DNA from: a virus
Lineage: Duplodnaviria > Caudoviricetes
DNA length: 59,944 bases
Strand: one strand, 5' to 3'
Virus record (IMG/VR): IMGVR_UViG_3300005525_000005
Coordinates: 1-59,944 of that record
In this document: one piece after another, positions 1-59,944 of the stretch
Numbering within the stretch: the stretch's first letter is position 1
How the letters are laid out: every line of letters starts with the position of its first letter
Notes under the pieces: model-generated
The model's database searches: none
Told to the model about the DNA's origin: nothing
Seen by the model: the letters and a program-made list of their open reading frames with translations, nothing else
Translations under genes and position numbers: made by a program

Positions 1-120
1 ACCACCAGCGTGAAGTCGCTATCGTCAAGGTCTTGAGCCGTAACTTGAGTGCCACGGGCATAGTTCTTGACAGCGATTTCAGGTTCCTTGATGATCTTCA
101 CCGAATCGCCCACATTGGCG
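1..120. repeat. Terminal direct repeat, copy 1 (circular assembly overlap)
   Basis: Identical to 59825-59944; falls inside the capsid ORF. Confidence 0.95.
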
Positions 121-263
121 ATTTCGCCAAAGTAGTCGTTGTTCGTGATAGCTTCAACAACGGAAGACTTACGGAAAGCAAGCTGAACTTGCTTGGAATA
201 GATAACCGGCGACCAGTTACCGTTAGGAAGATTGCCCCAACCCGGAGCAGCAGCAAATGCCAT
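1..263 (-). CDS. Major capsid protein, N-terminal part (continues into 59017-59944)
   Basis: ATG at 263 after AGGAG; reads MAFAAAPGWGNLPNGNWSPVIYSKQVQLAFRK...NNDYFGEIANVGDSVKIIKEPEI, in frame with the ORF at the window end. Confidence 0.92.
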   Translation of the reverse strand, partial: MAFAAAPGWGNLPNGNWSPVIYSKQVQLAFRKSSVVEAITNNDYFGEIANVGDSVKIIKEPEIAVKNYARGTQVTAQDLDDSDFTLV

Positions 264-410
264 TTTGGTTTCTCCTATGTTAGCATTTAATACTGTCTTA
301 GGTTTTTATCGGGCCTTGCGAGAAATAGGTGGTCAATATTGTTTGCTCTAGATTCAAATAATATATGACGGCTATCTGCTAGGGTTGTCGATACAACACT
401 TGACAGAAAC

Positions 411-439
411 AAAAAGACGTTGCCATTTCTAGCAACGTC
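411..439 (-). terminator. Intrinsic terminator after scaffold gene
   Basis: GACGTTGCT-agaaat-GGCAACGTC followed by TTTTT on the minus strand. Confidence 0.65.
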
Positions 440-474
440 CCCGTTAGAACAGAAAAATCTTAGCTTGTCAAGCT

Positions 475-1335
475 TTAGCGAGCATTTCCGCTAATATCGT
501 AAACAAATTTGCCAGAACGCATAGCCTTTACGATGTTTTCTTGATTTTGCTCATATTCAGCAATCGACATCTTCTGCACTTGGCTTTCGTAGAAGACGCC
601 TTCTTGATCGGCTGTAGCGCTTGGTGTAGCCCGTCCGCGAGTGTTGACAGCTTCAGCAGCACCCTTCGTTTCAGGAGCGCGTGTACGCTTGTTGATATTG
701 CGATCAGCCTTGTACAGATCGATGACACGTGCCGCAGAGCGGAAGTCATCATCGTTCTCGTACAGCGCATCCTGCACCCACTTAGGCTGCTCTTCAGCCC
801 AATCATGGAAGTCTTCGCTGTCTTCAATCTTGTCGAAGTCGGGATGTAGCTTCAACAATTCGACACGTGCTTTTTCACGCGAAGTATTGCGTTCACTCTC
901 ATCAACCTTACGCATACGCTCTTCAAGCGTCTTCGTTGTTTCCTTTGCCTTCTTCATCGCAATGCTTTCAACAATGCGATAGACATCAGGATATTGCTTT
1001 GCCCAAGAGTCGATGTCGTCTTCGTTTGCAGGCAGCTTCATTTGCTTTTCTGTTGCTGTCTGTACCAAAGCCTTCAACTCTTCGACTTCTTTGCGAAGAT
1101 CGTTTTCAACCTTCTGCGAATGCCGACGAAGATCGCTGTAACGCTTTTTGAAAGTCGCTTCTTCCGCAGACAGATTTTCCTCAGCAGCTTCTTCCTTAGC
1201 TGGTGCAGATTGATTTTGTTTGAGGATTTCAAGTTCTTCCTCGCCTTTCTTAATGCGCTCTTCCGATGCGTTTCGACGCATGGAGAATGGTGCAACCTTA
1301 GTTTGCACAGGGACAGCAATAGCAGCAGTCATCAA
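475..1335 (-). CDS. Capsid scaffolding protein
   Basis: Acidic coiled coil, FKKRYSDLRRH and HPDF motifs, directly upstream of the capsid gene. Confidence 0.8.
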   Translation of the reverse strand: MMTAAIAVPVQTKVAPFSMRRNASEERIKKGEEELEILKQNQSAPAKEEAAEENLSAEEATFKKRYSDLRRHSQKVENDLRKEVEELKALVQTATEKQMKLPANEDDIDSWAKQYPDVYRIVESIAMKKAKETTKTLEERMRKVDESERNTSREKARVELLKLHPDFDKIEDSEDFHDWAEEQPKWVQDALYENDDDFRSAARVIDLYKADRNINKRTRAPETKGAAEAVNTRGRATPSATADQEGVFYESQVQKMSIAEYEQNQENIVKAMRSGKFVYDISGNAR

Positions 1336-2994
1336 TTACCTTTCTTTAGTCGCTCGTTCTTTGAAGAAGCTAGGATCAATTTTAGGACTAGACATCCCCA
1401 TGTATGATCCAAAACCTAAACCTTCTTCGTCTTCTTCATCTGAGGATTTTTCCTCTTCATCCATTGTACCCCAGAAATCTCCAAACAAGGCATCGTCTGA
1501 TGTGAATTCAAATGGGTCAGACACTTCTACAGTGGGTGTTGTACCGAACAAAGAATTGGCAATTTCTACTCTAGTCAAATCAGCACCACCAAATGCTAAT
1601 TGATTTTGATAAATTGCATCAACAGCAGCATTCTTGGCGTCGTTAATAGCAGTGTTAATGTCAGTACCTCTAACAACTGCATCTGCCGCACGTTGTGCGA
1701 AAGAGCCAATTTGATCGTCAGAAAGACCAGTGTTTCTTAGAGCATCTGAAACGGCATTGCTTGCATTGGCAGCAATGCCGCCTGTACCAATAGCACCGGA
1801 AGTTGCTGCAGGAGCCTGTGCTCTTACGTCATCTTTATATATTACTTGATCAATCTGTGAAGCAGCAGAGGCTATACCTTCTGGTGTTGATGTGTCAACA
1901 CCGCTTGCTCTACCCATCGTTTCTCTATTTACCTCACCAAGATATGCATTAACTTTATCGGCTCCAAATTTATTAACAGCAAGACGAAATGGCAAAGTTA
2001 AAATGCCGGGAACACCCATTGTTGATGCAATTGCGCTTAATACAGTGGTTCCAAGTTTAACATTGGCATTGCTAATGCTTGAGTTCCATAAGTCTTCACC
2101 CATAACTTCACCAGCAGGCCCGCTACCACCCGGATTATAAATCATGTCGGCCCTACCGAAGTCAGCGAGATTTTTTCCGGTATAGGTACCATAAACGTCT
2201 TGTGTGCCCCATGTTTCACCGACAGTTTTTGATGTTGTTGTAGCTGTGTCTGTTTTATTAGTGAGGCCACCAGTGATTCCACCACCAACAACGCTAAAAC
2301 CACCAGCGCCACCAGTAGCACCACCTTCCTTTTCATCATCGTCGGTAGTAGTAGTAGTGCCTGTAGGCATGCCGATAGGTGTAGCACCATTAGGCATAGG
2401 CTTCATAGGCTTGCCATTGATAAACGGCATATAGAAGTCTTTTCCTGCGCTGTCTTTGAAGTAACGAATGTCTAGTGCGGGATTCTTTGGAGCCTTTGTC
2501 AAATCGTAATAGCTCTGATTTACGAAGCCACCAGTGTTAAAAGCCATCTCTGTTTGACGACCAGTTTCTTCCTTATCAACTTCCTTCATTATCTCATCAA
2601 TATCACTTTTAAACTTGTCATCATCTTCTTCACCTTCTTCGTAAGTGTCATCGGCTTTTTCACCAGCTTCTTCGGCATTGCCCATCTGACCAATGTCGTT
2701 CATACGCATCAAGCCCTTCTTAGCTTGATCACGCATCTGCATCAGGCGCTCAAGACCAATGAAGCGAACAACGTCAGCAGGAAAGACGAATTCGCCCGGT
2801 GACAACTTAGCGTCAACGTCATCTCTCACTTCTTCAGCGAGACTGCCCATAGGCACATCGTTGCCACTGACGGGATCGACGTCTTTGCCATCGTCCATCA
2901 TGCCACCTTCGGCAAACAACTTCTTTTTGTTGGTAGTAATGGCTCCGACGCCAACTTTATTACTACGTTTCTTTCCGAAGCCCATTGATTTCAT
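1336..2994 (-). CDS. Virion protein with DDVDAKLSPGEFV domain; candidate head maturation protease
   Basis: 552 aa ORF between portal and scaffold; carries FAEGGMM and FNTGGFV motifs; function inferred. Confidence 0.5.
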   Translation of the reverse strand: MKSMGFGKKRSNKVGVGAITTNKKKLFAEGGMMDDGKDVDPVSGNDVPMGSLAEEVRDDVDAKLSPGEFVFPADVVRFIGLERLMQMRDQAKKGLMRMNDIGQMGNAEEAGEKADDTYEEGEEDDDKFKSDIDEIMKEVDKEETGRQTEMAFNTGGFVNQSYYDLTKAPKNPALDIRYFKDSAGKDFYMPFINGKPMKPMPNGATPIGMPTGTTTTTDDDEKEGGATGGAGGFSVVGGGITGGLTNKTDTATTTSKTVGETWGTQDVYGTYTGKNLADFGRADMIYNPGGSGPAGEVMGEDLWNSSISNANVKLGTTVLSAIASTMGVPGILTLPFRLAVNKFGADKVNAYLGEVNRETMGRASGVDTSTPEGIASAASQIDQVIYKDDVRAQAPAATSGAIGTGGIAANASNAVSDALRNTGLSDDQIGSFAQRAADAVVRGTDINTAINDAKNAAVDAIYQNQLAFGGADLTRVEIANSLFGTTPTVEVSDPFEFTSDDALFGDFWGTMDEEEKSSDEEDEEGLGFGSYMGMSSPKIDPSFFKERATKER

Positions 2995-3184
2995 CCTTCA
3001 GTTTTGTGAGCGCTCGTAGCGCCATTATTGCGCCTTGCGCTCTATACACCTCTGACATATCTGTTGTCTGCTCAAGCTTACGTCGATTGTTGTCAATGTA
3101 AAACTCAAGCATTTCCATATACGCTTCCCACGTATGATGGTGTATCAGCGCAGATAGCTTTGGTAAATAACGCTTCTCTATCAT
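2963..3184 (-). CDS. Small portal-adjacent protein
   Basis: 73 aa, YRAQGAI motif, overlaps the portal stop and the next start. Confidence 0.7.
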   Translation of the reverse strand: MIEKRYLPKLSALIHHHTWEAYMEMLEFYIDNNRRKLEQTTDMSEVYRAQGAIMALRALTKLKDEINGLRKET

Positions 3185-5253
3185 TGCATCGGAGGCTGTT
3201 GAGGAGCAGCGCTAAAGCCTTGTTCGCCCGGAGTAGGAGCAGTGCCAACACCAATGTTGCCACCACCACCACCGCTAGTATCAGACACCGGCATTGGCTG
3301 TTCTCCCATTTCGGGAGCAGCGCCAGCAGGCGCGGCAGGAGGCTGCATCTTCTGCAGCAACAACGCTTGCTTTGCAGCTTCTTCCATGTCGTTAGAAACC
3401 AGCTCTGGGTCCAAGTCCATCGACTTAGCAATCTCTCGGACAATGTAGGGCAACTTAGCAAACGGAGCCAATGTCGGGTTCTGCACCACTTGCAGAAATT
3501 GCAACAGACGTTGACTACGCACTTCGTTAGCCATCAACGACTCTGTACCACGTGCGTTCACTTCCAAGTCACCAACAATATCAGGATCAGGATCAAACTG
3601 CATATTAAAGCTAAAGAAAGCTTCACCAATAGGACGAAGCAAATAGTCGTCCATGTTCTTAATGACAGTTTTGATATTGATGGAGGCAGCATTCATCAGC
3701 ATGGAGATGCCAGATGATGTGCGACCAACACCGCTAACGCCTGTTTGCCCGTGAGCAAACGACGGCATGCCTGTAGACTCATCGGCAAGCACTCGCGCCT
3801 TGTCGAATAGCTGAAGGTTGGTTTGAGCTACGTTAGGAAACGATGTTCCAAACAACGCCTGACCGGGTGCGCCACCTTGACGACGGAACACCTTGCCGGG
3901 AAAGACAGTGAGATCTTGTCCGGGAACAAGATTGGTTTCATCAACTTCGAAGACGAGATTGCCAGAGAGAACAGCGTTGTCTACAGCAAGACGCATGAAT
4001 CCATTCATCAACGTCTGTGTATCATCCATGTTCTCAGACACACCAACACCGTACATTGAGTACGGATTTAGCTCATACGGCACCACGTAATAGGGGATAC
4101 GAGCAGGCTTAAAAGGATTGAGGACAAGACGTATGACTTTGCCACCGCTGAACCAGATGTTTGCCTGCAATTCAACGCTGTCCCCAAACTCTTCTGGGAT
4201 GTCAATGTCGTTGTCACGTAGCAAATCGACATCAACAGCACCCCAATATTCCAATACTTCCCAACGCTCAACGCCCATGTTGGGTTGATAGTCGCTCAAG
4301 TCGTCTTCCCAATATTCTTTGATGTAGTTGGGACCATCAACAACAAGAGCATCAATAACGCTACCACGGAACATAGGTCGACGCTTTAGCTCAAGCATCT
4401 GCGTCTTACTAAGCTTATGTCGCTCAATGAAATAAGAAGACTCTGCAATGTTGCTAGCATCAGGATCAACATAGCTGTTCCAAACGCTAACATGCGACGA
4501 TTTCGGCATCGTCTTCATAATAGGCTTGTATTTGCCATTTTCCCAACGCGGATATTCCTTGTCTACAGCGAATGGGCCTTTCATAATGCCTGTGCCAAAC
4601 AATGCACATTCAAACGCTGTAGAACGAAGATGAGTGGCAGCACCGCTTTCGTCTAGCTGATCCCGTATCTTCTTATCCATCTTCTTCGCAGCAACTTGTG
4701 CAGGAGAAAACGTAATTTGTGTTGGAAGCTTGCCAGCGCCTTCTTTGACATTGAGTCCTTTGAAGGCATTCTTCATCGATCCGAGCAAGTCTCCAATCTT
4801 TGTGCCGGGAGGCAAAGGCTTGCTGATGTCAATGGCAGGCGCTGCAGGCTGTCCAGCAGCCTTCTTCTGCTCTTCTGCCATGTCGATGTGGACATGCTCT
4901 GCAACACCAATGGGCTGCGGTGTAGGATCAACAGAAAGAGGAAACTTGTTGCCGGAAAACAAGACATCTACGATTTGTCCATACGCAGCCAACACCTTTG
5001 TCTTCGTCACCTTGATGAATACGCGAGACTTCTCAGCCTCTGTAAACTTCATGTCGGGTCCATAGATGCCGCGATAGTTGCGATAGGCACGAAGCCAGCG
5101 TTCTTCGTCATATCGACGGGATTGCTTAGAACGGCTATATCGTTCTTTGACAAAGCTGACAAGAGAGCCACCAGAGAAGGTGGTTTCACCACTATCATCT
5201 GGTAAAGCTACAGACTTGTCATCCATAAAAGGTTTATCGTTACGAATAGCCAT
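3181..5253 (-). CDS. Portal protein
   Basis: About 690 aa after TerL; FIKVTKTKVLAAYGQ, ALFGTGIMKGP, RTSSGISML motifs; probable ATG at 5253. Confidence 0.88.
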   Translation of the reverse strand: MAIRNDKPFMDDKSVALPDDSGETTFSGGSLVSFVKERYSRSKQSRRYDEERWLRAYRNYRGIYGPDMKFTEAEKSRVFIKVTKTKVLAAYGQIVDVLFSGNKFPLSVDPTPQPIGVAEHVHIDMAEEQKKAAGQPAAPAIDISKPLPPGTKIGDLLGSMKNAFKGLNVKEGAGKLPTQITFSPAQVAAKKMDKKIRDQLDESGAATHLRSTAFECALFGTGIMKGPFAVDKEYPRWENGKYKPIMKTMPKSSHVSVWNSYVDPDASNIAESSYFIERHKLSKTQMLELKRRPMFRGSVIDALVVDGPNYIKEYWEDDLSDYQPNMGVERWEVLEYWGAVDVDLLRDNDIDIPEEFGDSVELQANIWFSGGKVIRLVLNPFKPARIPYYVVPYELNPYSMYGVGVSENMDDTQTLMNGFMRLAVDNAVLSGNLVFEVDETNLVPGQDLTVFPGKVFRRQGGAPGQALFGTSFPNVAQTNLQLFDKARVLADESTGMPSFAHGQTGVSGVGRTSSGISMLMNAASINIKTVIKNMDDYLLRPIGEAFFSFNMQFDPDPDIVGDLEVNARGTESLMANEVRSQRLLQFLQVVQNPTLAPFAKLPYIVREIAKSMDLDPELVSNDMEEAAKQALLLQKMQPPAAPAGAAPEMGEQPMPVSDTSGGGGGNIGVGTAPTPGEQGFSAAPQQPPMQ

Positions 5254-5289
5254 AAGTTTTCCTTGGTGTTCTGCGTTATATCTCAATTC

Positions 5290-5799
5290 TTACCGAATTG
5301 GGAAGTAGGGCTTGCAGTGTCGATTTCCCTTCGATAAGTTCCATTTCGCAGGAACAACTTGTATGTTGTAGGGATTGTGAAGACCTGATACTTGTTTAGA
5401 GCAAAGTGGATAAATGTGATCAAGATGCCAATCTGTTCCTAAATTTTTCTTACGGAGATCACATAGACGATATGCTTCTTCAAAAACAAACTCAAAAAAC
5501 TCAACGTCCCACTCAACAATTCTTTGTTTTCTTTTTGCGCGATTTATAGACTTTAATGAGTTTCTATACGCTTTATTTTTAATATCAAACTGACGATCAT
5601 ACTCTGCCTTTTTATCTTTACGTGAATCTCTATACTCTTGAGTTTTTTTACGATAAGCATCAGTTTTTGTAAAGTGTGACATGCACATTACACATGTTCC
5701 TGTAGATGTATATCTTAACGAATCGTGATTCTGAGGACACTTTTTATCACTACGATAAAAAAGTTCACTATTTTGTTTTGCAAGTTTACGATAGTTCAT
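5290..5799 (-). CDS. Free-standing HNH homing endonuclease
   Basis: WHLDHIYPL...SGLHNPYNIQVVPAKWNLSKGN; N-terminal CxxxH..CxxC; visibly AT-rich. Confidence 0.85.
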   Translation of the reverse strand: MNYRKLAKQNSELFYRSDKKCPQNHDSLRYTSTGTCVMCMSHFTKTDAYRKKTQEYRDSRKDKKAEYDRQFDIKNKAYRNSLKSINRAKRKQRIVEWDVEFFEFVFEEAYRLCDLRKKNLGTDWHLDHIYPLCSKQVSGLHNPYNIQVVPAKWNLSKGNRHCKPYFPIR

Positions 5800-5800
5800 A

Positions 5801-7390
5801 TCAATATCCAAAAGTTTTATCAAATGGATTATTGTATCGATCTTTATGGTTTGAATTGTAGTCAAAAATATTTGCACTACGCGGACGAGTCATTATTCCA
5901 TAACGTAGAGCGTCGATTGTATGGTCATTTTTTACCTTAGTATCGACATCCTCTGGATTATTTTTGTCTAGAGGAATTGAAGGAAGATCGGCAATCAATT
6001 GTGTGCAGTTTTGGAAGATGGTCATGCGAGGATGACCTGTGTAGGTGTCAATTTGCAGCCTACGATGTATCTCATTCTTACCAGCAATGCGACTACCAGC
6101 ACTTCTGTCAGAAGGTCGCCACTTACATCCCTTCAATATCATTCGTTCGGCAATAGATGGCCCAGTATCTCCACGTTTTGCCCAACAAGAGCTATCCAAC
6201 ACACCATATCTGATGCGTTCACCAGCTTCAAGCGTCAATATTTTCTCTGCCAAGTCTTCGGCAAGCACTTTTGTAACGTATAGCTCACGATACACCACCA
6301 AACTATCATCAGGAGCAACAGCAATCCATAGCACAGCACTAAAACTGCCATAGCCATAGTCGCAAGCACGAAAACGAGTCCAATCGGAAGGGATAGAATA
6401 AGGCTCGACCACATGAATTGATCGTTTGAACTCAGGAAATGCAGCACCTTCCGCAACATCCCAATCTCCTTCTAGTAGTTGACGTCTTTGATGCTCTGGC
6501 AAAGACAAAAGCATTGTCTCATAGTCACCAGACTTAGTCAAAAACGGATTATCAGAGAGCTTTGCAGGAATAAATCGACGCTTAAATAGCGGCTGTCCCT
6601 GTTTGCTGTGCCCTTCTGGGTAGGTCATCACATCGCCAGTGTCGATGTCAGTAGCCCAGAACGCTTCACCGGGTGGTGAAGGGTCAATGAACATCTTCTT
6701 AACCCATGCATGCCCTCTGTTGCCGGGGTTTGTAGACGCTCTCATATACACAGGCAAGTCAGACGCCGATGTACGAAGACGAGAACGCATGTAGTTCCAC
6801 GCAAACGGTGTTGCCCACTGTGTCAATTCGTCAAAACCAATCCAGCTAAACGACAAACCTTGATAGCGAAGCACATCTTCGTCTCTATCAAGGTAGGACA
6901 TCCACAGCCTGCCACCACCCGGCACTTCCCATTGAAACTTACGCTCACTCCATTTGATGCCGGGAATGATTTTGGGATAGAGTTCTTGAGACTTCCACAC
7001 CAGTTCTCGTAGTTCTTCTGTGGTGTGACGAAGAAGCAGCCCAGAAAACTGCGGATGCGTGATGTAGCGCAGAGGGTCTGCAAGCATCGCATAGCTCTTG
7101 CCACCGCCTGCAGCACCCCCATACAGCACCTCACGCTCAGAAGACGCTAGAAAGGCTGTCTGAGGCCCTGCATTGGGCTTGAAGATGACGTTCTGCAGCG
7201 CAGCATCATTCAATTCGCTCTGGGATTGGGTGTCGCTCGTAGAGACTGAGATATGGCTCTTGATCGAAGAAGGCTGTTTTGTCTTTTTTGCCGAGGGTGG
7301 TTTCGAAGGCTTTTGCCTTTTCGAGCGCGTCTTTGTATCTGCTGGCAAGGGCAACATAGAAATTGTATTTATGCTTTCGCCGTCTTTCAT
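5801..7390 (-). CDS. terL: Terminase large subunit (start uncertain)
   Basis: Walker A YGGAAGGGKS, Walker B IGFDELTQW, STNPG, nuclease DYGY and DHTIDALRY. Confidence 0.95.
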   Translation of the reverse strand: MKDGESINTISMLPLPADTKTRSKRQKPSKPPSAKKTKQPSSIKSHISVSTSDTQSQSELNDAALQNVIFKPNAGPQTAFLASSEREVLYGGAAGGGKSYAMLADPLRYITHPQFSGLLLRHTTEELRELVWKSQELYPKIIPGIKWSERKFQWEVPGGGRLWMSYLDRDEDVLRYQGLSFSWIGFDELTQWATPFAWNYMRSRLRTSASDLPVYMRASTNPGNRGHAWVKKMFIDPSPPGEAFWATDIDTGDVMTYPEGHSKQGQPLFKRRFIPAKLSDNPFLTKSGDYETMLLSLPEHQRRQLLEGDWDVAEGAAFPEFKRSIHVVEPYSIPSDWTRFRACDYGYGSFSAVLWIAVAPDDSLVVYRELYVTKVLAEDLAEKILTLEAGERIRYGVLDSSCWAKRGDTGPSIAERMILKGCKWRPSDRSAGSRIAGKNEIHRRLQIDTYTGHPRMTIFQNCTQLIADLPSIPLDKNNPEDVDTKVKNDHTIDALRYGIMTRPRSANIFDYNSNHKDRYNNPFDKTFGY

Positions 7391-7667
7391 CTCTAAGTCG
7401 TTTCCTTAACCCGTCGCCAGATATTGAGCGTCCTGTTTGCTTTGTAAGCCAGTTTGCAACCTGCTGAAATGTATATCGTTTGCAATATTGTTCAGCAATC
7501 TTTAGAGCATCAAGCTCTTTTGGTATTGGGACATACCAATTTGGATCGGATGGCTCAACATAATATCCAAAGGGAATGAGCATCCCTTTTCTAAGTCGTG
7601 GTATCTTGACGTATTCGGTGCGCTCTACAGGTTGCGGAAGAAGCCAGTGTCCTAAATCTCTAGTCAT
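7206..7667 (-). CDS. Putative DNA-binding protein (PFGY/HTH-like)
   Basis: IPFGY and VANWLTKQTGRSIS; coupled to the terminase genes. Confidence 0.55.
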   Translation of the reverse strand: MTRDLGHWLLPQPVERTEYVKIPRLRKGMLIPFGYYVEPSDPNWYVPIPKELDALKIAEQYCKRYTFQQVANWLTKQTGRSISGDGLRKRLRDERRRKHKYNFYVALASRYKDALEKAKAFETTLGKKDKTAFFDQEPYLSLYERHPIPERIE

Positions 7668-8022
7668 TGTCCTTCGGAGGCAAAATCATAATACCACCAC
7701 TCGACTGCACCTCTAGCTTCTCTGTCTTAACAACACCAGACCTGTCAAGCAAGTCTTTGGCAGCAGCCAGCTTTTCCTTGATGCCAAGCTCTGTAGGGTC
7801 GTCAATGCCGCTGATGACAGCCATAGCCGCTTTAGGCGCATGCATAGCAATGTATAGCTGCGTTGCTTCGATGATGTGCTCTTTCAGAGCAAACATCAAC
7901 TCCTTTGTAGGATAGTTTTTGCTGTAGCCTGCAAGCTCTTTAGCGCGAACAGGACTACCATTGGCATCACCAAGCAATGCATCAATGAATTTCTTCTGTT
8001 GTTCGTTGAGAGGTGTTTTCAT
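7660..8022 (-). CDS. Putative terminase small subunit
   Basis: LNEQQKKFI...AKELAGYS and AAKDLLDRSG resemble TerS motifs. Confidence 0.65.
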   Translation of the reverse strand: MKTPLNEQQKKFIDALLGDANGSPVRAKELAGYSKNYPTKELMFALKEHIIEATQLYIAMHAPKAAMAVISGIDDPTELGIKEKLAAAKDLLDRSGVVKTEKLEVQSSGGIMILPPKDND

Positions 8023-8024
8023 AA

Positions 8025-8360
8025 TTAGAGTTTGGTAGCGTAATATTCTTCTGTCTTGATAGAAACAGTGATGGCGCTGCTGCCAACATTGGCAAAGCCA
8101 GTTATTTTATCGTTCTTGTCTAGATAGAGAGGCGCAGTGATTTGAAGAATACTACGAGGCTTCATTCTCACAGCATCCATAATGTCATATGACACAGCAT
8201 CAACAGCACTATACCACTGTATCGTTACATTAATCGTTACATCACTTCCATTAGAAACAAAGATGCTGCTAACGTCAGCTTTGAATGCTGAGGGGACAAC
8301 GTAGATGTCTTGTGGACTTGTTGTCAGCGCCAACGCCACTGTTCGTTTCTTATTACTCAT
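8025..8360 (-). CDS. Beta-rich hypothetical virion protein
   Basis: Coupled ORF starting MSNKKRTV. Confidence 0.55.
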   Translation of the reverse strand: MSNKKRTVALALTTSPQDIYVVPSAFKADVSSIFVSNGSDVTINVTIQWYSAVDAVSYDIMDAVRMKPRSILQITAPLYLDKNDKITGFANVGSSAITVSIKTEEYYATKL

Positions 8361-8361
8361 A

Positions 8362-9621
8362 TCACCTACTGATTTCTTCCCAATCCAATGACGCCAACAC
8401 CTGATCACCGTTAGTTGCAGAGGTGCATATAAGCGTTAGTTCATATGGAGTGGGTGTAAACGAATTGCGTTCAAGCTGAAACTTAAACAAAGCTTCCTTC
8501 AAGATGTCAATTGTTGACGATCCCTGATTTGAGCCTTGGAAGAAACCAGAAGCAAGCGCTCTACCAGTGCCTATAGAAAATGATGTTCCGGTAGTGTTAT
8601 ATTCAACGGAGGAATCAGCACCAGCACTTGTCCAAGTGCCACCAGTTGTTGTTCCAGAAGCAACCAGTTGCCATTTATAGTTGGCATTGTTAGTGATACC
8701 AAGTATTGAGATGGCTGTAAGAATGACAATGCCATCAAGCCTAGTAGACTTCAGACGAATAGAAACAATGGGATAAATGGTGCCGGCTGTAGTGAGCGTC
8801 TTAGGGCTTGTTACATCAGTGCCGATAGTTTGCTGCACTCCACGAAGCTCATAGCCGCCTTCAGAAATAACAGACGAACACACTTGCTTCAATGTGCTAG
8901 AGGATGCCGTCGTTGATGTGTTGGTCATCTCGTAACGAAGCGGCAATGACGCAGTGGTGATGTACGTTGTAGTGATGAGGTTTGCGTGATGGAAACTATG
9001 TGCAGGAACAAAGACACCATCGATGACAAAACCCATCCGCACAGTGCCAAGACCAAGCCATTCAACATCCATGTACAAAATCTGTGCTTTGGATGCGTCA
9101 AGAGTGATGCCGGACTCACCTGTACCATCAAGCTTGTCTTGATTCCAACTCGCCTGAGCTACACGTGTATTGGCTGTAGAGCCGCTAACACCGCTACGCT
9201 CAACAAAATATAGGGCTGTGCCGTCTCGTTCGAAATAGAGCCCGTTGCTGGCTCCAAAATATCCACATCGCTGACGCAAATTTGCTTTTGCTTCTCCGAA
9301 CACAAACGTAGACATTACAAGCAAACTCTTACCGGGCTGATAAGAAAACACCTTCGTTGTTTCACGAATAATTTCATCACCGCTGGCTGTACCAACAGAA
9401 AGATTGATGAGCCCTTCGTTAGCGCTGAAGGTGGCAGAAGCAGTGCCTGTAATTTTGTCTGCCCACAAGTCATTGTCACTGAATCGATGTGACGAATCAA
9501 ACAATGTCATTGGGCTGCTAACACGCACTCGCCCAAAGGCATCGACGGAAGTGCCGCCAATAGTGACGGTGTTTCCGGTTTCGTCAATGCGTACCAGCGC
9601 GGGATAGCTTGTTATGCTCAC
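8362..9621 (-). CDS. Putative structural/accessory virion protein
   Basis: 419 aa; DAFGRVRVS, YQPGKS, EWLGLG motifs; S/T/G-rich. Confidence 0.6.
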   Translation of the reverse strand: MSITSYPALVRIDETGNTVTIGGTSVDAFGRVRVSSPMTLFDSSHRFSDNDLWADKITGTASATFSANEGLINLSVGTASGDEIIRETTKVFSYQPGKSLLVMSTFVFGEAKANLRQRCGYFGASNGLYFERDGTALYFVERSGVSGSTANTRVAQASWNQDKLDGTGESGITLDASKAQILYMDVEWLGLGTVRMGFVIDGVFVPAHSFHHANLITTTYITTASLPLRYEMTNTSTTASSSTLKQVCSSVISEGGYELRGVQQTIGTDVTSPKTLTTAGTIYPIVSIRLKSTRLDGIVILTAISILGITNNANYKWQLVASGTTTGGTWTSAGADSSVEYNTTGTSFSIGTGRALASGFFQGSNQGSSTIDILKEALFKFQLERNSFTPTPYELTLICTSATNGDQVLASLDWEEISR

Positions 9622-9773
9622 TTCTTTTTCCTACGAGCTTCAGACAACGCAATAGCAACAGCCTGTTTCTGACTCTTGACAACAGGAGCCTTCTTACCAG
9701 CACCGCTATGCAGAGCGCCAGCCTTAAACTCCTTCATCACTTTGCCAACTTTGGCTTGTTGCTTAGGTGTCAT
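9618..9773 (-). CDS. Small basic protein (DUF6496-like), missing from ORF track
   Basis: 51 aa MTPKQQAKVGKVMKEFKAGALHSG...KQAVAIALSEARRKKK; fills the gap exactly. Confidence 0.75.
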   Translation of the reverse strand: MTPKQQAKVGKVMKEFKAGALHSGAGKKAPVVKSQKQAVAIALSEARRKKK

Positions 9774-9979
9774 CACTTCTTCTTACTCCCGCACATGCCA
9801 CCCATATTCATCTTCGTCTTGCCTTTGCCCTTAGCAGGCATAGCAATCATAATGGCTACAGCAGCACCGGGCTTCTTGCCTTTGACAGCACCACCCTTTG
9901 CCATTTTCTTCTCAGCCATCATGCACTTGCCTGCTTTCTTACAGGCAGCGGTGTTGGGACATCCTGCACATGGCTTCAT
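9773..9979 (-). CDS. Small Lys-rich protein with two GG motifs
   Basis: KMAKGGAV, KMNMGGMC; N-terminal CxxC..C..C. Confidence 0.7.
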   Translation of the reverse strand: MKPCAGCPNTAACKKAGKCMMAEKKMAKGGAVKGKKPGAAVAIMIAMPAKGKGKTKMNMGGMCGSKKK

Positions 9980-10356
9980 TTCTTTTTCCCCTTTGCTGCA
10001 ACAGTTTTCTTCTTAACAACACCACCCTTTGCAAAGTCTGATGGCATAGTAAATTGTTTACCTACAGCACCCCTAAGAATTTGTTCTGCACCAGCTTTGT
10101 TGCCGGTACGACGAAGATAACGCAAAGCATCTGCTGATGTATATCGACGTTGTTGTGCTGGAGCTGTTGGTGCAGCACCACCGCCCGGCATATACGGAGC
10201 AGATTGTGGAGCAGACTTAGCCATTTCAGATTGCTGTGCCATCATTTGTGGTTGTTTAGCTGCCATATCTTTCGGAGGTGCTTGCATTCCTGTATTAGGA
10301 ACGCCACCACCCATAGCATACTTCTTAGCAGGCTTCTTTGTCATCATCGTCTTCAT
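9976..10356 (-). CDS. Lys-rich protein with two GG motifs
   Basis: KYAMGGGV, DFAKGGVV; overlapping start/stop. Confidence 0.7.
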   Translation of the reverse strand: MKTMMTKKPAKKYAMGGGVPNTGMQAPPKDMAAKQPQMMAQQSEMAKSAPQSAPYMPGGGAAPTAPAQQRRYTSADALRYLRRTGNKAGAEQILRGAVGKQFTMPSDFAKGGVVKKKTVAAKGKKK

Positions 10357-11102
10357 TTCTTCTTTCCTTTCACAGCACCGCCATACGCCAGCTTCTTAGG
10401 CGCAATGGCTTTCGTCTTCATAGAAGACGCACGTGCAAGCATGGGCTTCTTAGGGCCTTTAACGCCTGCATAGATGGTGGGGACGCTGCCACCCTTTGCC
10501 AAGCCAACAGACGCCCGCGCACGTTCGCGAGTGTCGTCAGAGATGTTCTCATGTTGTCCTTCATCTACCTTAGCAGACTTAGGCTTTGCCATCTCTGTTG
10601 TATAGCGCTTGCCCTGCCACGTAAACGTAGCCTTGTCGTCCTTACGCGCAGCAGCAAACGCTTCCTTGAACGTCATGTCAGCCTTCTTAGGCTCTTCCTT
10701 CTTAGCCTCTTCTTTACGCGGAGCAGGCTTGTCTTCATCCATTGTCCGAGGAGCAACAGAAACACGCTTAGGAGCGCTGTCTTCTTCGTCATCCATCATA
10801 GCCCTACCAGCACCATAGCCAGCGAGCCCAGCGCCTGCTACAGCGCCTGCACGGCTACCTGTACGAAGCATAGCCCTACCACCAGCCTCTTGCACACTAC
10901 GACGACGAAGTTCAGCGCCCTTCTTGATGTCTTCAGCTTCGTCAACACGTGCGCCCAAAGCCTTACGCATCTGAGCAACATCGCTCTTGGTTTCCTTGAC
11001 AACATCGTCGTCAAGATCGCCAGCAAGCCTGTTCTTGCCTTTGTTAGCAGCACCACGACGGGTAGTGCCACCAACACCCCTAGTCAACAAACGAGCTAAC
11101 AT
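10353..11102 (-). CDS. Putative internal virion protein with two GG motifs
   Basis: TFKEAFAAARK...FTWQGKRYTT module; LAKGGSV, LAYGGAV. Confidence 0.7.
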   Translation of the reverse strand: MLARLLTRGVGGTTRRGAANKGKNRLAGDLDDDVVKETKSDVAQMRKALGARVDEAEDIKKGAELRRRSVQEAGGRAMLRTGSRAGAVAGAGLAGYGAGRAMMDDEEDSAPKRVSVAPRTMDEDKPAPRKEEAKKEEPKKADMTFKEAFAAARKDDKATFTWQGKRYTTEMAKPKSAKVDEGQHENISDDTRERARASVGLAKGGSVPTIYAGVKGPKKPMLARASSMKTKAIAPKKLAYGGAVKGKKK

Positions 11103-11105
11103 ATT

Positions 11106-11477
11106 TCATTTCTTCCTATATTTAGCTGTCTTAGCAGCTACGCTTTCTGGTTGAGCAACAAATTGCTTACCAGCTTTACCACCAGCAGCCTTAGCAGCGT
11201 TTGTGGCTTTCTTTTCGCTATCACTCAAAGCAGACCAAGCCGCTTTAGGCAAATAACGCCGCTTTCCATCAGAGGGCTTCCCAGAAGACGTTGTCCACTC
11301 CTGCTTAGTCCATTTTGTCATAGACTTTTGAGCTTCTGTCTTTTCTCCTGTATAGCCACCACCCTTATCCTTATACATCTTACCAGCAAGCTGCATGGCT
11401 CTAGCTGAATGACCACCCATCTTAGCCTTCGCCTGAGCCTTTGCAGACTCCCACAGCCTTTCGTTAGTGCGTCCCAT
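11106..11477 (-). CDS. Basic hypothetical protein (DUF5872-like)
   Basis: SARAMQL, GGGY, KWTKQEW, RYLPKAAW motifs. Confidence 0.65.
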   Translation of the reverse strand: MGRTNERLWESAKAQAKAKMGGHSARAMQLAGKMYKDKGGGYTGEKTEAQKSMTKWTKQEWTTSSGKPSDGKRRYLPKAAWSALSDSEKKATNAAKAAGGKAGKQFVAQPESVAAKTAKYRKK

Positions 11478-11749
11478 TAACGTAAACTTCCGTCTTGCTT
11501 ACGCTTAACGCTTCTGTTCTTGCTGGCAGCGACAACGCGCAAATTACCACGCCCATTGCCACCACCCTTCGACAAAGGCTTTTTGTGATCGACATCACGC
11601 CCGTCTCCTTTGTAAGCCCTTCCCTCTTCCATCATCAACGCTCTAGCAGCATTACGCTTTGAACGCTCTTTGACACGTGTGGGCTTGTTGTCCTTTTCCC
11701 ACTCAAGCTCGGCAGAATAGTTTCTCTGCCCATTCTTCATAAACGGCAT
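11477..11749 (-). CDS. Small HNH endonuclease (possibly packaging-associated)
   Basis: DVDHKKPLSKGGGNGRGNLRVV...NRS. Confidence 0.8.
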   Translation of the reverse strand: MPFMKNGQRNYSAELEWEKDNKPTRVKERSKRNAARALMMEEGRAYKGDGRDVDHKKPLSKGGGNGRGNLRVVAASKNRSVKRKQDGSLR

Positions 11750-11754
11750 ATGTG

Positions 11755-12021
11755 TTAATGGAAAAATTTACTACCAAACTGAATAAGAGCAAACAACGTA
11801 ATGGCAAGGCTCCATACACCAATGCCTCTGTTCACCCACATCTGCACCGTCTTGTCTGTCTTGCCTACAGCAGTCTCAACAGCTACAACACGCTGCTCCA
11901 CTCTACCAATACGTTCGCCTTGATTTGCCAGCCGCTCTTCAACAAGAACAAGCTTCATAACAGCATCAGCCAACTTATCCACTTTGCCTTCAAGGCGACG
12001 AAAGTCTTCATCATTCATCAT
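11755..12021 (-). CDS. Coiled-coil protein with C-terminal TM helix (holin-like)
   Basis: Heptad region then GIGVWSLAITLFALIQFG. Confidence 0.55.
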   Translation of the reverse strand: MMNDEDFRRLEGKVDKLADAVMKLVLVEERLANQGERIGRVEQRVVAVETAVGKTDKTVQMWVNRGIGVWSLAITLFALIQFGSKFFH

Positions 12022-12022
12022 G

Positions 12023-12274
12023 TTAACATGCCCAAGCTTTTAATGACAACGCCTTGCGCGTTGGCTTACCTTTATCATCCTTCATAGGCCCCGGCATAGC
12101 TCCCATGCGGGAGCAAAAGCTCTTGCGCCTGTTAGCGTCCTTCTTCGTCTTTGGATTGGGTGCTGGAGGCTTCAGATTGCCACCAGTGGCTTTGTTGTAA
12201 GAGGCTCTGCCTTTGGCATTGAGGCCGCCTTTGGCATCCTGTCCCTCTTTACGTTGCCACGCTAAAGTTTTCAT
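12023..12274 (-). CDS. Small basic protein (DUF6321-like)
   Basis: GGLNAKGRASYN...RRKSFCSRM...SLKAWAC. Confidence 0.7.
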   Translation of the reverse strand: MKTLAWQRKEGQDAKGGLNAKGRASYNKATGGNLKPPAPNPKTKKDANRRKSFCSRMGAMPGPMKDDKGKPTRKALSLKAWAC

Positions 12275-12319
12275 AGGAGCGCGTTGTATCACTAAAAGAA
12301 ACAACAGACAACATGTCTG

Positions 12320-12595
12320 CTATTTCTTCCTTCTATTAACAACACCCTCATACCAGCCTTCGGCACGCATCGCTTTTTCAACAAGAGGAAGGGGTATAAC
12401 AAATCCTGTATGCTTCTCTAATGCACTTCGTAAATAATAGACATCAGAATGAAACGCAACTGTCTTTACTTCTTCTCGTTGCTTAAAAACTTCCTTCATT
12501 GCTAACGAATAGTAGCTATGAGGAGGCTTATTAATTTTGTTCTTAAGTTCTTCTCGCGTTTGAAATGGCATTGAAATGGCTTTCTGATGAAACAT
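12320..12595 (-). CDS. Hypothetical protein, first gene of the late arm
   Basis: ORF with HSDVYYLRSALE motif; start uncertain. Confidence 0.6.
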   Translation of the reverse strand: MFHQKAISMPFQTREELKNKINKPPHSYYSLAMKEVFKQREEVKTVAFHSDVYYLRSALEKHTGFVIPLPLVEKAMRAEGWYEGVVNRRKK

Positions 12596-12849
12596 AGAGC
12601 TTCAACAAAAATACATTCTAAACAACTATGCATGTGTTGTCAACTATATAGCTATATAGATGTTATCGTTGCTATAGCGCTGATAGCGCTAATGAAATCG
12701 TTGATGTATCAACAAAATAAACAATGATGTATCAATGATTCCATCAGTGCAAATTAGAAAACGTTGACAAGTGTTAAGGATATTTTTAACTGATAGCGCT
12801 GATGTATATTCATTAATTACTTCAACACTATGTTATTACTATTGTGTAG

Positions 12850-13030
12850 ACGGACTTAGCCTTCCTGCTTAGTCCTTTACACAACATGGTTGCGACTCGG
12901 AAGCCTTTCGACATTAGGACGCTGCCTTCGCCATCCTGTTGCGCTGTTTCAATGTCTATCCCGCAGTAGCGCTTTAACGTCTTTGCAGACGCTGCCAGAT
13001 GCTGCCGTTATCCGTTCATCCGACAGCGCC
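12850..13030 (-). ncRNA. Candidate structured RNA / late leader
   Basis: Consecutive hairpins just downstream of a promoter; no credible ORF. Confidence 0.4.
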
Positions 13031-13060
13031 AGTTTTACACGCGGTGACATGTGTTGTCAA
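13031..13060 (-). promoter_or_regulatory. Leftward sigma70-like promoter
   Basis: TTGACA-18 bp-AAAACT. Confidence 0.5.
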
Positions 13061-13353
13061 GAGCTTTGGCAAAAATGATGTTGTTCCTAAGATCGTCAGT
13101 ATGCTGATGAAAGTGACATTGTCGTTGGAGCTGTGTTTGGATGGTGGCGTGTGGGGGAGACTATGTTAGTAGGCGCTAACATGTGTTAAAATACCTGTTC
13201 TGTGTGTCAGCGTGTATATAGTAGCGCTGCCACCCCCCAGTGGCCCACGCCCGCCCCCGTCATGCCAGCGCCTCACGCACAGCGCATCAGGCATGTGCGA
13301 TCACGCATAATGCGCTGCGTCATGTGATCACGTGTGTGTGGATTTCCTATAGA

Positions 13354-13366
13354 AATCAACAACTTA
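13354..13366 (+). promoter_or_regulatory. IHF consensus site
   Basis: AATCAAcaacTTA matches WATCAANNNNTTR. Confidence 0.45.
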
Positions 13367-13589
13367 GCTCTATGTCTATGACATAAACGAAATTGCCGTC
13401 AGACGGTGAAAATCGTTATATAAGTAGTCGCTTATATAAGCCTTCATCGAAGATGAAGAGACGATGTATGACATCAACCCCCATCACCCTACGTCACAAT
13501 GCACACCCCCTATGATGCGTGACATCATGCGCCTACACCGCATATACGCGCATGCACGGCAACGTAGTTGCCAATGAAGGACGACAAAG

Positions 13590-13679
13590 ACCCTACGTTT
13601 GACTCGGACATTAAAAGGTCGGCACAATGCATCCCATCGAAACAACGGCATCCCGCCGAGTCCTGAAAGGAAACATAGC
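13590..13679 (+). promoter_or_regulatory. Early promoter/leader cassette 1
   Basis: ACCCTACGT-TTGACT-18-CACAAT-GCATCCCATCG...TCCTGAAAGGAAAC. Confidence 0.75.
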
Positions 13680-13901
13680 ATGTGCAATCAAGTGGAAGTT
13701 ATCCGCATCGTCTTTCACGAAGTGAAAGGGGATGATGGCAAGTGGACGAAGACGAGCCGTGCGTTTATGAGCAATGCTGACGCAGTGCGTGAGATTGAAA
13801 CGCTGCAAGAGTTTGCAAAGCAAAGGCGCCCATTCATCCGTAAGGTGGTGCCTGAGCCTATGCTGACGGTGCTGTACCCGACACAAAACCCCTTCGCTTG
13901 A
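13680..13901 (+). CDS. Early hypothetical protein
   Basis: ATG after AAAGGAAAC RBS; 73 aa. Confidence 0.65.
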   Translation: MCNQVEVIRIVFHEVKGDDGKWTKTSRAFMSNADAVREIETLQEFAKQRRPFIRKVVPEPMLTVLYPTQNPFA

Positions 13902-13975
13902 CAGGGTTTTTCGTAAGCCCCGATAATGCATCCCATCGACGGCACAGTGTCATCGTCTTCCTGAAAGGAAACATC
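13888..13975 (+). promoter_or_regulatory. Early promoter/leader cassette 2
   Basis: ACCCCTTCGC-TTGACA-18-GATAAT-GCATCCCATCG...TTCCTGAAAGGAAAC. Confidence 0.75.
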
Positions 13976-14620
13976 ATGATCCGTATCAGCGTCACCAGCA
14001 AGCTTGATGGCAATCGCTCATGGAGCTTGCAAGCTCTCGACACTTGCCCCGGTAGCATCTCTGCCGCTGGTGTACTTGTAGATGCATGCTCTGGTTGCTA
14101 TGCAACGACGGGCAACTACCACTATCCCAACGTGAAGGAGCCACGCATTGCCAATCGTGAAGATTGGAAGCGTGATGCATGGGTTGATGACATGGTGGTT
14201 GCATTGGCGAAGGACAAGTTCTTTCGCTGGTTCGACAGTGGCGACATGTATGCTCTCGGCCTTGCCGAGAAAATCTATCAAGTGATGCAGCGTACACCAT
14301 TAACCCGCCATTGGTTGCCTACTCGCATGGCGAAGTTTGCCAAGTTTGCCGACGTCATCCGTAGGATGAAGGCGCTTGACAATGTGTCCGTTCGCTTTAG
14401 CAGCGACAGCATCGATGGTGTGTATGGTGCAGAACATGGCTCTGTCATTGTCCACGATGCTGAGTCTGCCCCTGAAGGTGTGTTTCTGTGCCGTGCTTAC
14501 GAGAACGATGGCAAGTGCAGCGGATGCCGTGCATGCTGGAACAAGGATGTGCCTGTCATTGCCTACCCTGCCCACGGTGCGAAGATGATGAAGGTGATTA
14601 GGTTGAGCGCCGTACACTGA
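13976..14620 (+). CDS. Gp88-like Cys-rich protein (radical-SAM-like)
   Basis: TCPG...ACSGCYA, FRWFDSGD, HWLPTR, CSGCRACW, YPAHG. Confidence 0.75.
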   Translation: MIRISVTSKLDGNRSWSLQALDTCPGSISAAGVLVDACSGCYATTGNYHYPNVKEPRIANREDWKRDAWVDDMVVALAKDKFFRWFDSGDMYALGLAEKIYQVMQRTPLTRHWLPTRMAKFAKFADVIRRMKALDNVSVRFSSDSIDGVYGAEHGSVIVHDAESAPEGVFLCRAYENDGKCSGCRACWNKDVPVIAYPAHGAKMMKVIRLSAVH

Positions 14621-14656
14621 ACGACGGAGGGGCTGTAAGCCCCACGTTTTCGAAAG

Positions 14657-14695
14657 ACCCTACGTTTGACAGGGCTTTTCGAAAGCGTCAATAAT
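14657..14695 (+). promoter_or_regulatory. Early promoter 3
   Basis: ACCCTACGT-TTGACA-18-AATAAT. Confidence 0.7.
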
Positions 14696-14701
14696 GTAAG
14701 C

Positions 14702-14843
14702 AATGCAGCACGATGCGAGTCGGTGAGAAGCTAGCCGGGTGATGCCGGGTTCCGACAGACACATCATGCTGAAGTGTGACGGAGCATGTAGGTTACATGT
14801 AACGTTGTGCGAAAGCTGACGGCAGAGTCGAAAGGCCCTGCAG
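14702..14843 (+). ncRNA. Candidate multi-stem ncRNA
   Basis: Nested helices between two promoters; no ORF or RBS. Confidence 0.55.
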
Positions 14844-14873
14844 TTGACTCGGGAAATGACATCGCCCTACAAT
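14844..14873 (+). promoter_or_regulatory. Early promoter 4
   Basis: TTGACT-18-TACAAT. Confidence 0.7.
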
Positions 14874-14903
14874 GGATGCCTCGGCAAGCCTCGGTTTGCC
14901 ATC

Positions 14904-14932
14904 GATGCGAAAGCGTCAACGCTCTTTAACAA
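14904..14932 (+). promoter_or_regulatory. boxB-boxA antitermination site
   Basis: GATGC-GAAA-GCGTC hairpin then CGCTCTTTAACAA (rrn boxA consensus GCTCTTTAACA). Confidence 0.7.
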
Positions 14933-15139
14933 CCCGCTGCTAGTGTCGGTGCATGTGACAGATGCACTATGGACTAGCGTGAATGATGCATACGTCAATG
15001 TGTCATGCACCATCACACATGGTGCTGAAAATGTGTGAGCTTCCCCGAGTGAGAGTGGGTGCTCTTGCGTTAGGGGGTTTTCTTCAGCGTTGCGAGTCAG
15101 CGCTGAACAAAGCAATGGCTTTTCCGAAAGGAAACAAAC

Positions 15140-15337
15140 ATGTGGAATAAGCAAGGCATGCAAGTGAAGGCAACGTATCACGGCAAGTATGTGTCGGGCG
15201 TTGTCACATCTAGCCGCGTCAAGTATGGCGGCACAGTGCAGCACACCATCTCCCTCAATGCACCTATCATGCTGCGTTGGCGCAGTGAGCCGGTGCATAC
15301 TGTTCTGGTTGACGACGACAACGTTGTCCTTTCCTGA
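15140..15337 (+). CDS. Early hypothetical protein
   Basis: RBS AAAGGAAAC; SRVKYGGTVQHT motif. Confidence 0.75.
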   Translation: MWNKQGMQVKATYHGKYVSGVVTSSRVKYGGTVQHTISLNAPIMLRWRSEPVHTVLVDDDNVVLS

Positions 15338-15348
15338 AAGGAAACATC

Positions 15349-15423
15349 ATGACATACACACTGCTTGTGCTATTCGCTCCCATCATTCTGATGGGCATCG
15401 CCATCATCATCGCTGGAGAATAA
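15349..15423 (+). CDS. 24-aa membrane peptide
   Basis: MTYTLLVLFAPIILMGIAIIIAGE after cassette RBS. Confidence 0.6.
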   Translation: MTYTLLVLFAPIILMGIAIIIAGE

Positions 15424-15461
15424 CCCCACGCTTTACTCGGCTTTGATAACGTCGATATAAT
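15421..15461 (+). promoter_or_regulatory. Early promoter 5
   Basis: TAACCCCACGC-TTTACT-18-TATAAT; near-identical to 15715-15755. Confidence 0.75.
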
Positions 15462-15498
15462 TGTCGGCATCACTTCCTCCTCACACAAAGGACACACC

Positions 15499-15717
15499 AT
15501 GTACATGAACGCAATGGTCACAGAATGCGACGTCACTGGTGCCCGTTATGATGCACCAGTTGCGGGTTCATATGCGGTAGCACGTGGTGCTACAGGGCGT
15601 TGGTGTGTAGTGCTTGCCTTCGGCCCAGAGGCAACAAAGCAACATGCTGGTAAGCTGTTGAGCGAAGACGATGTAAGAAACATCGTCGAAGCAAAGGGGG
15701 AATGGCTCGACTATTAA
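15499..15717 (+). CDS. Early hypothetical protein
   Basis: AAGGA RBS; bounded by two repeated cassettes. Confidence 0.7.
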   Translation: MYMNAMVTECDVTGARYDAPVAGSYAVARGATGRWCVVLAFGPEATKQHAGKLLSEDDVRNIVEAKGEWLDY

Positions 15718-15803
15718 CCCCACGCTTTACTCGGCTTTCACAACGTCGATATAATGCATCCCATCGGCAGCACTTCGCTGCTCTCTTCCTGAAAGGACAC
15801 AAC
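15715..15803 (+). promoter_or_regulatory. Early promoter/leader cassette 6
   Basis: TTTACT-18-TATAAT-GCATCCCATCG, GCAGC/GCTGC hairpin, TTCCTGAAAGGAC. Confidence 0.75.
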
Positions 15804-15983
15804 GTGAACGACATCATCTCCGCCATCCGCCGCACCCTGCAACGTAAGCTTGCCCGCTACGTCATCACCGTCTATTGGGAAGGCGACACGTTCAAGCACT
15901 ATACATTCAAGCGTAATGAAATCAGGGAATGGGTTGACGCCTACCCTGCCGACGTTGACACCATCGTCATTGCCCGTTACTAA
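15804..15983 (+). CDS. Early hypothetical protein
   Basis: GTG start after cassette RBS. Confidence 0.65.
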   Translation: MNDIISAIRRTLQRKLARYVITVYWEGDTFKHYTFKRNEIREWVDAYPADVDTIVIARY

Positions 15984-16010
15984 CCCTCCGCTTTCCTGAA
16001 AGGAAACACC

Positions 16011-16418
16011 ATGACATTGTCCGCATCAATCGCAGGTAAAGTATTCGTCTACTTCAATCTGCATCGCAAGTGCCTCAGCATCAAGGCGCTGGAGGGTGAA
16101 TACAAGGGTAAGGTGATAGGCTATGCCGACACGGTGGCGCTGCACAATTGCAAGTTCAAGGTGTCAGAGGCAGGGCGTCAGCGTGTCATCCGTGAGAAGC
16201 GCAAGAATGTGCATGCTGGTGTTGTCGGACACCTCATAAGCCTCAATCCCTGCGGCTATTTCATCGACGCCATCAAGAACATCGGCAGCCCCGTCAAATA
16301 TAACCCATACAAATATACGTCATTCGTTCATGCTGTGAACGAGACACCTGTACATGAGGCACGACACGTTGCCATCATTGCCAGCAATGGCAAGGCTTCC
16401 ATCTTTGCGGAGACTTAA
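16011..16418 (+). CDS. Conserved phage hypothetical protein
   Basis: VYFNLH...FKVSEAGRQRV..EKRKNVHA...YNPYK motif set. Confidence 0.8.
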   Translation: MTLSASIAGKVFVYFNLHRKCLSIKALEGEYKGKVIGYADTVALHNCKFKVSEAGRQRVIREKRKNVHAGVVGHLISLNPCGYFIDAIKNIGSPVKYNPYKYTSFVHAVNETPVHEARHVAIIASNGKASIFAET

Positions 16419-16420
16419 AC

Positions 16421-16639
16421 ATGCTCTCACATCGTTTCTACCTATCAGGTGGCAGCAACGGCTGGTGCATCAACGACGCAGCAATGGGCATGCCAGTGTG
16501 TGCTGACAAGCGTACACCACAGGCTGCGTTGGAGGTGGCGAAGGAGCTGAAGCTCGACATCTCCCCGCAGATGTGGTGCAGGAACACGCTGCAATGGGTT
16601 GACATCGTTGCCACGCTGTACAAAAGCCCCTCTGCTTGA
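16421..16639 (+). CDS. Hypothetical protein
   Basis: 72 aa, GGAG RBS, coupled. Confidence 0.6.
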   Translation: MLSHRFYLSGGSNGWCINDAAMGMPVCADKRTPQAALEVAKELKLDISPQMWCRNTLQWVDIVATLYKSPSA

Positions 16640-16665
16640 CTCAACAAATATCTTTCGCTTACACT
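16636..16665 (+). promoter_or_regulatory. Early promoter 7
   Basis: TTGACT-18-TACACT followed by duplicated hairpin CGCAGCAATGTCGCTGC. Confidence 0.65.
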
Positions 16666-16734
16666 TCAATCCGTCGCAGCAATGTCGCTGCAACAAACGC
16701 AGCAATGTCGCTGCCTCCTTCTGAAAGAAACATC

Positions 16735-17589
16735 ATGCGTCAATCCCTCATCTTCTCCCGTCGCACCGACAACGGCATCATGTCTGCAAACGACATCATG
16801 TCCCGTGCTCCTGCCGTGTTCTCTGACACGAAGGCATCACGACTGACCGACCGTTACCAATCTCTGCGTACTAGCGACCTGCTGCCTGTCATGGCAGACT
16901 ACGGCTACTTCCCGACACAGGCTGCACAGAAGCGTGTGACGAAGGCATCGCCGGTTGCTGCCGAGCATAAGACACACATGGTTGCGTTTGCCAAGCATGA
17001 CGACAACGGCAACGGTAATGTGAGAGGCGAGATCATTGTGTACAACAGCCACGACGGCACCTCTGCAGTGCGGTTGTTTGCTGGTGCCTATCGCTTCATC
17101 TGCAGCAACGGCATCGTTGCTGGTGAAGGCATGCAACAGCGCATCCATCACACTGTCAAGTCGCTGGCAAACTTCGAGGAGTCGCTGCGTACCACCGTCA
17201 GCAATCTGCCGATGGTGCTGGCAGCGCTTGAGGCTGCACGTAACATCACCCTCGACGGACAACAGCGCTATGAGCTGGCGAAGCAAGCGGTGATGAAGCG
17301 TTGGGGCTTGTTCGACGACACCATCGTCGACGTTGACGGACGCCCCGTGAAGGGCAGCTATGCCACGACGAAGACCATTGCTGATGCTCTCGGTGTACAG
17401 CGTAGTGAAGACGACTTGTCCGACGCCTTCACTGTGTGGAATCGCATTCAGGAGAATGTGTTGCGTGGCAACGTGATGATCAAGTCCATCACCGACAACA
17501 ACGTCGGCATGCGTAAGGCTCGACCCATCACCGCAGTGGCAGAGCATGTCCGTGTCAACACGGAGTTGTTCGACCTGCTGCCTGCATAA
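16735..17589 (+). CDS. DUF932 family protein
   Basis: NSHDGTS, GAYRFICSNG, WNRIQENV motifs. Confidence 0.85.
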   Translation: MRQSLIFSRRTDNGIMSANDIMSRAPAVFSDTKASRLTDRYQSLRTSDLLPVMADYGYFPTQAAQKRVTKASPVAAEHKTHMVAFAKHDDNGNGNVRGEIIVYNSHDGTSAVRLFAGAYRFICSNGIVAGEGMQQRIHHTVKSLANFEESLRTTVSNLPMVLAALEAARNITLDGQQRYELAKQAVMKRWGLFDDTIVDVDGRPVKGSYATTKTIADALGVQRSEDDLSDAFTVWNRIQENVLRGNVMIKSITDNNVGMRKARPITAVAEHVRVNTELFDLLPA

Positions 17590-17602
17590 GGGCTGACGTC
17601 TT

Positions 17603-17728
17603 GTGACGTCATGCCCTCAGCCTCCGAAGGTGTGGCCCTTCCCAACGTGGAAGGGTCTGCCTTACAAGCCTCCGAAGAAGCCTAAGCCTGAGCCGGTGTG
17701 GAAGACAACTCCCCCGGCTCCTTTTTGA
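17603..17728 (+). CDS. Pro-rich 41-aa peptide (WPFP motif)
   Basis: GTG start, MTSCPQPPKVWPFPTWKGLPYKPPKKPKPEPVWKTTPPAPF; weak RBS. Confidence 0.45.
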   Translation: MTSCPQPPKVWPFPTWKGLPYKPPKKPKPEPVWKTTPPAPF

Positions 17729-17738
17729 AGGAACACAT

Positions 17739-17930
17739 ATGCAACACGTTTGGGTAGTGGAGTCTCTTGGTGACGACACACCAACATTGTTATCGGTGCA
17801 TACCGATAAAGAATCAGCCAATGCAGCCCGCGATGCTTACGTCAAGAGCTACAGATATGGCGGCATTCAATCCGATTATTGGATTCACTCTATGAAACTC
17901 AACCCGTGTTTGGTTGAGGATGATATTTGA
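17739..17930 (+). CDS. Hypothetical protein
   Basis: AAGGAA RBS, 63 aa. Confidence 0.65.
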   Translation: MQHVWVVESLGDDTPTLLSVHTDKESANAARDAYVKSYRYGGIQSDYWIHSMKLNPCLVEDDI

Positions 17931-17947
17931 AAACGAAAGGACATCAC

Positions 17948-18214
17948 ATGAAAACCTTCACCGTCATCATCTACAGCGATCCCGGTCATGCTTGGGCTAA
18001 ATGTCGTAGAGAGGTATTGAGCAACCTCGGCATTGCTAACAAGGTGTCAGCGTATTCCTATCAGCGTGGAGACTACGTCTACCTTGAAGAGGATTGCGAC
18101 TACCCTCTGCTGGTGGATGCGTTGCGTCAGCGTAACACCCGCGTCAAATGCGTAGAGCGTAGTGCCAACAACAGCAGCCGCATCCGTGGCTATGAACGCT
18201 ACGTGAATGTCTGA
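17948..18214 (+). CDS. Conserved phage hypothetical protein
   Basis: DPGHAW...YSYQRG..VYLEEDCD motif; AAAGGA RBS. Confidence 0.75.
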   Translation: MKTFTVIIYSDPGHAWAKCRREVLSNLGIANKVSAYSYQRGDYVYLEEDCDYPLLVDALRQRNTRVKCVERSANNSSRIRGYERYVNV

Positions 18215-18425
18215 CGACGACAGCATATTCTGGGCAGCAGCTATATTGGCGCTGCCCTTCTTCCTTCAATTCATTGTGTGAACAAATGAACATCGAACAA
18301 ACCCTGTTGGAAATACGTAGCCGTAATGAAGAACGTCTGCGTGATGCCATCGCTAGGATGGGTACAAAATATCTTCTGCATCCTGCTAACAGGGTGAAGA
18401 AGCTTTCGAAGAAAGGAAAACGCAA

Positions 18426-18635
18426 GTGATAAGCGAAGTCGATCTGCGTGATTGGGAACAGCTTGATACAGTGCCGCTGTATTCTGTGCCGCGTAACACC
18501 TACATCAAATTGGGTGACGACTACTTCTTCTTCGATCACATCGATGGCATGTATTCATTCTGTCTCGACATGAATAATATGGTCTATCACATCATGGCAA
18601 CAACCCCTGTCATTCCTCTGAGGAAACCTGCATGA
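18426..18635 (+). CDS. Hypothetical protein
   Basis: FDHIDGMYSFC motif; AAAGGA RBS. Confidence 0.7.
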   Translation: MISEVDLRDWEQLDTVPLYSVPRNTYIKLGDDYFFFDHIDGMYSFCLDMNNMVYHIMATTPVIPLRKPA

Positions 18636-19459
18636 AACGTGAACAAGTTGTCGGTATGTTCGTCGGCGTATTCCTTGGCGATATGCTGGGTGCGCCATAC
18701 GAGTTTCAAGATGAGATGGACGTTGACGACGTTGTTCTCAAGACAGGCGGCGCTCACAAGGTGTCGTTGGGCGAATACACCGACGACGGAGCGCTGACGT
18801 TAGCTCTTGCAGAGAGCTACATTGCCCGTGGCTGCTTCGATGCACACGATGCCAGCAATCGGTTTAAGCAATGGAAGACCACTGGCAAGTATGGCACACG
18901 TGGCTATGCCTTCGACATTGGACGCACCACTGCAGCAGCCATCGACAGGATGCCTTCTGTTGTGTACGCTGCAGATGGTGGAGACATGGACAGTGGCAAC
19001 GGTAGCATGATGCGTATTGCTGCCTGCATTGCTGCCAACCACAACAACCCAATGAAGGCATTAGCAGATAGTATAGCTGCCAGCCTGATGACGCATGGCA
19101 ACAGCGACATCCTCGCCTATACCACAGCATATGTCGATGAGATATTTAATGGAGCAATGTCGCGATATAAGTCGCTGAAGTCTCATCCAAATAAATATGC
19201 CCATGCCAGAGGCACGGTGATGTATGCATACAACGCTGCTCGACATGCCCTGCATCATGGTGGCAGAGATGGTGGCGCTGTGCTGCGTCATGCCATATCA
19301 TATGGACACGACACCGACACCAACGCTGCCATTGCTGGTGCTTGGGTAGGTGCGAAGTATGGCATCGATTGCTTCCCACAGGAATATATCGATGTGCTGC
19401 AGAATAAGCAACGCATCTTCGATGTGGCAAATAAGTTGTTTGAGATGGGAGAGATGTGA
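18632..19459 (+). CDS. ADP-ribosylglycohydrolase (DraG/ARH family)
   Basis: GDMLGAPYEF, YTDD, GNGSMMR, DTDTNAAIAGAWVGAKYG. Confidence 0.92.
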   Translation: MKREQVVGMFVGVFLGDMLGAPYEFQDEMDVDDVVLKTGGAHKVSLGEYTDDGALTLALAESYIARGCFDAHDASNRFKQWKTTGKYGTRGYAFDIGRTTAAAIDRMPSVVYAADGGDMDSGNGSMMRIAACIAANHNNPMKALADSIAASLMTHGNSDILAYTTAYVDEIFNGAMSRYKSLKSHPNKYAHARGTVMYAYNAARHALHHGGRDGGAVLRHAISYGHDTDTNAAIAGAWVGAKYGIDCFPQEYIDVLQNKQRIFDVANKLFEMGEM

Positions 19460-19824
19460 TGACCGACCTTCGCAGAATGCGTGAAGCCGACTACCATCCC
19501 GACCGCTGGATGATATTGAAGATATTTGAACGTGAGTCTGCAAAGACTCACTATCGCGTCTTTGCTACATGGGGTGGCAGCTATCTCGGTGGTCAATCAT
19601 GGCAGATGAACAGTGGCATCGTCTCAGTTGATGAGGATGATGCATATTTCTATTTCAATGGTTCTTCTGGTAGCGTCTATGCCTGCCACAAGAGTGATGG
19701 TGCATATGGTGCATTCTCCTTTGGACTATCGCAGCTTCATTACATGATGGAGCAGGCAAGAGGCATGATAGAAGTGATTGAAATGCCTGAACATACAAAC
19801 TGGAAAGGACTAAAATATGACTGA
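19456..19824 (+). CDS. Conserved phage hypothetical protein
   Basis: PDRW...WGGSYLGGQSWQMNSGI...SGSVYAC motif set. Confidence 0.75.
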   Translation: MMTDLRRMREADYHPDRWMILKIFERESAKTHYRVFATWGGSYLGGQSWQMNSGIVSVDEDDAYFYFNGSSGSVYACHKSDGAYGAFSFGLSQLHYMMEQARGMIEVIEMPEHTNWKGLKYD

Positions 19825-20011
19825 AACAATGGATTATTTAGCTAGCGACTTCGCACGTTGTGCCAGCAACCCGTTGCATGTTGAATGCAGCACATGCCTG
19901 CGTAACGTCAACATCAGTCCTGTCAAGCCTGACACGCGGCAGGTATGGATAGGATTTTGGGTGCTTGATACACCCTGTGCTTCACGTGTACCAATGGAGA
20001 CATCGAAATGA
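19817..20011 (+). CDS. Small Cys-rich protein
   Basis: DFARC...CSTCLR; coupled. Confidence 0.6.
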   Translation: MTETMDYLASDFARCASNPLHVECSTCLRNVNISPVKPDTRQVWIGFWVLDTPCASRVPMETSK

Positions 20012-20159
20012 AAATGTGTAACGGCACCTGTCAGCAGGGACGCAAAGAATGCAATTGCAACTACGACGAAGTCGATGAAATATATGTTGCATTCATCAAG
20101 AGGATAGTGCTTGTCACCATCATCTTCGTTTGCTTGATTGGCTATTTGATGGTGGCAGC

Positions 20160-20459
20160 ATGAGCGGTGGATATTTCAACTACGATCAATATAAGATTGG
20201 ATATATCGTCCACTCCATTGAGCAGCTTGTTATTAATAATGACAGCAAAGAGCTTAATGACTGGGGAAATGCCAAAGGCAGAGGCTATTCCAAAGACACC
20301 ATCGAAGCCTTCGAAGAAGCCATCTTCTTTCTACGCACTGCACAGATATATGCACATCGCATAGATTGGTTGGTGAGTGGAGATGATGGTGAAGAAAACT
20401 TTCACATCCGTCTCAACAAAGAACTGGAAGAGGAACAGCATGATAAAGCTGAAACGTAA
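20160..20459 (+). CDS. Conserved phage hypothetical protein
   Basis: MSGGYFNY...RIDWLVSGDDGEE. Confidence 0.75.
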   Translation: MSGGYFNYDQYKIGYIVHSIEQLVINNDSKELNDWGNAKGRGYSKDTIEAFEEAIFFLRTAQIYAHRIDWLVSGDDGEENFHIRLNKELEEEQHDKAET

Positions 20460-20703
20460 CGAACGTGTCGTTGCTGTCATTCCGGAAATAATTACTGGTG
20501 CAGGCTATCGCAACAGTCCTCTGTGGGTCTACATTGTTGACAACATTGCTGGGACATACAGAGAAGAATGTTTACAGCCTGAAGACCAGAACGCTAGAAT
20601 GCGTGTGTTGTTTTCAACACTTGAAACAGCGCATGAGACGATGAAGGCTCTGGTGATGGTGAACAATGTTGTTCGTGAAGACATTCAACCACATGGGTAT
20701 TGA
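20440..20703 (+). CDS. Hypothetical protein
   Basis: GAGGA RBS, coupled. Confidence 0.6.
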   Translation: MIKLKRNERVVAVIPEIITGAGYRNSPLWVYIVDNIAGTYREECLQPEDQNARMRVLFSTLETAHETMKALVMVNNVVREDIQPHGY

Positions 20704-20882
20704 CTATGATCGATGACAAGTTTCAACAACTCTGCAATACCTTTGGCTTCGCCCCGTCACGGGCACTGCGGGAGTTGATTGATTGCGTGAGAACGCAGGA
20801 GATTGAGGCGTGTGTGCGTCTGGCCGAGGAGACGAAGGCTCCGTTTACAGCGGATGTAATTAGGGCAAGGAGTAACACATGA
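20700..20882 (+). CDS. Hypothetical protein
   Basis: EIEAC...ADVIRARS motif; coupled. Confidence 0.6.
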   Translation: MTMIDDKFQQLCNTFGFAPSRALRELIDCVRTQEIEACVRLAEETKAPFTADVIRARSNT

Positions 20883-21160
20883 CACAACCCGAAGCCCTGC
20901 GGCTGGCTGATGAGTGCGACGAAGGCATGGTTGATTTTCCAGATGTCGCTGCCGAACTGCGCCGCCTTCATGCTGAACTGGAGCGGTGCAAACAAGTGTG
21001 CTCTGCCACTTCTGAGAGTTGGCGGGCAGATGCTGAATCGTGGAATGCCCAGCGTGATGCGCTGCTGGAGGCGTTGAAGAACATTGAACACAGAACCAAC
21101 GATCCCGTGACTGTTGCAATGGCGCAGGTGGCTATTGCCAAAGCAGAGGAGAACACATGA
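20879..21160 (+). CDS. Mosaic hypothetical protein
   Basis: QPEALRLAD, AAELRRLH, RDALLEAL, AIAKAE modules. Confidence 0.75.
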   Translation: MTQPEALRLADECDEGMVDFPDVAAELRRLHAELERCKQVCSATSESWRADAESWNAQRDALLEALKNIEHRTNDPVTVAMAQVAIAKAEENT

Positions 21161-21248
21161 CCCGCATCCATTACTGGTGCCCGGTGTACCGGGCGTATGT
21201 CTATGCCTTGGTGCCGACCGAGGTTGCTTTCAAACTGATGGGGTGGGT

Positions 21249-21635
21249 ATGACCACCCTGCGAACCGCCGCCCAGCAGGCGCTGGAGGCGTTGGAAGAAA
21301 GCCTGTACGCAACCACAGACAAATCGCAATTCCTTGCATTTGAAGCCATCACCGCCCTCCGCGCCGCGCTGGCAGAGCCGGTGCAGGAGCCGGTGCAGGA
21401 GCCTGACCTTTCCCGCTGCCCCCAATGCGGAGGCCCTGCCGACAACGGCCACGACCGAAGCATTCCACCATCACCGTACTTCTGTACCAAGTGCATGGCA
21501 GAGCCAGTTCCCGTGGCGTGGATGCACGTACCGTACCCCGGAAACGCAATTAGCCCGATGCTCAGCCTGAGCAAGCACCGAGAGCCAAGCATATACGCAG
21601 CGTCGGTGCCGTTGTATATCAAGGAGCAGCTATGA
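21249..21635 (+). CDS. Mosaic hypothetical protein with Zn-ribbon
   Basis: AAQQALEALE, LRAALAEP, CPQC..CTKC, PVAW, PLY modules. Confidence 0.7.
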   Translation: MTTLRTAAQQALEALEESLYATTDKSQFLAFEAITALRAALAEPVQEPVQEPDLSRCPQCGGPADNGHDRSIPPSPYFCTKCMAEPVPVAWMHVPYPGNAISPMLSLSKHREPSIYAASVPLYIKEQL

Positions 21636-22081
21636 AGGACTTAGCCGACGACCTTGCACTAAACGTGCGTAACGCCATTGCGTACATCAAGGAACTAGAG
21701 GCAGAGCTTGCAAGATGCAAACAAGTGTGCGCTGCTACCGCCGAGGCATGGCGCGAGGAGGCCGCGCTGGCAGAGCCGGATGTTCCCGCAACCAACTTCG
21801 GGAACATGGAGCCGGTGGCGTGGCTGTGGCAGCACAGAGAGACAGGCCGCACCCGTGTGCTTATGCCCGATGAGCGCACCGCGACTGATGTTGCAGCCGC
21901 ATGGGATGTGGTCGGCCCGTTGTATCTTGCCCCGCCCCAGCGCAAGCCCATGAATGAATTTGATGCTTTGCGCCTTGTTACGGAATCAATAGGTCGCCTG
22001 CAATCCGCAGGCCCGGTGGAAGGGTTGATAGGAATAATTCGCGCCATCGAGCGGGCGCATGGGATTGGAAAACATCGATGA
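21632..22081 (+). CDS. Mosaic hypothetical protein
   Basis: CKQVC, EPVAW, PLY, RAIERAHGI modules; AAGGAG RBS. Confidence 0.75.
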   Translation: MKDLADDLALNVRNAIAYIKELEAELARCKQVCAATAEAWREEAALAEPDVPATNFGNMEPVAWLWQHRETGRTRVLMPDERTATDVAAAWDVVGPLYLAPPQRKPMNEFDALRLVTESIGRLQSAGPVEGLIGIIRAIERAHGIGKHR

Positions 22082-22395
22082 CCTGCCGCTACCCATATTG
22101 CGATGCTGGAGAAATGGGAGCATTCTGCAAAGATGAATGCCAATCATGTCCACACGGTGTAGACGATGGCAATTGCAAAGAATGCTATGAACAAAACACT
22201 CGCGAAGTATGCAAACATTTCAATCCAGTAGACCAGCCTTGCGACAAATGCAAAGTCGAAAACGCCGCATCCAAAGAACGTCAATTCATCATCAATTTTC
22301 TGGAGAGTATGCATGAGCGCTGTCTTGGAACACACAACTACTACCTCCACGCAGCCCATTGCATCCGCAACCTGCCTTCCACTAAATCTACGTAG
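22078..22395 (+). CDS. Cys-rich hypothetical protein
   Basis: Several CxxC/CxH pairs; coupled. Confidence 0.55.
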   Translation: MTCRYPYCDAGEMGAFCKDECQSCPHGVDDGNCKECYEQNTREVCKHFNPVDQPCDKCKVENAASKERQFIINFLESMHERCLGTHNYYLHAAHCIRNLPSTKST

Positions 22396-23503
22396 ACGCG
22401 CTGCCGATCTCTATTACAACCCAACACAGGGTGTCATCGACGCTGGTGTTGTGAAGAGGAAGTCATTTCCTCTGAGCAAGATTGAAGAAGCATGCAGATA
22501 TGCTGTCGAATGCAATGAGCGCATCGAAGAGTGGCGTAAAGAAACATCACACATTGCAGGCTTACAGAAGGATGGCAAAGTGAAAGACGTTGTCTTTGCC
22601 TATCTGCATAGCATCGACTTCACCCGTCTTGCTGACATTACGAAGACGCAATATAAGTCATCGATTGAAGCGTGGCGTAATGTTCGTGTCGCTGGCATGG
22701 CTCTGCAACATCACAAGCTTTCCAATTTGGAAACGCCGATGATTCAGCGCATGTATGACGAACAAGTGAGGCAGACATCCCCACACATCGCCAACTACAA
22801 CATGACGGTCTATCGCATCGTCCTCAACTACGCAATTAGATGTGGCTATACACGCCACAACCCGTTTGAGAAGGTGAGGAAGAAGGCGACAAAACATCGC
22901 AAGGTGATGTGGGAGCGTGACAACGTTCGTGCCTTCCTAAACGTAGCCTTCAGCCGCTGGCAATGGCGCAACATTGGCATTGTCTTTTACATGATTTACG
23001 AATGGGGACAACGTGTCAGCGACATCCTCAATCTCAAATGGGACAATATTAACTTCGACACCAACACTGTCACCATCACGCAGAGTAAGCGTGGCGCAAC
23101 AGTGAAGTTGCCCATCTCTGAAGGGCTTGCTACAATGCTGAAGCAGCAACAGAAAGACTTCTTCTTGTCTTCCTATGTTGCCCCGCAGATGGTACGTAGG
23201 CAGGGCAAGTGGACACCGTACAGCATTGCCACGTTGAACAATCATGTCATTGACATCATGGCTGAAGCAAGGCTCGACAAGGAATTACAGCTTCGTGATC
23301 TTCGTCGCACTGCCATCACCGAAACCATTGAAAATGGTGGCGACTTGTTGACAGTGATGCAGATGAGTGGACACCAGCATGCTGCGTCAGTGACACCGTA
23401 TTTCGTTCACACCCGGCGAGGCGCTGCCAAGGCTCAAGAGATAAGGCAGTTTCCTCAACATCTCATGCAGCAACCTACGCTGCTACAAAGGAGTGCAAGA
23501 TGA
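22313..23503 (+). CDS. int: Tyrosine recombinase / integrase
   Basis: GQRVSDI (R), QSKRG (K), RDLRRT, MSGH, PYF (Y); SAM-like N-terminal region. Confidence 0.88.
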   Translation: MSAVLEHTTTTSTQPIASATCLPLNLRRRAADLYYNPTQGVIDAGVVKRKSFPLSKIEEACRYAVECNERIEEWRKETSHIAGLQKDGKVKDVVFAYLHSIDFTRLADITKTQYKSSIEAWRNVRVAGMALQHHKLSNLETPMIQRMYDEQVRQTSPHIANYNMTVYRIVLNYAIRCGYTRHNPFEKVRKKATKHRKVMWERDNVRAFLNVAFSRWQWRNIGIVFYMIYEWGQRVSDILNLKWDNINFDTNTVTITQSKRGATVKLPISEGLATMLKQQQKDFFLSSYVAPQMVRRQGKWTPYSIATLNNHVIDIMAEARLDKELQLRDLRRTAITETIENGGDLLTVMQMSGHQHAASVTPYFVHTRRGAAKAQEIRQFPQHLMQQPTLLQRSAR

Positions 23504-23636
23504 TTGAAGAAGCATTGGAAATATTGTTATGGGCTAGTCTTGAACGACCAACCCCATTGACAGAAGATGAACTAAGTAATGCTCTCATGGGACTTATTGT
23601 CCTTGTGAAGCTCGACAAAGAACGAAAGGTGATGCT

Positions 23637-23819
23637 ATGACACCGAAGTTTAATACTGTCCTTGAATATGCCATCGAAACTGGCATCAAGATTGGATATG
23701 CACGTGCCCATAAGCACACGGATAAGCCTGATGAATATGTCATCTATCGCTACATCGAAGATGCTATCTGGAATGAAATACATGAATGGTTTGACTTCGA
23801 TGAGAAGGGAATAGAATGA
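23637..23819 (+). CDS. Hypothetical protein
   Basis: GYARAHKHTDKP...EWFDFD motif. Confidence 0.7.
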   Translation: MTPKFNTVLEYAIETGIKIGYARAHKHTDKPDEYVIYRYIEDAIWNEIHEWFDFDEKGIE

Positions 23820-23955
23820 GCGAGATAGAACGCATGTGGGCGGCATTAAACCAAAAGTTTAATACCAATCGTCAATGGCATCTGCTTGACCCTATGGAGC
23901 AGATGTCAGTAGTGCAGGCAGTGAATGCCATTCTTTCAATTATTCATCGACGACA

Positions 23956-24228
23956 ATGAACGATCTACGAAACGCTGTAATAAGTGCTCTAGACTTTCTA
24001 GAGTTTGGTGGAAGACGACATGATCGTGTTCTACACATCGATGCGCTGAGAGAGGCTTTGAGATATGACACCACTTCACCAACTGGTCCGGTCGATTGCA
24101 GACAATGTCAACATCTGGATCGAAAGAAAAACTGCGCGAGTGACCGACCTTGCTCCAATGGAGACGCATTCGTTGCCACACCGCCCCTACAGCTATACGC
24201 TACGGGTGAAGGTGAAGCGCTGTCGTGA
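23956..24228 (+). CDS. Hypothetical protein
   Basis: 90 aa with CxxC; coupled. Confidence 0.5.
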   Translation: MNDLRNAVISALDFLEFGGRRHDRVLHIDALREALRYDTTSPTGPVDCRQCQHLDRKKNCASDRPCSNGDAFVATPPLQLYATGEGEALS

Positions 24229-24365
24229 TATCTATTGGTATGGACGATACATTGGTGATACCTTTGCTGTTGTCTATCAAGATGCAGATCGATGGTGGGT
24301 GAGAGAGCCTGATGAATTTGGCTTTCTAAATTTCATCCTAAAAGATGACGCTGAAATAATTTGAC

Positions 24366-25985
24366 ATGGCATTTTTACGCACACATCTGTCATGTGATGA
24401 ATGCGGGAGCAGCGATGCACGTAGCGTCAACGTGGACGGCAGCAGCTATTGCTTCTCCTGCAACCACTTCACTCCACCGGATGACGATGTTGTCATCGAA
24501 TATTCCAAACCTGTAACGAAGAAAGTGAACATGAATTTCAAGAGTTATTTCGACGACTACTACTCTCCCTCCATCACTACTCGTAGGTTGACGAAGTCCA
24601 CAGCCGAGCGTTATGGGGTGACGTCAGACGGCAACAACTATTATTTCCCCTACTACGACACCAACGGCACTCTCGTTGCTGCGAAGGTGAGGAGCAAGCA
24701 AGAGAAGAAGTTTTCCACTGAAGGTGAGTGGACGAAGGCATCTCTGTTTGGACAACAACTGTTCAGCAGCGGTGGCAAGTATGTCACCATCACAGAGGGT
24801 GAATTCGACACGCTGGCAGTGTTTCAGGCGACGGGTAGCAAATGGCCCTGCGTCAGCATCAGAAACGGTGCTACAGGCGCTCTAAAAGACTGCCGCGCTG
24901 CCTATGAATGGCTCAACAGCTTTGAGAACATCGTTGTCTGCTTTGACAACGACGAGCCGGGTAAGAAGGCAGCGAAGGAAGTGGCTGAGTTGTTTGGCAG
25001 CAAGGCGAAGGTGTACAAGCATGACGTCGATATGAAGGACGCATGCGACTACGTTGCTGCAAATAAAGAAGCCATCTTCGTTCAGCGTTGGTGGAGTGCT
25101 GAGTCTTACATTCCAGATGGCATTGTTGCTGGTAATAATTTGTGGGACTTGGTGTCAACGCCACCAGCGCCAGCACAATGCATGTATCCGTGGGATGGGT
25201 TGAATGGATTGACATATGGCATCCGTCACGGAGAGCTTGTCACCATCACTGCCGGTAGCGGCTTGGGCAAGTCGCAATTGCTTCGTGAAATTGTTTGGCA
25301 TCTGCTTCAGAACACCGAAGACAACATCGGGCTGATGTTCCTTGAGGAAGGCATTCGCAAGACAGGCTTGTCTGTGATGTCGCTTGCTGCCAACAAGCCT
25401 CTGCACTTGCCCGACACGGTGGCAAGCGAAGAAGAACGTAAGGACGCTTTTGATCGTACACTTGGCACAGGCAGGCTGTTCTTGTTCGATCACTTCGGCA
25501 GCACCAGCACAGATAATATTGTCAACCGTGTTCGCTACATGGCGAAGGCTCTCAATTGCAAATACATTGTTGTCGATCACATCTCTATCATTGTGTCCGC
25601 GCAAGACAATGGTGATGAGCGCAAAGCCATTGATGAGATAATGACAAAACTTCGCATGCTTGTGCAAGAAACTAACGTTGCGTTGTTTGTTGTGTCACAT
25701 CTGAAGCGTCCGAATGGAGTTGGACACGAAGAAGGCGCTGCAACATCTCTTGCACAGCTTCGCGGCAGCGGCTCCATTGCACAACTCAGTGACATAGTGT
25801 TGGGTGCAGAGCGTAATGGACAAGACGACGATGTGACAAAGCGTAACACTACATATCTTCGCGTTTTAAAGAACAGATTCAGCGGACTCACCGGACCTGC
25901 ATGTTCGTTGCTGTACACTAAGGAGACAGGACGCATGCTAGAGTACACTCCACCACCTGACGATGAGGAAGACGATGTTCTCTGA
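24366..25985 (+). CDS. T7 gp4-like primase-helicase
   Basis: Zn finger CDEC..CFSC, TOPRIM EGEFD/FDND, Walker A GSGLGKS, DHIS, LRGSG, KNRFSG, acidic tail. Confidence 0.95.
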   Translation: MAFLRTHLSCDECGSSDARSVNVDGSSYCFSCNHFTPPDDDVVIEYSKPVTKKVNMNFKSYFDDYYSPSITTRRLTKSTAERYGVTSDGNNYYFPYYDTNGTLVAAKVRSKQEKKFSTEGEWTKASLFGQQLFSSGGKYVTITEGEFDTLAVFQATGSKWPCVSIRNGATGALKDCRAAYEWLNSFENIVVCFDNDEPGKKAAKEVAELFGSKAKVYKHDVDMKDACDYVAANKEAIFVQRWWSAESYIPDGIVAGNNLWDLVSTPPAPAQCMYPWDGLNGLTYGIRHGELVTITAGSGLGKSQLLREIVWHLLQNTEDNIGLMFLEEGIRKTGLSVMSLAANKPLHLPDTVASEEERKDAFDRTLGTGRLFLFDHFGSTSTDNIVNRVRYMAKALNCKYIVVDHISIIVSAQDNGDERKAIDEIMTKLRMLVQETNVALFVVSHLKRPNGVGHEEGAATSLAQLRGSGSIAQLSDIVLGAERNGQDDDVTKRNTTYLRVLKNRFSGLTGPACSLLYTKETGRMLEYTPPPDDEEDDVL

Positions 25986-26044
25986 CATTTTCTATAGAAC
26001 AACAACTTTTCTTTCAGAATGACGATGTTCTCTGACATTTTCTA
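25971..26044. repeat. 24-bp direct repeat with 26-bp spacer
   Basis: GACGATGTTCTCTGACATTTTCTA at 25971-25994 and 26021-26044. Confidence 0.9.
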
Positions 26045-26159
26045 CATGTGGCTACTCATTGTCATGCTCATCCTGAAGCAGTTTGGGGTGTAGCATGGAG
26101 TTGCTTGCCAATATCATCCACTTCCTTCTAACACTTCTTGAACTCTTCAGGATATTTTG

Positions 26160-28265
26160 ATGGACTACATCTATGATCTGGAAACATACGGTAACACATT
26201 TACATTCTGCGCTGTCTCGGCAGATAAGTCGGAGTCTGTGCAATTTGAATGCTCTCCTCGAAAGAATCAAATCGGAGATATATTTGCGTTCCTTGATCGG
26301 CTTCACGAACATGGAAATCGCATGGTCGGCTTCAATAATATTGGCTTTGATTATCCTATCCTCCATGACCTTCTAAGTGTTCGTGATAAAGCCACTACTG
26401 TTGGTGGCAAAGCCGTAGCTGTACGTGCCTACAAGAAGGCGATGAGCCTCATCAAGAGCGAAGAGAAGTTTGAACACATCATTCGCACCGCTGATGAATA
26501 CGTGCCGCAGATTGATCTGTACAAGATACATCACTTCGACAATAAGGCTAGAGCAACTTCTCTGAAGATGCTTCAGTTTAATATGAAGAGTGACACCATC
26601 GAGGACTTGCCCTTCGATGTTGGCAGTGACTTGACATCAGATCAGATCGACACGCTGCTCAAATATAATATGCACGATGTTGTTCGCACTCTCGACTTCT
26701 ACAACGAAAGCTTGAGCGCGATTAAGTTTCGTGAAGAGTTGACACAGAAGTATGGGCGTAACTTCCTCAATCACAACGACACCAAGATTGGGAAAGACTA
26801 CTTCATCATGCGTCTTGAAGAGGCACTGCCGGGTAGCTGCTACAAGTATGACGGTAAGAAGCGTTCCATCAATCAGACGAAGCGCAAGCACATCAACATC
26901 AAAGACTGCCTCTTCGACTATTATTACTTCCAGCGTCCAGAGTTTAAGGCTGTATTCAATTGGTTTGCGAAGCAGAAGATAACGGAAACCAAAGGCGTCT
27001 TCTCTGAGATTGATGAAGCTGCGTTGGGTGATGTAGCCCAATATGCAGCGCTGTACACAAAGCGTAAGAAGTTTGCGCGTGTGCCTTCGTTTGAAGACAT
27101 TGACGAGTTCAAGAAAGAACATCCTCTCGGTTGGGTTGAGAAGGTGGAGTTGAAGGCTAAGAAGAAAGGCGAAACTCAATACAGCCATTGGATGTGCTGG
27201 AAAGAAGCTGACAACCTGAACGTAGTTGTTGACGGCTTCCGCTTTGACTTTGGCACTGGTGGCATTCATGGCAGCGTAGAGAACACCATCGTTGAGTCTG
27301 ACGATGAATATGTCATCATCGATGCTGACGTTGCTTCGATGTATCCCAACGTAGCCATTGCCAATCGTGTCTATCCAGAACATCTCTCGGACAAGTTCTG
27401 CGACATCTACGAAGACGTCTACGAACAACGCAAGAGCTACCCCAAAGGCACCGCTGAGAACGCGATGCTGAAGCTGGCATTGAATGGTGTGTACGGAGAC
27501 AGCAACAACCAGTACAGCCCCTTCTACGACCCTCAGTACACAATGTCGATCACCATCAATGGTCAACTGAGCCTATGCAATCTGGCAGAGCAACTGCTGC
27601 AGATTCGTGGGTTGCGTCTGATACAGGTGAACACTGACGGCATCACGGTGTTGTGCCCGCGTAAGTATCGACGCTGGTATGACACCAAGTGCAAGATATG
27701 GCAAGAGAACGTAGGACTGCAGCTTGAGTTTGTTGAGTATTCGAAGATGCTGCTGCGTGACGTCAACAACTACATTGCTGTCTACACTGATGGCAAGGTG
27801 AAGCGTAAGGGTGCCTATCAGTACAAGGGATTGGGATGGCATCAGGATCAGGGTGGACTCATCATCCCCAAAGCTGCTGAAGCTCACATGCTTGACGGTG
27901 TAGACATAGAAAGCTACATTCGTCAGCATACTGACAACATCTATGACTACGTGATGCGTACTAAGGTGCCGCGTAGCAGCAAGCTGGTGTTGGTTGGTGA
28001 AGACGGTGTAGAAGTGCAGCAGCAGAACATCTGTCGCTATTACGCCAGCACCAGCGGTGGCAAGCTTGTGAAGATAATGCCGCCGATAACACCAGATGGT
28101 GAGCCTCGACGCATTGGTGTAGACACTGAGTACACGGTGAAGACCTGCAACAACATTGCCGACTTCAACAAGGACGACATTGACTACAGCTACTACGTAG
28201 CCGCTGCCAAGAAGTTGCTGATTAACAACACCGATGTTGACCAAGAAGTTGCTACCTACCTATAA
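26160..28265 (+). CDS. Family B DNA polymerase with 3'-5' exonuclease
   Basis: Exo DLE, FNNIGFD, YNMHD; PolB motif A DVASMYP, motif B KLALNGVYG, motif C NTDG. Confidence 0.92.
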   Translation: MDYIYDLETYGNTFTFCAVSADKSESVQFECSPRKNQIGDIFAFLDRLHEHGNRMVGFNNIGFDYPILHDLLSVRDKATTVGGKAVAVRAYKKAMSLIKSEEKFEHIIRTADEYVPQIDLYKIHHFDNKARATSLKMLQFNMKSDTIEDLPFDVGSDLTSDQIDTLLKYNMHDVVRTLDFYNESLSAIKFREELTQKYGRNFLNHNDTKIGKDYFIMRLEEALPGSCYKYDGKKRSINQTKRKHINIKDCLFDYYYFQRPEFKAVFNWFAKQKITETKGVFSEIDEAALGDVAQYAALYTKRKKFARVPSFEDIDEFKKEHPLGWVEKVELKAKKKGETQYSHWMCWKEADNLNVVVDGFRFDFGTGGIHGSVENTIVESDDEYVIIDADVASMYPNVAIANRVYPEHLSDKFCDIYEDVYEQRKSYPKGTAENAMLKLALNGVYGDSNNQYSPFYDPQYTMSITINGQLSLCNLAEQLLQIRGLRLIQVNTDGITVLCPRKYRRWYDTKCKIWQENVGLQLEFVEYSKMLLRDVNNYIAVYTDGKVKRKGAYQYKGLGWHQDQGGLIIPKAAEAHMLDGVDIESYIRQHTDNIYDYVMRTKVPRSSKLVLVGEDGVEVQQQNICRYYASTSGGKLVKIMPPITPDGEPRRIGVDTEYTVKTCNNIADFNKDDIDYSYYVAAAKKLLINNTDVDQEVATYL

Positions 28266-28266
28266 T
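28237..28266 (+). promoter_or_regulatory. Promoter for ssb block
   Basis: TTGACC-18-TATAAT. Confidence 0.7.
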
Positions 28267-28324
28267 GTGTAGCTAACACGAAGCCACACCGTGTTCAATT
28301 GTGTGGCACATCAAAGGAAATGAA

Positions 28325-28729
28325 ATGGCTGAAATGCAAAGCGTGAAGATTAAGGCTGATGTCATGTGGGCACAGCTTGACAAAGCTAATGAGATGAGCG
28401 GCAAGTTTCAAATCAACTTGTGCAATCTCTCTGAAGCTGCTGTCGTTGCTCTGGAAGAGATGGGCATCACCGTTGCTGAGAAGGAAGGACAAGGCAGGTG
28501 TATTACTTGCAAGTCCAGCATGCCCATCAAGGCATTCGACGCTGACGGTGTCGAGCTATCTGGTGTCAAGATTGGCAACGGCAGCAAAGCCAAAGCCATC
28601 ATCACCGCTTACGAGTGGAAGTATAAGAACAAGAAGGGTGTGTCGCCTTCGTTGAAGAAGCTTGTCATCACCGATCTCGTTGAGTATGGTGGCGGCAGTG
28701 CAGACCTAGACGACGAAGAAGTGTTGTAA
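28325..28729 (+). CDS. Single-stranded DNA-binding protein (T7 gp2.5-like)
   Basis: WA, IGNGS motifs, acidic tail DLDDEEVL; position. Confidence 0.75.
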   Translation: MAEMQSVKIKADVMWAQLDKANEMSGKFQINLCNLSEAAVVALEEMGITVAEKEGQGRCITCKSSMPIKAFDADGVELSGVKIGNGSKAKAIITAYEWKYKNKKGVSPSLKKLVITDLVEYGGGSADLDDEEVL

Positions 28730-29457
28730 TGAAAGCGCTCCTTGATGCCGATACGATGGCGTACAGGAGCGCTGCTGCTTGCAAAGACGAAAGCGTCCGT
28801 ACAATGACTCTAACATTAGATAGCATTGTAACGGACGCTTTGTTATCATGCGACACTGATGTTAGATATTATGACAAGTGGCAGCTATACCTAACGGGCA
28901 GCAACAACTTCAGAAAACAAGTATCTGCTGAATACAAAGCCAACAGGACAGCGCCAAAGCCTGAGCATCTGCCAGCAGCACGACAGCATCTCATTGAACA
29001 ATGGGGTGCTGTAGTTGCTGAAGGAGAAGAAGCTGATGATGCCATTGCCATTGAAGCTACAAAGCTCAATGGAGACTTTGTCATCGTGAGCATCGACAAA
29101 GACTTCAAGCAGATACCGGGCTACCATTACAACTTCGTCAAGCGTGAACACTTCTTCGTCACTCCAGAAGAAGGACTTCGATTTCTGTACATGCAGATAT
29201 TGATGGGCGATACAGCCGACAACGTCATTGGACTAAAAGGCATCGGTCCTAAGAAAGCTGAAGCTGCGTTGGCTGAATGCAAGACGGAACAGGAAATGGC
29301 TGATGTCTGTTACGAAATGTATACAGATGTTGACAAAGTAAGACAAAACGGAACATTGCTCTATCTTCGTAGAAAGGAAAACGAACTGTGGACACCACCT
29401 ACCCCGTCCAAGAAGGAAGAAAGTTTGACGAAGGCAAGCCCCGATACGGCTTGCTGA
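28729..29457 (+). CDS. 5'-3' exonuclease (T7 gp6-like)
   Basis: LLDAD, YKANR, EADD, SIDKD, GDTADN..G..GIG. Confidence 0.92.
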   Translation: MKALLDADTMAYRSAAACKDESVRTMTLTLDSIVTDALLSCDTDVRYYDKWQLYLTGSNNFRKQVSAEYKANRTAPKPEHLPAARQHLIEQWGAVVAEGEEADDAIAIEATKLNGDFVIVSIDKDFKQIPGYHYNFVKREHFFVTPEEGLRFLYMQILMGDTADNVIGLKGIGPKKAEAALAECKTEQEMADVCYEMYTDVDKVRQNGTLLYLRRKENELWTPPTPSKKEESLTKASPDTAC

Positions 29458-29702
29458 AGCCTGAAGCTTTGGAAGAAGTGGTGAAGGTGTTGACGTATGG
29501 AGCGCAGAAGTATAGTGCCGACAATTGGAAGCATGTCGAAGGCATGCGTGAGCGTTACTTCGATGCCTCTCAGCGTCACGTATGGGCGTATAAGCGTGGA
29601 GAAATCCACGATGTGGAGTCAGGGTATCAGCATCTGGCGCATGCCATTTGCAACCTGATGTTTCTGTTGCAATCTCAAATTGATGAAAGACAACCCTTCT
29701 AA
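29388..29702 (+). CDS. dATP/dGTP diphosphohydrolase-like protein (DUF5664)
   Basis: GRKFDEGK, YGAQKY..NW, ESG..HLAHA..N. Confidence 0.8.
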   Translation: MDTTYPVQEGRKFDEGKPRYGLLKPEALEEVVKVLTYGAQKYSADNWKHVEGMRERYFDASQRHVWAYKRGEIHDVESGYQHLAHAICNLMFLLQSQIDERQPF

Positions 29703-30081
29703 GCGTAATGGTGGTTTGTGGACGGAAGCGAAGTTTCGCAGCTTTGTCATCAGTGCGTTACGTGCTGCCTCCCGTCGCTGGCCTGTCAAATGGGCTGTGT
29801 TGAAAGATGCTTTTGCTGGCAAGTCTGTCAATAAAAAGACAGGCAAGTTTGCACAGCACTATCGATGTGCCCATTGCCGTGCCAATTTCCCTGCTGCCGA
29901 TGTGGTTGTTGATCACATCAATCCTGTCGTGGATACAATGAAGGGCTTCACTACATGGGACGAATACGTCGAACGCATGTTTGTTGAAGCTGATGGGTTG
30001 CAAGTGTTGTGTAAAGGCTGTCACAAAGAAAAGACAGCAACCGAAAGAAAGGAACGGAAAAATGTACGATCTAAAAGTTGA
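29680..30081 (+). CDS. HNH endonuclease of replication module
   Basis: CAHC, VDHINPV, LQVLCKGCHKEKT. Confidence 0.85.
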   Translation: MMKDNPSKRNGGLWTEAKFRSFVISALRAASRRWPVKWAVLKDAFAGKSVNKKTGKFAQHYRCAHCRANFPAADVVVDHINPVVDTMKGFTTWDEYVERMFVEADGLQVLCKGCHKEKTATERKERKNVRSKS

Positions 30082-30373
30082 TGATGAAGTGTTTGATAGC
30101 CTTGTTGTTAGTTACTTGAAGAGTCAAGTGGCAATGGTTCTTCAGGAAAACGAGCACATGACACATCCTGAAGACAAGGCATACAACACGCATCTGTTGC
30201 CTGCCTTGCTCACTGTCATCAAATACTTCAGCATTCCTAATGAATATGATAGATATATTCATCAGGTATTTGGTAGCAATGATGATGATGACGAGCAACT
30301 GTCGTTTAAGTTTGATGAGGATGACAATCGGCACCCCGGATTTCATTACACTGCGAAAGGAGATGACGAATGA
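30062..30373 (+). CDS. Hypothetical protein
   Basis: Coupled ORF starting MYDLKVDD. Confidence 0.6.
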   Translation: MYDLKVDDEVFDSLVVSYLKSQVAMVLQENEHMTHPEDKAYNTHLLPALLTVIKYFSIPNEYDRYIHQVFGSNDDDDEQLSFKFDEDDNRHPGFHYTAKGDDE

Positions 30374-30570
30374 TTGTTGAGCTTGTTGAAGAACACGCAG
30401 ATGGCAGCGCCACCTACACCATCAGCGACATTACCAAAGAAGAGCATGATAGCCTCATGCGCTTTGCCATCATGGAAGCGTTGAAGAACGCGATCAAGGA
30501 AGGCGAGAAATATAAGGTTGACTCACTAGAAAGCAAAGATGAAAGTAACGACGGTTTGGAAAACACCTGA
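30370..30570 (+). CDS. Hypothetical protein
   Basis: EHADGSAT motif; AGGAG RBS. Confidence 0.7.
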   Translation: MIVELVEEHADGSATYTISDITKEEHDSLMRFAIMEALKNAIKEGEKYKVDSLESKDESNDGLENT

Positions 30571-31168
30571 TGGTGAACGTCTTATCGCGTACATGGCGCG
30601 AGTGTCCAATCCTGCAAATCAAGCCAATGAGAAATATGCTGGTCTGATTAAATATCTAATCAAGCATAAGCATTGGTCACCATTTGAGATGGTGAATGTA
30701 TGCATGGAAATTGAATGCACTCGCGACATTGCACGACAAATCTTGCGACACAGAAGCTTTTCGTTTCAGGAGTTCAGTCAACGCTATGCTGTCGCTGACG
30801 GCTATGAGTTTTCTGAGCCTCGCCTGCAAGACGAAAAGAATCGACAGAACAGCATTCCTGTTGAAGACAGGGAGATGATGAGGTTCTGGGAAGAACAACA
30901 ACGAAATGTGTTGAAGGCTGCAAAGACTGCATACGAAAACGCATTGAATGCTGGTGTTGCAAAGGAAGTGGCACGTAAGGTGTTGCCTGAAGGATTGACA
31001 ACAAGTCGGATGTATATGAATGGAACGCTCCGTAGCTGGATGCATTACATTCAAATCCGAACTGGCGTCGAGACACAGAAGGAACATCGCGACATCGCTC
31101 TTGCTTGCGAGAAAGAACTGATGCTACATTTTCCTTGGGTAATGGAGGCTTTGAATGAGTTTCGATGA
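30539..31168 (+). CDS. thyX: Flavin-dependent thymidylate synthase
   Basis: HWSPFE, RHRSFSFQEFSQRY signature. Confidence 0.95.
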   Translation: MKVTTVWKTPDGERLIAYMARVSNPANQANEKYAGLIKYLIKHKHWSPFEMVNVCMEIECTRDIARQILRHRSFSFQEFSQRYAVADGYEFSEPRLQDEKNRQNSIPVEDREMMRFWEEQQRNVLKAAKTAYENALNAGVAKEVARKVLPEGLTTSRMYMNGTLRSWMHYIQIRTGVETQKEHRDIALACEKELMLHFPWVMEALNEFR

Positions 31169-31466
31169 GTATCAAGAGAAGGCATGGGCTTGTGCAATGC
31201 CGACAGCAAAGACCACACAGTATTTGGTGCCGGGTCTAGCTGGAGAAGTTGGAGAAGTGAGCAGCTTGTTTGCTAAGTCTCAACGTGACGGCAATGCTCT
31301 TGATCATGCTTCTGTTGCCAAAGAACTTGGTGATGTGCTGTGGTTTGTGTCTACGCTAGCGTTCTATCACGGGTTATCACTTGCTGATATTGCTGAAGCT
31401 AACATCGAAAAGCTTGAAAGCCGTCAAAAGCGTGGGGTAATTGGTGGCAGCGGTGACAATCGCTAG
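31155..31466 (+). CDS. MazG-like NTP pyrophosphohydrolase
   Basis: GLAGEVGE, KELGDVLW, NIEKL, GSGDNR. Confidence 0.9.
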   Translation: MSFDEYQEKAWACAMPTAKTTQYLVPGLAGEVGEVSSLFAKSQRDGNALDHASVAKELGDVLWFVSTLAFYHGLSLADIAEANIEKLESRQKRGVIGGSGDNR

Positions 31467-31536
31467 AGTTTTGGTATAACATCTGCCCCCAGCGCCGACC
31501 TCGCGTCGGCGTTGTCGTCTTCAACAAAGGAAAAAC

Positions 31537-33450
31537 ATGGAAAATATTGCAACGCCTTGGTCAACCATCGGGCTGATTACTTACAAGCGCACTTATGCTC
31601 GACGATTGAATGAGGCAGATGTAAATAGCCCAACGGAGGAGTGGATCGACACTGTCAACCGTGTTGTTAATGCCGCCAACAACCAGCTTGGCTGCAACTT
31701 CACCGACGACGAACAACAACGTCTTCGCAACTATCTGCTGCAACTGAAGGGAACTGTAGCCGGTCGCTTCCTGTGGCAACTTGGCACAGACACCGTTGGT
31801 CGCCTCGGCTTGTCGTCGCTGCAAAACTGCGCCTTCACCGTCGTTGACAAGCCTGTAGAGCCGTTTACGTGGGCTATGGACTTGCTGATGCTGGGTAGCG
31901 GTGTAGGCTACAACATCCAGCGTGAGAACGTAGACAAGCTGCCTCCGGTCAACGAAGACTTCAAGGTACCTAAGCGTGTTGACAGCGCAGACGCTGACTT
32001 CATTGTTCCCGACAGCCGTGAAGGATGGGTAGCATTGCTTGGCAAGACGCTTAAAGCAGCCTTCCTTGCACACAAGAGCGGCAAGCAGACCTTCACCTAC
32101 TCTACACAACTCATTCGCTCTAAGGGCGCTCCTATCAAGGGCTTTGGTGGCACTGCCAGCGGTCCTGAAGATTTGGTGTGGGGCATCAACGAGATTGGTA
32201 AGGTAATTGAGAAACGCGCTGGCAAGAAGATCAGGCCCGTTGATGCTCTCGACATGATGAACATCATTGGCGCTGTCGTTGTTGCTGGCAATGTTCGTCG
32301 CTCTGCACAGATTGCCATTGGCGATCCTGATGACGTCGAATATCTGCTTGCAAAGCGCTGGGACATGGGCAACATTCCGTCATGGCGGGCGATGTCAAAC
32401 AACAGCGTTGTCTGTAATGATGTGACTGACCTTCACGAATTCTTCTGGGATGGCTATGAAGGCAAGGGTGAGCCTTACGGACTCATCAATCTGAAGCTGT
32501 CTCGCAAGATTGGATTGCTTGGTGACACTCGCTATCCCGATCCGAAGGTGCAGGGCTACAATCCGTGTGCTGAACAGAGCCTTGCTGACAAAGAAACTTG
32601 TTGCCTTGCTGAAATCTTCCTACCCAACATCTCTTCATACGAAGAATTTGTTGACGTAGCGAAGCTGCTCTATCGTGTCAACAAGCATTCGCTGGCTCTG
32701 CCGTGCCATCTGAAGACGACAGAAGAAATTGTGCATGCCAACATGCGCATGGGCATCGGCATCACTGGTGTCATGCAATGCACTGAAGAGCAGAAGGGAT
32801 GGCTGCGTAAGGCATACGAAGAGCTTCGTCAGTTTGACAAGCAATACAGCGAAGACAACAACTTCCCCATCTCGGTGAAGCTGACGACGGTGAAGCCGTC
32901 TGGTACGCTGTCTCTGTTGCCCGGTGTCACTCCCGGCTGTCATCCTGCGTATGCTCGTTACATGATCCGGCGTATCCGCATCAGCAGCAATCATCCGCTG
33001 GTGCAAGTGTGTCGTGATCACAACTATCACGTTGAGTATCAACAGAACTTCGACGGCAGCGAAGATCGCAGCACGGTGGTGGTGTCATTCCCGTTCCGTC
33101 ATCCCGATCACGCTGTGCTGGCTAAGGACATGACAGCGCTGGATCAGCTTGAAACCATCAAGTGGCTGCAGGAAAACTGGAGTGACAACAGCGTTAGCTG
33201 CACTGTCTACTACCGCAAGGAAGAGCTTCCTGAGATTCGCAAATACTTGAAGAAGTATTACAAGAATGCTCATAAGAGCTTGTCGTTCTTGCTGCATAGC
33301 GAACACGGATTTAAGCAGGCTCCGTTGGAAGAAATTACGAAGGAAGAATATGAAGCATTGGTTGCTTCGACAAAGCTGATTACGCATGTTGAAGAAGCTA
33401 ATATTGGCCTTGAGGACGATTGCGCCACCGGAGCATGCCCCGTCCGGTAA
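31537..33450 (+). CDS. nrdJ: Class II (B12-dependent) ribonucleotide reductase
   Basis: NCAF, GNVRRSA, NPCAE, TTVKPSGT, C-terminal CATGACPVR; no beta-subunit gene. Confidence 0.92.
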   Translation: MENIATPWSTIGLITYKRTYARRLNEADVNSPTEEWIDTVNRVVNAANNQLGCNFTDDEQQRLRNYLLQLKGTVAGRFLWQLGTDTVGRLGLSSLQNCAFTVVDKPVEPFTWAMDLLMLGSGVGYNIQRENVDKLPPVNEDFKVPKRVDSADADFIVPDSREGWVALLGKTLKAAFLAHKSGKQTFTYSTQLIRSKGAPIKGFGGTASGPEDLVWGINEIGKVIEKRAGKKIRPVDALDMMNIIGAVVVAGNVRRSAQIAIGDPDDVEYLLAKRWDMGNIPSWRAMSNNSVVCNDVTDLHEFFWDGYEGKGEPYGLINLKLSRKIGLLGDTRYPDPKVQGYNPCAEQSLADKETCCLAEIFLPNISSYEEFVDVAKLLYRVNKHSLALPCHLKTTEEIVHANMRMGIGITGVMQCTEEQKGWLRKAYEELRQFDKQYSEDNNFPISVKLTTVKPSGTLSLLPGVTPGCHPAYARYMIRRIRISSNHPLVQVCRDHNYHVEYQQNFDGSEDRSTVVVSFPFRHPDHAVLAKDMTALDQLETIKWLQENWSDNSVSCTVYYRKEELPEIRKYLKKYYKNAHKSLSFLLHSEHGFKQAPLEEITKEEYEALVASTKLITHVEEANIGLEDDCATGACPVR

Positions 33451-33467
33451 TACACTGGTGATATAAC

Positions 33468-33501
33468 AAAGCCGCTGCTGGGAAACCTTCAGCGGCTTTT
33501 T
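33468..33501 (+). terminator. Intrinsic terminator after nrdJ
   Basis: AAGCCGCTG...CAGCGGCTTTTT. Confidence 0.7.
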
Positions 33502-33517
33502 CACATGAAAGGTGTTA

Positions 33518-34285
33518 ATGAAACGTGCAGCAAAGACCGTTGCAGAACGTGTTAAGAAAGAGAAGTTCATTCGTTTTGATTTTCCGATGTTGTCTGCCAG
33601 AAACGAAAAGCAGAAACAACTCATTCACTCCCTCAACCACAACACACTCGTAGCTGCAACGGGTAGTGCAGGTACAGGCAAAACCATCATTGCCTGCTGG
33701 CATGCCGCCTACAAGCTTCACATTGGTGAAGTACGTAGGGTGATACTGATTAGAGCCTATCAGCCCCTTGCAGGGCGCTCTATTGGCTTTCTGCCGGGTA
33801 GCTTGGACGAGAAGCTGATGCCCTACTATCAGCAGATGATTGACTACTTCGAAGACTTCCTCGGCAAAGCCACAACAGAGATACATCTGAAGCAGAAGAC
33901 GATTGAGATATGTTCACTTGAAACTATTCGTGGACGCTCATGGGACAATGCCATCATCATTGTTGATGAGTCACAATCGTTGTTTGTGCCAGAGGTGCAG
34001 GCGCTTGTCACCCGTATTGGTGAAGGCAGTCAGATGATATTCTGCGGTGATAACAGCGGCACACAAACCGATGTTAGAATTGGCATGGATGGCTTGACAT
34101 ATCTGGAACAGCTTGCGTCACGCTATGGCATTGAAGACACTGCCTTCATCAAATTCACTCGCGACGACATTGTCCGCTCAGGCATCACAAAGGAATTTGT
34201 CATTGCCTTTGAAGAAGAACTACAGCGAGATGATCCTGTGGTGTCATTGACTGATGTAGAAAAGCAGTTTAAGAAAGGAAGATAA
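33518..34285 (+). CDS. phoH: PhoH family ATPase
   Basis: GSAGTGKT, IGFLPGSLDEK, RGRSW, DESQ, DIVRSG. Confidence 0.92.
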   Translation: MKRAAKTVAERVKKEKFIRFDFPMLSARNEKQKQLIHSLNHNTLVAATGSAGTGKTIIACWHAAYKLHIGEVRRVILIRAYQPLAGRSIGFLPGSLDEKLMPYYQQMIDYFEDFLGKATTEIHLKQKTIEICSLETIRGRSWDNAIIIVDESQSLFVPEVQALVTRIGEGSQMIFCGDNSGTQTDVRIGMDGLTYLEQLASRYGIEDTAFIKFTRDDIVRSGITKEFVIAFEEELQRDDPVVSLTDVEKQFKKGR

Positions 34286-34485
34286 TGGACTTGGTAATTC
34301 GCCCACGACTCGGTTTTGGTTTTGACGTTGAACACAACGAAGACATTTGCTATCGTGCTGGGAAGAACAGCAATGAAGACGAAGCGACTGTGTTGTTGTG
34401 CTATGTAGGGCTTCTCATCAAGCTTCCGTTCTGCACCATCTACCTCGGTGAGTTTTACGAACGGGATAAGCTTAATGATGATTGA
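34285..34485 (+). CDS. Hypothetical protein
   Basis: 66 aa, AAAGGA RBS, coupled. Confidence 0.6.
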   Translation: MDLVIRPRLGFGFDVEHNEDICYRAGKNSNEDEATVLLCYVGLLIKLPFCTIYLGEFYERDKLNDD

Positions 34486-34969
34486 AGTTGAGATAACAGA
34501 TGCAATGATCAATCGATCCCGTGCCAAAGCTAAGGAGATGGGACAACTCCAGAACAGCATCACTATGGGCATGGGCAATCTAGTTGGCTTTATAGGAGAA
34601 GAAGTAGCAGTACATGTACTCAAAAAGCTACATCAGCGACATGTCATTCATCTCAACACATATGACTACGACATTCTTGTTGATGACATACGTGTTGATG
34701 TGAAGACAAAGTCAACGTCTGTAGCACCTCTGCCGCACTACAGCAACAGCGTTGCCGGTTTCAACACATCTCAAAAATGCGATGTTTATGCATTCGTTAG
34801 AGTGAAGAAAGACTTGACAACAGCTTGGTGGTGTGGCGTAATTGAGAAAGACCTGTTCTTCAAAGAGGCTGTATTTATGAAGAAGGGGTCGATGGATGAC
34901 GACAACAAGTATGTCGTCAAAGCAGACTGTTACAATCTTCCTATTTCACAGTTGAGGCAAAGGATATGA
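34475..34969 (+). CDS. PD-(D/E)xK nuclease-like protein
   Basis: GEE, YDYD...IRVDVKTK. Confidence 0.6.
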   Translation: MMIEVEITDAMINRSRAKAKEMGQLQNSITMGMGNLVGFIGEEVAVHVLKKLHQRHVIHLNTYDYDILVDDIRVDVKTKSTSVAPLPHYSNSVAGFNTSQKCDVYAFVRVKKDLTTAWWCGVIEKDLFFKEAVFMKKGSMDDDNKYVVKADCYNLPISQLRQRI

Positions 34970-35166
34970 AGTCATATTTCGACAAAGACCATTTCATCTC
35001 GAAAGAGTCGATGTTCGCGTTTCAAGAAGGCTACTACGCTTTCTCTCGCGGCTGGATTGCCAGCAAATACAATCTTGATAGCTTGAAGGGAAAGGAGTGG
35101 CAGCGTGGTTTCAACTGCGCCTACTTCGACAACCTCTATCGCATTCAACAGAATAAGCCCCGTTAG
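34966..35166 (+). CDS. Rmf-like small protein
   Basis: FQEGYYAF..G....Y....KEWQRGF pattern. Confidence 0.45.
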   Translation: MKSYFDKDHFISKESMFAFQEGYYAFSRGWIASKYNLDSLKGKEWQRGFNCAYFDNLYRIQQNKPR

Positions 35167-35173
35167 TTATAAA

Positions 35174-35647
35174 ATGAACTGTATTCGTTGCGATAAAACA
35201 TTAGAAAAGCAGCAGAAGCTTTTCTGTAGCATTTCGTGTTCTGCAATAACAAACAATAAAAAAAGAGGCAGGAATACAGTTCGTTGTCTAAATTGCAATT
35301 TAGTTTTTGAAGGGAAAAAGACAAAAAAGTTTTGTAATAGAACTTGTTCCACAACTTATAGTCTTGGTAGAACAGTACGCGCTTGGTTAAACGATCAAGC
35401 CTCTGTGACTAGGGTTACAGCAGCAATACGAAAATATCTTATTTCTCTTCGTGGAAATAAATGTGAAGAATGTGGATGGAACAAAGTTCATCCTGTTACA
35501 AAACTTATTCCTTTAGAAATAGATCATGTTGACGGAGATTCGGAAAATAATCTTTTGAGTAACTTGAAAGTATTGTGTCCAAATTGCCACTCGTTGACGC
35601 CAACATTTAGAGCCTTAAACAAAGGCAAGAGTAAACGAAAACGATAA
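35174..35647 (+). CDS. tRNA-adjacent HNH homing endonuclease
   Basis: Two FCxxxC repeats, CEECG, LEIDHVDGD..NN...NL..LCPNCHS; AT-rich. Confidence 0.88.
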   Translation: MNCIRCDKTLEKQQKLFCSISCSAITNNKKRGRNTVRCLNCNLVFEGKKTKKFCNRTCSTTYSLGRTVRAWLNDQASVTRVTAAIRKYLISLRGNKCEECGWNKVHPVTKLIPLEIDHVDGDSENNLLSNLKVLCPNCHSLTPTFRALNKGKSKRKR

Positions 35648-35652
35648 CGATT

Positions 35653-35727
35653 GCCTCTGAAGCATTGTCAGTGATGTATCGGCTTTGTATCCCGAAGAAC
35701 AGGGCGCAAATCCCTGCGGAGGCACCA
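35653..35727 (+). tRNA. tRNA-Thr(UGU), non-canonical
   Basis: Acceptor GCCTCTG/CGGAGGC + ACCA, D arm GCAT/ATGT, anticodon loop TT-TGT-AT, T arm CAGGG/CCCTG. Confidence 0.75.
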
Positions 35728-35730
35728 AAG

Positions 35731-35757
35731 AGAAAGCCGCTTTACAGCGGCTTCTTT
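35731..35757. terminator. Bidirectional terminator between converging arms
   Basis: AAGCCGCT-TTAC-AGCGGCTT with A-rich and T-rich flanks. Confidence 0.75.
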
Positions 35758-37493
35758 CATTTGCGGCTTACTAAGCCACCTCTGTTGAATTTGTCAGTGA
35801 GATCAACAACTCTGCCTGCAGCCTTCGTATCGGTGTCGCTTACGTTGACGAGGTTGTACAGGCTCTCTAGGTTGTCAGCTTTCTCTGCAGCATTGTTCTT
35901 TCGCAACACATCTGCTGCTCTCTTGAACACTGGTGACTTAAACTGCAGCGTGGCAATAGCAGCACCGTAGCTGTGACCCATGCCTGTTTTTACTGATGTA
36001 AGCTTGCCCATGTTGGAGATGGCATAGAGATATTCTTTGGCGTTGCGATAGACATCTAACGCTTGCTTCTGACTCATCTCAATACCTTTGGTTTCAGAAA
36101 CAATCTTGTTGATGTTTTCACCAGCTTGTTTCTGACGCGCTCTAAACTTCTCATACTGAGGAATCTTCTCAGCAATCTCTGTCTGCGTCTGAACATCAGA
36201 GCGCCTACGCATCTTGTCCATCTCTGGCATAGCAGACTCTGTTTCAAACATGTCTGCTCTCGGCAGATTTAGCGGACGAGCGTTGCCGGGAACACCAGTG
36301 ATTGATCTGGCAATGGTGTTGAGGTCTTTCTTCTCATATTGATCTACCGACATGTTGACACGTGAGAACACGTAGTCAGCATATGGCATCTCATATGAGA
36401 CGAAGTTCTCAGGGTTTTTGCCACCAAATCTGTTGCTGGTGAAGTTCAGATTGACATCACTTGTCAACGACGGAGCGCCAACGTTGAGTTCGTCATGCTG
36501 GCTTGAGAACGTCGAAGGTCTTGCAAAGCCAGACTTCTTGATGGATTCAATATTTTCCTGTACGTTGCCGTGATACAGCACCTTGGCAGGCGTGTCAGCA
36601 TACTTCTTACGCAGGCTGTCTAGTTCCTTCTGCTTTGACTGCAGCGTCCTCATCATCAGACGCTGATCTTTGCGGGTGCTTAGATCGGCTTCTCTGCCAT
36701 ACTTCACCCTGAAGTCTCCTTGAGCAACACCAATGACAGCATCGTCAAAGCTCTCAGTATCTGACATGCGTTTAATACGCGAATAGTTGTATTCCCGATA
36801 TTTGCGAATGTCTTCAAGAGCAGCATTACGCTGCTTTGTCCTGATGAAACTCTTCAAGTCGCCACTGAGAAACTCCGGTGTCACTTGAGGCTCTGGCACA
36901 TCTTCAACATCCACCATCGGCTTTGCTTTGAAGTCAGCACCAACCTCTTCAGACGGTGTAAATTCCTTCGGCTTATACGGCAGCGGAGGCTGTTCTTTGT
37001 AAGGAATGCCTTTGAGCCATGCTGCCGTGCTTTGAAGCTCATTAGCGAAGGCTTCGTCATCAAGCTTCTTCGCGTTGAAGACGTTGGCAGTGTTGTTGTC
37101 TTTCAAATAAGCTTCAGCAGCAGCGTAGTCTTCGTCGCTGAAAGCTTTGTTGGGGAAGTTGTAAGCACTCTCAGGCGCTGCAGGTGACGGCAAAGCCTCT
37201 TCAGTCTGTGCAGCAAGGCTCTCACGCTTTGCCATCTGCTCAGACAACGACAGCATCACCTCTTCTTCAGGAACGGCTTCAGAGGCTGCAGGAGCTTCGA
37301 CAGGTGTCTGCGTAGGCTCTTCAGCTTTCAGAGCCTTGGAAGCCTTTTTACGGGCTACCAGAGGCACTTTAGCAGGCGCTGCCTCTACTGCCTGCTGTGC
37401 TAGTTCTTCTGACAGCGATAACGCCACCTTCGGAGCAGCTTTAGCGGCTGTCTTGCTAAGAGCCTTGCCAGCGAGTTTACCAATGAGTGCCAT
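35757..37493 (-). CDS. Probable ejection protein with ART-like domain
   Basis: LYHGN...I.K.GF, SLTSD, ETE; C-terminal FNRGGLV; last gene of internal-protein block. Confidence 0.55.
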   Translation of the reverse strand: MALIGKLAGKALSKTAAKAAPKVALSLSEELAQQAVEAAPAKVPLVARKKASKALKAEEPTQTPVEAPAASEAVPEEEVMLSLSEQMAKRESLAAQTEEALPSPAAPESAYNFPNKAFSDEDYAAAEAYLKDNNTANVFNAKKLDDEAFANELQSTAAWLKGIPYKEQPPLPYKPKEFTPSEEVGADFKAKPMVDVEDVPEPQVTPEFLSGDLKSFIRTKQRNAALEDIRKYREYNYSRIKRMSDTESFDDAVIGVAQGDFRVKYGREADLSTRKDQRLMMRTLQSKQKELDSLRKKYADTPAKVLYHGNVQENIESIKKSGFARPSTFSSQHDELNVGAPSLTSDVNLNFTSNRFGGKNPENFVSYEMPYADYVFSRVNMSVDQYEKKDLNTIARSITGVPGNARPLNLPRADMFETESAMPEMDKMRRRSDVQTQTEIAEKIPQYEKFRARQKQAGENINKIVSETKGIEMSQKQALDVYRNAKEYLYAISNMGKLTSVKTGMGHSYGAAIATLQFKSPVFKRAADVLRKNNAAEKADNLESLYNLVNVSDTDTKAAGRVVDLTDKFNRGGLVSRK

Positions 37494-37495
37494 AC

Positions 37496-40400
37496 TTATC
37501 TTCCGAATAGCTGATGCATCTGTTGTACCATGCCGCCTTTGGCAAACTTAGTTGGCTTAAGAGCTAGCTCTTTGTATTTTGGCAACAAGTCGTAAGCTTT
37601 GTCTTCTTCCATTGTTCTGCCTTTATGATCTTTGGCATACAACTCGTTAACAATTTTCTTCACTTTAGCTGGCTCACGAAGATATTCTATGCGGTTTAGT
37701 TTTGCTGGAAACTCTTGTGCAAATGTTGCTTCTGTTACTTTTTTAGCTTCTTCAACTGCTTTTTCAATAGCACTATTTATCCGCGCTTGTTTTTGTTCGC
37801 TTGTGAAAGAAGAATAGTCTGAACGCTTAATGGCAGAATCAACAAAGTCAAGGGCATTCTTGTTTACGTTCTGAATGAAGAGCCTGTCAAAGTCTTTGTC
37901 ACCAGTTGGACGACCATATACCTTGTATAGGTCTACGCTGTGCTTGATGATTTCCTTCTCTGCTGCTGTTGGTTCGGTAATCGGACGGAAACCAACAAGA
38001 CGGTTGAAGAACTCGCCTTCCTTCATCGGTGTTTCTTGTTCTTTGAAACGAGTAACGGCAGGAGGTAAAGATTCCTTAACAACAGGCAACTTCGCTTGTA
38101 CACGCTGTACAGCCGCTTCAGCCATGCGACCCGGCATTGTGTCAGCATTCAACACATTAGGATCACGTGCCATGATGGCTTCGTCACCACGAATCAAATC
38201 GAACATGTCGAAGATTTGCTTGGTGACGAACGGCTGAGTGAATCGCCCTAAGAAGTCACCTGAAATTTTACCTAATGATTCAAGAGCCTTTGCACCTTTT
38301 TCATCGCTTTGAAATACTTCTTGAATAGACTGAAGAAAGGTGTGTTGGGTGCCTGCTGGTGCCTTAAATCCAACAATAGATTCCATAATTTCTCTACTAG
38401 GAGCTTGTCCTGTACCGTTGGCAACGTCACGTGCAAACCAATCACCGAGTCCCAAATACTGAGCAATTGGAAAAATAGATTTAACGTCTACTGTCCCAGA
38501 AGGAGTTTTTAGTTCATTCCAATTTGAATCTAAATTATTCTTGCGATAGTCATATGCTGCTGCCAGCATGCCCAAACCAACAGTGGCTTGAATAGCCTTG
38601 GTAGCGCCTTCACGTGCCACCATCTCAGCCTTCTCAAGCTGACCAGCAGCACGAAGCTTTGCAGCTTGTGCAACATACTCGGTAGCACCGACAAAACCCA
38701 ATGGGCTATATTTATATTGGAAAGCAATAGCGTTGGTTACAAAGCGTGGGAACGGAATAAATAGTGACATGGTGGGGAGTTCTGCTCCCTTTACAAAATA
38801 TGCACCAGCCCTCTCAGACAAATCTTCAAATGCAGAAAACGACTTAGCATACATCTGCGGAGAATAAGAAAACGTATCCTTGAATGAATCGTCAAGAGCC
38901 CTCTTCAAAACTGATGTAGGGATGTCCTTGTTCTGAGCTAATACATCTTTATACAAATCAACACCAACACGACGAAGCTCTCTGTCAAGCGATGCAGCAA
39001 ATGATGCGCGGCGATACATGCCATCCATTGCGTTGTTGAGTGTCTGCGACCAACGAGAAAGCTTGTCGAGTGATTGCTCCCAACGAGTATTAGAAACTGC
39101 GTTAAGATCGACATCCGGTGTAGCTGAAGAAATGCGACTGAGCAACGACGGATTGTTCTCCAATACCTTTTCTGTGATGTCTTCAGCAAGACCATTCTTC
39201 CGCATGTAGTAGAAGGTGCCTATAGCGTCCTTGAACGAGTCGCCCATCGTCTGACGTAGGGTGGCTAGCTTCTTACCATCAGCAGCGTCTAGTGCCGTTC
39301 CTACGCTGTAACGGATGCCTTCAAGCATCTGCACACCCGTCTTCATTGAAACACCAATGGTGTTGCCGACGATGTTACGCGCAAGCGTATCGATACCAGA
39401 AGTGATGAGTGCTTTAGATGTTCGCTCAACAGTTCTAACACCTTCACCAAATCTTGTTAGCGCACTAACTTGATTGTTATCAACACCATACAATTCATTC
39501 ATTCGTTTGTCGAAGGCAGGATCAATTTCGCGCATGCGTTTGAGCGCCTTCGCAGCGACAGAATAAGCTTGTAAAATCTGACCAGCTTCAGACGCGGTCG
39601 TCTTCGTCATTGCAGCAAATTGATCTGGTCGCAAGCCAGCTTTGTTAATTGCAGACTCTAATGCTGCGTCATCAATTTTATCTACCTGTGACAATGTCCG
39701 ATTGATGGCATCGCTGACGAGTTCCTTTGCAGGATTAAATCCAAACTGCTCAGGATTGTCCTTCATCAACTGCAAAGCAAAGCGCACAGCCGTCTTGCTG
39801 TAAGCTTCCTGCACTTTGCTGTCTGTTACAGCCGCTGCAGGATCAACTTCATTCAACAAAGCCTTACCATAGGCTTTAACATATTGAGAATGAACAGTTT
39901 CAAAGTCTTTGCTGAGAGCGTTAGAAATAGCCTCTTCGTCTTTTGTCAGAGGTGCCGTAGGATTGGCAGGAGTGATGTTGCGACGAACGAGTTCTTCGCC
40001 AATGATTTCACCACGCTCCTTAATCGTCGGAGCCTTCGTCAGCTTTGCTGACACCGCACCGCTGACAACACCGGGCAATAGCGTTGCCATAGCAGCACCA
40101 GCAGCACTAAACTCTGGCACTTCTTTGCCTTGTTGTCGCGCTGTCTCTTGATCAAGACGCAATTGCGTGGCGTAGCTTGCTCCACCAATGGCAGATTCAG
40201 TGCCAGCAGACACGCCCACTTCAGCCAGTTTAGCTCTTTTACCTAATGCCGTTTTCTGTGCAGCGCGTGTTGTTGCTTCTTCTGCAAGCGATTTAACACC
40301 AGTACGAGCAACAATGCTGGAAGCTGCCTTACCAAAACCAAAACCTAAGTATGTCGATGCGTCAGTGAGAATTGCATAAGCAACATCAAGACCAGCCTTC

Positions 40401-41005
40401 AACTTATTCGGGTTGTCTTCAGCTTCCGAATAAAGCTGACGGAACTGCGCAATCTGATTGGCTTTATCTGCACCAGAGTTTTTAATAGCAATGAGTTCTG
40501 GCACCAATCCAAAGACGTTGTTGTATTCTGTCAGACGTCGATTGGTGTAAGCACGATCAACAAATTGCTTACGTGTCTCTTTAGCTGGATCAAAAGGACG
40601 CTCACCAACAGCCTTCATACCCTTGTTGATGACATCGAGATAGTCATCGCGAGTAATTAGCTCTTGATAGGGAATCTCTAGCGCTTTCTGTTCTTCCTTA
40701 CGAACCTGAATGTTTTGCTGACGTTGCTGTCTGTTCTGTGAAGCAAAGACACCAAAGGCAGCACCACCAGTGCCTTCAACGGGCGCTGTTGTTGACGGTG
40801 CTAGTTCTGTAGATTGCCACCGCTTACGAGCATCGGCAGCTTCTTTACGAATCTTCTCAATGGTGTCTGGAGTGCCACCAACGGGTGTGCCAAACTTTGA
40901 AAAGTCTGGTGTTGAAGAAGGCTCTACAGGCGTACCAAACTTTGAGAAGTCTAGCGCAGAAGAAGACTCAACAGGTGTGCCAAATTTTGAGAAGTCTAGT
41001 GCCAT
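37496..41005 (-). CDS. Large internal virion / ejection protein
   Basis: 1169 aa helical; three DFSKFGTPV repeats; PFPRF motif; C-terminal FAKGGMV. Confidence 0.75.
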   Translation of the reverse strand: MALDFSKFGTPVESSSALDFSKFGTPVEPSSTPDFSKFGTPVGGTPDTIEKIRKEAADARKRWQSTELAPSTTAPVEGTGGAAFGVFASQNRQQRQQNIQVRKEEQKALEIPYQELITRDDYLDVINKGMKAVGERPFDPAKETRKQFVDRAYTNRRLTEYNNVFGLVPELIAIKNSGADKANQIAQFRQLYSEAEDNPNKLKAGLDVAYAILTDASTYLGFGFGKAASSIVARTGVKSLAEEATTRAAQKTALGKRAKLAEVGVSAGTESAIGGASYATQLRLDQETARQQGKEVPEFSAAGAAMATLLPGVVSGAVSAKLTKAPTIKERGEIIGEELVRRNITPANPTAPLTKDEEAISNALSKDFETVHSQYVKAYGKALLNEVDPAAAVTDSKVQEAYSKTAVRFALQLMKDNPEQFGFNPAKELVSDAINRTLSQVDKIDDAALESAINKAGLRPDQFAAMTKTTASEAGQILQAYSVAAKALKRMREIDPAFDKRMNELYGVDNNQVSALTRFGEGVRTVERTSKALITSGIDTLARNIVGNTIGVSMKTGVQMLEGIRYSVGTALDAADGKKLATLRQTMGDSFKDAIGTFYYMRKNGLAEDITEKVLENNPSLLSRISSATPDVDLNAVSNTRWEQSLDKLSRWSQTLNNAMDGMYRRASFAASLDRELRRVGVDLYKDVLAQNKDIPTSVLKRALDDSFKDTFSYSPQMYAKSFSAFEDLSERAGAYFVKGAELPTMSLFIPFPRFVTNAIAFQYKYSPLGFVGATEYVAQAAKLRAAGQLEKAEMVAREGATKAIQATVGLGMLAAAYDYRKNNLDSNWNELKTPSGTVDVKSIFPIAQYLGLGDWFARDVANGTGQAPSREIMESIVGFKAPAGTQHTFLQSIQEVFQSDEKGAKALESLGKISGDFLGRFTQPFVTKQIFDMFDLIRGDEAIMARDPNVLNADTMPGRMAEAAVQRVQAKLPVVKESLPPAVTRFKEQETPMKEGEFFNRLVGFRPITEPTAAEKEIIKHSVDLYKVYGRPTGDKDFDRLFIQNVNKNALDFVDSAIKRSDYSSFTSEQKQARINSAIEKAVEEAKKVTEATFAQEFPAKLNRIEYLREPAKVKKIVNELYAKDHKGRTMEEDKAYDLLPKYKELALKPTKFAKGGMVQQMHQLFGR

Positions 41006-41007
41006 GA

Positions 41008-42522
41008 TTAGTTCTTGATGTACACTTGTTTATCTTTAGGGTTGATGTATGGTGTGCCCGGTGGTAGCGCCTCAAATTCTGCCGTTGTTTTAGGCTCTGC
41101 AGGTTTTCTAGCAGCAGCAGGCGCAGCCGCTGGCGCTCCCTGCCCAGCCCTACCCGGACCCGGTGTACGTGGTGGTGCAGATGCTGCAGGCGCTGGTGCG
41201 GCTGATGCTGCCCCTGTTCGTGGCGGCAGTGTTTTGGGTTCGGGTTTCACCTCAACATCTAAACTCCGCTCTGGTTTCGTTGGTGATAACACCTTATTGC
41301 CATCAAACTTGAAGAAAAACTCGCTCAATGCTCCTCTGACAAGAGGATTGACAACAGTGTTGTCTTGCTTAATATATCCAGATTGTTTTGCGGCTTCCAA
41401 TATTGCCTGTTGTTCGGTAAATAAGAGGTGTTGTTCAACAAGTTCTTGAGGCAGTTGCCCGTCATATTGTGATGTCTGACCAACAGTCCTTCCATTTTCA
41501 TCTTTTTGATCAATAATCTTCCAATCTTTCTTTCTTCCGAATGTCCTTAGAACAGCGCTATTAGCTGACCTTCTAAATATATTCCTATAAGCAGACTCTT
41601 TAGTAGGATCAAGCGGGTATGGTTCGTTTCTATCTGCATACTGTTTTCTTTCTTTATCGTCATTATCGAGATATGCCCGCGCCTCCTTCACTTGTTCTTC
41701 TGTATAGTTTTGTGGTGCCCTCACAATGTGCTTATATTTCGCCATAGTTTGAGCATAATCCGCTTGAGGTGGTGTAAGATTTTTACGAATAGTTGTATAG
41801 TTATTAAACGCAGTTCTTGCATCAACGGCTCTTGGATCAGTTTTACCAAACTCCATTTCTGCGCTGATTGCTCTAGCCTCAAGCCTAGCCTGTGTTTGCT
41901 CTGGAGTTAGTTCCTTCTTCTCCTTCTTAGGAAACGCATCAAAATTAATAGCACCAACCGGCTCAGGCATCTTAGGCCCAACACCAGACTCAGCACGTGC
42001 CACATCCTGCAGCGTCAAGCCACGTGCTGATGCAAGCTGTTCAAAGCGCTTGGTTTGAGACGATGCAGACGGAGCAAAGAATGATGACCGACCTTGAGGC
42101 TCCAGCAGCTTTGCAGGCTCTACTTGTTGTTTAGCACGAACAGCGTTGTTAATAGCATCATCAACAGTGCCTGTCATTGTTGAGAGAAGCTGCGTATTTG
42201 CACTGATAAAAGTTTTAGGATCGATCTTAAGGCTCATCTCCGGGTCTGATTTTGCTTTCTTAAAAGCTTCAAAAACCGTAGGAGAAAACAAATAGGCTTT
42301 CTGAAGCTCTGGATCGTCAACACCAAGCTGAATGAGTTCGGCTTTACGCGAACGAAGCTCATCCTCCATCTCCTTAGCTTGCTTCTCTTGCTGCAGCTTC
42401 AACACAGACGCACGTTCAATGCGTCCCTGCAGAGCAGCGCTAGAGAACTTGCGCTCTTCTTCAATGCGCTCATACATGCCTTCGGCAAGGCCAGCGCCAA
42501 ATCCAGCGAGACTAAATCCCAT
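41008..42522 (-). CDS. Internal virion / ejection protein
   Basis: MGFSLAGFGAGLAEG N-terminus; EFEALPPGTPYINP C-terminus. Confidence 0.7.
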   Translation of the reverse strand: MGFSLAGFGAGLAEGMYERIEEERKFSSAALQGRIERASVLKLQQEKQAKEMEDELRSRKAELIQLGVDDPELQKAYLFSPTVFEAFKKAKSDPEMSLKIDPKTFISANTQLLSTMTGTVDDAINNAVRAKQQVEPAKLLEPQGRSSFFAPSASSQTKRFEQLASARGLTLQDVARAESGVGPKMPEPVGAINFDAFPKKEKKELTPEQTQARLEARAISAEMEFGKTDPRAVDARTAFNNYTTIRKNLTPPQADYAQTMAKYKHIVRAPQNYTEEQVKEARAYLDNDDKERKQYADRNEPYPLDPTKESAYRNIFRRSANSAVLRTFGRKKDWKIIDQKDENGRTVGQTSQYDGQLPQELVEQHLLFTEQQAILEAAKQSGYIKQDNTVVNPLVRGALSEFFFKFDGNKVLSPTKPERSLDVEVKPEPKTLPPRTGAASAAPAPAASAPPRTPGPGRAGQGAPAAAPAAARKPAEPKTTAEFEALPPGTPYINPKDKQVYIKN

Positions 42523-42980
42523 TATTTCTTCCTCCGAGCAATGAGGCCACCAGTTTCTTCTTTGACTTCCTGCATTTCGGTGACAGCTTCAGCCATCACT
42601 TTCTCAATAGCTTCAATTGGCATAGTGCGCAGGGTCTGCATGTCTTCAGCTTGGATGACATACTTAACACCATAGATTTCAGCAAGCGCAATCATCAACT
42701 CCACCAGCACAGGCTTTACCAACATGCCAGCATCAATGGTGTGCATGCCTTCCATGACACCCATTCTTATCATGCCTTCAGCAATGGACAACAAAGGCAC
42801 ATCACGCTTGATGACACTAATGACATTAGTAATCATGTCTTCATCAACAAGCCTGTCAGAGTAGTAGTCAACGACTTCGTCTAGTGACACATACTTCGGA
42901 GGCTGCTCCCACGGAGCATTGCCGGGAGCGCCCGTCAACGAAATGCCGGGAATAGGTTGATGAAGAAAATCAGGTTTCAT
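42522..42980 (-). CDS. Conserved virion-module protein
   Basis: PIPGISLT..PGNAPWEQPP motif. Confidence 0.7.
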   Translation of the reverse strand: MKPDFLHQPIPGISLTGAPGNAPWEQPPKYVSLDEVVDYYSDRLVDEDMITNVISVIKRDVPLLSIAEGMIRMGVMEGMHTIDAGMLVKPVLVELMIALAEIYGVKYVIQAEDMQTLRTMPIEAIEKVMAEAVTEMQEVKEETGGLIARRKK

Positions 42981-43173
42981 TCTTTGCCTTCACTTTCTGT
43001 GCTGTCTTACGGATGGTGGCGATGTAAGAAGCGATGGTGTCGATGTAGTCGCTCTCAGATGATGGCATCTTATCCTTTCGAGACATGATGCCGCCTTCGC
43101 TCTTTGAAGGCTTCTTGTTCATCTTATTGATGCGCTCTTCAACCTGCGCCATAAACTTTTTGTAGTTTTGCAT
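42970..43173 (-). CDS. Small basic protein
   Basis: 67 aa, coupled; SEGGIMSRK. Confidence 0.65.
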   Translation of the reverse strand: MQNYKKFMAQVEERINKMNKKPSKSEGGIMSRKDKMPSSESDYIDTIASYIATIRKTAQKVKAKNET

Positions 43174-43182
43174 TGTTATTCC

Positions 43183-46100
43183 TTAGCCCTTAAATGGATT
43201 TGAAAAACCTAACCAATCAAGGCCCTTTTCAAGCCAGTTAAGACCTTCTTCAATCGCCTTTTCGCCAGTTTTTGTACCAGCAAGACCAACGAGCAGTTTA
43301 CCCCAAGCACCGCTAGTTTCAGCATCAATGCCTTCACGCTGTACATCAGCCCGCAACAATACTTCAGCAAACGACGCAGCCCTGTCTTCAGCGCGTTCAT
43401 AGCTATCGAACACCATCTTCACTTGATCGCGATAGAGTTGCACTTCGTTATTATATTGCGCCATCGTCATGTTGTTCATGGCTTGTGCGTTAGCGAAGTT
43501 GGCAGCGTTTGTTGCAGCAGTGTTGGCAGTGCTTACCTGCGCCAATAGTTGCGCGTTTGCTTGATCAATTACTGTGCGATTTGTAACGTTAAATTGCTCA
43601 CGTTGCGACTTTAGCTGCGAGTTATATTTCGCCATTGCATTGGCTTCACCAGTATTAAACTGCTCCATCGCATTCTTTTGAGCAGCATTAAACTGTGACA
43701 CCTGAGTGGTGAGCGATGCAGCAAACTGATCAGCCTGTTGCTTATTTGTAGCATTAAACTGCTTCGCTGCATTCTCAGCCGCAGCATCGGACAACGCAAC
43801 CTGTGCAAGCTGCTGCGCCTTGAACAACGCTGTCTTCTGCGTATTATCAAGATTCGCCATGTCCATTGCCAAAAAGGCTTGAGCATTCTGAACAGCAGCT
43901 TGTTGTCGTGCGTTCAGATTTGCCATGTCCATTGTGGCAGTGGCAGCAGCATTAGCAAGCACTACAGCCTGCTGATTGCTCATGTCTTGCAAGTTGATCT
44001 GCTGAATGAACTGCGCGTTTGCTATTGCGTTCTGTTGCTTTGCAGTGAAGTTCACTTGAGCAATTTCAGCAATGCGAGAAGCATTAACAATTGCTGTTTG
44101 CTGCTTGTTGCTGAGTTCTTGTCCCTTTAGAGATGCTTCAATCTGAGCATTGGCAATTGCTGTTTGTTGACGAGTAGACAAGTTTGCCAAATCAACTTGC
44201 AGATTTTCTGCAGAACGAGCAAGCATTGCCTGCTGTGAGTTTGACAGATTGATGTTGTTAACTTCAGCAACACGGGCAGCGTTAACAAGTGCTGCTTGTG
44301 TGCGAACATCAAGATTTTTCTCAGCAGCAGCAGCACGAAACTGTGCATTAGCCAACACTGTTGCCTGTGTATTAGACAGGTTCTGAGACTGCAACGAAAA
44401 CGCATTAGCGCTGTTTTGCAACGCAGCTTGCTGACGAGCATTCAGATTGGCAAGCTCCATCTGTTGAGCATTAGCAGCGTTAGCCAACGCCACTTGTTGA
44501 CGATTGTTTAGGTTCGTCAACTCCATCTGAGTGAATGTTTGCGCATCAGCAGCAGCAAGCGGTGTAACAGCCTCCATAGCCGCTTGAACAATGGCAGCAC
44601 CTGCCATACTGCTGCCACCAAGACCACGCGCTGCCATAATGGCATTTGCGTTCCTCATGGCACCAGCAGCCCATGCAGGAGTGCCGTCATTGAAATCAGC
44701 CATGTACTTCTCAAGCTGATTACGGACAGTCATTTCAGCTTGTACACGCCCCTGTTGTGCTTCGGCTTGTCCAATAAACAAATTGCCTTGAGCAGCTAGC
44801 GCAACAGCATCGCTATTGAGCTTATCCATTGTTGCTGCAACAGCCTGCACTGTTTCCATTTGCAGCTTTTGCTTATCAACATCGATAAGCTCTCCAGTAG
44901 TTACGTCACGTGTTTTTGCTTCAATTTGAGACTGATATGTAGACTGTTCAGCTTTGGCAGTAGGAGCGCCACCGACATCGGCAACAGTAGCTGCCTTAGC
45001 AAGCATCTCCGGTGTTTGTGCTAACGGCTCAACAGCAGATACTTCTGCAGCTTTAGCAGGCGCAACAGCTTTAGCGATAGCTCCTTCTGACAAAGTGCCT
45101 GTTTGAGCTACGGCTTTAGCACCTTCTGACAATGTGCCTTTTTCTGCAGTGAGCTTGTTCATCTGCTCTTGCACAGTGGGCATTGCTGTAGCGGCTTCGT
45201 AGGTTTGACCAGCAGCGACTTCTCCAGCTTTTGCCTGCTCTGCCTCTGCTGTTTTCGTCAGATCGGCTGTAGGCGCAGCACCGAGTTGATAGTCAGGCTT
45301 TGTAGGATCAAGCTTCAACCCATCTGTAGAGGTTTGTGCCGCTGTCACTTTCTGCGTTGCTCCAGCAATGGGAACACCTGTCGCTGAATATTCCATAGGT
45401 GACGTAGGCGCTGAAGCAGGCGCTGGCGTTGGTGTTGGTGTTGGAGACGGAGACGGAGCTGGAGCGGGCGGTGCCGGTGTAGGCGCTGGTGGAGCAGCAA
45501 CAGGAGCAGGAGTTACAGGCGTAATTGTAGTTGTACGCGGAGGACCAGAGGGTGCTGGTGTAGGAGATGGAGCAGGCGTTGGAGCCGGTGCAGGCGCTGA
45601 TGACGTACTATTCCAAGATATAGCTGGTGGAGCAGATGCACCAGAAGCCACCTCATATCCATTCTGACGCATCCAAGATATTACATCATCACTAACGCCA
45701 ACAGTTTTAAGCCACTCAGGAGTAATGTTGTTCTTGTTGTAAAAATCTATCTTTTTTTGTGCGCCTTCTGGACCCGTCCACGAATCCCACTCAGGCGGAA
45801 GCATTTTTTGTAAAGCCTGCTTTTTATCATATACATATTTTTCATTATATGCATTTTCATATGCAGCAAACTGTTGATGTGACTGAGGCCCATATTTTGC
45901 TTCAATTTGTTTGCGTATCGTATCTGCACTAAAAGTCTGACCTGAGAAACCTTCACGATACTTAATATATTCTGAAGCAATGTTTGTGTCGAAGTTTGTA
46001 GAAACATCACCACCAGTTTGATACTTACGAACAACACCACCCTTTGCCATATACTTATCAGCAACCATGCCATACTTCATCTGCAAAGCAGGAGAGCTTT

Positions 46101-46188
46101 GAAGAAACTCATCAAAGCCCTGCATAGGGCCTTCGTAGCCAAGCTTACGAGCTACGATTTCTTTTTGCTTTGCAGTGAATTTACTCAT
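43183..46188 (-). CDS. Internal virion protein with Pro-rich linker and Q/N/A coiled coil (ejection-tube-like)
   Basis: 1001 aa; MAKGGVVRKYQTGGDV; ARGLGGSSMAG; repeated NLxNxQQ. Confidence 0.75.
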   Translation of the reverse strand: MSKFTAKQKEIVARKLGYEGPMQGFDEFLQSSPALQMKYGMVADKYMAKGGVVRKYQTGGDVSTNFDTNIASEYIKYREGFSGQTFSADTIRKQIEAKYGPQSHQQFAAYENAYNEKYVYDKKQALQKMLPPEWDSWTGPEGAQKKIDFYNKNNITPEWLKTVGVSDDVISWMRQNGYEVASGASAPPAISWNSTSSAPAPAPTPAPSPTPAPSGPPRTTTITPVTPAPVAAPPAPTPAPPAPAPSPSPTPTPTPAPASAPTSPMEYSATGVPIAGATQKVTAAQTSTDGLKLDPTKPDYQLGAAPTADLTKTAEAEQAKAGEVAAGQTYEAATAMPTVQEQMNKLTAEKGTLSEGAKAVAQTGTLSEGAIAKAVAPAKAAEVSAVEPLAQTPEMLAKAATVADVGGAPTAKAEQSTYQSQIEAKTRDVTTGELIDVDKQKLQMETVQAVAATMDKLNSDAVALAAQGNLFIGQAEAQQGRVQAEMTVRNQLEKYMADFNDGTPAWAAGAMRNANAIMAARGLGGSSMAGAAIVQAAMEAVTPLAAADAQTFTQMELTNLNNRQQVALANAANAQQMELANLNARQQAALQNSANAFSLQSQNLSNTQATVLANAQFRAAAAEKNLDVRTQAALVNAARVAEVNNINLSNSQQAMLARSAENLQVDLANLSTRQQTAIANAQIEASLKGQELSNKQQTAIVNASRIAEIAQVNFTAKQQNAIANAQFIQQINLQDMSNQQAVVLANAAATATMDMANLNARQQAAVQNAQAFLAMDMANLDNTQKTALFKAQQLAQVALSDAAAENAAKQFNATNKQQADQFAASLTTQVSQFNAAQKNAMEQFNTGEANAMAKYNSQLKSQREQFNVTNRTVIDQANAQLLAQVSTANTAATNAANFANAQAMNNMTMAQYNNEVQLYRDQVKMVFDSYERAEDRAASFAEVLLRADVQREGIDAETSGAWGKLLVGLAGTKTGEKAIEEGLNWLEKGLDWLGFSNPFKG

Positions 46189-46499
46189 ACTACTTTTCTC
46201 GGTGAAAGTAAGGCATCATTAATATATGGCATCAAAACAGTATTGTCTCTAAGAAGAGCAATGATTCCGCTAGTGATACAATATACTTGCCTTTCTGTTA
46301 GTTCAAGCTGAAATATTTCGTCAATGATGTGCAACGATTCGTGCAGTAGTGTATCAGCTTCCAATAGTCGTTGTTGTCCATCTTTGATGACTATTGTGCT
46401 GTTTTCAAAATCTACACCACCAACTTTCTCATCAAATTCCTCAACCTTTATTACATCATATTCTCTACCAACAATTTTTAACGAAGATGGAATTGTCAT
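46185..46499 (-). CDS. Small HExxH (zincin-like) protein
   Basis: TLLHESLHII...ERQV. Confidence 0.65.
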   Translation of the reverse strand: MTIPSSLKIVGREYDVIKVEEFDEKVGGVDFENSTIVIKDGQQRLLEADTLLHESLHIIDEIFQLELTERQVYCITSGIIALLRDNTVLMPYINDALLSPRKVV

Positions 46500-46990
46500 T
46501 TAAGTAGTCTTGCTTCAGCTTGTCTACGTCTGGTAAGACCTGTCAATATTCTACCAGCAGCTTTGTTCCACTTCACTATCTCTTCTGCCGCACCATTCCA
46601 ATCTTTAGCATCAACACGTTTCTTCAATGTTGATATGCGATAGTTTCTGAGTCCGCAGTTATACGCGAAAGAGATAATTGCAGCAATACGTCTTGGAGGC
46701 TCTTGCAACAGCGTTGGAGACATTGTCAATACCCCAGCACAGAAATGTAACAGATGATTGTCTAGAGACTCTTCAGCCTGTTGTTGTGTCCACACAGTGT
46801 CATGCTTCACTTCAGGGCCTGTGCTGCCCCATCCTATCGTCCACGGCTGTGCGCCTGTACCGGGATCGGGATAGGCATGACAATCTCCATTAGGAAGTCG
46901 TCTAGCGTATCCCTCAAAAGGCTTACACAATGCTTCTTTAGCAATGGATATTGCTTCAGCGACCTGTGTATTTTTCAATGGGCCTACCAA
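46496..46990 (-). CDS. Endolysin, GH24 lysozyme (start uncertain)
   Basis: FEG, AYPDP, WTIGWG, SFAYNCG, GLTRRRQAE. Confidence 0.92.
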   Translation of the reverse strand: MVGPLKNTQVAEAISIAKEALCKPFEGYARRLPNGDCHAYPDPGTGAQPWTIGWGSTGPEVKHDTVWTQQQAEESLDNHLLHFCAGVLTMSPTLLQEPPRRIAAIISFAYNCGLRNYRISTLKKRVDAKDWNGAAEEIVKWNKAAGRILTGLTRRRQAEARLLK

Positions 46991-47441
46991 CGTAGTAGAA
47001 CGTCAACACCATCAACAAAATACCAAAGTCTTCTGCTGTCCACACTGTCTTTACTACATCAATTGGAGATAGTCCAGACAATATAGCATGGTGAAGAACA
47101 ACAATCTTTACAGCGGTGTAAAGTCCAAACAACACCCATGCAATACCGGGACGAACCAGCGCAGAAACACTAGCAACCCATTTCCATGCTTTGCTGTCTG
47201 CTTCGGCTTGTTGCTTAAATGCTTCACCAATAGCGTCTAAGCTGGTCTTGCTGAAGTCTACATATTTCTCTTCCATGCGAAACTGACCCTTCATTTTCTC
47301 AAGGTCAGTTTGTAATGTGAACATCTTCAGTTCGTGAGAACGTTCATCTTTCTTATCGAAATACTTCAATACTTCTGGTGCAAGACGGAATAGCCCTCCT
47401 AAGAGGGCTCCGACAAAACCTGTACCGAAAAACTCAAGCAT
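46956..47441 (-). CDS. Putative holin
   Basis: Three hydrophobic segments, VRP motif; directly upstream of the lysin. Confidence 0.65.
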   Translation of the reverse strand: MLEFFGTGFVGALLGGLFRLAPEVLKYFDKKDERSHELKMFTLQTDLEKMKGQFRMEEKYVDFSKTSLDAIGEAFKQQAEADSKAWKWVASVSALVRPGIAWVLFGLYTAVKIVVLHHAILSGLSPIDVVKTVWTAEDFGILLMVLTFYYVGRPIEKYTGR

Positions 47442-47589
47442 TCTCTGCTTCTGGTACAGGAACCTGCGGCGTTGCTTGCGCTTGAATCTCTTGCACAACA
47501 GCAAACACTTCAGCGTATGGGCGAGTGCCGAGATATTGCAAGATGCCGTTGATAAGACCGAGTGTCAGTGTAATTTTGGTATCGTTCAT
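47434..47589 (-). CDS. Small tail-module protein, missing from ORF track
   Basis: 51 aa MNDTKITLTL...LGTRPYAEV...IQAQA; fills the gap. Confidence 0.7.
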   Translation of the reverse strand: MNDTKITLTLGLINGILQYLGTRPYAEVFAVVQEIQAQATPQVPVPEAENA

Positions 47590-47592
47590 GTA

Positions 47593-47901
47593 TTAGTTAC
47601 TCCAAGGCACCCCAGCAGCGCTGGTGGGGTTCTTCTGCGCATCGATCTGCGCCTGCACAGCAGCTTCGTGCGCCGCGACTTGATCAGCGCCCATCTCATC
47701 CTTCACCCACTGGATGACGGTGGCTTCCGTCAGGGTGTCGTAGGGGATGAACGTCGGATCGTTGTGATCCTTGTGCGGGAAGCTGATCGTGCCGTAGACG
47801 CTGCCGGAGTGGGTGCCGTCAACGGCTGACAGACGCCAGTGGGCAGTGGTTACACAGCACTCGGGCAGAGTGCGATCCAGTTGAGAGATAGACCAGTTCA
47901 T
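47593..47901 (-). CDS. Tail fibre-associated protein
   Basis: FIPYDTLTEATVIQWV...GVPW motif. Confidence 0.75.
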   Translation of the reverse strand: MNWSISQLDRTLPECCVTTAHWRLSAVDGTHSGSVYGTISFPHKDHNDPTFIPYDTLTEATVIQWVKDEMGADQVAAHEAAVQAQIDAQKNPTSAAGVPWSN

Positions 47902-47910
47902 GTTGTTTCC

Positions 47911-48639
47911 TTAGCAGTTAAGAGCACCGCCAGCACCGCCGGGGGCACCCGCCCCTCCTGCGCCACCGACAGAAGACGTGCTGCCCGGAACCCCCGAGGC
48001 AGCCAAGGCAGGAGACGCCACCGCGTATCCACCAGCGGCACCAGCAGCACCCACACCACCAGCACCCGCCGCGCATGTGCGCGTGAGCGTCCCAGCACCG
48101 ACAACACCGTCACGGCCCAAGCTGTTGGTGGTCGTCTGGTTGGCGTTGGTGGTGGTCGTGGTGTTGGTGGTTGTGGTCGTCGTCGGCTGCGGGATGTGCG
48201 CGGAGACTTGCGCCAGCGCGTTGTAGCTGCCGAGGAAGATGTCGCGGTTGCTCTGGGCTTGCGCGATGGCGACCTGTCCGTTGGTCTGCCCTTGCTTGTA
48301 AGCCATCACGGGGCCGATCCACGGGGTGATGATGCTGTTGGTCAGTTGCAGCACTTGCAGCACCCTGTCCACGGGAGACGGAGCCGGAGCGATGGGCGTC
48401 ATGCTGGCTTGCGCTTGTGGTGCGCCTTGCTGCATGAGGCTGAACATCGCCGCCACCTTGGCTGCGTCACCACCGTTGTTGCCCATCGCGGCGATGGCTG
48501 TGTACCGCGCCTTGTCGGCTTCGGCTTTGGCTACCGCGATGGTCTGCTCGGCGCGGGTGCGGGCGTCGATGGCGTCGTAGTAGGCTTTGTCAGTGGCGCA
48601 GCCTGTCAGGGCTAGGCAGGTGAGGAGGAGGATTCGCAT
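47911..48639 (-). CDS. Predicted lipoprotein
   Basis: Signal MRILLLTCLALTGC with lipobox; Thr run, Gly/Ala tail; GC-rich. Confidence 0.7.
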   Translation of the reverse strand: MRILLLTCLALTGCATDKAYYDAIDARTRAEQTIAVAKAEADKARYTAIAAMGNNGGDAAKVAAMFSLMQQGAPQAQASMTPIAPAPSPVDRVLQVLQLTNSIITPWIGPVMAYKQGQTNGQVAIAQAQSNRDIFLGSYNALAQVSAHIPQPTTTTTTNTTTTTNANQTTTNSLGRDGVVGAGTLTRTCAAGAGGVGAAGAAGGYAVASPALAASGVPGSTSSVGGAGGAGAPGGAGGALNC

Positions 48640-48647
48640 GTCGGTCC

Positions 48648-50771
48648 TTAGGCTTCGAGAGCGGCCACACGGGCGCGGAGGTCGGTGATGAGGGCTTGCT
48701 GTTCTTGGATGAGTTTGAGCATTGGGGTAATAAGGTGTGTGTAATTAACACCCCGCAATGTACCGCCTTGCTCTGCATCATCGTAAAAACACAAATCAGG
48801 GTTAACAACCTCTACATCTTCGGCAATTAATCCGTGTTTAAGCGGGCCGTCTGCTTGCTCGGTGTAATTACCTTCTGCATCCTTTTTGCGAAAATTGAAG
48901 GTGACCGGGTTCAGGCGCAAAAGCCATTCAACATTTGATACGGGCGCGATGTTAGTTTTGCTGGCACGGACGGACGAAACGTAGCCGATCTCACCTATGT
49001 TATCGACAAATAGATCGCGATTGGTTGCCCCAACCGTGTAGTTATAAGGCGATGCTGCCGCCGTTCCTGACCTCCATCGTCCGTCGTTCTGAACCGCAAG
49101 CAACAATGCGTTACTGCTGTTTTCAAAGAACATGCAGTAGTTAGAGCCAGTGCTATCAACACCTTTAACATCAAGTCTTGCGCCAGAGGTGGTACTCGTC
49201 GTCCCCACCAGCAAATCCCCCCCGCTGGTGATGCGGGCGCGTTCGGTGTTGTTGGTGTAGAAAAGAAGCGGGTCGTTGCTGGCAACTTGAATGGCCGGGT
49301 CTACCCCTGCGCCTACACCAGAACGAATGTAAAGATCGCCGCCTCCCGACTCTTTAACGAATACGTAGCCGTTTTGTACATTTAGCTTGGCACCTTCAGT
49401 ATTACTCGTCGTCCCCACCAGCAAATTCCCACTAGCATCCAGCGTCATCGCCTGCGTGAAGCTGATCGCGTTACCTGCGGTGCCGGAGGGGGCGGTGAAC
49501 CAGCGATGTGCGCCGCCCCCTTGGTCGTAATACGAAGCTGCGGCTGTAATCTTGTATGTATTGGTTCCGCCTGTTGCAACAAAGGTGTTGTTGTAAAGGC
49601 GTGTGTTGGCGCTTTGCGCGTCAACCAAAGAGGCTGTGGAACCAATATCAAGCGCACGGTCACCAGACCGCCACGCACTCGGCGGCACCCCCAAGCCGAG
49701 GTTGCCGGAGGAGTTGAGGGTCATTTGCGTCGTTGTATTAGTACCAAACAACAGCGCATTGGTTGAATGGCTGTACGACAAGTACCCTTGCGTAGAGTTT
49801 GTGGCGTTTCCAAAATACAACTCTGAGTTGCCTGCACCACCCGCAGAAACAGACGACAAAACTTGCACAGAGGCGTTGGCGTTGCCAAAACCAGCAAACA
49901 AATTCCCACTACCGCGAATGTTTCCAACGACATCAAGTTTTTGCGTAGGCGAACTCGTCCCAATCCCCACATTGCCCGCCACTGCAAGGCCGTTCGTGCC
50001 GATACCCGCGTATGAGGAATACCCAATCAGTTGAGATTGCTTGACTTCCAGACCTGTGGAGGTCAGGCGCATTTGTTCGGTGTTGTTAATGCTAAAATAC
50101 AAAGGCGTGTTTGTCAGATTACGCAACCCTGTTTGAGTGCTCTCCGTGGAAATACGAAAATAGTCTGTTCCATTAAGATTAAAATAAGCGTTAGAAACAC
50201 CGCCAGTAGTGTTTGTCCGCACTCTAAAGTTTGCTTGATCGCTGCTTGCTGACGCATCAAACAAGAGATTATTCGTCCCATCAAACGTCAGCGCACTCCC
50301 GCTCGTCGCCACCTTGCTGCCGTTGAGGTACAGGACGCCGTTGGCGGTGCCCGCGTTCAGCGTCACCGTTGACGATGTTGTCAGCGCCGTAAACGTACCT
50401 GCACCAGCGCTAGCACCGCCGATAGTGACACCGTCAATAGTGCCAGCATTGATGTCAGCAGTGTCAGCAACAAGGCTGTCAATGTTGGCTGTGCCGTCAA
50501 TGAATAGGTCTTTATACTCCAGCGTAGAGCTACCCAGATCAACAGTGTTATCCGTCTTAGGCGTCAACGCTGACGCGCTGGCTACAACATCCTGTGTAGG
50601 CCCAATCTTAGTGATGGGAGCGCCTTCAGTAGAAGTGCCGTCATGCGTATGCCCTGTGCTTGCATTAAACGCTGCTTCAATGGCGTTATATTCATTGTCA
50701 AAGTCTGAAGCATTGATGACGTTGCCATCAGCAATGTTGTTTGTTGTGTCTTGCCTAATATAGCCAGCCAT
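48648..50771 (-). CDS. Tail fibre with C-terminal intramolecular chaperone (peptidase S74-like)
   Basis: GHTHDG N-terminus; GNVGIGT/GNLLVGT repeats; SS..K.NI, LNPVTF, GLIAEDV, coiled-coil end. Confidence 0.88.
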   Translation of the reverse strand: MAGYIRQDTTNNIADGNVINASDFDNEYNAIEAAFNASTGHTHDGTSTEGAPITKIGPTQDVVASASALTPKTDNTVDLGSSTLEYKDLFIDGTANIDSLVADTADINAGTIDGVTIGGASAGAGTFTALTTSSTVTLNAGTANGVLYLNGSKVATSGSALTFDGTNNLLFDASASSDQANFRVRTNTTGGVSNAYFNLNGTDYFRISTESTQTGLRNLTNTPLYFSINNTEQMRLTSTGLEVKQSQLIGYSSYAGIGTNGLAVAGNVGIGTSSPTQKLDVVGNIRGSGNLFAGFGNANASVQVLSSVSAGGAGNSELYFGNATNSTQGYLSYSHSTNALLFGTNTTTQMTLNSSGNLGLGVPPSAWRSGDRALDIGSTASLVDAQSANTRLYNNTFVATGGTNTYKITAAASYYDQGGGAHRWFTAPSGTAGNAISFTQAMTLDASGNLLVGTTSNTEGAKLNVQNGYVFVKESGGGDLYIRSGVGAGVDPAIQVASNDPLLFYTNNTERARITSGGDLLVGTTSTTSGARLDVKGVDSTGSNYCMFFENSSNALLLAVQNDGRWRSGTAAASPYNYTVGATNRDLFVDNIGEIGYVSSVRASKTNIAPVSNVEWLLRLNPVTFNFRKKDAEGNYTEQADGPLKHGLIAEDVEVVNPDLCFYDDAEQGGTLRGVNYTHLITPMLKLIQEQQALITDLRARVAALEA

Positions 50772-50782
50772 GTACTTTTCCT

Positions 50783-52738
50783 TTAACGCCTATCGTGAGA
50801 GGCATATTCAAATGTCACAGCGTCAAAGCTGTACGGAGGATCGTTGCTGTTGCTTTCAAACTGCAACGACACTGAGAATCCACTTCCAATCGTCTGAGAC
50901 TCAAACACTCTCAACAGCTTCTCACCAAAAGTGGCAGTGCCATAAGTAGCCAATGCGTTTCCATAGATGCCAATGTTATTGGCAACATTAGTTAGCGTAA
51001 TGGCTTCCGGTTGTACACTACCTTTGTCATCGAAGTCAAGCTTCATGTTCAGTGTAATATTTACACTGCCTTGAGGGTCTACATAGGTGTAGAGCTTGTA
51101 GAAGGTTTTTCTAATTCGCGGATCACTAATAGGCAAATAAGGCGTATAGAAAGATGCCCTGATATTGCTGCCATTAAATGTGTTTCCTTCTTCAAGCTTA
51201 TAGACATATCCATCATTATTAGCGAAGATGACAAGCTCTTCGCGATCATGGTAGTCGCTATCTGCTGTATAAGCTTTAATACCCCTAAGCTCTGCCCATT
51301 CAACTCTGTCAGAAAACTGTGTTCCTAATATGCCTCTAGCACTATCAGGAGTAATGCTGGCAGAATATCCAAACAGGCGATATTGACTCTTAGCTTTGAC
51401 AGTGACAGAAGAAAAGAATGTGCTGCTGCTGATAAGTTGTGTTAGCTCTGTCTGCACCCTATTAGATACAGAAGCCAAGCTGAAGTCGCCAATACGATCT
51501 GTAGCAGACAAAAGACGTAGCCCATCAGGGCCTAAGAACATAATGTCGCCACCAACTTCTCTAATAGAATCGGGAGAGACGCATCCAATCTTTTCTGTAA
51601 TAGGCTGAAGATTATAATCAGCAGAAGTGTTACCAGTGATACGCTTAATAGCTTGTTCACAGAAAATGATGAGCTGTTCTCTAAATACAACTAGTCCTGT
51701 TATATTTCCACCAACATTGATGACACCACCGCCACTAGCAGGAGTGAAGTCTGTATCAGAGAATGGAGCAGAGAAATAAACAGCGTCACCTTTAGCAAAG
51801 AACAACGCATTCTTAAACCACGCTACATACTCAGCGCCTTCAACATCAACCGTTGACGTAACTTTGCTAAAAGTGGTGTTGTTGTAAATGAATGGAAAGC
51901 TAACACCGTTAACGCCAACGATTTTCTCTGTAGAACCGATGCGATAGCGCTCAAATCTAGTCTTAGTGCCTGTATTGAATCTAGCGCTTCTGAAGGTGAT
52001 GGCAGCGTTATCAGCAGGGCTGCTAGCAAGCGCAGGCGATATTGCCAACGTAGCTCCACCAGAAGTGACAGTGGGCACTGCCGTGATGATGTATGTCAGA
52101 TTGACACCAGCAATGGTGAAGGTGTCTCCAGTTTGTGGTACACCTGTCAAGCCGTCAACAGCAAGCGTTGAGCCTGTTTGAGAGCCACCATTAACCAACA
52201 CAGTGCCGTAAGAAGGCACATTGATCTGTGTATATCCAATGCCAGTGCTTTTGTACACATTGCTGCTTCTCACAGCAATGACAGAGCCATCCCATGCAGC
52301 AACACCAGACATAAGGCTGTTGTTATTAATGAAGGTGACAGCAGCTTTATCAGCAGGGCTAGTTACCAAAGCTGACGTCAATGTAAGCGTCAACGATTGC
52401 AGAGTGCTGTTATAGCTAACACCACCAGCAGCAATGGTGTAGGTGTTGGCACCAATGGTGATGGTAGTTCCTGCAACAGGTGCTTCAGTGACACCAGCGA
52501 GTATTAGCGTTGTCCCTGTTTGTCCACCACCTTGAACAACAGCGCCGCCATAATATGGCACCACTGCATTATCAAACTTCTGATACCCTAAGATGCGCTT
52601 ATATCCACCATCAATAGATGGCTCATAGTTACGCAACACACGGGCACTGCCGGGTTCTTGAATGCCCTGTTGAAGAGGCGACAGGTTTGTTACCAACCCG
52701 CCACGAAATTCAACAGGGTATGTTTGCCACCTATCCAT
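50783..52738 (-). CDS. Tail nozzle / tubular protein B-like
   Basis: GGL, NYEPSIDGGY, IGC...SI.EVGGD.MFL..DGLR; position. Confidence 0.75.
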   Translation of the reverse strand: MDRWQTYPVEFRGGLVTNLSPLQQGIQEPGSARVLRNYEPSIDGGYKRILGYQKFDNAVVPYYGGAVVQGGGQTGTTLILAGVTEAPVAGTTITIGANTYTIAAGGVSYNSTLQSLTLTLTSALVTSPADKAAVTFINNNSLMSGVAAWDGSVIAVRSSNVYKSTGIGYTQINVPSYGTVLVNGGSQTGSTLAVDGLTGVPQTGDTFTIAGVNLTYIITAVPTVTSGGATLAISPALASSPADNAAITFRSARFNTGTKTRFERYRIGSTEKIVGVNGVSFPFIYNNTTFSKVTSTVDVEGAEYVAWFKNALFFAKGDAVYFSAPFSDTDFTPASGGGVINVGGNITGLVVFREQLIIFCEQAIKRITGNTSADYNLQPITEKIGCVSPDSIREVGGDIMFLGPDGLRLLSATDRIGDFSLASVSNRVQTELTQLISSSTFFSSVTVKAKSQYRLFGYSASITPDSARGILGTQFSDRVEWAELRGIKAYTADSDYHDREELVIFANNDGYVYKLEEGNTFNGSNIRASFYTPYLPISDPRIRKTFYKLYTYVDPQGSVNITLNMKLDFDDKGSVQPEAITLTNVANNIGIYGNALATYGTATFGEKLLRVFESQTIGSGFSVSLQFESNSNDPPYSFDAVTFEYASHDRR

Positions 52739-53461
52739 TTAGGCTGTTCTCGGTCCAGAAGTAAACATAGCTCCTTGCGGAATATATGTTGAAGTGATGT
52801 ATTCGTACTTGTTAATGAGAACAGTTCGCATTCTCTTCAAGCCTTCGTCAAACTTTCCTTTAGCAATGTTGGCAGCTTGTTCATTGCTTCTGAACATGTA
52901 TGCGTGATATTTAGCACCATCAAGAACAACATACTTGTAGCGCTCAGGAACAAAAGGAACATCTGTAGCATTAATAAGGTCTACAGGAATACGATAGTAT
53001 TCATAGACAAGCTCGTAGTCTTCTTTCGGAGGAGGAATAACAATATATTGATCGCTCGGTGCTTGACATACTTTTGTTGGCACGTTGAGCCTGCTACTAT
53101 CCGACGAATACTCTAAGTCTACATAGTGCTTCAGATAGTCATCATAGGTAATAACTTCAAGACGCACCGTGTCGTTACCGAATGTGATGTCTTCTTTGAT
53201 TCGGAAGCTATCAAAATCAATCTTCGAAGCATCTGACGGGAAAGCGTAGCGGCTAACACCATCGGACAAGATGTCAGTTTGTTCTACGTGATTGAAAGGC
53301 CATTCCTGCCCTGCTTGATTGATGTCACGCAAAGCATTGTTGACAGCGTCTTTAGCGTGAGCGTAAAAGCCTTTGGAGGTAAGAAAATTGGCAGACGTCA
53401 ACTCCACCTCGTTCAAAGAACGAAGCAGAGCGTTAGTGAGTTCAAGGTAGTTGTATGCCAT
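52739..53461 (-). CDS. Tail adaptor / tubular protein A-like
   Basis: YLELTN.LL..LNEV, WPF motifs; 240 aa upstream of nozzle. Confidence 0.75.
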   Translation of the reverse strand: MAYNYLELTNALLRSLNEVELTSANFLTSKGFYAHAKDAVNNALRDINQAGQEWPFNHVEQTDILSDGVSRYAFPSDASKIDFDSFRIKEDITFGNDTVRLEVITYDDYLKHYVDLEYSSDSSRLNVPTKVCQAPSDQYIVIPPPKEDYELVYEYYRIPVDLINATDVPFVPERYKYVVLDGAKYHAYMFRSNEQAANIAKGKFDEGLKRMRTVLINKYEYITSTYIPQGAMFTSGPRTA

Positions 53462-53462
53462 A

Positions 53463-53783
53463 TCATTGCTCCTTAATGCGAAGCTTTATGGTGCGCTCTG
53501 CAATGGACCCGCTGCTGTCAGTGATGCGACAATGGAGTTTATATTCGGTGTTGTTGGTGCCGAGCGCTAAATTGATAGTGGCGATGGTGCTGGTTTGCGT
53601 AACAGCAACATTCTGGAGCCCATTGACAACACCTCCTGCCGTAAACGCTGTCTTCACTCCCGCAGAGTCATCGACAAACCAATTGACAACACTAATGGTG
53701 ACACCGTCGCCTAGCCAGCGTGACCAATCGACACTGTAGTCGAGTTGTTCATCCTTGTCCTTATTAGGCCACCGATACGACAT
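53463..53783 (-). CDS. Virion adaptor-like protein
   Basis: KDKDEQLDYSVDW motif. Confidence 0.65.
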   Translation of the reverse strand: MSYRWPNKDKDEQLDYSVDWSRWLGDGVTISVVNWFVDDSAGVKTAFTAGGVVNGLQNVAVTQTSTIATINLALGTNNTEYKLHCRITDSSGSIAERTIKLRIKEQ

Positions 53784-53792
53784 ATTGCATTC

Positions 53793-56633
53793 CTATATAT
53801 TTACTGTACGTTCTTTGCTTGTTGTACCACGACTTACGTACACTTGTCTAACATCTCTTGCCACAACAACTTTTCGATCAATTGCTGCTGGCTTTGGTTC
53901 AATATACACCATTCTAGGCTGAACCTCGACATAGACATATCTAGCAATTGTAGGCGTTTTTGCTTCGACGTAAACAACTCTGTTTCTATCGAAGCTATTC
54001 TTTACAGCTTCAAAATCAAACGCAGTGGTGTTGACAACAACAGTGCCAATACTCGTTGTCAGCTCAAGTCCGGAGACAACAACAACTTCATTCTCAAGAA
54101 CAACAACACTGCCAATTTCTGTTGTTGCTTCAACACCGACAACGCTTACATTAGCGTCTGCAACAATAGAGAGAACACCAACAGACGCTATAGCTGCAAC
54201 ACCGGCAGGTTCTGCGTTAGCATCAGCCGTAACAGTGACAGCGCCAACAGCGCTTGTCATTGCCTCAGACTGAGGTCTATGCGTTACGCTGCAGCTACCA
54301 TAGATGGCTTGTCCAAAGATGCCAACACCATAGCAAGCACCGCTGTAGGTTGTTGGTGATGTAGCTGCAAAGGTGTCTGCACCAGCCTCTGATACCGACA
54401 ACGCACCCTGCACCAGCACATCACCAGAAACACCTTGGGGCTGTGCAACATAGTTGTCGTTGACATATCCGCTGTCAACGTAGTCAACAAGAACGACACC
54501 AAAGACATCAGGCTGCTCTGTGACGGCAAAGGTGCCAGTAATGGGTAAGAAGCCAGCAGCAGCGAAAGTGTCAGAGCCTGTTTCAAGCGCTGTCAGAGCA
54601 CCTTCAACCAACACCGTGCCAGAAGCAGCAAAGACATCGCTGCCTGTCTCTGACACTGCCAGAGCGCCGCTAACAATGACATCACCAGTAGCAGCAAAGA
54701 CGTCAGCACCAGATTCTGATACTGCCAACGCACCCTGTACCAGCACGTTGCCAACAGCGGCAAAGGTGTCATTAGCTTCTGTTGCTGCAAAGCTGCCTGA
54801 GACAATGACATCGCCGCTGGCAGCAAATACATCAGCGCCTGTTTCAGACGCTGCCAGAGCGCCTTCGATCAATACTGCGCCACTAGCAGCAAAGACATCT
54901 GCGCCAGTTTCTACAGCAGCAAATACACCAGAGGTGAAGACATTACCGCTAGCAGCAAAGACATCAGAGCCTGTTTCAGACGCTGACAACGCTCCCTGCA
55001 CCAGCACATCACCAATAGCAGCGAAGGTGTCGTTAGCTTCTGTTGCTGCCAGCGCACCCTGCACCAACACTGTGCCAGATGCGGCAAAGGTGTCAGAGCC
55101 TGTTTCTGTAGCTGCTAAATTGCCTTCAACAAGAACAGTGCCGCTAGCAGCGAAAGTGTCGCTGCCAACTTCTGTTGCAGCCAATGCGCCTGTAGCTTGA
55201 CCAACACCAGCAGCAAAGAAAACATCAGAGCCCGTTTCAGTGACAGCAAAGCTGCCAGAAACAATGACGTCACCAGTAGCAGCAAACGTGTCAGCACCAG
55301 CTTCTGTAGCTGCTAACGATCCTGTGACAGTGGAGAAGGCTACAGTACCTGTGGCGGCAAAGACGTCAGAGCCTGTCTCAGACGCTGCCAACGCACCTTG
55401 CACCAGCACATCGCCAGTAGCTGCAAAGGTGTCTGCGCCTGTTTCTGTTGCTGCCAGCGTACCGCGAACAAATACATCACCAGTGGCTGCGAACGTGTCT
55501 GCACCAGACTCTGTAGCAGCGAGTGTGCCTCTGACGATGACATCGCCTGTTGCAGCAAATGTGTCTGCACCAGTTTCAGATGCTGCTAAAGACCCTCTGA
55601 CAATGACGTCGCCAGTAGCTGCAAATGTGTCGGAGCCTGTCTCAGACGCTGCTAGAGAGCCTTTGACAATGACATCGCCAGTGGATGTGAACGTGTCTGC
55701 GCCAGCTTCTGTAGCTGCTAAAGAGCCGGAGATGGCAGAGGCTGAAACAGTGCCAGTGGCGGCGAATGTGTCAGAGCCTGTTTCAGACGCTGCCAGAGAG
55801 CCTTTGACAATGACATCGCCAGTGGCGGCGAATGTGTCAGAGCCCGCCTCAGACACAGCGAAGGTGCCAGTGCGCGTAGGCAGTGCGCCCTCGCGCACGC
55901 GCAGCAGAACAATCGGGCCACGGACGTTGGTGACCGTGCCACCCGCCGTAACAGTGACGGTCGGGGCCGTTGTGCTTGACCCCGCAGTGACCGCAGCCCA
56001 CGCGCTGTAGCCACCAATGTCAAACCCGGTTCCGCTGTCAGGCTCGTTGAGTTCCGTAGCAGCGCCAAACGTAGCACCCGTGGCCGTAACAGAAGGCGCA
56101 GAGAATTGACCCGGCGTACTGACATCAGTCGGGATACACATCGCCCAGATGGCGCGGTCCCCAGTCTGAAAATTGGTTGCGCTCGTCCCGTTCGTGAGCG
56201 CAGTTGCGAACGCGACGTTGACTGTCGGTGCGGTGGTGCGTTGACCGTCAGCCGAACCAAACTCAGCCGCCCCAGCCCCCTTGGGGATGCGGACCATGAA
56301 GGCCCAACTGATGTCGTTGCCAGCTAGCGTGACAGCGAGGTTGCCTGTCTGGCCTGCAACAGGTGTGTTCCACGAATAGACGCGGAGGTTGGTGTTGCCG
56401 GTGTCCGCGCCAATCGTTGTGCCGTAGCCACCCGCTGCCAACAGTTCCTCGCGCAGCGTCCAACCCGTGGGGGTCGTGACTGTGCCGCCGTTGGCTGCGG
56501 TGGGCTTCTGGCCGACAAACAACAGAACAACGTCGGTGGCAAGAATGCCTGCCGGATACGCCGGAGAGACTGTGGTGCCGCCCGCTGTTGCGTTGTATGC
56601 GGCTGCTGCGGCAACTGGGGTTCCAAGCGCCAT
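53793..56633 (-). CDS. Repetitive fibre-like virion protein
   Basis: Many roughly 24-aa repeats G.LAA.E.G.DTFAA.G.V.V after a distinct N-terminal domain. Confidence 0.75.
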   Translation of the reverse strand: MALGTPVAAAAAYNATAGGTTVSPAYPAGILATDVVLLFVGQKPTAANGGTVTTPTGWTLREELLAAGGYGTTIGADTGNTNLRVYSWNTPVAGQTGNLAVTLAGNDISWAFMVRIPKGAGAAEFGSADGQRTTAPTVNVAFATALTNGTSATNFQTGDRAIWAMCIPTDVSTPGQFSAPSVTATGATFGAATELNEPDSGTGFDIGGYSAWAAVTAGSSTTAPTVTVTAGGTVTNVRGPIVLLRVREGALPTRTGTFAVSEAGSDTFAATGDVIVKGSLAASETGSDTFAATGTVSASAISGSLAATEAGADTFTSTGDVIVKGSLAASETGSDTFAATGDVIVRGSLAASETGADTFAATGDVIVRGTLAATESGADTFAATGDVFVRGTLAATETGADTFAATGDVLVQGALAASETGSDVFAATGTVAFSTVTGSLAATEAGADTFAATGDVIVSGSFAVTETGSDVFFAAGVGQATGALAATEVGSDTFAASGTVLVEGNLAATETGSDTFAASGTVLVQGALAATEANDTFAAIGDVLVQGALSASETGSDVFAASGNVFTSGVFAAVETGADVFAASGAVLIEGALAASETGADVFAASGDVIVSGSFAATEANDTFAAVGNVLVQGALAVSESGADVFAATGDVIVSGALAVSETGSDVFAASGTVLVEGALTALETGSDTFAAAGFLPITGTFAVTEQPDVFGVVLVDYVDSGYVNDNYVAQPQGVSGDVLVQGALSVSEAGADTFAATSPTTYSGACYGVGIFGQAIYGSCSVTHRPQSEAMTSAVGAVTVTADANAEPAGVAAIASVGVLSIVADANVSVVGVEATTEIGSVVVLENEVVVVSGLELTTSIGTVVVNTTAFDFEAVKNSFDRNRVVYVEAKTPTIARYVYVEVQPRMVYIEPKPAAIDRKVVVARDVRQVYVSRGTTSKERTVNI

Positions 56634-56643
56634 GCGCTACCCC

Positions 56644-57252
56644 TTATGTGTACGGCGGCGTAAAGCTCGGCGTACCAAACTTGTTGACCTGATAGTAGAA
56701 GTCGATGCCAACGAGGTAGGCACTTGCAGCAAAGGTGTCGGTGCCGCTGGCCCCGTCACGATACAGCCGAATCAGGAACCGCTGATTAGGTGCCGCCGCG
56801 CTGCCGGGGTACGGATCACTGACGGCTTGGATGTGCTTCCACGCAGAGGCGGTGCTGACTGCGCTGTCGATGTAAAACGTGCTGGTGTCGCCAAATGTGC
56901 CGTTCACCGCAGCAGTGGTGAACTCCAACCCCCACCGTACCGTGCCCGTGTTGGTGTTGGTTCCGGGGCTCCAGTGGATAGCGGCGTAGAGGTCTGTACC
57001 TGACGCCCAGTTGAACGGTACATCCCAGTTGACGTAGGTTTCCGACACCGAGCCGTCTACAAACTCATAGGCAATCGTGTTGCCCTTGAATGTCGCCAAC
57101 TCAGCAGGATTACCCACGCCTTCACGCAGCGTCGGCTCAAGACCGTCCATCATCCACGCAAGATCAGTCCTGCCAGCAAGGTCGGCAAAGTTGCCGTCGA
57201 GTTCCGCGTAAGTAAGCGCAGACCCCTTCGTGTTACGTAAAGTGATGGTCAT
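56644..57252 (-). CDS. Fibre/spike-associated protein
   Basis: TLRNTKGSALTYAELDGNF N-terminus; beta-rich body. Confidence 0.6.
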   Translation of the reverse strand: MTITLRNTKGSALTYAELDGNFADLAGRTDLAWMMDGLEPTLREGVGNPAELATFKGNTIAYEFVDGSVSETYVNWDVPFNWASGTDLYAAIHWSPGTNTNTGTVRWGLEFTTAAVNGTFGDTSTFYIDSAVSTASAWKHIQAVSDPYPGSAAAPNQRFLIRLYRDGASGTDTFAASAYLVGIDFYYQVNKFGTPSFTPPYT

Positions 57253-57263
57253 AAACCACCACC

Positions 57264-57647
57264 TTAAGCAGCATGCGTAATCGTGGCAGAAGTGATGGTG
57301 ACAGTTTGACCAGCAGTGATGGAAGTGCTGTCAAGGTTGATGTCGCTGCCGCTGGTGCCAACAGTGAGTCCAGTGACAATATCGACGTTGTTGCTGTCAC
57401 GAATACGCGCAGCAGCAGCAGTGCCGGTATTATCAGCAGATGTGTCAGAGCGCGGGAATCCGCTGAACGTCAACACACCACTCGCCGCAGCAGCAGCAGA
57501 CGGATCAGCCAGCGTAATCGTCGCCAGCACAGATGCCATGCCAGTAGTACCAATCTCAAGCTTACCAGCACCAGAGCCAGCATCAATCTGAGCAGTGACA
57601 GCATCCAAACGAGCATTCTTCACCGCAGTTGTGTAAGTGACAGCCAT
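57264..57647 (-). CDS. Structural protein
   Basis: TGTAAAARI.DS motif; A/T/S-rich. Confidence 0.65.
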   Translation of the reverse strand: MAVTYTTAVKNARLDAVTAQIDAGSGAGKLEIGTTGMASVLATITLADPSAAAAASGVLTFSGFPRSDTSADNTGTAAAARIRDSNNVDIVTGLTVGTSGSDINLDSTSITAGQTVTITSATITHAA

Positions 57648-57661
57648 ATTAAAACACCTCT

Positions 57662-58081
57662 TCAGTTAATGCGAACAATCGCATTCGTTCCGGTAGCAGC
57701 AGGAAACACCACCGTAAAATCACCACTGGTGGAAGTTTTGTCTCCACCGAAATCAATAGCAGCAATGGCTCTATTGCTCTTGCTGCTGTTATAAATTAGC
57801 GCACCTCTGGCAGTGATGGTGGCACTACCCCACGTTGTATCACTAAAGTCAACAATGGCAACACTGCCATCTAAAGAAATAACAGCACCACTCAACGTGT
57901 TACCACCAGCAGTGTATCCTGCACCAACCACTTCATTACTGGTGGTGTATGCTGTAGTGCTGGCACCCAATGTTGCAGCGCTGGTATAGAGCGCAAGCTT
58001 GATTACATCAGTATCTAAGTCGTGAATGCCACCAAGCAATTCTTGCTTAAAGCTATTGCAAACCGCTGATGTAATTGCCAT
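57662..58081 (-). CDS. Structural protein
   Basis: CNSFKQELL, KLALYT, GYTAGG, ARGALIYN, DFGGDK. Confidence 0.75.
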   Translation of the reverse strand: MAITSAVCNSFKQELLGGIHDLDTDVIKLALYTSAATLGASTTAYTTSNEVVGAGYTAGGNTLSGAVISLDGSVAIVDFSDTTWGSATITARGALIYNSSKSNRAIAAIDFGGDKTSTSGDFTVVFPAATGTNAIVRIN

Positions 58082-58092
58082 GATATTCCTAA

Positions 58093-58135
58093 AACAAAAA
58101 AAACAGAGACAGCAGCATAGCCACCGTCTCTGTTG
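58093..58135 (-). terminator. Terminator after capsid block
   Basis: ACAGAGACGGTGG-loop-CTGCTGTCTCTGT followed by a T run. Confidence 0.75.
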
Positions 58136-58145
58136 TCAACACAGC

Positions 58146-58553
58146 TTAAGCCAGAGTGTCGCGATCAACAGAACCGGGAGCAGCCCAATCCTTATTGACA
58201 TCAACAACAATAGCGAACACTCGACCAGCGATCACACCGGGAGAACCAGAGATGGTGGTCACAACGTCGATGGTGTCGTTAGCAGCAACTACACCAGCCG
58301 TAGTACCGATCTTGATGGTGTTAGCAGCGGTGTTGTCGAAGCTAATGTCGTTAGCAAACACGGTGGTGCCATCGGTGATGTCCATCGTATACGTGGTGAT
58401 ATCAGGCACCGTAGTGTAGTTTTGGAAACCGACAGCAAGCACCAGAGTGCCAGCGCCGACAGGGATGCCTACAGCGGTACCGGAAGTGGCGGCAAGCGAC
58501 ACATCCTTTTCCACAACATAGGCGCGATTACGAAGAGATTGAACAGCAGCCAT
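58146..58553 (-). CDS. Putative capsid decoration protein
   Basis: 135 aa beta-rich, DTIDV motif, cotranscribed with the capsid gene. Confidence 0.6.
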   Translation of the reverse strand: MAAVQSLRNRAYVVEKDVSLAATSGTAVGIPVGAGTLVLAVGFQNYTTVPDITTYTMDITDGTTVFANDISFDNTAANTIKIGTTAGVVAANDTIDVVTTISGSPGVIAGRVFAIVVDVNKDWAAPGSVDRDTLA

Positions 58554-58999
58554 TATTTTTCCTTTGAAGAGTTAATATATTCTATTGCCGATTGCAGAAG
58601 GTTAACATCGTCGTTTAAGTAGCCGATACCGAAATTACATTTGGCACAGAGAAGTCCACGAACTTTTTGAGTATCATGGCAGTGATCGATAAACAATTTT
58701 CCGCTTTCAATTCTTTCAGAATTTGGAGAATCGGATTTGCAAATCGCACACTTTCCTTCTTGTTCATCAAGCATCTCATAATATTGTTCAGCAGTAATCC
58801 CGTAGGTACGAACAATAAATGCTTTCCACTTGATATGTTCTCGACAAGGTTTGCATTGTGCCCGTAAGGAAACACCACCCCTTGCTTTTTCGTCTCGTTC
58901 TAATTGAAACTCAGATGCTAGCTTAAAAACACCACAGACATTACACTCTCTACCATCTTTATAAGGATGGTCTTCGCGTAGTATCAGTGGTGTCTTCAT
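58553..58999 (-). CDS. Endonuclease VII-like homing endonuclease
   Basis: YGIT, CAIC, IDHCH..KVRGLLC..CN; AT-rich. Confidence 0.88.
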   Translation of the reverse strand: MKTPLILREDHPYKDGRECNVCGVFKLASEFQLERDEKARGGVSLRAQCKPCREHIKWKAFIVRTYGITAEQYYEMLDEQEGKCAICKSDSPNSERIESGKLFIDHCHDTQKVRGLLCAKCNFGIGYLNDDVNLLQSAIEYINSSKEK

Positions 59000-59016
59000 T
59001 CTGCTATCTTACTACA

Positions 59017-59944
59017 TCAAGCGACGTTGTACTTTGCGCGCACGATGCCTTCTGCCCGAAGGATTTTTCGCCCGTAGACATGCATACCACGCACGATGTC
59101 AGCAAAGCTGTCAGGATCGCGATAGGTTTCAGTCTTGGTAATCGTCTCAGCCGTAGCAACGGCAGACTCATGACCAGCCACGATGATACCGTAGTTGTCG
59201 TTCTGGTTAGCCGTGCCAGCAGTGCCGGGGCCTGTGCCGATAGCCGGGAGGTTATTCGACACATACACCTTGAAGCCGTGCAGGCTAGACAGCACCAGCC
59301 CGTTCTGCAGACCAGAGCCACCGAAGTCGCTATTCAGCAGACGGCTGTCTTCGTCCTTCAGCATTTCCACGAAGATCGGGTCAACCACAAGGAAACGACC
59401 ATTGGTGTCAACGTTCTGTTGATCCAGCAGACGAGCCATGCGAGAGATGATCATCAGCGGAGACACGCGGTCAGTCGGCAGAGAAGACGTACCCGGCAGA
59501 CGCGGAGTCACAGGGATGGAATGCTCACCAGCAGACGCTGTCGTGATGCTTGCGAAAGAGCCCTTCTTCAGCTTCATCGAAGCCAGCAACTCATCGCTGT
59601 CAGCCGTAGCCACAGCAGCCGTACCAGAAGCGGTAGTGCGGGCAACGTTGGCATTGCCGTTCAGAGCAGCCTGTTGGAAGCCCGTCATGTAGCCCAGAAC
59701 GTCTTGGTCGTAGTTGTCCTTCAGACGATAGGCAGCACGATCAGACGCCAGCGACATCCAGCTAATGTGCGACTGAGAAGCTTCGATATCGTCAACCTTG
59801 AACGCGAAGTAAGCCGACTTATCGACCACCAGCGTGAAGTCGCTATCGTCAAGGTCTTGAGCCGTAACTTGAGTGCCACGGGCATAGTTCTTGACAGCGA
59901 TTTCAGGTTCCTTGATGATCTTCACCGAATCGCCCACATTGGCG
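59017..59944 (-). CDS. Major capsid protein, C-terminal part
   Basis: FAFKVDDIE, GFKVYVSNNLP, RDPDSFADIVRGMHVYG. Confidence 0.92.
   Translation of the reverse strand, partial: ANVGDSVKIIKEPEIAVKNYARGTQVTAQDLDDSDFTLVVDKSAYFAFKVDDIEASQSHISWMSLASDRAAYRLKDNYDQDVLGYMTGFQQAALNGNANVARTTASGTAAVATADSDELLASMKLKKGSFASITTASAGEHSIPVTPRLPGTSSLPTDRVSPLMIISRMARLLDQQNVDTNGRFLVVDPIFVEMLKDEDSRLLNSDFGGSGLQNGLVLSSLHGFKVYVSNNLPAIGTGPGTAGTANQNDNYGIIVAGHESAVATAETITKTETYRDPDSFADIVRGMHVYGRKILRAEGIVRAKYNVA
59825..59944. repeat. Terminal direct repeat, copy 2
   Basis: Identical to 1-120. Confidence 0.95.

What the first reader, a model, noticed from the sequence alone, without database searches (positions are those of the whole stretch)
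1336..2994. Double-glycine tag on many virion proteins plus a candidate cognate protease
Seen: hydrophobic-[A/N/Q]-x-G-G-x-[V/M/C] occurs 12 times in 7 late proteins: FAEGGMM and FNTGGFV (552 aa), MAKGGAV and MNMGGMC (68 aa), YAMGGGV and FAKGGVV (126 aa), LAKGGSV and LAYGGAV (249 aa), FNRGGLV (578 aa), FAKGGMV (1169 aa), MAKGGVV and YQTGGDV (1001 aa). Most lie near termini beside Lys runs; weaker copies are TGGLI and EGGIM. The 552-aa gene sits between portal and scaffold, where prohead proteases usually lie, and has DDVDAKLSPGEFVFPADVV bracketed by two tags. No classical head protease is recognisable. Inference: a tag-and-cleave or capsid-import system, possibly self-processing. Similar GG motifs may already be reported in other phages.
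Basis: partly seen in the sequence, partly recalled or inferred. Interest (0 to 1): 0.75.

Follow-up and report, generated by a model that had tools for sequence, protein, structure and literature searches.

The report
Shared Gly-Gly tag on phage internal proteins
A short peptide built around two glycines really does recur at the ends of unrelated late proteins of this marine-type short-tailed phage, but the neighbouring "protease" is more likely a packaged cargo protein whose conserved part also occurs in the tape-measure proteins of long-tailed phages.

Summary
All 12 motif copies are present in 7 late ORFs, with none in early ORFs. Residue shuffles of the late set give a mean of 0.23. The motif is encoded by varied codons and recurs in relatives.

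The protease reading is not supported:
- The 552-aa protein matches no peptidase family.
- Its family has no invariant His or Cys.
- AlphaFold2 models residues 1-170 as disordered.
- Only one of the 85 ORFs scanned hits a peptidase family, the tail-fibre S74 chaperone.

Residues 27-158 form a conserved unit: tag, then an LSPGEFV core, then a second tag. This unit is homologous to a segment of siphophage tape-measure proteins. It matches Gordonia phage tape-measure proteins (tblastn E 2e-4 against the whole phage collection; pairwise E 1e-11). Lambda gpH shows the same layout. Longer family members carry polyvalent-protein payload domains.

My best reading, at about 0.45, is an uncleaved docking or packaging motif on proteins that are stored in the particle and ejected. 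Cleavage at the tag is not excluded.

This scan has found the same tag before on other DNA (e1-3537959, e1-6094022, e1-5955073). My literature searches found no description of it.

The parts
1336..2994 (-). 552-aa acidic protein (pI 4.4) encoded between the portal and the scaffold-like gene. It has a conserved N-terminal module and a variable remainder. It belongs to a large metagenomic family.
   Evidence: ORF. There are 2218 homologues of 303-966 aa and 448 of 967-2760 aa. No Pfam or PHROG family matches. pI.
2521..2916 (-). The conserved module, residues 27-158: tag 1 (FAEGGMM), GE core, helix and acidic linker, then tag 2 (FNTGGFV).
   Evidence: G30, G31, G155, G156 and most of residues 40-107 are invariant in 11 sequences and largely so in 48. 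The module is homologous to tape-measure segments.
2767..2823 (-). GE core DDVDAKLSPGEFVFPADVV (residues 58-76).
   Evidence: It aligns with GEHMWDVTDV of the Gordonia phage Skysand tape-measure protein, GEFVIPEDVV of Rhizobium phage RHph_TM3_14A gp086 and GEFVFTKEAT of lambda gpH.
2896..2916 (-). Tag FAEGGMM (552 aa, residue 27).
2521..2541 (-). Tag FNTGGFV (552 aa, residue 152).
9773..9979 (-). 68-aa basic protein (pI 10.2) with tags MAKGGAV (9884-9904) and MNMGGMC (9791-9811).
9976..10356 (-). 126-aa basic protein (pI 10.6) with tags YAMGGGV (10300-10320) and FAKGGVV (10015-10035).
10353..11102 (-). 249-aa basic protein (pI 10.1) with tags LAKGGSV (10482-10502) and LAYGGAV (10371-10391).
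35757..37493 (-). 578-aa late protein with tag FNRGGLV three residues from its C-terminus (35769-35789).
37496..41005 (-). 1169-aa late protein, an internal or ejection-type protein by size and position, with tag FAKGGMV nine residues from its C-terminus (37526-37546).
   Evidence: The terminal tag is absent from the orthologues in HMO-2011, CRP-1, HTVC033P and phiM6 (0 of 4). It is present in 1 of 5 complete relatives (G002).
43183..46188 (-). 1001-aa late protein with twin tags MAKGGVV (46030-46050) and YQTGGDV (46003-46023) closing a conserved N-terminal domain of about 60 residues.
   Evidence: The twin tag is kept in HMO-2011 gp25 and CRP-1 gp35 and in 5 of 5 complete relatives. Sequence diverges completely after it.
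42540..42560 (-). Weaker copy EETGGLI followed by ARRKK at the C-terminus of the 152-aa ORF.
43084..43104 (-). Weaker copy KSEGGIM in the 67-aa ORF.
3181..5286 (-). Portal protein, the context gene upstream of the 552-aa gene.
   Evidence: PF23899 SU10_portal 2.8e-21 and phrog_332 1.2e-74. It is 60-64% identical to the portals of CRP-1 and HMO-2011.
475..1335 (-). 286-aa acidic protein, scaffold-like by position only.
   Evidence: phrog_13678, function unknown. Sequence.
59017..59944 (-). Major capsid protein, C-terminal part. The gene starts at window 263 and runs through the 120-bp terminal repeat. The joined ORF is 356 aa.
   Evidence: phrog_267 1.9e-55 and PF25209. Junction read.

Best explanation
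The heptapeptide has the consensus KK-[M/Y/F/L]-A-K-G-G-x-V-KKK in its free-standing copies. I read it as a portable short linear motif that marks proteins stored inside the particle and expelled through the tail at infection. It most likely stays uncleaved and docks the flexible ends of these otherwise unrelated proteins to a shared partner during assembly.

The 552-aa protein is not a protease. It is a cargo or polyvalent-type internal protein. Its conserved N-terminal module (tag, GE core, tag) is the ancestral setting of the motif, and the same module occurs near the C-terminal part of siphophage tape-measure proteins.

Shown here:
- the motif is real, enriched, terminal and portable;
- it is conserved in position across relatives;
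- the module is homologous to tape-measure segments;
- no protease signature is present.

Inferred:
- the carriers are in the virion;
- the tag binds something;
- the tag is not cut.

The receptor (portal, scaffold, the module itself, or the tail or portal channel) is unknown.
For: 1. Enrichment and strand bias.
2. Position: 11 of 12 copies in the window and 53 of 55 in relatives lie within 60 residues of a terminus. The free-standing copies have strongly basic flanks (logo from 56 unique tags).
3. Portability: the carriers share nothing else.
4. Positional conservation while flanks diverge. The GG residues are invariant in the 552-aa family. The twin tag closes the conserved N-domain of the 1001-aa family, after which the sequences are unalignable.
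5. Both AlphaFold2 models place the tags in low-confidence, unstructured stretches. pLDDT is below 50 at 552-aa residues 24-37 and at 1001-aa residues 49-65, next to helices with block means of about 69-76. This is expected of a motif that orders only on binding.
6. The carriers are the genes in the positions of podophage internal proteins. The 552-aa family's longer members carry LPD23, ART-PolyVal, L5_gp82, and tail-lysozyme plus LysM domains. These are the hallmark domains of injected polyvalent proteins (PMC5512222, passages read).
7. The module occurs in tape-measure proteins, which also leave through the tail.
8. No peptidase family other than the fibre S74 chaperone was found in 85 ORFs. 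The module has no invariant His or Cys.
9. Residues after C-terminal tags are themselves conserved in relatives (NCGASxPPAxKGKK). That fits a retained tail better than a discarded one.
Against: - No binding partner was identified.
- No virion proteomics exists for this phage group in the papers I could search. The ISME J 2022 paper has 0 occurrences of 'proteomic' or 'protease'.
- Tag number varies widely among relatives: 12 here, 4 strict in HMO-2011, 3 in CRP-1, 2 in G004. The C-terminal tag of the 1169-aa protein is missing from 4 of 4 named orthologues. No single tag is therefore indispensable.
- HTVC033P and phiM6 share the portal family but have 1 and 0 tags, so their internal proteins must be packaged in another way.
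- Tape-measure proteins are not in the capsid, so a purely capsid-specific receptor cannot explain the module's range.
- Lambda gpH is cut somewhere near its copy of the module, at an unknown site and by an unknown enzyme (PMC12617516, passages read). Cleavage at the tag therefore cannot be dismissed.
Confidence: 0.45

Rival explanations
1. Cleavage site. The tag is the recognition site of a maturation protease, either host-encoded or an unrecognised phage enzyme. The protease trims basic core proteins and releases modules. This would resemble adenovirus protease cutting after (M/I/L)-x-G-G in basic core precursors (consensus recalled, not from a call). It would also resemble the unexplained cut of lambda gpH.
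For: - Lambda gpH carries FATGGFT at 733 and YATGGYV at 778, around a GEFVF core.
- gpH is cleaved in its glycine-rich C-terminal region to gpH* plus a fragment of about 14 kDa. The site and the enzyme are both unknown (PMC12617516, passages).
- A cut after G737 would give fragments of 80.1 and 12.2 kDa. A cut after residue 712 would give 77.9 and 14.4 kDa. Gel estimates cannot separate these.
- Proteolysis of tape-measure proteins is proposed to be general (PMC11972413, passages).
- Tags sit at seams. In relatives a tag precedes a fused DUF6496 domain that is a separate ORF here.
- The small carriers are very basic, like adenovirus core precursors.
Against: - No protease family is encoded other than the fibre S74 chaperone.
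- The 104-aa HExxH ORF is absent from the tag-bearing phages HMO-2011 and CRP.
- Cutting at C-terminal tags would remove only 3-12 residues, and those tails are conserved in relatives.
- The residue after GG is variable (A, M, S, D, V), so a self-cleaving nucleophile is unlikely.
- The hydrophobic residue sits one position further from the GG than in the recalled adenovirus consensus.
Confidence: 0.2
2. DNA-associated basic repeat. The small carriers are protamine-like proteins packed with the genome. The AKGG-x-V-KKK unit is their DNA-binding or charge-neutralising repeat. Single copies on large proteins tether those proteins to the DNA.
For: - The small carriers have pI 10.1-10.6.
- Relatives encode proteins made almost wholly of tandem units, for example the L041 ORF (124 aa) and the L076 ORF (56 aa).
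- The flanks are dominated by Lys.
- The 552-aa protein is acidic (pI 4.4) and could act as a counter-ion.
Against: - The copies inside the 552-aa module and in tape-measure proteins lack basic flanks.
- The invariant hydrophobic, Ala and Val positions are not explained by charge.
- No known DNA-binding family matches.
Confidence: 0.15
3. Post-ejection role. The motif acts in the host envelope after release, for instance by joining ejected proteins into the trans-envelope conduit or by binding an envelope component. This would explain why tape-measure proteins and podophage internal proteins share it.
For: - The shared property of all carriers is exit through the tail.
- In the Skysand tape-measure protein the module sits directly before a stretch that I read by eye as a cell-wall peptidase motif. 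No family scan was run on it.
- Some family members carry lysozyme plus LysM.
Against: - There is no similarity to any known envelope-binding domain.
- Nothing in the sequence separates this role from docking inside the particle.
- The small, very basic carriers do not look like conduit parts.
Confidence: 0.15
4. Chance or compositional artefact of Gly- and Lys-rich, low-complexity late proteins.
For: - The motif was defined after the fact.
- Late proteins hold 91 GG dipeptides against 22 in early proteins.
Against: - Shuffles that keep each protein's composition give 0.23 against 12 observed and 3.9 against 55.
- Positions are conserved across orthologues.
- There are 0 copies in 165,992 aa of antisense ORFs.
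Confidence: 0.02

Closest known systems
C-terminal region of siphophage tape-measure proteins (lambda gpH residues about 733-790, within the TIGR01541 span; Gordonia phage Skysand gp41 residues about 1040-1125)
   Same: Both have the same three-part unit: a hydrophobic-A-x-G-G-x-hydrophobic tag, a GE(F/H)(V/M) core followed by a short helix, and a second tag. Sequence similarity is significant:
- tblastn E 2e-4 against 2.3 billion bases
- pairwise E 1e-11
- lambda pairwise E 6e-4
- PHROG tape-measure family phrog_37649 E 3.9e-4

The function is unknown in both. In lambda the region is unresolved in cryo-EM (PMC12617516, passages).
   Different: - Here the unit sits at the N-terminus of a podophage protein encoded beside the portal, not in a tail ruler.
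- The 552-aa protein does not reach TIGR01541 or PF09718.
- This phage also spreads free-standing tags over six other proteins. Whether lambda does the same was not checked.
Capsid targeting sequence of phage T4 internal proteins (recalled, not from a call)
   Same: It is a short terminal peptide shared by unrelated proteins that end up inside the head and are injected.
   Different: - The T4 signal is N-terminal only. It is removed by the gp21 prohead protease and is unrelated in sequence.
- Here the tags lie at either end or are doubled, no protease is encoded, and removal is not shown.
Cargo protein 1 (gp45) of Bacteroides phage crAss001 and its portal-bound domain PF25725
   Same: - gp45 is a stored, ejected protein. 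Its residues 425-552 bind the portal wing in 12 copies (PMC10172136, passages).
- By eye, gp45 has A-F/Y-G-G peptides at both edges of that domain and a GEVVY stretch inside it.
- The language-model search ranked PF25725 clusters first, at 0.84. That is a lead only.
   Different: - No sequence test supports homology: hhalign E 0.14, BLASTP E 0.81, and PF25725 finds nothing in this genome at E up to 10.
- The register of the gp45 peptides differs, with the hydrophobic residue directly before GG.
Polyvalent proteins of phages and conjugative elements (Iyer et al. 2017, PMC5512222)
   Same: - Longer members of the 552-aa family carry LPD23, ART-PolyVal, L5_gp82, and tail-lysozyme plus LysM domains.
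- The variable payload attached to a conserved part and the virion-gene context both match the description (passages).
   Different: - The window's own 552-aa protein has no recognised payload domain.
- The paper names MuF or portal fusions as anchors. It mentions neither 'glycine' nor 'linker' (0 occurrences each).
Adenovirus protease sites in core-protein precursors (recalled; a review appeared only in a search listing)
   Same: Both involve Gly-Gly sites with an upstream hydrophobic residue on very basic, DNA-associated internal proteins.
   Different: - Adenovirus is a eukaryotic virus with a clan CE cysteine protease. None was found here.
- The hydrophobic position is offset by one residue.
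- Cleavage is not shown here.

Membership tests
Prohead maturation proteases (HK97 type, T4 gp21 type, lambda gpC/ClpP type) | Match to a peptidase family profile | tested here: not met
   The 552-aa protein has 0 Pfam, 0 PHROG and no meaningful NCBIfam hits.
Prohead maturation proteases (HK97 type, T4 gp21 type, lambda gpC/ClpP type) | Conserved catalytic Ser/His (or Ser/Lys) residues in a folded domain | tested here: not met
   There is no invariant His or Cys among 11 or 48 family members. AlphaFold2 gives pLDDT of about 41-57 with no fold for residues 1-170. A Ser/Lys pair cannot be formally excluded from sequence alone.
Gly-Gly-specific cysteine proteases (clan CE, adenain-like; C39 bacteriocin-leader peptidases) | A gene with such a domain anywhere in the genome | tested here: not met
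   Pfam scan of 85 ORFs at E up to 0.01. The only peptidase-named hit is Peptidase_S74 in the 707-aa tail fibre.
Lambda-type tape-measure C-terminal region (TIGR01541 / PF09718) | Profile match above cut-off | tested here: not met
   Lambda gpH hits both families (PF09718 at 627-701, TIGR01541 at 472-813). The 552-aa module hits neither at E up to 10.
Tag / GE-core / tag module shared with tape-measure proteins (no curated family) | Significant similarity over the core, with the same order of elements | tested here: met
   Element order was read directly.
PF25725 crAss_CARG1 (portal-binding domain of crassvirus cargo protein 1) | Profile or pairwise sequence match | tested here: not met
   There is only a sub-threshold language-model lead (0.84).
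Polyvalent (injected multidomain) proteins | Effector or LPD domains on the same polypeptide | tested here: inconclusive
   Met by 10 of 10 longer family members scanned. These 10 were chosen because they already carried Pfam labels, out of the 120 listed. Not met by the window's own 552-aa protein.
Capsid-targeting or cargo-loading peptides (T4 CTS, encapsulin loading peptide) | The peptide is necessary and sufficient for incorporation into the shell | not testable with these tools
   This needs reporter fusions and virion analysis.

The most novel reading that the evidence does not exclude
The tag is the site, and the tag / GE-core / tag unit is the determinant, of a proteolytic maturation step shared by tape-measure proteins and podophage internal proteins. 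The long-unexplained cut of lambda gpH into gpH* and gpHC would then fall at FATGG/FT or YATGG/YV. This phage would process a set of basic core proteins at Gly-Gly much as adenovirus does, using a host enzyme or an unrecognised activity.
Probability: 0.12. Interest if true: 0.85.

Novelty: new variant of a known kind. Interest (0 to 1): 0.55.

Why it matters
How short-tailed phages choose which proteins to load into the head and inject is poorly understood outside T4.

- A seven-residue portable tag would give a simple handle. It could be used to predict the injected proteome of a very abundant group of marine and freshwater phages from sequence alone, and to load foreign proteins into particles.
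- The link to tape-measure proteins ties the tag to an open question in lambda biology: where, and by what, gpH is cut. It suggests a direct test, namely measuring the mass or the N-terminus of gpHC.
- The result also corrects a tempting mis-annotation. The large gene after the portal in these phages is not a head protease.

Tried and rejected
- **Complex prediction.** I ran the portal (701 aa, 31-row alignment) with 552-aa residues 15-170 (43 rows). The result was 'no answer', score 0.00 in both runs, and the controls were not run. This says nothing either way.
- **Structure of residues 1-210.** The model was too poor (mean pLDDT 55.5) for a fold search, so none was run.
- **Solved structures.** A profile of the family against all PDB sequences gave nothing relevant at E up to 10.
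- **crAss001 gp45 link.**
  - A homologue search with its portal-binding domain listed only near-identical sequences, 98-100% identical in the 120 shown, so no diverse alignment could be built.
  - The direct comparisons were negative.
- **The 104-aa HExxH ORF (46185-46499) as a candidate cognate protease.** Rejected for two reasons:
  - It has no Pfam hit at E up to 10.
  - Homologues occur only in one close relative and in Ralstonia T7-like phages, not in tag-bearing HMO-2011 or CRP phages (34 records).
- **Co-occurrence of the module with free-standing tags.**
  - The 8 module-bearing genomes have 8, 4, 3, 9, 6, 6, 2 and 7 strict tags. The 2 module-less relatives have 1 and 0.
  - The sample is small and confounded by relatedness.
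  - Among 46 portal-based loci with at least 2.5 kb downstream, my stricter regex scored 38 as having the module. By eye, 5 of the 8 remaining loci have variant cores. This set therefore offers almost no module-less contrast.
- **Fetching the internal-protein block in many relatives.** The 504-aa protein found only 2 loci. Alignments of the 504-aa and 1169-aa orthologues were too divergent (16-22% identity) to use. I used five complete contigs instead.
- **Literature.**
  - Two searches for the motif found nothing relevant in the listings.
  - The phiRIO-1 paper and the T5 paper gave only background.
  - The original HMO-2011 genome paper did not appear in the two search listings and was not read.
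  - No supplementary files were opened.
- **Job not used.** The one profile search of the 1.84-billion-protein library was left unused, because its 150-row list would have been filled by close family members.
Full report
**What the window is**

The window is a whole phage genome of 59,944 bases. It has an exact 120-bp repeat at both ends, which IMG/VR classes as direct terminal repeats. The portal is 60-64% identical to those of Roseobacter phage CRP-1 and Puniceispirillum phage HMO-2011, so this is an HMO-2011-type short-tailed phage.

Genes run on the minus strand at 1-13,931 and at 35,757 to the end (late genes). They run on the plus strand in between (replication genes).

The order around the finding is:
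- small and large terminase
- an endonuclease VII-like ORF
- portal (3181-5286)
- a 73-aa ORF
- the 552-aa ORF (1336-2994)
- a 286-aa acidic protein (475-1335; function unknown, scaffold by position only)
- the major capsid protein, which crosses the ends of the window and is 356 aa once one repeat copy is removed

The regex [FYLM][ANQ].GG.[VMC] finds the 12 listed peptides in the 7 listed ORFs and nowhere else.
- Late ORFs (12,550 aa) hold 12 copies. Early ORFs (7,254 aa) hold none.
- Shuffling each late protein 500 times gives a mean of 0.23 and a maximum of 2.
- The pattern was written after the hits were seen, so independent material matters more.
- In 80 viral-contig loci found through the portal (61-90% identity), same-strand ORFs other than the 552-aa homologue hold 55 copies. 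Shuffles give a mean of 3.9 and a maximum of 8 in 100. Opposite-strand ORFs hold none in 165,992 aa.
- Five near-complete relatives hold 9, 6, 6, 2 and 7 copies against shuffle means of 0.21-0.38.
- The 12 copies use different codons, so this is a protein motif and not a DNA repeat.
- 11 of the 12 lie within 60 residues of a terminus, as do 53 of the 55 in relatives.
- The seven carriers are otherwise unrelated.
- A logo from 56 unique free-standing copies reads KK-[M/Y/F/L]-A-K-G-G-x-V-KKK.

Two cautions apply. That the carriers are virion proteins is inferred from gene position only. A strand-blind ORF picker recovers only 8 of the 12 copies, because antisense ORFs displace two small genes, so the counts in other genomes are lower bounds.

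**The 552-aa protein is not a recognisable protease**

- It has no Pfam, PHROG or NCBIfam peptidase hit.
- It belongs to a very large metagenomic family: 2218 homologues of similar length and 448 longer ones.
- Residues 27-205 or so are strongly conserved, and the rest is hypervariable.
- The invariant residues include no His and no Cys.
- AlphaFold2 with a 48-row alignment gives a mean pLDDT of 55.5. There is no confident structure before residue 170, and only a small beta unit at 174-207 is confident.
- A stretch this conserved yet predicted to be unstructured on its own is typical of a segment that orders only in an assembly.
- Across 85 ORFs the only peptidase-named Pfam hit is the S74 chaperone domain of the tail fibre.
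- A 104-aa ORF with an HExxH motif (46185-46499) caught my eye. It has no family hit. Its homologues occur only in the closest relative and in Ralstonia T7-like phages, not in tag-bearing HMO-2011 or CRP phages. It is therefore not a cognate enzyme.

**What the conserved part is**

The first tag, the LSPGEFVFPADVV core and the second tag form one unit. In 120 longer family members, 112 of 123 strict tags sit either 21-60 residues before or 40-99 residues after the core.

The unit is homologous to a segment of tape-measure proteins of long-tailed phages.
- tblastn with residues 21-110 against 50,697 phage records finds the 14 HMO-2011-type records. It then finds tape-measure genes of Gordonia phages, with a best E of 2e-4 at 42% identity over 65 residues. 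Gordonia phages account for 65 of the 95 records matched at E up to 10.
- Pairwise BLASTP against the Skysand tape-measure protein gives E 1e-11.
- Pairwise BLASTP against gp086 of Rhizobium phage RHph_TM3_14A gives E 2e-9, with tag aligned to tag.
- Three of the six best PHROG hits are tape-measure families, with a best E of 3.9e-4.
- Lambda gpH shows the same layout: FATGGFT at 733, GEFVF at 755, YATGGYV at 778. The pairwise E is 6e-4.
- The module does not reach the curated lambda families.

In lambda this region lies in the C-terminal fragment gpHC. Cryo-EM does not resolve it. The authors state that the cleavage site of gpH and the enzyme are unknown (PMC12617516, passages read).

**What the family does with its variable part**

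Longer members carry LPD23, ART-PolyVal, Phage_L5_gp82, tail-lysozyme plus LysM, DUF4214 or a Hint domain. This held for 10 of 10 scanned members, which I picked because they already carried labels. These are the signature domains of 'polyvalent proteins', multidomain effectors that phages pack and inject (PMC5512222, passages). The 552-aa protein is therefore best read as a cargo-type internal protein with a conserved anchoring or ejection module. Its own variable part has no recognised domain.

**The free-standing tags**

- The twin tag of the 1001-aa protein is kept in HMO-2011 gp25 and CRP-1 gp35 and in all five complete relatives (4 of the 5 score as two strict copies). It closes a conserved N-terminal domain of about 60 residues, after which the sequences cannot be aligned.
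- AlphaFold2 models that domain as helices with block-mean pLDDT of about 69-76. The twin tag is unstructured, with pLDDT below 50 at residues 49-65.
- The small carriers (68, 126 and 249 aa) have pI 10.1-10.6.
- Relatives encode small proteins made almost wholly of tandem AKGG-x-x-KKK units. Some have a tag directly before a DUF6496 domain that is a separate ORF here. Many share a further conserved tail, NCGASxPPAxKGKK, after the last tag.
- Tags are not universal. The C-terminal tag of the 1169-aa protein is missing in 4 of 4 named orthologues. HTVC033P and phiM6 lack the module and have 1 and 0 tags.

**How it most likely works**

I commit, at about 0.45, to an uncleaved docking or packaging motif. 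On this reading, a flexible terminal peptide recruits unrelated proteins to a common partner in the particle, and they are later expelled through the tail.

This rests on:
- terminal position
- portability
- positional conservation next to divergent sequence
- predicted disorder
- the nature of the carriers
- the absence of a protease
- conservation of the residues after C-terminal tags

The partner is unknown. One complex prediction of portal with module returned no answer and counts for nothing. Because tape-measure proteins share the module, the partner or role cannot be purely capsid-specific.

The rivals are:
- cleavage at the tag (0.2), kept alive by the unexplained cut in lambda gpH and by fragment masses that cannot separate the candidate sites
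- a DNA-associated basic repeat (0.15)
- a role in the host envelope after ejection (0.15)
- chance (0.02)

**Comparison with what is known**

- The closest sequence relative is the tape-measure segment described above.
- The closest functional analogue is the T4 capsid targeting sequence (recalled).
- The crAss001 cargo protein gp45 has a portal-bound domain (PMC10172136, passages). By eye it is flanked by similar peptides, and a language-model search ranked its Pfam family first at a sub-threshold 0.84. Three sequence tests failed, however, so I do not file the module there.
- I found no paper describing the motif (searches; passages of the ISME J 2022 group paper).
- The original HMO-2011 genome paper did not appear in the two search listings and was not read. 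No supplementary files were opened, so any virion proteomics in either would be missed.

**Earlier notes of this scan**

The same tag was reported before on other DNA.
- e1-3537959 concerned an HMO-2011-type phage and read the tag as a docking tag.
- e1-6094022 supplied the lambda gpH lead, which I tested and confirm.
- e1-5955073, e1-6001821 and e1-6027295 pointed to crAss-like cargo and to tags at module seams. I could support these only by eye and by the fused versus split DUF6496 forms.

**Verdict**

The tag reading is plausible and the protease reading is not supported. I rate it a new variant of a known kind, a portable targeting-type motif, with a mechanistic link to tape-measure proteins that is open and testable.

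Noticed in passing
window 46185-46499 (-): A 104-aa acidic ORF contains an HExxH motif (HESLH) and lies between the lysozyme gene and the 1001-aa tagged gene. It matches phrog_1233 (function unknown) and has no Pfam hit. Homologues occur only in the closest relative and, beside tail-fibre genes, in Ralstonia T7-like phages.
   Followed up: partly
window 35757-37493 (-) and 18632-19459 (+): The tagged 578-aa late protein has a weak match to RNA 2'-phosphotransferase (KptA/Tpt1) models at residues 294-325 (E 0.007, far below cut-off). An early gene encodes an ADP-ribosylglycohydrolase (PF03747, 3.6e-41). Together these could be an injected ADP-ribosyl-type enzyme and an eraser, but this was not tested.
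   Followed up: no
window 1-120 and 59825-59944: There is an exact 120-bp direct repeat at the two ends. The major capsid gene starts at 263 and runs across the junction to 59017, giving 356 aa after one repeat copy is removed.
   Followed up: yes
L012, L027, L028, L064, L080, L087 (related viral contigs; ORFs listed): In relatives, a second conserved C-terminal peptide, NCGAS-x-PPA-x-KGKK, directly follows the last tag of several small basic proteins. The window's 68-aa ORF ends in a shorter look-alike (GGMCGSKKK).
   Followed up: no
window 9618-9776 (-) and L012:3169-3471, L024:3544-3972, L027:5581-5994, L036:6829-7341: The 52-aa DUF6496 protein is a separate ORF here. In relatives it is fused behind a tag-bearing N-terminal part, so the tag sits at the seam between the split and fused forms.
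   Followed up: partly
window 5290-5877, 11477-11749, 58553-58999 (all -): Three endonuclease VII / HNH-type ORFs are inserted among the late genes: between terminase and portal, among the small basic proteins, and next to the capsid gene. They look like homing-type endonucleases.
   Followed up: no
window 10338-11099 (+) and 9609-10016 (+): Long antisense ORFs (253 and 135 aa) overlap the 249-aa gene and the 68-aa/126-aa genes. A strand-blind ORF picker prefers them and so loses 4 of the 12 tags.
   Followed up: partly
window 22313-23503 (+): A tyrosine integrase gene (PF00589, 7.6e-19) lies in the early region, as in HMO-2011 and CRP-1.
   Followed up: no

Follow-up and report, generated by a model that had tools for sequence, protein, structure and literature searches.

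The window, by which we mean the whole stretch of DNA analysed here, is 59,944 bp long and is estimated to be a complete phage genome with direct terminal repeats. Its large open reading frames (ORFs) were assigned to families of portal/adaptor, tail fibre, DNA polymerase, primase-helicase, and ribonucleotide reductase proteins. The DNA polymerase is 54.7% and 53.7% identical to those of the nearest named phages, Limnohabitans phage DC31 and Curvibacter phage P26059A, respectively, which infect freshwater Comamonadaceae, and is nearer to that of an uncultured podovirus (MW202701.1, 65.9%). A rightward gene block spans approximately 11.7–35.7 kb, and its first few kilobases carry serial sigma-70-like promoters and short ORFs. 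The early promoters (13588–13628, 13885–13928, 14653–14696, 14830–14873, 15421–15461, and 15715–15755) have an extended motif in common, (C)GAAAGnCCC(t/c)aCg-TTGAC/TTTAC-GGG...CCC-TAtAAT, in which the upstream element is conserved and the spacer has the form GGG...CCC. A near-identical 16-nt word, TCCTGAAAGGAAACAT, is found 5' of six early genes (13661–13676, 13959–13974, 15122–15137, 15332–15347, 15787–15802, and 15994–16009) and recurs in related loci; by pairing of its TTCC and GGAA arms, the ribosome-binding site could be enclosed in a small hairpin.

The region of interest has as its left neighbour a gene of the GP88/DUF7227 family (13898–14620, with the stop codon at 14618–14620). Just 3' of the stop codon, a + strand hairpin, GGGGC-TGTAA-GCCCC (14629–14643), forms the left edge of an inserted block, and an equivalent hairpin, TCCCCTTCGGGGGA, occupies the same place in other loci. 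The elements that follow keep one order: a promoter-like site (P3), a folded RNA (RNA1), a linker, a second promoter-like site (P4), a second folded RNA (RNA2), an intrinsic terminator, a further hairpin (H6), and the ribosome-binding motif of the next gene. P3 (14666–14695, + strand) is a near-consensus sigma-70-like site, TTGACA-18-AATAAT, with 11 of 12 matches and a predicted start near 14702, and P4 (14844–14873, + strand) reads TTGACT-18-TACAAT with 10 of 12 matches. A palindrome, TTTCGAAA, surrounds the -35 element of P3, with arms at 14644–61 and 14671–88.

Downstream, a 65-aa ORF (15140–15337, + strand) lies behind the ribosome-binding motif usual for this phage. It occurs inside the inserted block in the window and in locus L066 only, belongs to no Pfam or PHROG family, and returned no relatives when used as bait in viral contigs. 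It is followed by a gene for a tiny hydrophobic (membrane) peptide of approximately 24 aa (15350–15424, + strand). A gene for such a peptide is present in every locus (L046–L068), directly downstream of the module or one ORF later, and the peptides are of two sequence types, MTYTLLVLFAPIILMG... and M(E)YFFL...WLERDAF.

Homologues define a module of two RNAs

A preliminary description had placed a multi-helix noncoding RNA at 14702–14843, between P3 and P4. Promoter-like sites do lie on both sides of this interval, and the + strand within 14702–14806 has no ORF that reaches 30 aa. When 14702–14843 was folded alone, the minimum free energy was -49.1 kcal/mol (z = -1.81), a value that 9 of 200 shuffled sequences equalled or bettered. 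Given this unremarkable single-sequence fold, the evidence beyond chance rests on homologues.

Using the GP88-family protein as bait, we collected 39 viral loci and searched them by blastn, by a whole-record DNA search, and with covariance models of the two RNAs (R1 and R2). None of these GP88-bearing loci contained RNA1 or RNA2, and only short matches at chance level were returned; a 41-nt match of 80% identity in L012/L013 was rejected as a homologue because it lies inside a + strand ORF. An exact 20-mer from hairpin 2 of RNA1 had no matches either, which is explained by the covariation of this hairpin. In contrast to these searches, an exact 20-mer from the centre of RNA1 retrieved four viral contigs, whose alignment revealed that conservation extends far beyond 14702–14843. 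With patterns from the downstream part, the total rose to 10 viral loci and 13 metagenome loci, that is, 23 loci in addition to the window. These 24 module copies include 22 unique ones, of which 20 bear RNA1. Most of the loci were retrieved by RNA2 patterns and a locus with RNA1 only could have been found just by the RNA1-centre 20-mer, so the constant presence of RNA2 is partly true by construction. All 20 unique modules with RNA1 retain the TTGACA of P3, and P4 is found throughout the 22 unique modules, the two without RNA1 among them.

RNA1 is a conserved, folded noncoding RNA

The RNA1 core occupies 14698–14812 on the + strand, ends 3' in an invariant UGCGA, and is scored at 117 bits by model R1. 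It consists in essence of two stem-loop domains that are 2 nt apart. The first is closed by P1 (14706–16 with 14761–71, 11 pairs) and contains P2 (14719–22 with 14753–56) and P2a (14735–38 with 14745–48); the second is hairpin 2, with an outer helix at 14774–80/14804–10 and an inner helix at 14784–90/14794–800. In an alignment of 14 distinct sequences (A3), this structure has 33 pairs, of which 15 show changes on both sides; 91.3% of the cells are paired, and the covariation score is 0.278. Neither the percentage paired nor the covariation score was reached by any of 500 shuffles, and the number of covarying pairs was reached by one, whereas the count of further pair types was not above the shuffles (392 of 500 reached it). 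Sliding the pairing partners by 1–3 columns reduced the paired fraction to 18.8–39.3%. RNAalifold, applied independently, gave 30 pairs with 11 compensatory changes. The proposed multi-helix RNA is therefore borne out by covariation, and we conclude that RNA1 is a real, conserved, folded noncoding RNA.

Most of the covariation is borne by P1, a helix that the preliminary description had missed, with nine of its 11 pairs changed on both sides. P1 is also tolerant of mismatches, having 82.5% of its cells paired and two positions that are unpaired in 8 and 9 of the 14 sequences. P2 and P2a are invariant, so covariation neither supports nor refutes them. As for the pairings proposed earlier, CATGTA-GGT-TACATG corresponds to the covarying inner helix of hairpin 2 and CCGG/CCGG to P2a, and four of the five GTCGG/CCGAC pairs recur as P2, where their invariance leaves no test by covariation. 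The long-range pairing of GCACGATG (14708–15) with CGTTGTGC (14803–10) has to be abandoned: it was paired in 58.6% of cells, a level that 466 of 500 shuffles reach. The other three are not supported either: the two halves of ACAC/GTGT belong each to another supported helix (the 3' strand of P1 and the 5' strand of hairpin 2, respectively), TGCA/TGCA reaches into the variable linker, and GAC/GTC with the GAAA after it falls inside this linker. The linker (14813–14843, + strand) contains a small GAAA hairpin and is poorly alignable across loci. It serves at the same time as the P4 upstream element, because a motif that precedes P4, CGAAAGnCCCtac, also lies upstream of P3.

The mean column identity is 87% for RNA1 and 85% for RNA2, the homologues being close relatives, so the invariance of the loops may partly reflect a short divergence time.

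RNA1 is co-linear with RNA2 and its terminator

RNA1 was originally conceived as a stand-alone unit of 140 nt. It lacks its own terminator and runs co-linearly into a second and better conserved RNA. RNA2 (approximately 14876–15087, + strand; alignment A2) is scored at 160 bits in the window by model R2. From its 5' end, it contains a GAAA hairpin (14904–17), an invariant single-stranded GCUCUUUAA (14921–29), H1 (14940–77) with a GUGACAG loop and an invariant internal loop, H2 (14979–15013), and H3 (15014–37). It ends in an intrinsic terminator made of a GC-rich hairpin (15042–77) and a U-tract (15078–84), with GGGGG followed by UUUUCUU. RNAalifold on 20 sequences found 46 pairs in RNA2, 16 of them compensatory, with almost no broken cells. 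The stems hold the variation and 97 columns are invariant. The inner stem of the terminator covaries as well (GAGAG/CUCUU, GAAGC/GCUUU, GAGGA/UCCUU, and GAGGG/CCCUU) while the loops do not change. Among the 46 pairs, eight are predominantly G-U and would become A-C mismatches on the other strand, which establishes the + strand as the RNA. The fold energy is -143.2 kcal/mol for the + strand compared with -122.9 kcal/mol for the - strand, and the single-sequence value is only about 2 sd below that of shuffles.

Beyond the terminator lies the hairpin H6 (15083–15107, + strand; 15083–90 with 15100–07), whose 5' arm begins inside the U-tract, so that it can form in read-through transcripts only. 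In a covariation scan, H6 appeared as a run of 10 paired columns of which six covary, the most of any helix in the module. Since H6 covaries although it is located past the U-tract, the read-through RNA is under selection. No promoter-like site was called between the RNA2 terminator and the next ORF at 15140. An all-against-all column scan for pairing between RNA1 and RNA2 or for pseudoknots returned many candidates of 3–6 bp, for example 14743–48 with 14946–51, each with a single covarying pair and none convincing.

We considered whether the module could encode protein instead. Aligned copies of the RNAs differ by 1- and 2-nt indels. Most reading frames of RNA1 are closed by stops, and only 6 of its 14 sequences have an open antisense frame. 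In 18 of 19 sequences, an antisense frame runs through the RNA2 core without a stop; its phase differs in the window, whose 143-aa ORF (14867–15298, - strand) lies opposite RNA2, H6, and the 65-aa ORF. The variable columns in the antisense RNA2 frame are distributed over the three codon positions as 12/16/14, and the distinct codon changes are 31 nonsynonymous versus 8 synonymous. None of the overlapping ORFs, the 143-aa one included, matches a Pfam or PHROG family. On the grounds of the indels, the stops, the lack of an antisense coding signature, and the lack of family matches, a protein-coding gene on either strand was rejected.

The module is an accessory of one phage lineage

Similarity between loci begins just left of P3 and stops just right of H6, and the genes on either side differ. 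In L002, the closest relative of the window (GP88 protein 92% identical), the GP88 gene is followed directly by the membrane-peptide gene that lies at 15350 in the window, which shows that the window has an extra block of approximately 730 bp, all of it absent from L002. These observations agree with the preliminary view of the RNA as cassette cargo. Across the 22 unique modules, the ORF that comes next belongs to one of at least three unrelated kinds (the 65-aa ORF, a putative HTH-like ORF, and the tiny hydrophobic peptide). P3 and RNA1 are missing from L053 and L057, where RNA2 occurs without RNA1 and a protein-coding gene, recognized by its third-position variation, extends up to P4. RNA1 is thus an accessory 5' domain of the RNA1-RNA2 transcript, and it is the 5' half of a two-promoter RNA gene in some uncultured freshwater phages.

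RNA2 is present in one copy per genome in all four whole records searched with R2, and the window has no paralogue of RNA1 (the next-best R1 match, with filters off, reached 15.1 bits). A second R1 copy was found in L059 only. There, at 6–122 (-) and 150–230 (-), the second P3-RNA1 copy begins within an ORF that is intact in L048, and the junction falls at a short word, GGACGTCA, common to the ORF and the P3 upstream element. The junction looks like microhomology recombination or else an assembly chimera.

Outside these loci, two exact-pattern scans of 185,579 prokaryote genomes, which divergent copies would escape, found no copy. GenBank phages contained no match to 14600–15140, and for RNA2 just matches of at most 40 nt with E values of at least 0.2. 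The first 50 of the 54.8 kb of MW202701.1 gave no R1, R2, or Rfam match. RNA1-RNA2 is so far limited to one narrow phage lineage.

This lineage carries another structured RNA. In the window, a Betaproteobacteria-1 RNA (RF02932) is called by Rfam at 12895–13026 on the - strand with 68.8 bits. Its place is the divergent region where the leftward gene block gives way to the rightward one, and it has a 15-nt insertion after the first hairpin. The motif was found in 10 of the 11 large module-bearing loci scanned, as well as in L002 and L051, and in none of the 12 more distant GP88-bearing phages scanned. This distribution identifies the motif as a lineage trait and RNA1-RNA2 as an optional addition within the lineage that bears it.

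RNA1 and RNA2 in environmental RNA libraries

Parts of the stretch were found in five metatranscriptome runs, and contigs were examined from four of them, which come from four studies with no DNA run alongside. The contigs, one per run, correspond to 14715–15053, 14713–15039, 14696–14991, and 14702–14930, and are at least 99% identical to the window, without any differences from it being seen. Together they cover 14696–15053, and all four bridge P4. RNA1-RNA2 is therefore present as a continuous molecule in environmental RNA preparations, with carry-over of DNA as a possible source. The contigs reveal neither strand, true ends, nor abundance, so the position of the four left ends, each no more than about 15 nt from the start predicted for P3, is a weak hint at a 5' end. 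Contig cover is absent from 13015–14695 in three of the four runs and from 15054–15368 in all four, which says nothing on silence or termination. The same RNA runs cover the Betaproteobacteria-1 region (contigs 12400–13014). In addition, eight DNA runs labelled as fungus metagenome (2019; X4–X10 and X15) contained 55–96% of the sampled words from 14600–15200, from which we drew no inference.

Comparison with known RNAs

Scanning the whole window with Rfam 15 (4227 models) at the gathering score returned RF02932 and one tRNA only. The tRNA call (35653–35724, + strand) has 41.2 bits against a gathering score of 29, and ARAGORN found no tRNA or tmRNA gene anywhere in the window. At E ≤ 10, six matches were obtained over 12500–15600, none of which overlaps 14696–15110. 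Consistent with the earlier statement that the RNA fits no known class, neither RNA1 nor RNA2 is matched at the gathering score or at E ≤ 10. This holds for the ribozymes and riboswitches in Rfam, and C4/CI-type phage antisense RNAs and other catalogued phage small RNAs have no Rfam match in the window.

The Betaproteobacteria-1 RNA, itself an orphan, resembles RNA1-RNA2 in being a multi-hairpin RNA of more than 100 nt that is carried by the same phages and covered by RNA-library contigs. The two are nevertheless distinct: no match to the three-hairpin RF02932 consensus was found at 14696–15110 at E ≤ 10, and R1 scores the Betaproteobacteria-1 site at only 3.3 bits. That site is on the opposite strand approximately 1.7 kb away, and it is present in L002, which is without RNA1-RNA2. 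A short word shared by the two, GUCGG, was noted by eye only.

In position and shape, the only features compared, RNA1 recalls the put RNAs of phage HK022, which are cis-acting processive antitermination RNAs that act on the transcribing polymerase. Both have two stem-loop domains right after an early phage promoter and a terminator further on. Unlike put, RNA1 is approximately 115 nt long with a branched first domain, and RNA2 has its own conserved terminator.

RNA1-RNA2 can also be compared with GOLLD and ROOL, large orphan structured RNAs that are reported to occur often in phages and prophages (PMC5737381; 10.1101/2024.12.08.627333). Like these, RNA1-RNA2 is ornate, conserved, and carried by phages. 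GOLLD and ROOL are larger and often lie beside tRNAs, whereas RNA1-RNA2 has two dedicated promoters and a terminator. A 2023 survey of IMG/VR describes a DNAVirus_X set of 8,495 candidate structured RNAs of 29–151 nt (PMC10690425), which likewise relied on IMG/VR contigs and intergenic covariation, and RNA1 or parts of RNA2 may already be in that set without a name or function. We found no published text describing RNA1-RNA2, supplementary models aside. Given this and the absence of an Rfam family, we rate RNA1-RNA2 as a new, unnamed family of phage-borne orphan structured RNAs, in which the two-domain build with tandem promoters is unusual.

Possible functions of RNA1-RNA2

In the transcription scheme predicted from these elements, the host RNA polymerase would start at P3, proceed through RNA1, P4, and RNA2, and stop near 15087, giving a transcript of approximately 385 nt from P3, while P4 alone would give RNA2 of approximately 210 nt. 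RNA1 would then be the 5' domain of an early, abundantly made noncoding transcript of the phage, and, as RNA2 can occur without it, an optional add-on domain. Covariation is seen in the stems, whereas hardly any loop, internal loop, or junction varies, suggesting that the RNA probably acts through its three-dimensional shape. Our leading interpretation, which we hold tentatively, is that RNA1-RNA2 may be a trans-acting, protein-binding RNA of early infection. By pure inference, it might serve during host take-over as a decoy, sponge, or scaffold to which a protein of the host or the phage binds. The module could accordingly be described as a putative accessory cassette similar to a moron, possibly gained and lost in the early region.

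The main rival is a cis-acting leader, in which RNA1, RNA2, or both would determine how much of the P3 and P4 transcription continues beyond the RNA2 terminator into the downstream early genes, as a conditional terminator, a put-like processive antitermination RNA, or a protein-dependent attenuator. RNA1 and RNA2 each start right after a promoter, and the two closely spaced stem-loop domains of RNA1 would suit such a role. Because no promoter-like site follows the terminator, the next genes depend on read-through, and together with H6, which lies beyond the U-tract and yet is the most covarying helix (six of 10), this indicates that read-through transcripts matter. Against this rival, the genes downstream differ between loci. 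With at least three ORF types behind the 22 unique modules, a metabolite riboswitch serving a single gene function is disfavoured, and downstream genes of one pathway, as expected for a terminating riboswitch, were not found. Moreover, inspection by eye and the covariation scan, neither of them exhaustive, revealed no conserved antiterminator pairing to the 5' arm of the terminator, and the G-run candidate AUGGGC reads AUGGAC in the window. The interior of the terminator hairpin is also highly conserved except for compensatory changes in the stem, which is unusual for a mere expression platform. On balance, we consider a cis-acting leader possible but somewhat unlikely.

RNA2, with or without RNA1, could alternatively be a base-pairing small RNA that uses GCUCUUUAA or a loop to pair with host or phage mRNAs and alter their translation or stability. 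An invariant, unpaired 9-mer near the 5' end would be a natural seed, and chaperone-dependent small RNAs end, as RNA2 does, in a GC-rich hairpin and a U-tract. What makes this reading quite unlikely is that conservation is not confined to one seed, nearly every loop and junction being invariant, and that the complement of the 9-mer, TTAAAGAGC, is not enriched in the phage genome, where it occurs 18 times with at most one mismatch compared with 15.0 ± 3.8 expected.

An RNA that binds a ligand or cleaves itself, that is, a new riboswitch aptamer or a ribozyme as suggested in the preliminary description, would agree with the complex multi-helix fold and its invariant junctions. We regard it as very unlikely, given that no Rfam ribozyme or riboswitch is matched even at E ≤ 10, that the function of the downstream gene is not consistent, and that the RNA-library contigs run uninterrupted through both RNAs, with the reservation that assembled contigs could mask a cleavage site. 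It is hardly credible that the module is an element acting at the DNA level, such as a replication origin activated by tandem promoters like those at the primary origin of T7, or else a protein gene, decayed or overlapping, to which the open antisense frame over RNA2 would point. The G-U pairs are strand-specific, the antisense frame has neither a coding signature nor family matches, and the absence of the module from L002 and from the first 50 kb of MW202701.1 speaks against an essential origin.

A bolder version of the trans-acting, protein-binding reading is that RNA1-RNA2 is a putative RNA-only factor for host take-over or counter-defence, which we think unlikely in this specific form. The RNA of approximately 385 nt, made from two consensus promoters in the first minutes of infection, would capture or mimic a host component, for which a defence sensor, a nuclease, a chaperone, or a ribosomal ligand would be candidates, and RNA1 would serve as a swappable specificity domain.

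Implications for phage biology

An early phage region is commonly interpreted as a series of genes for small proteins. Here, two near-consensus promoters and approximately 400 nt are devoted to a folded noncoding RNA. That this RNA is conserved and at the same time dispensable in close relatives is a signature of an accessory function in the interaction with the host. The module is self-contained from its promoters to its terminator, and hence it can be moved into a laboratory host for direct testing. With RNA1-RNA2, a well-supported family joins the few structured RNAs known from phages, its support being covariation, defined promoters and terminator, and presence in RNA libraries; through it the orphan Betaproteobacteria-1 motif gains a genomic partner and a concrete phage context. 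If the take-over reading were true, RNA1-RNA2 and the co-resident Betaproteobacteria-1 RNA would constitute an RNA-based early programme for these phages.
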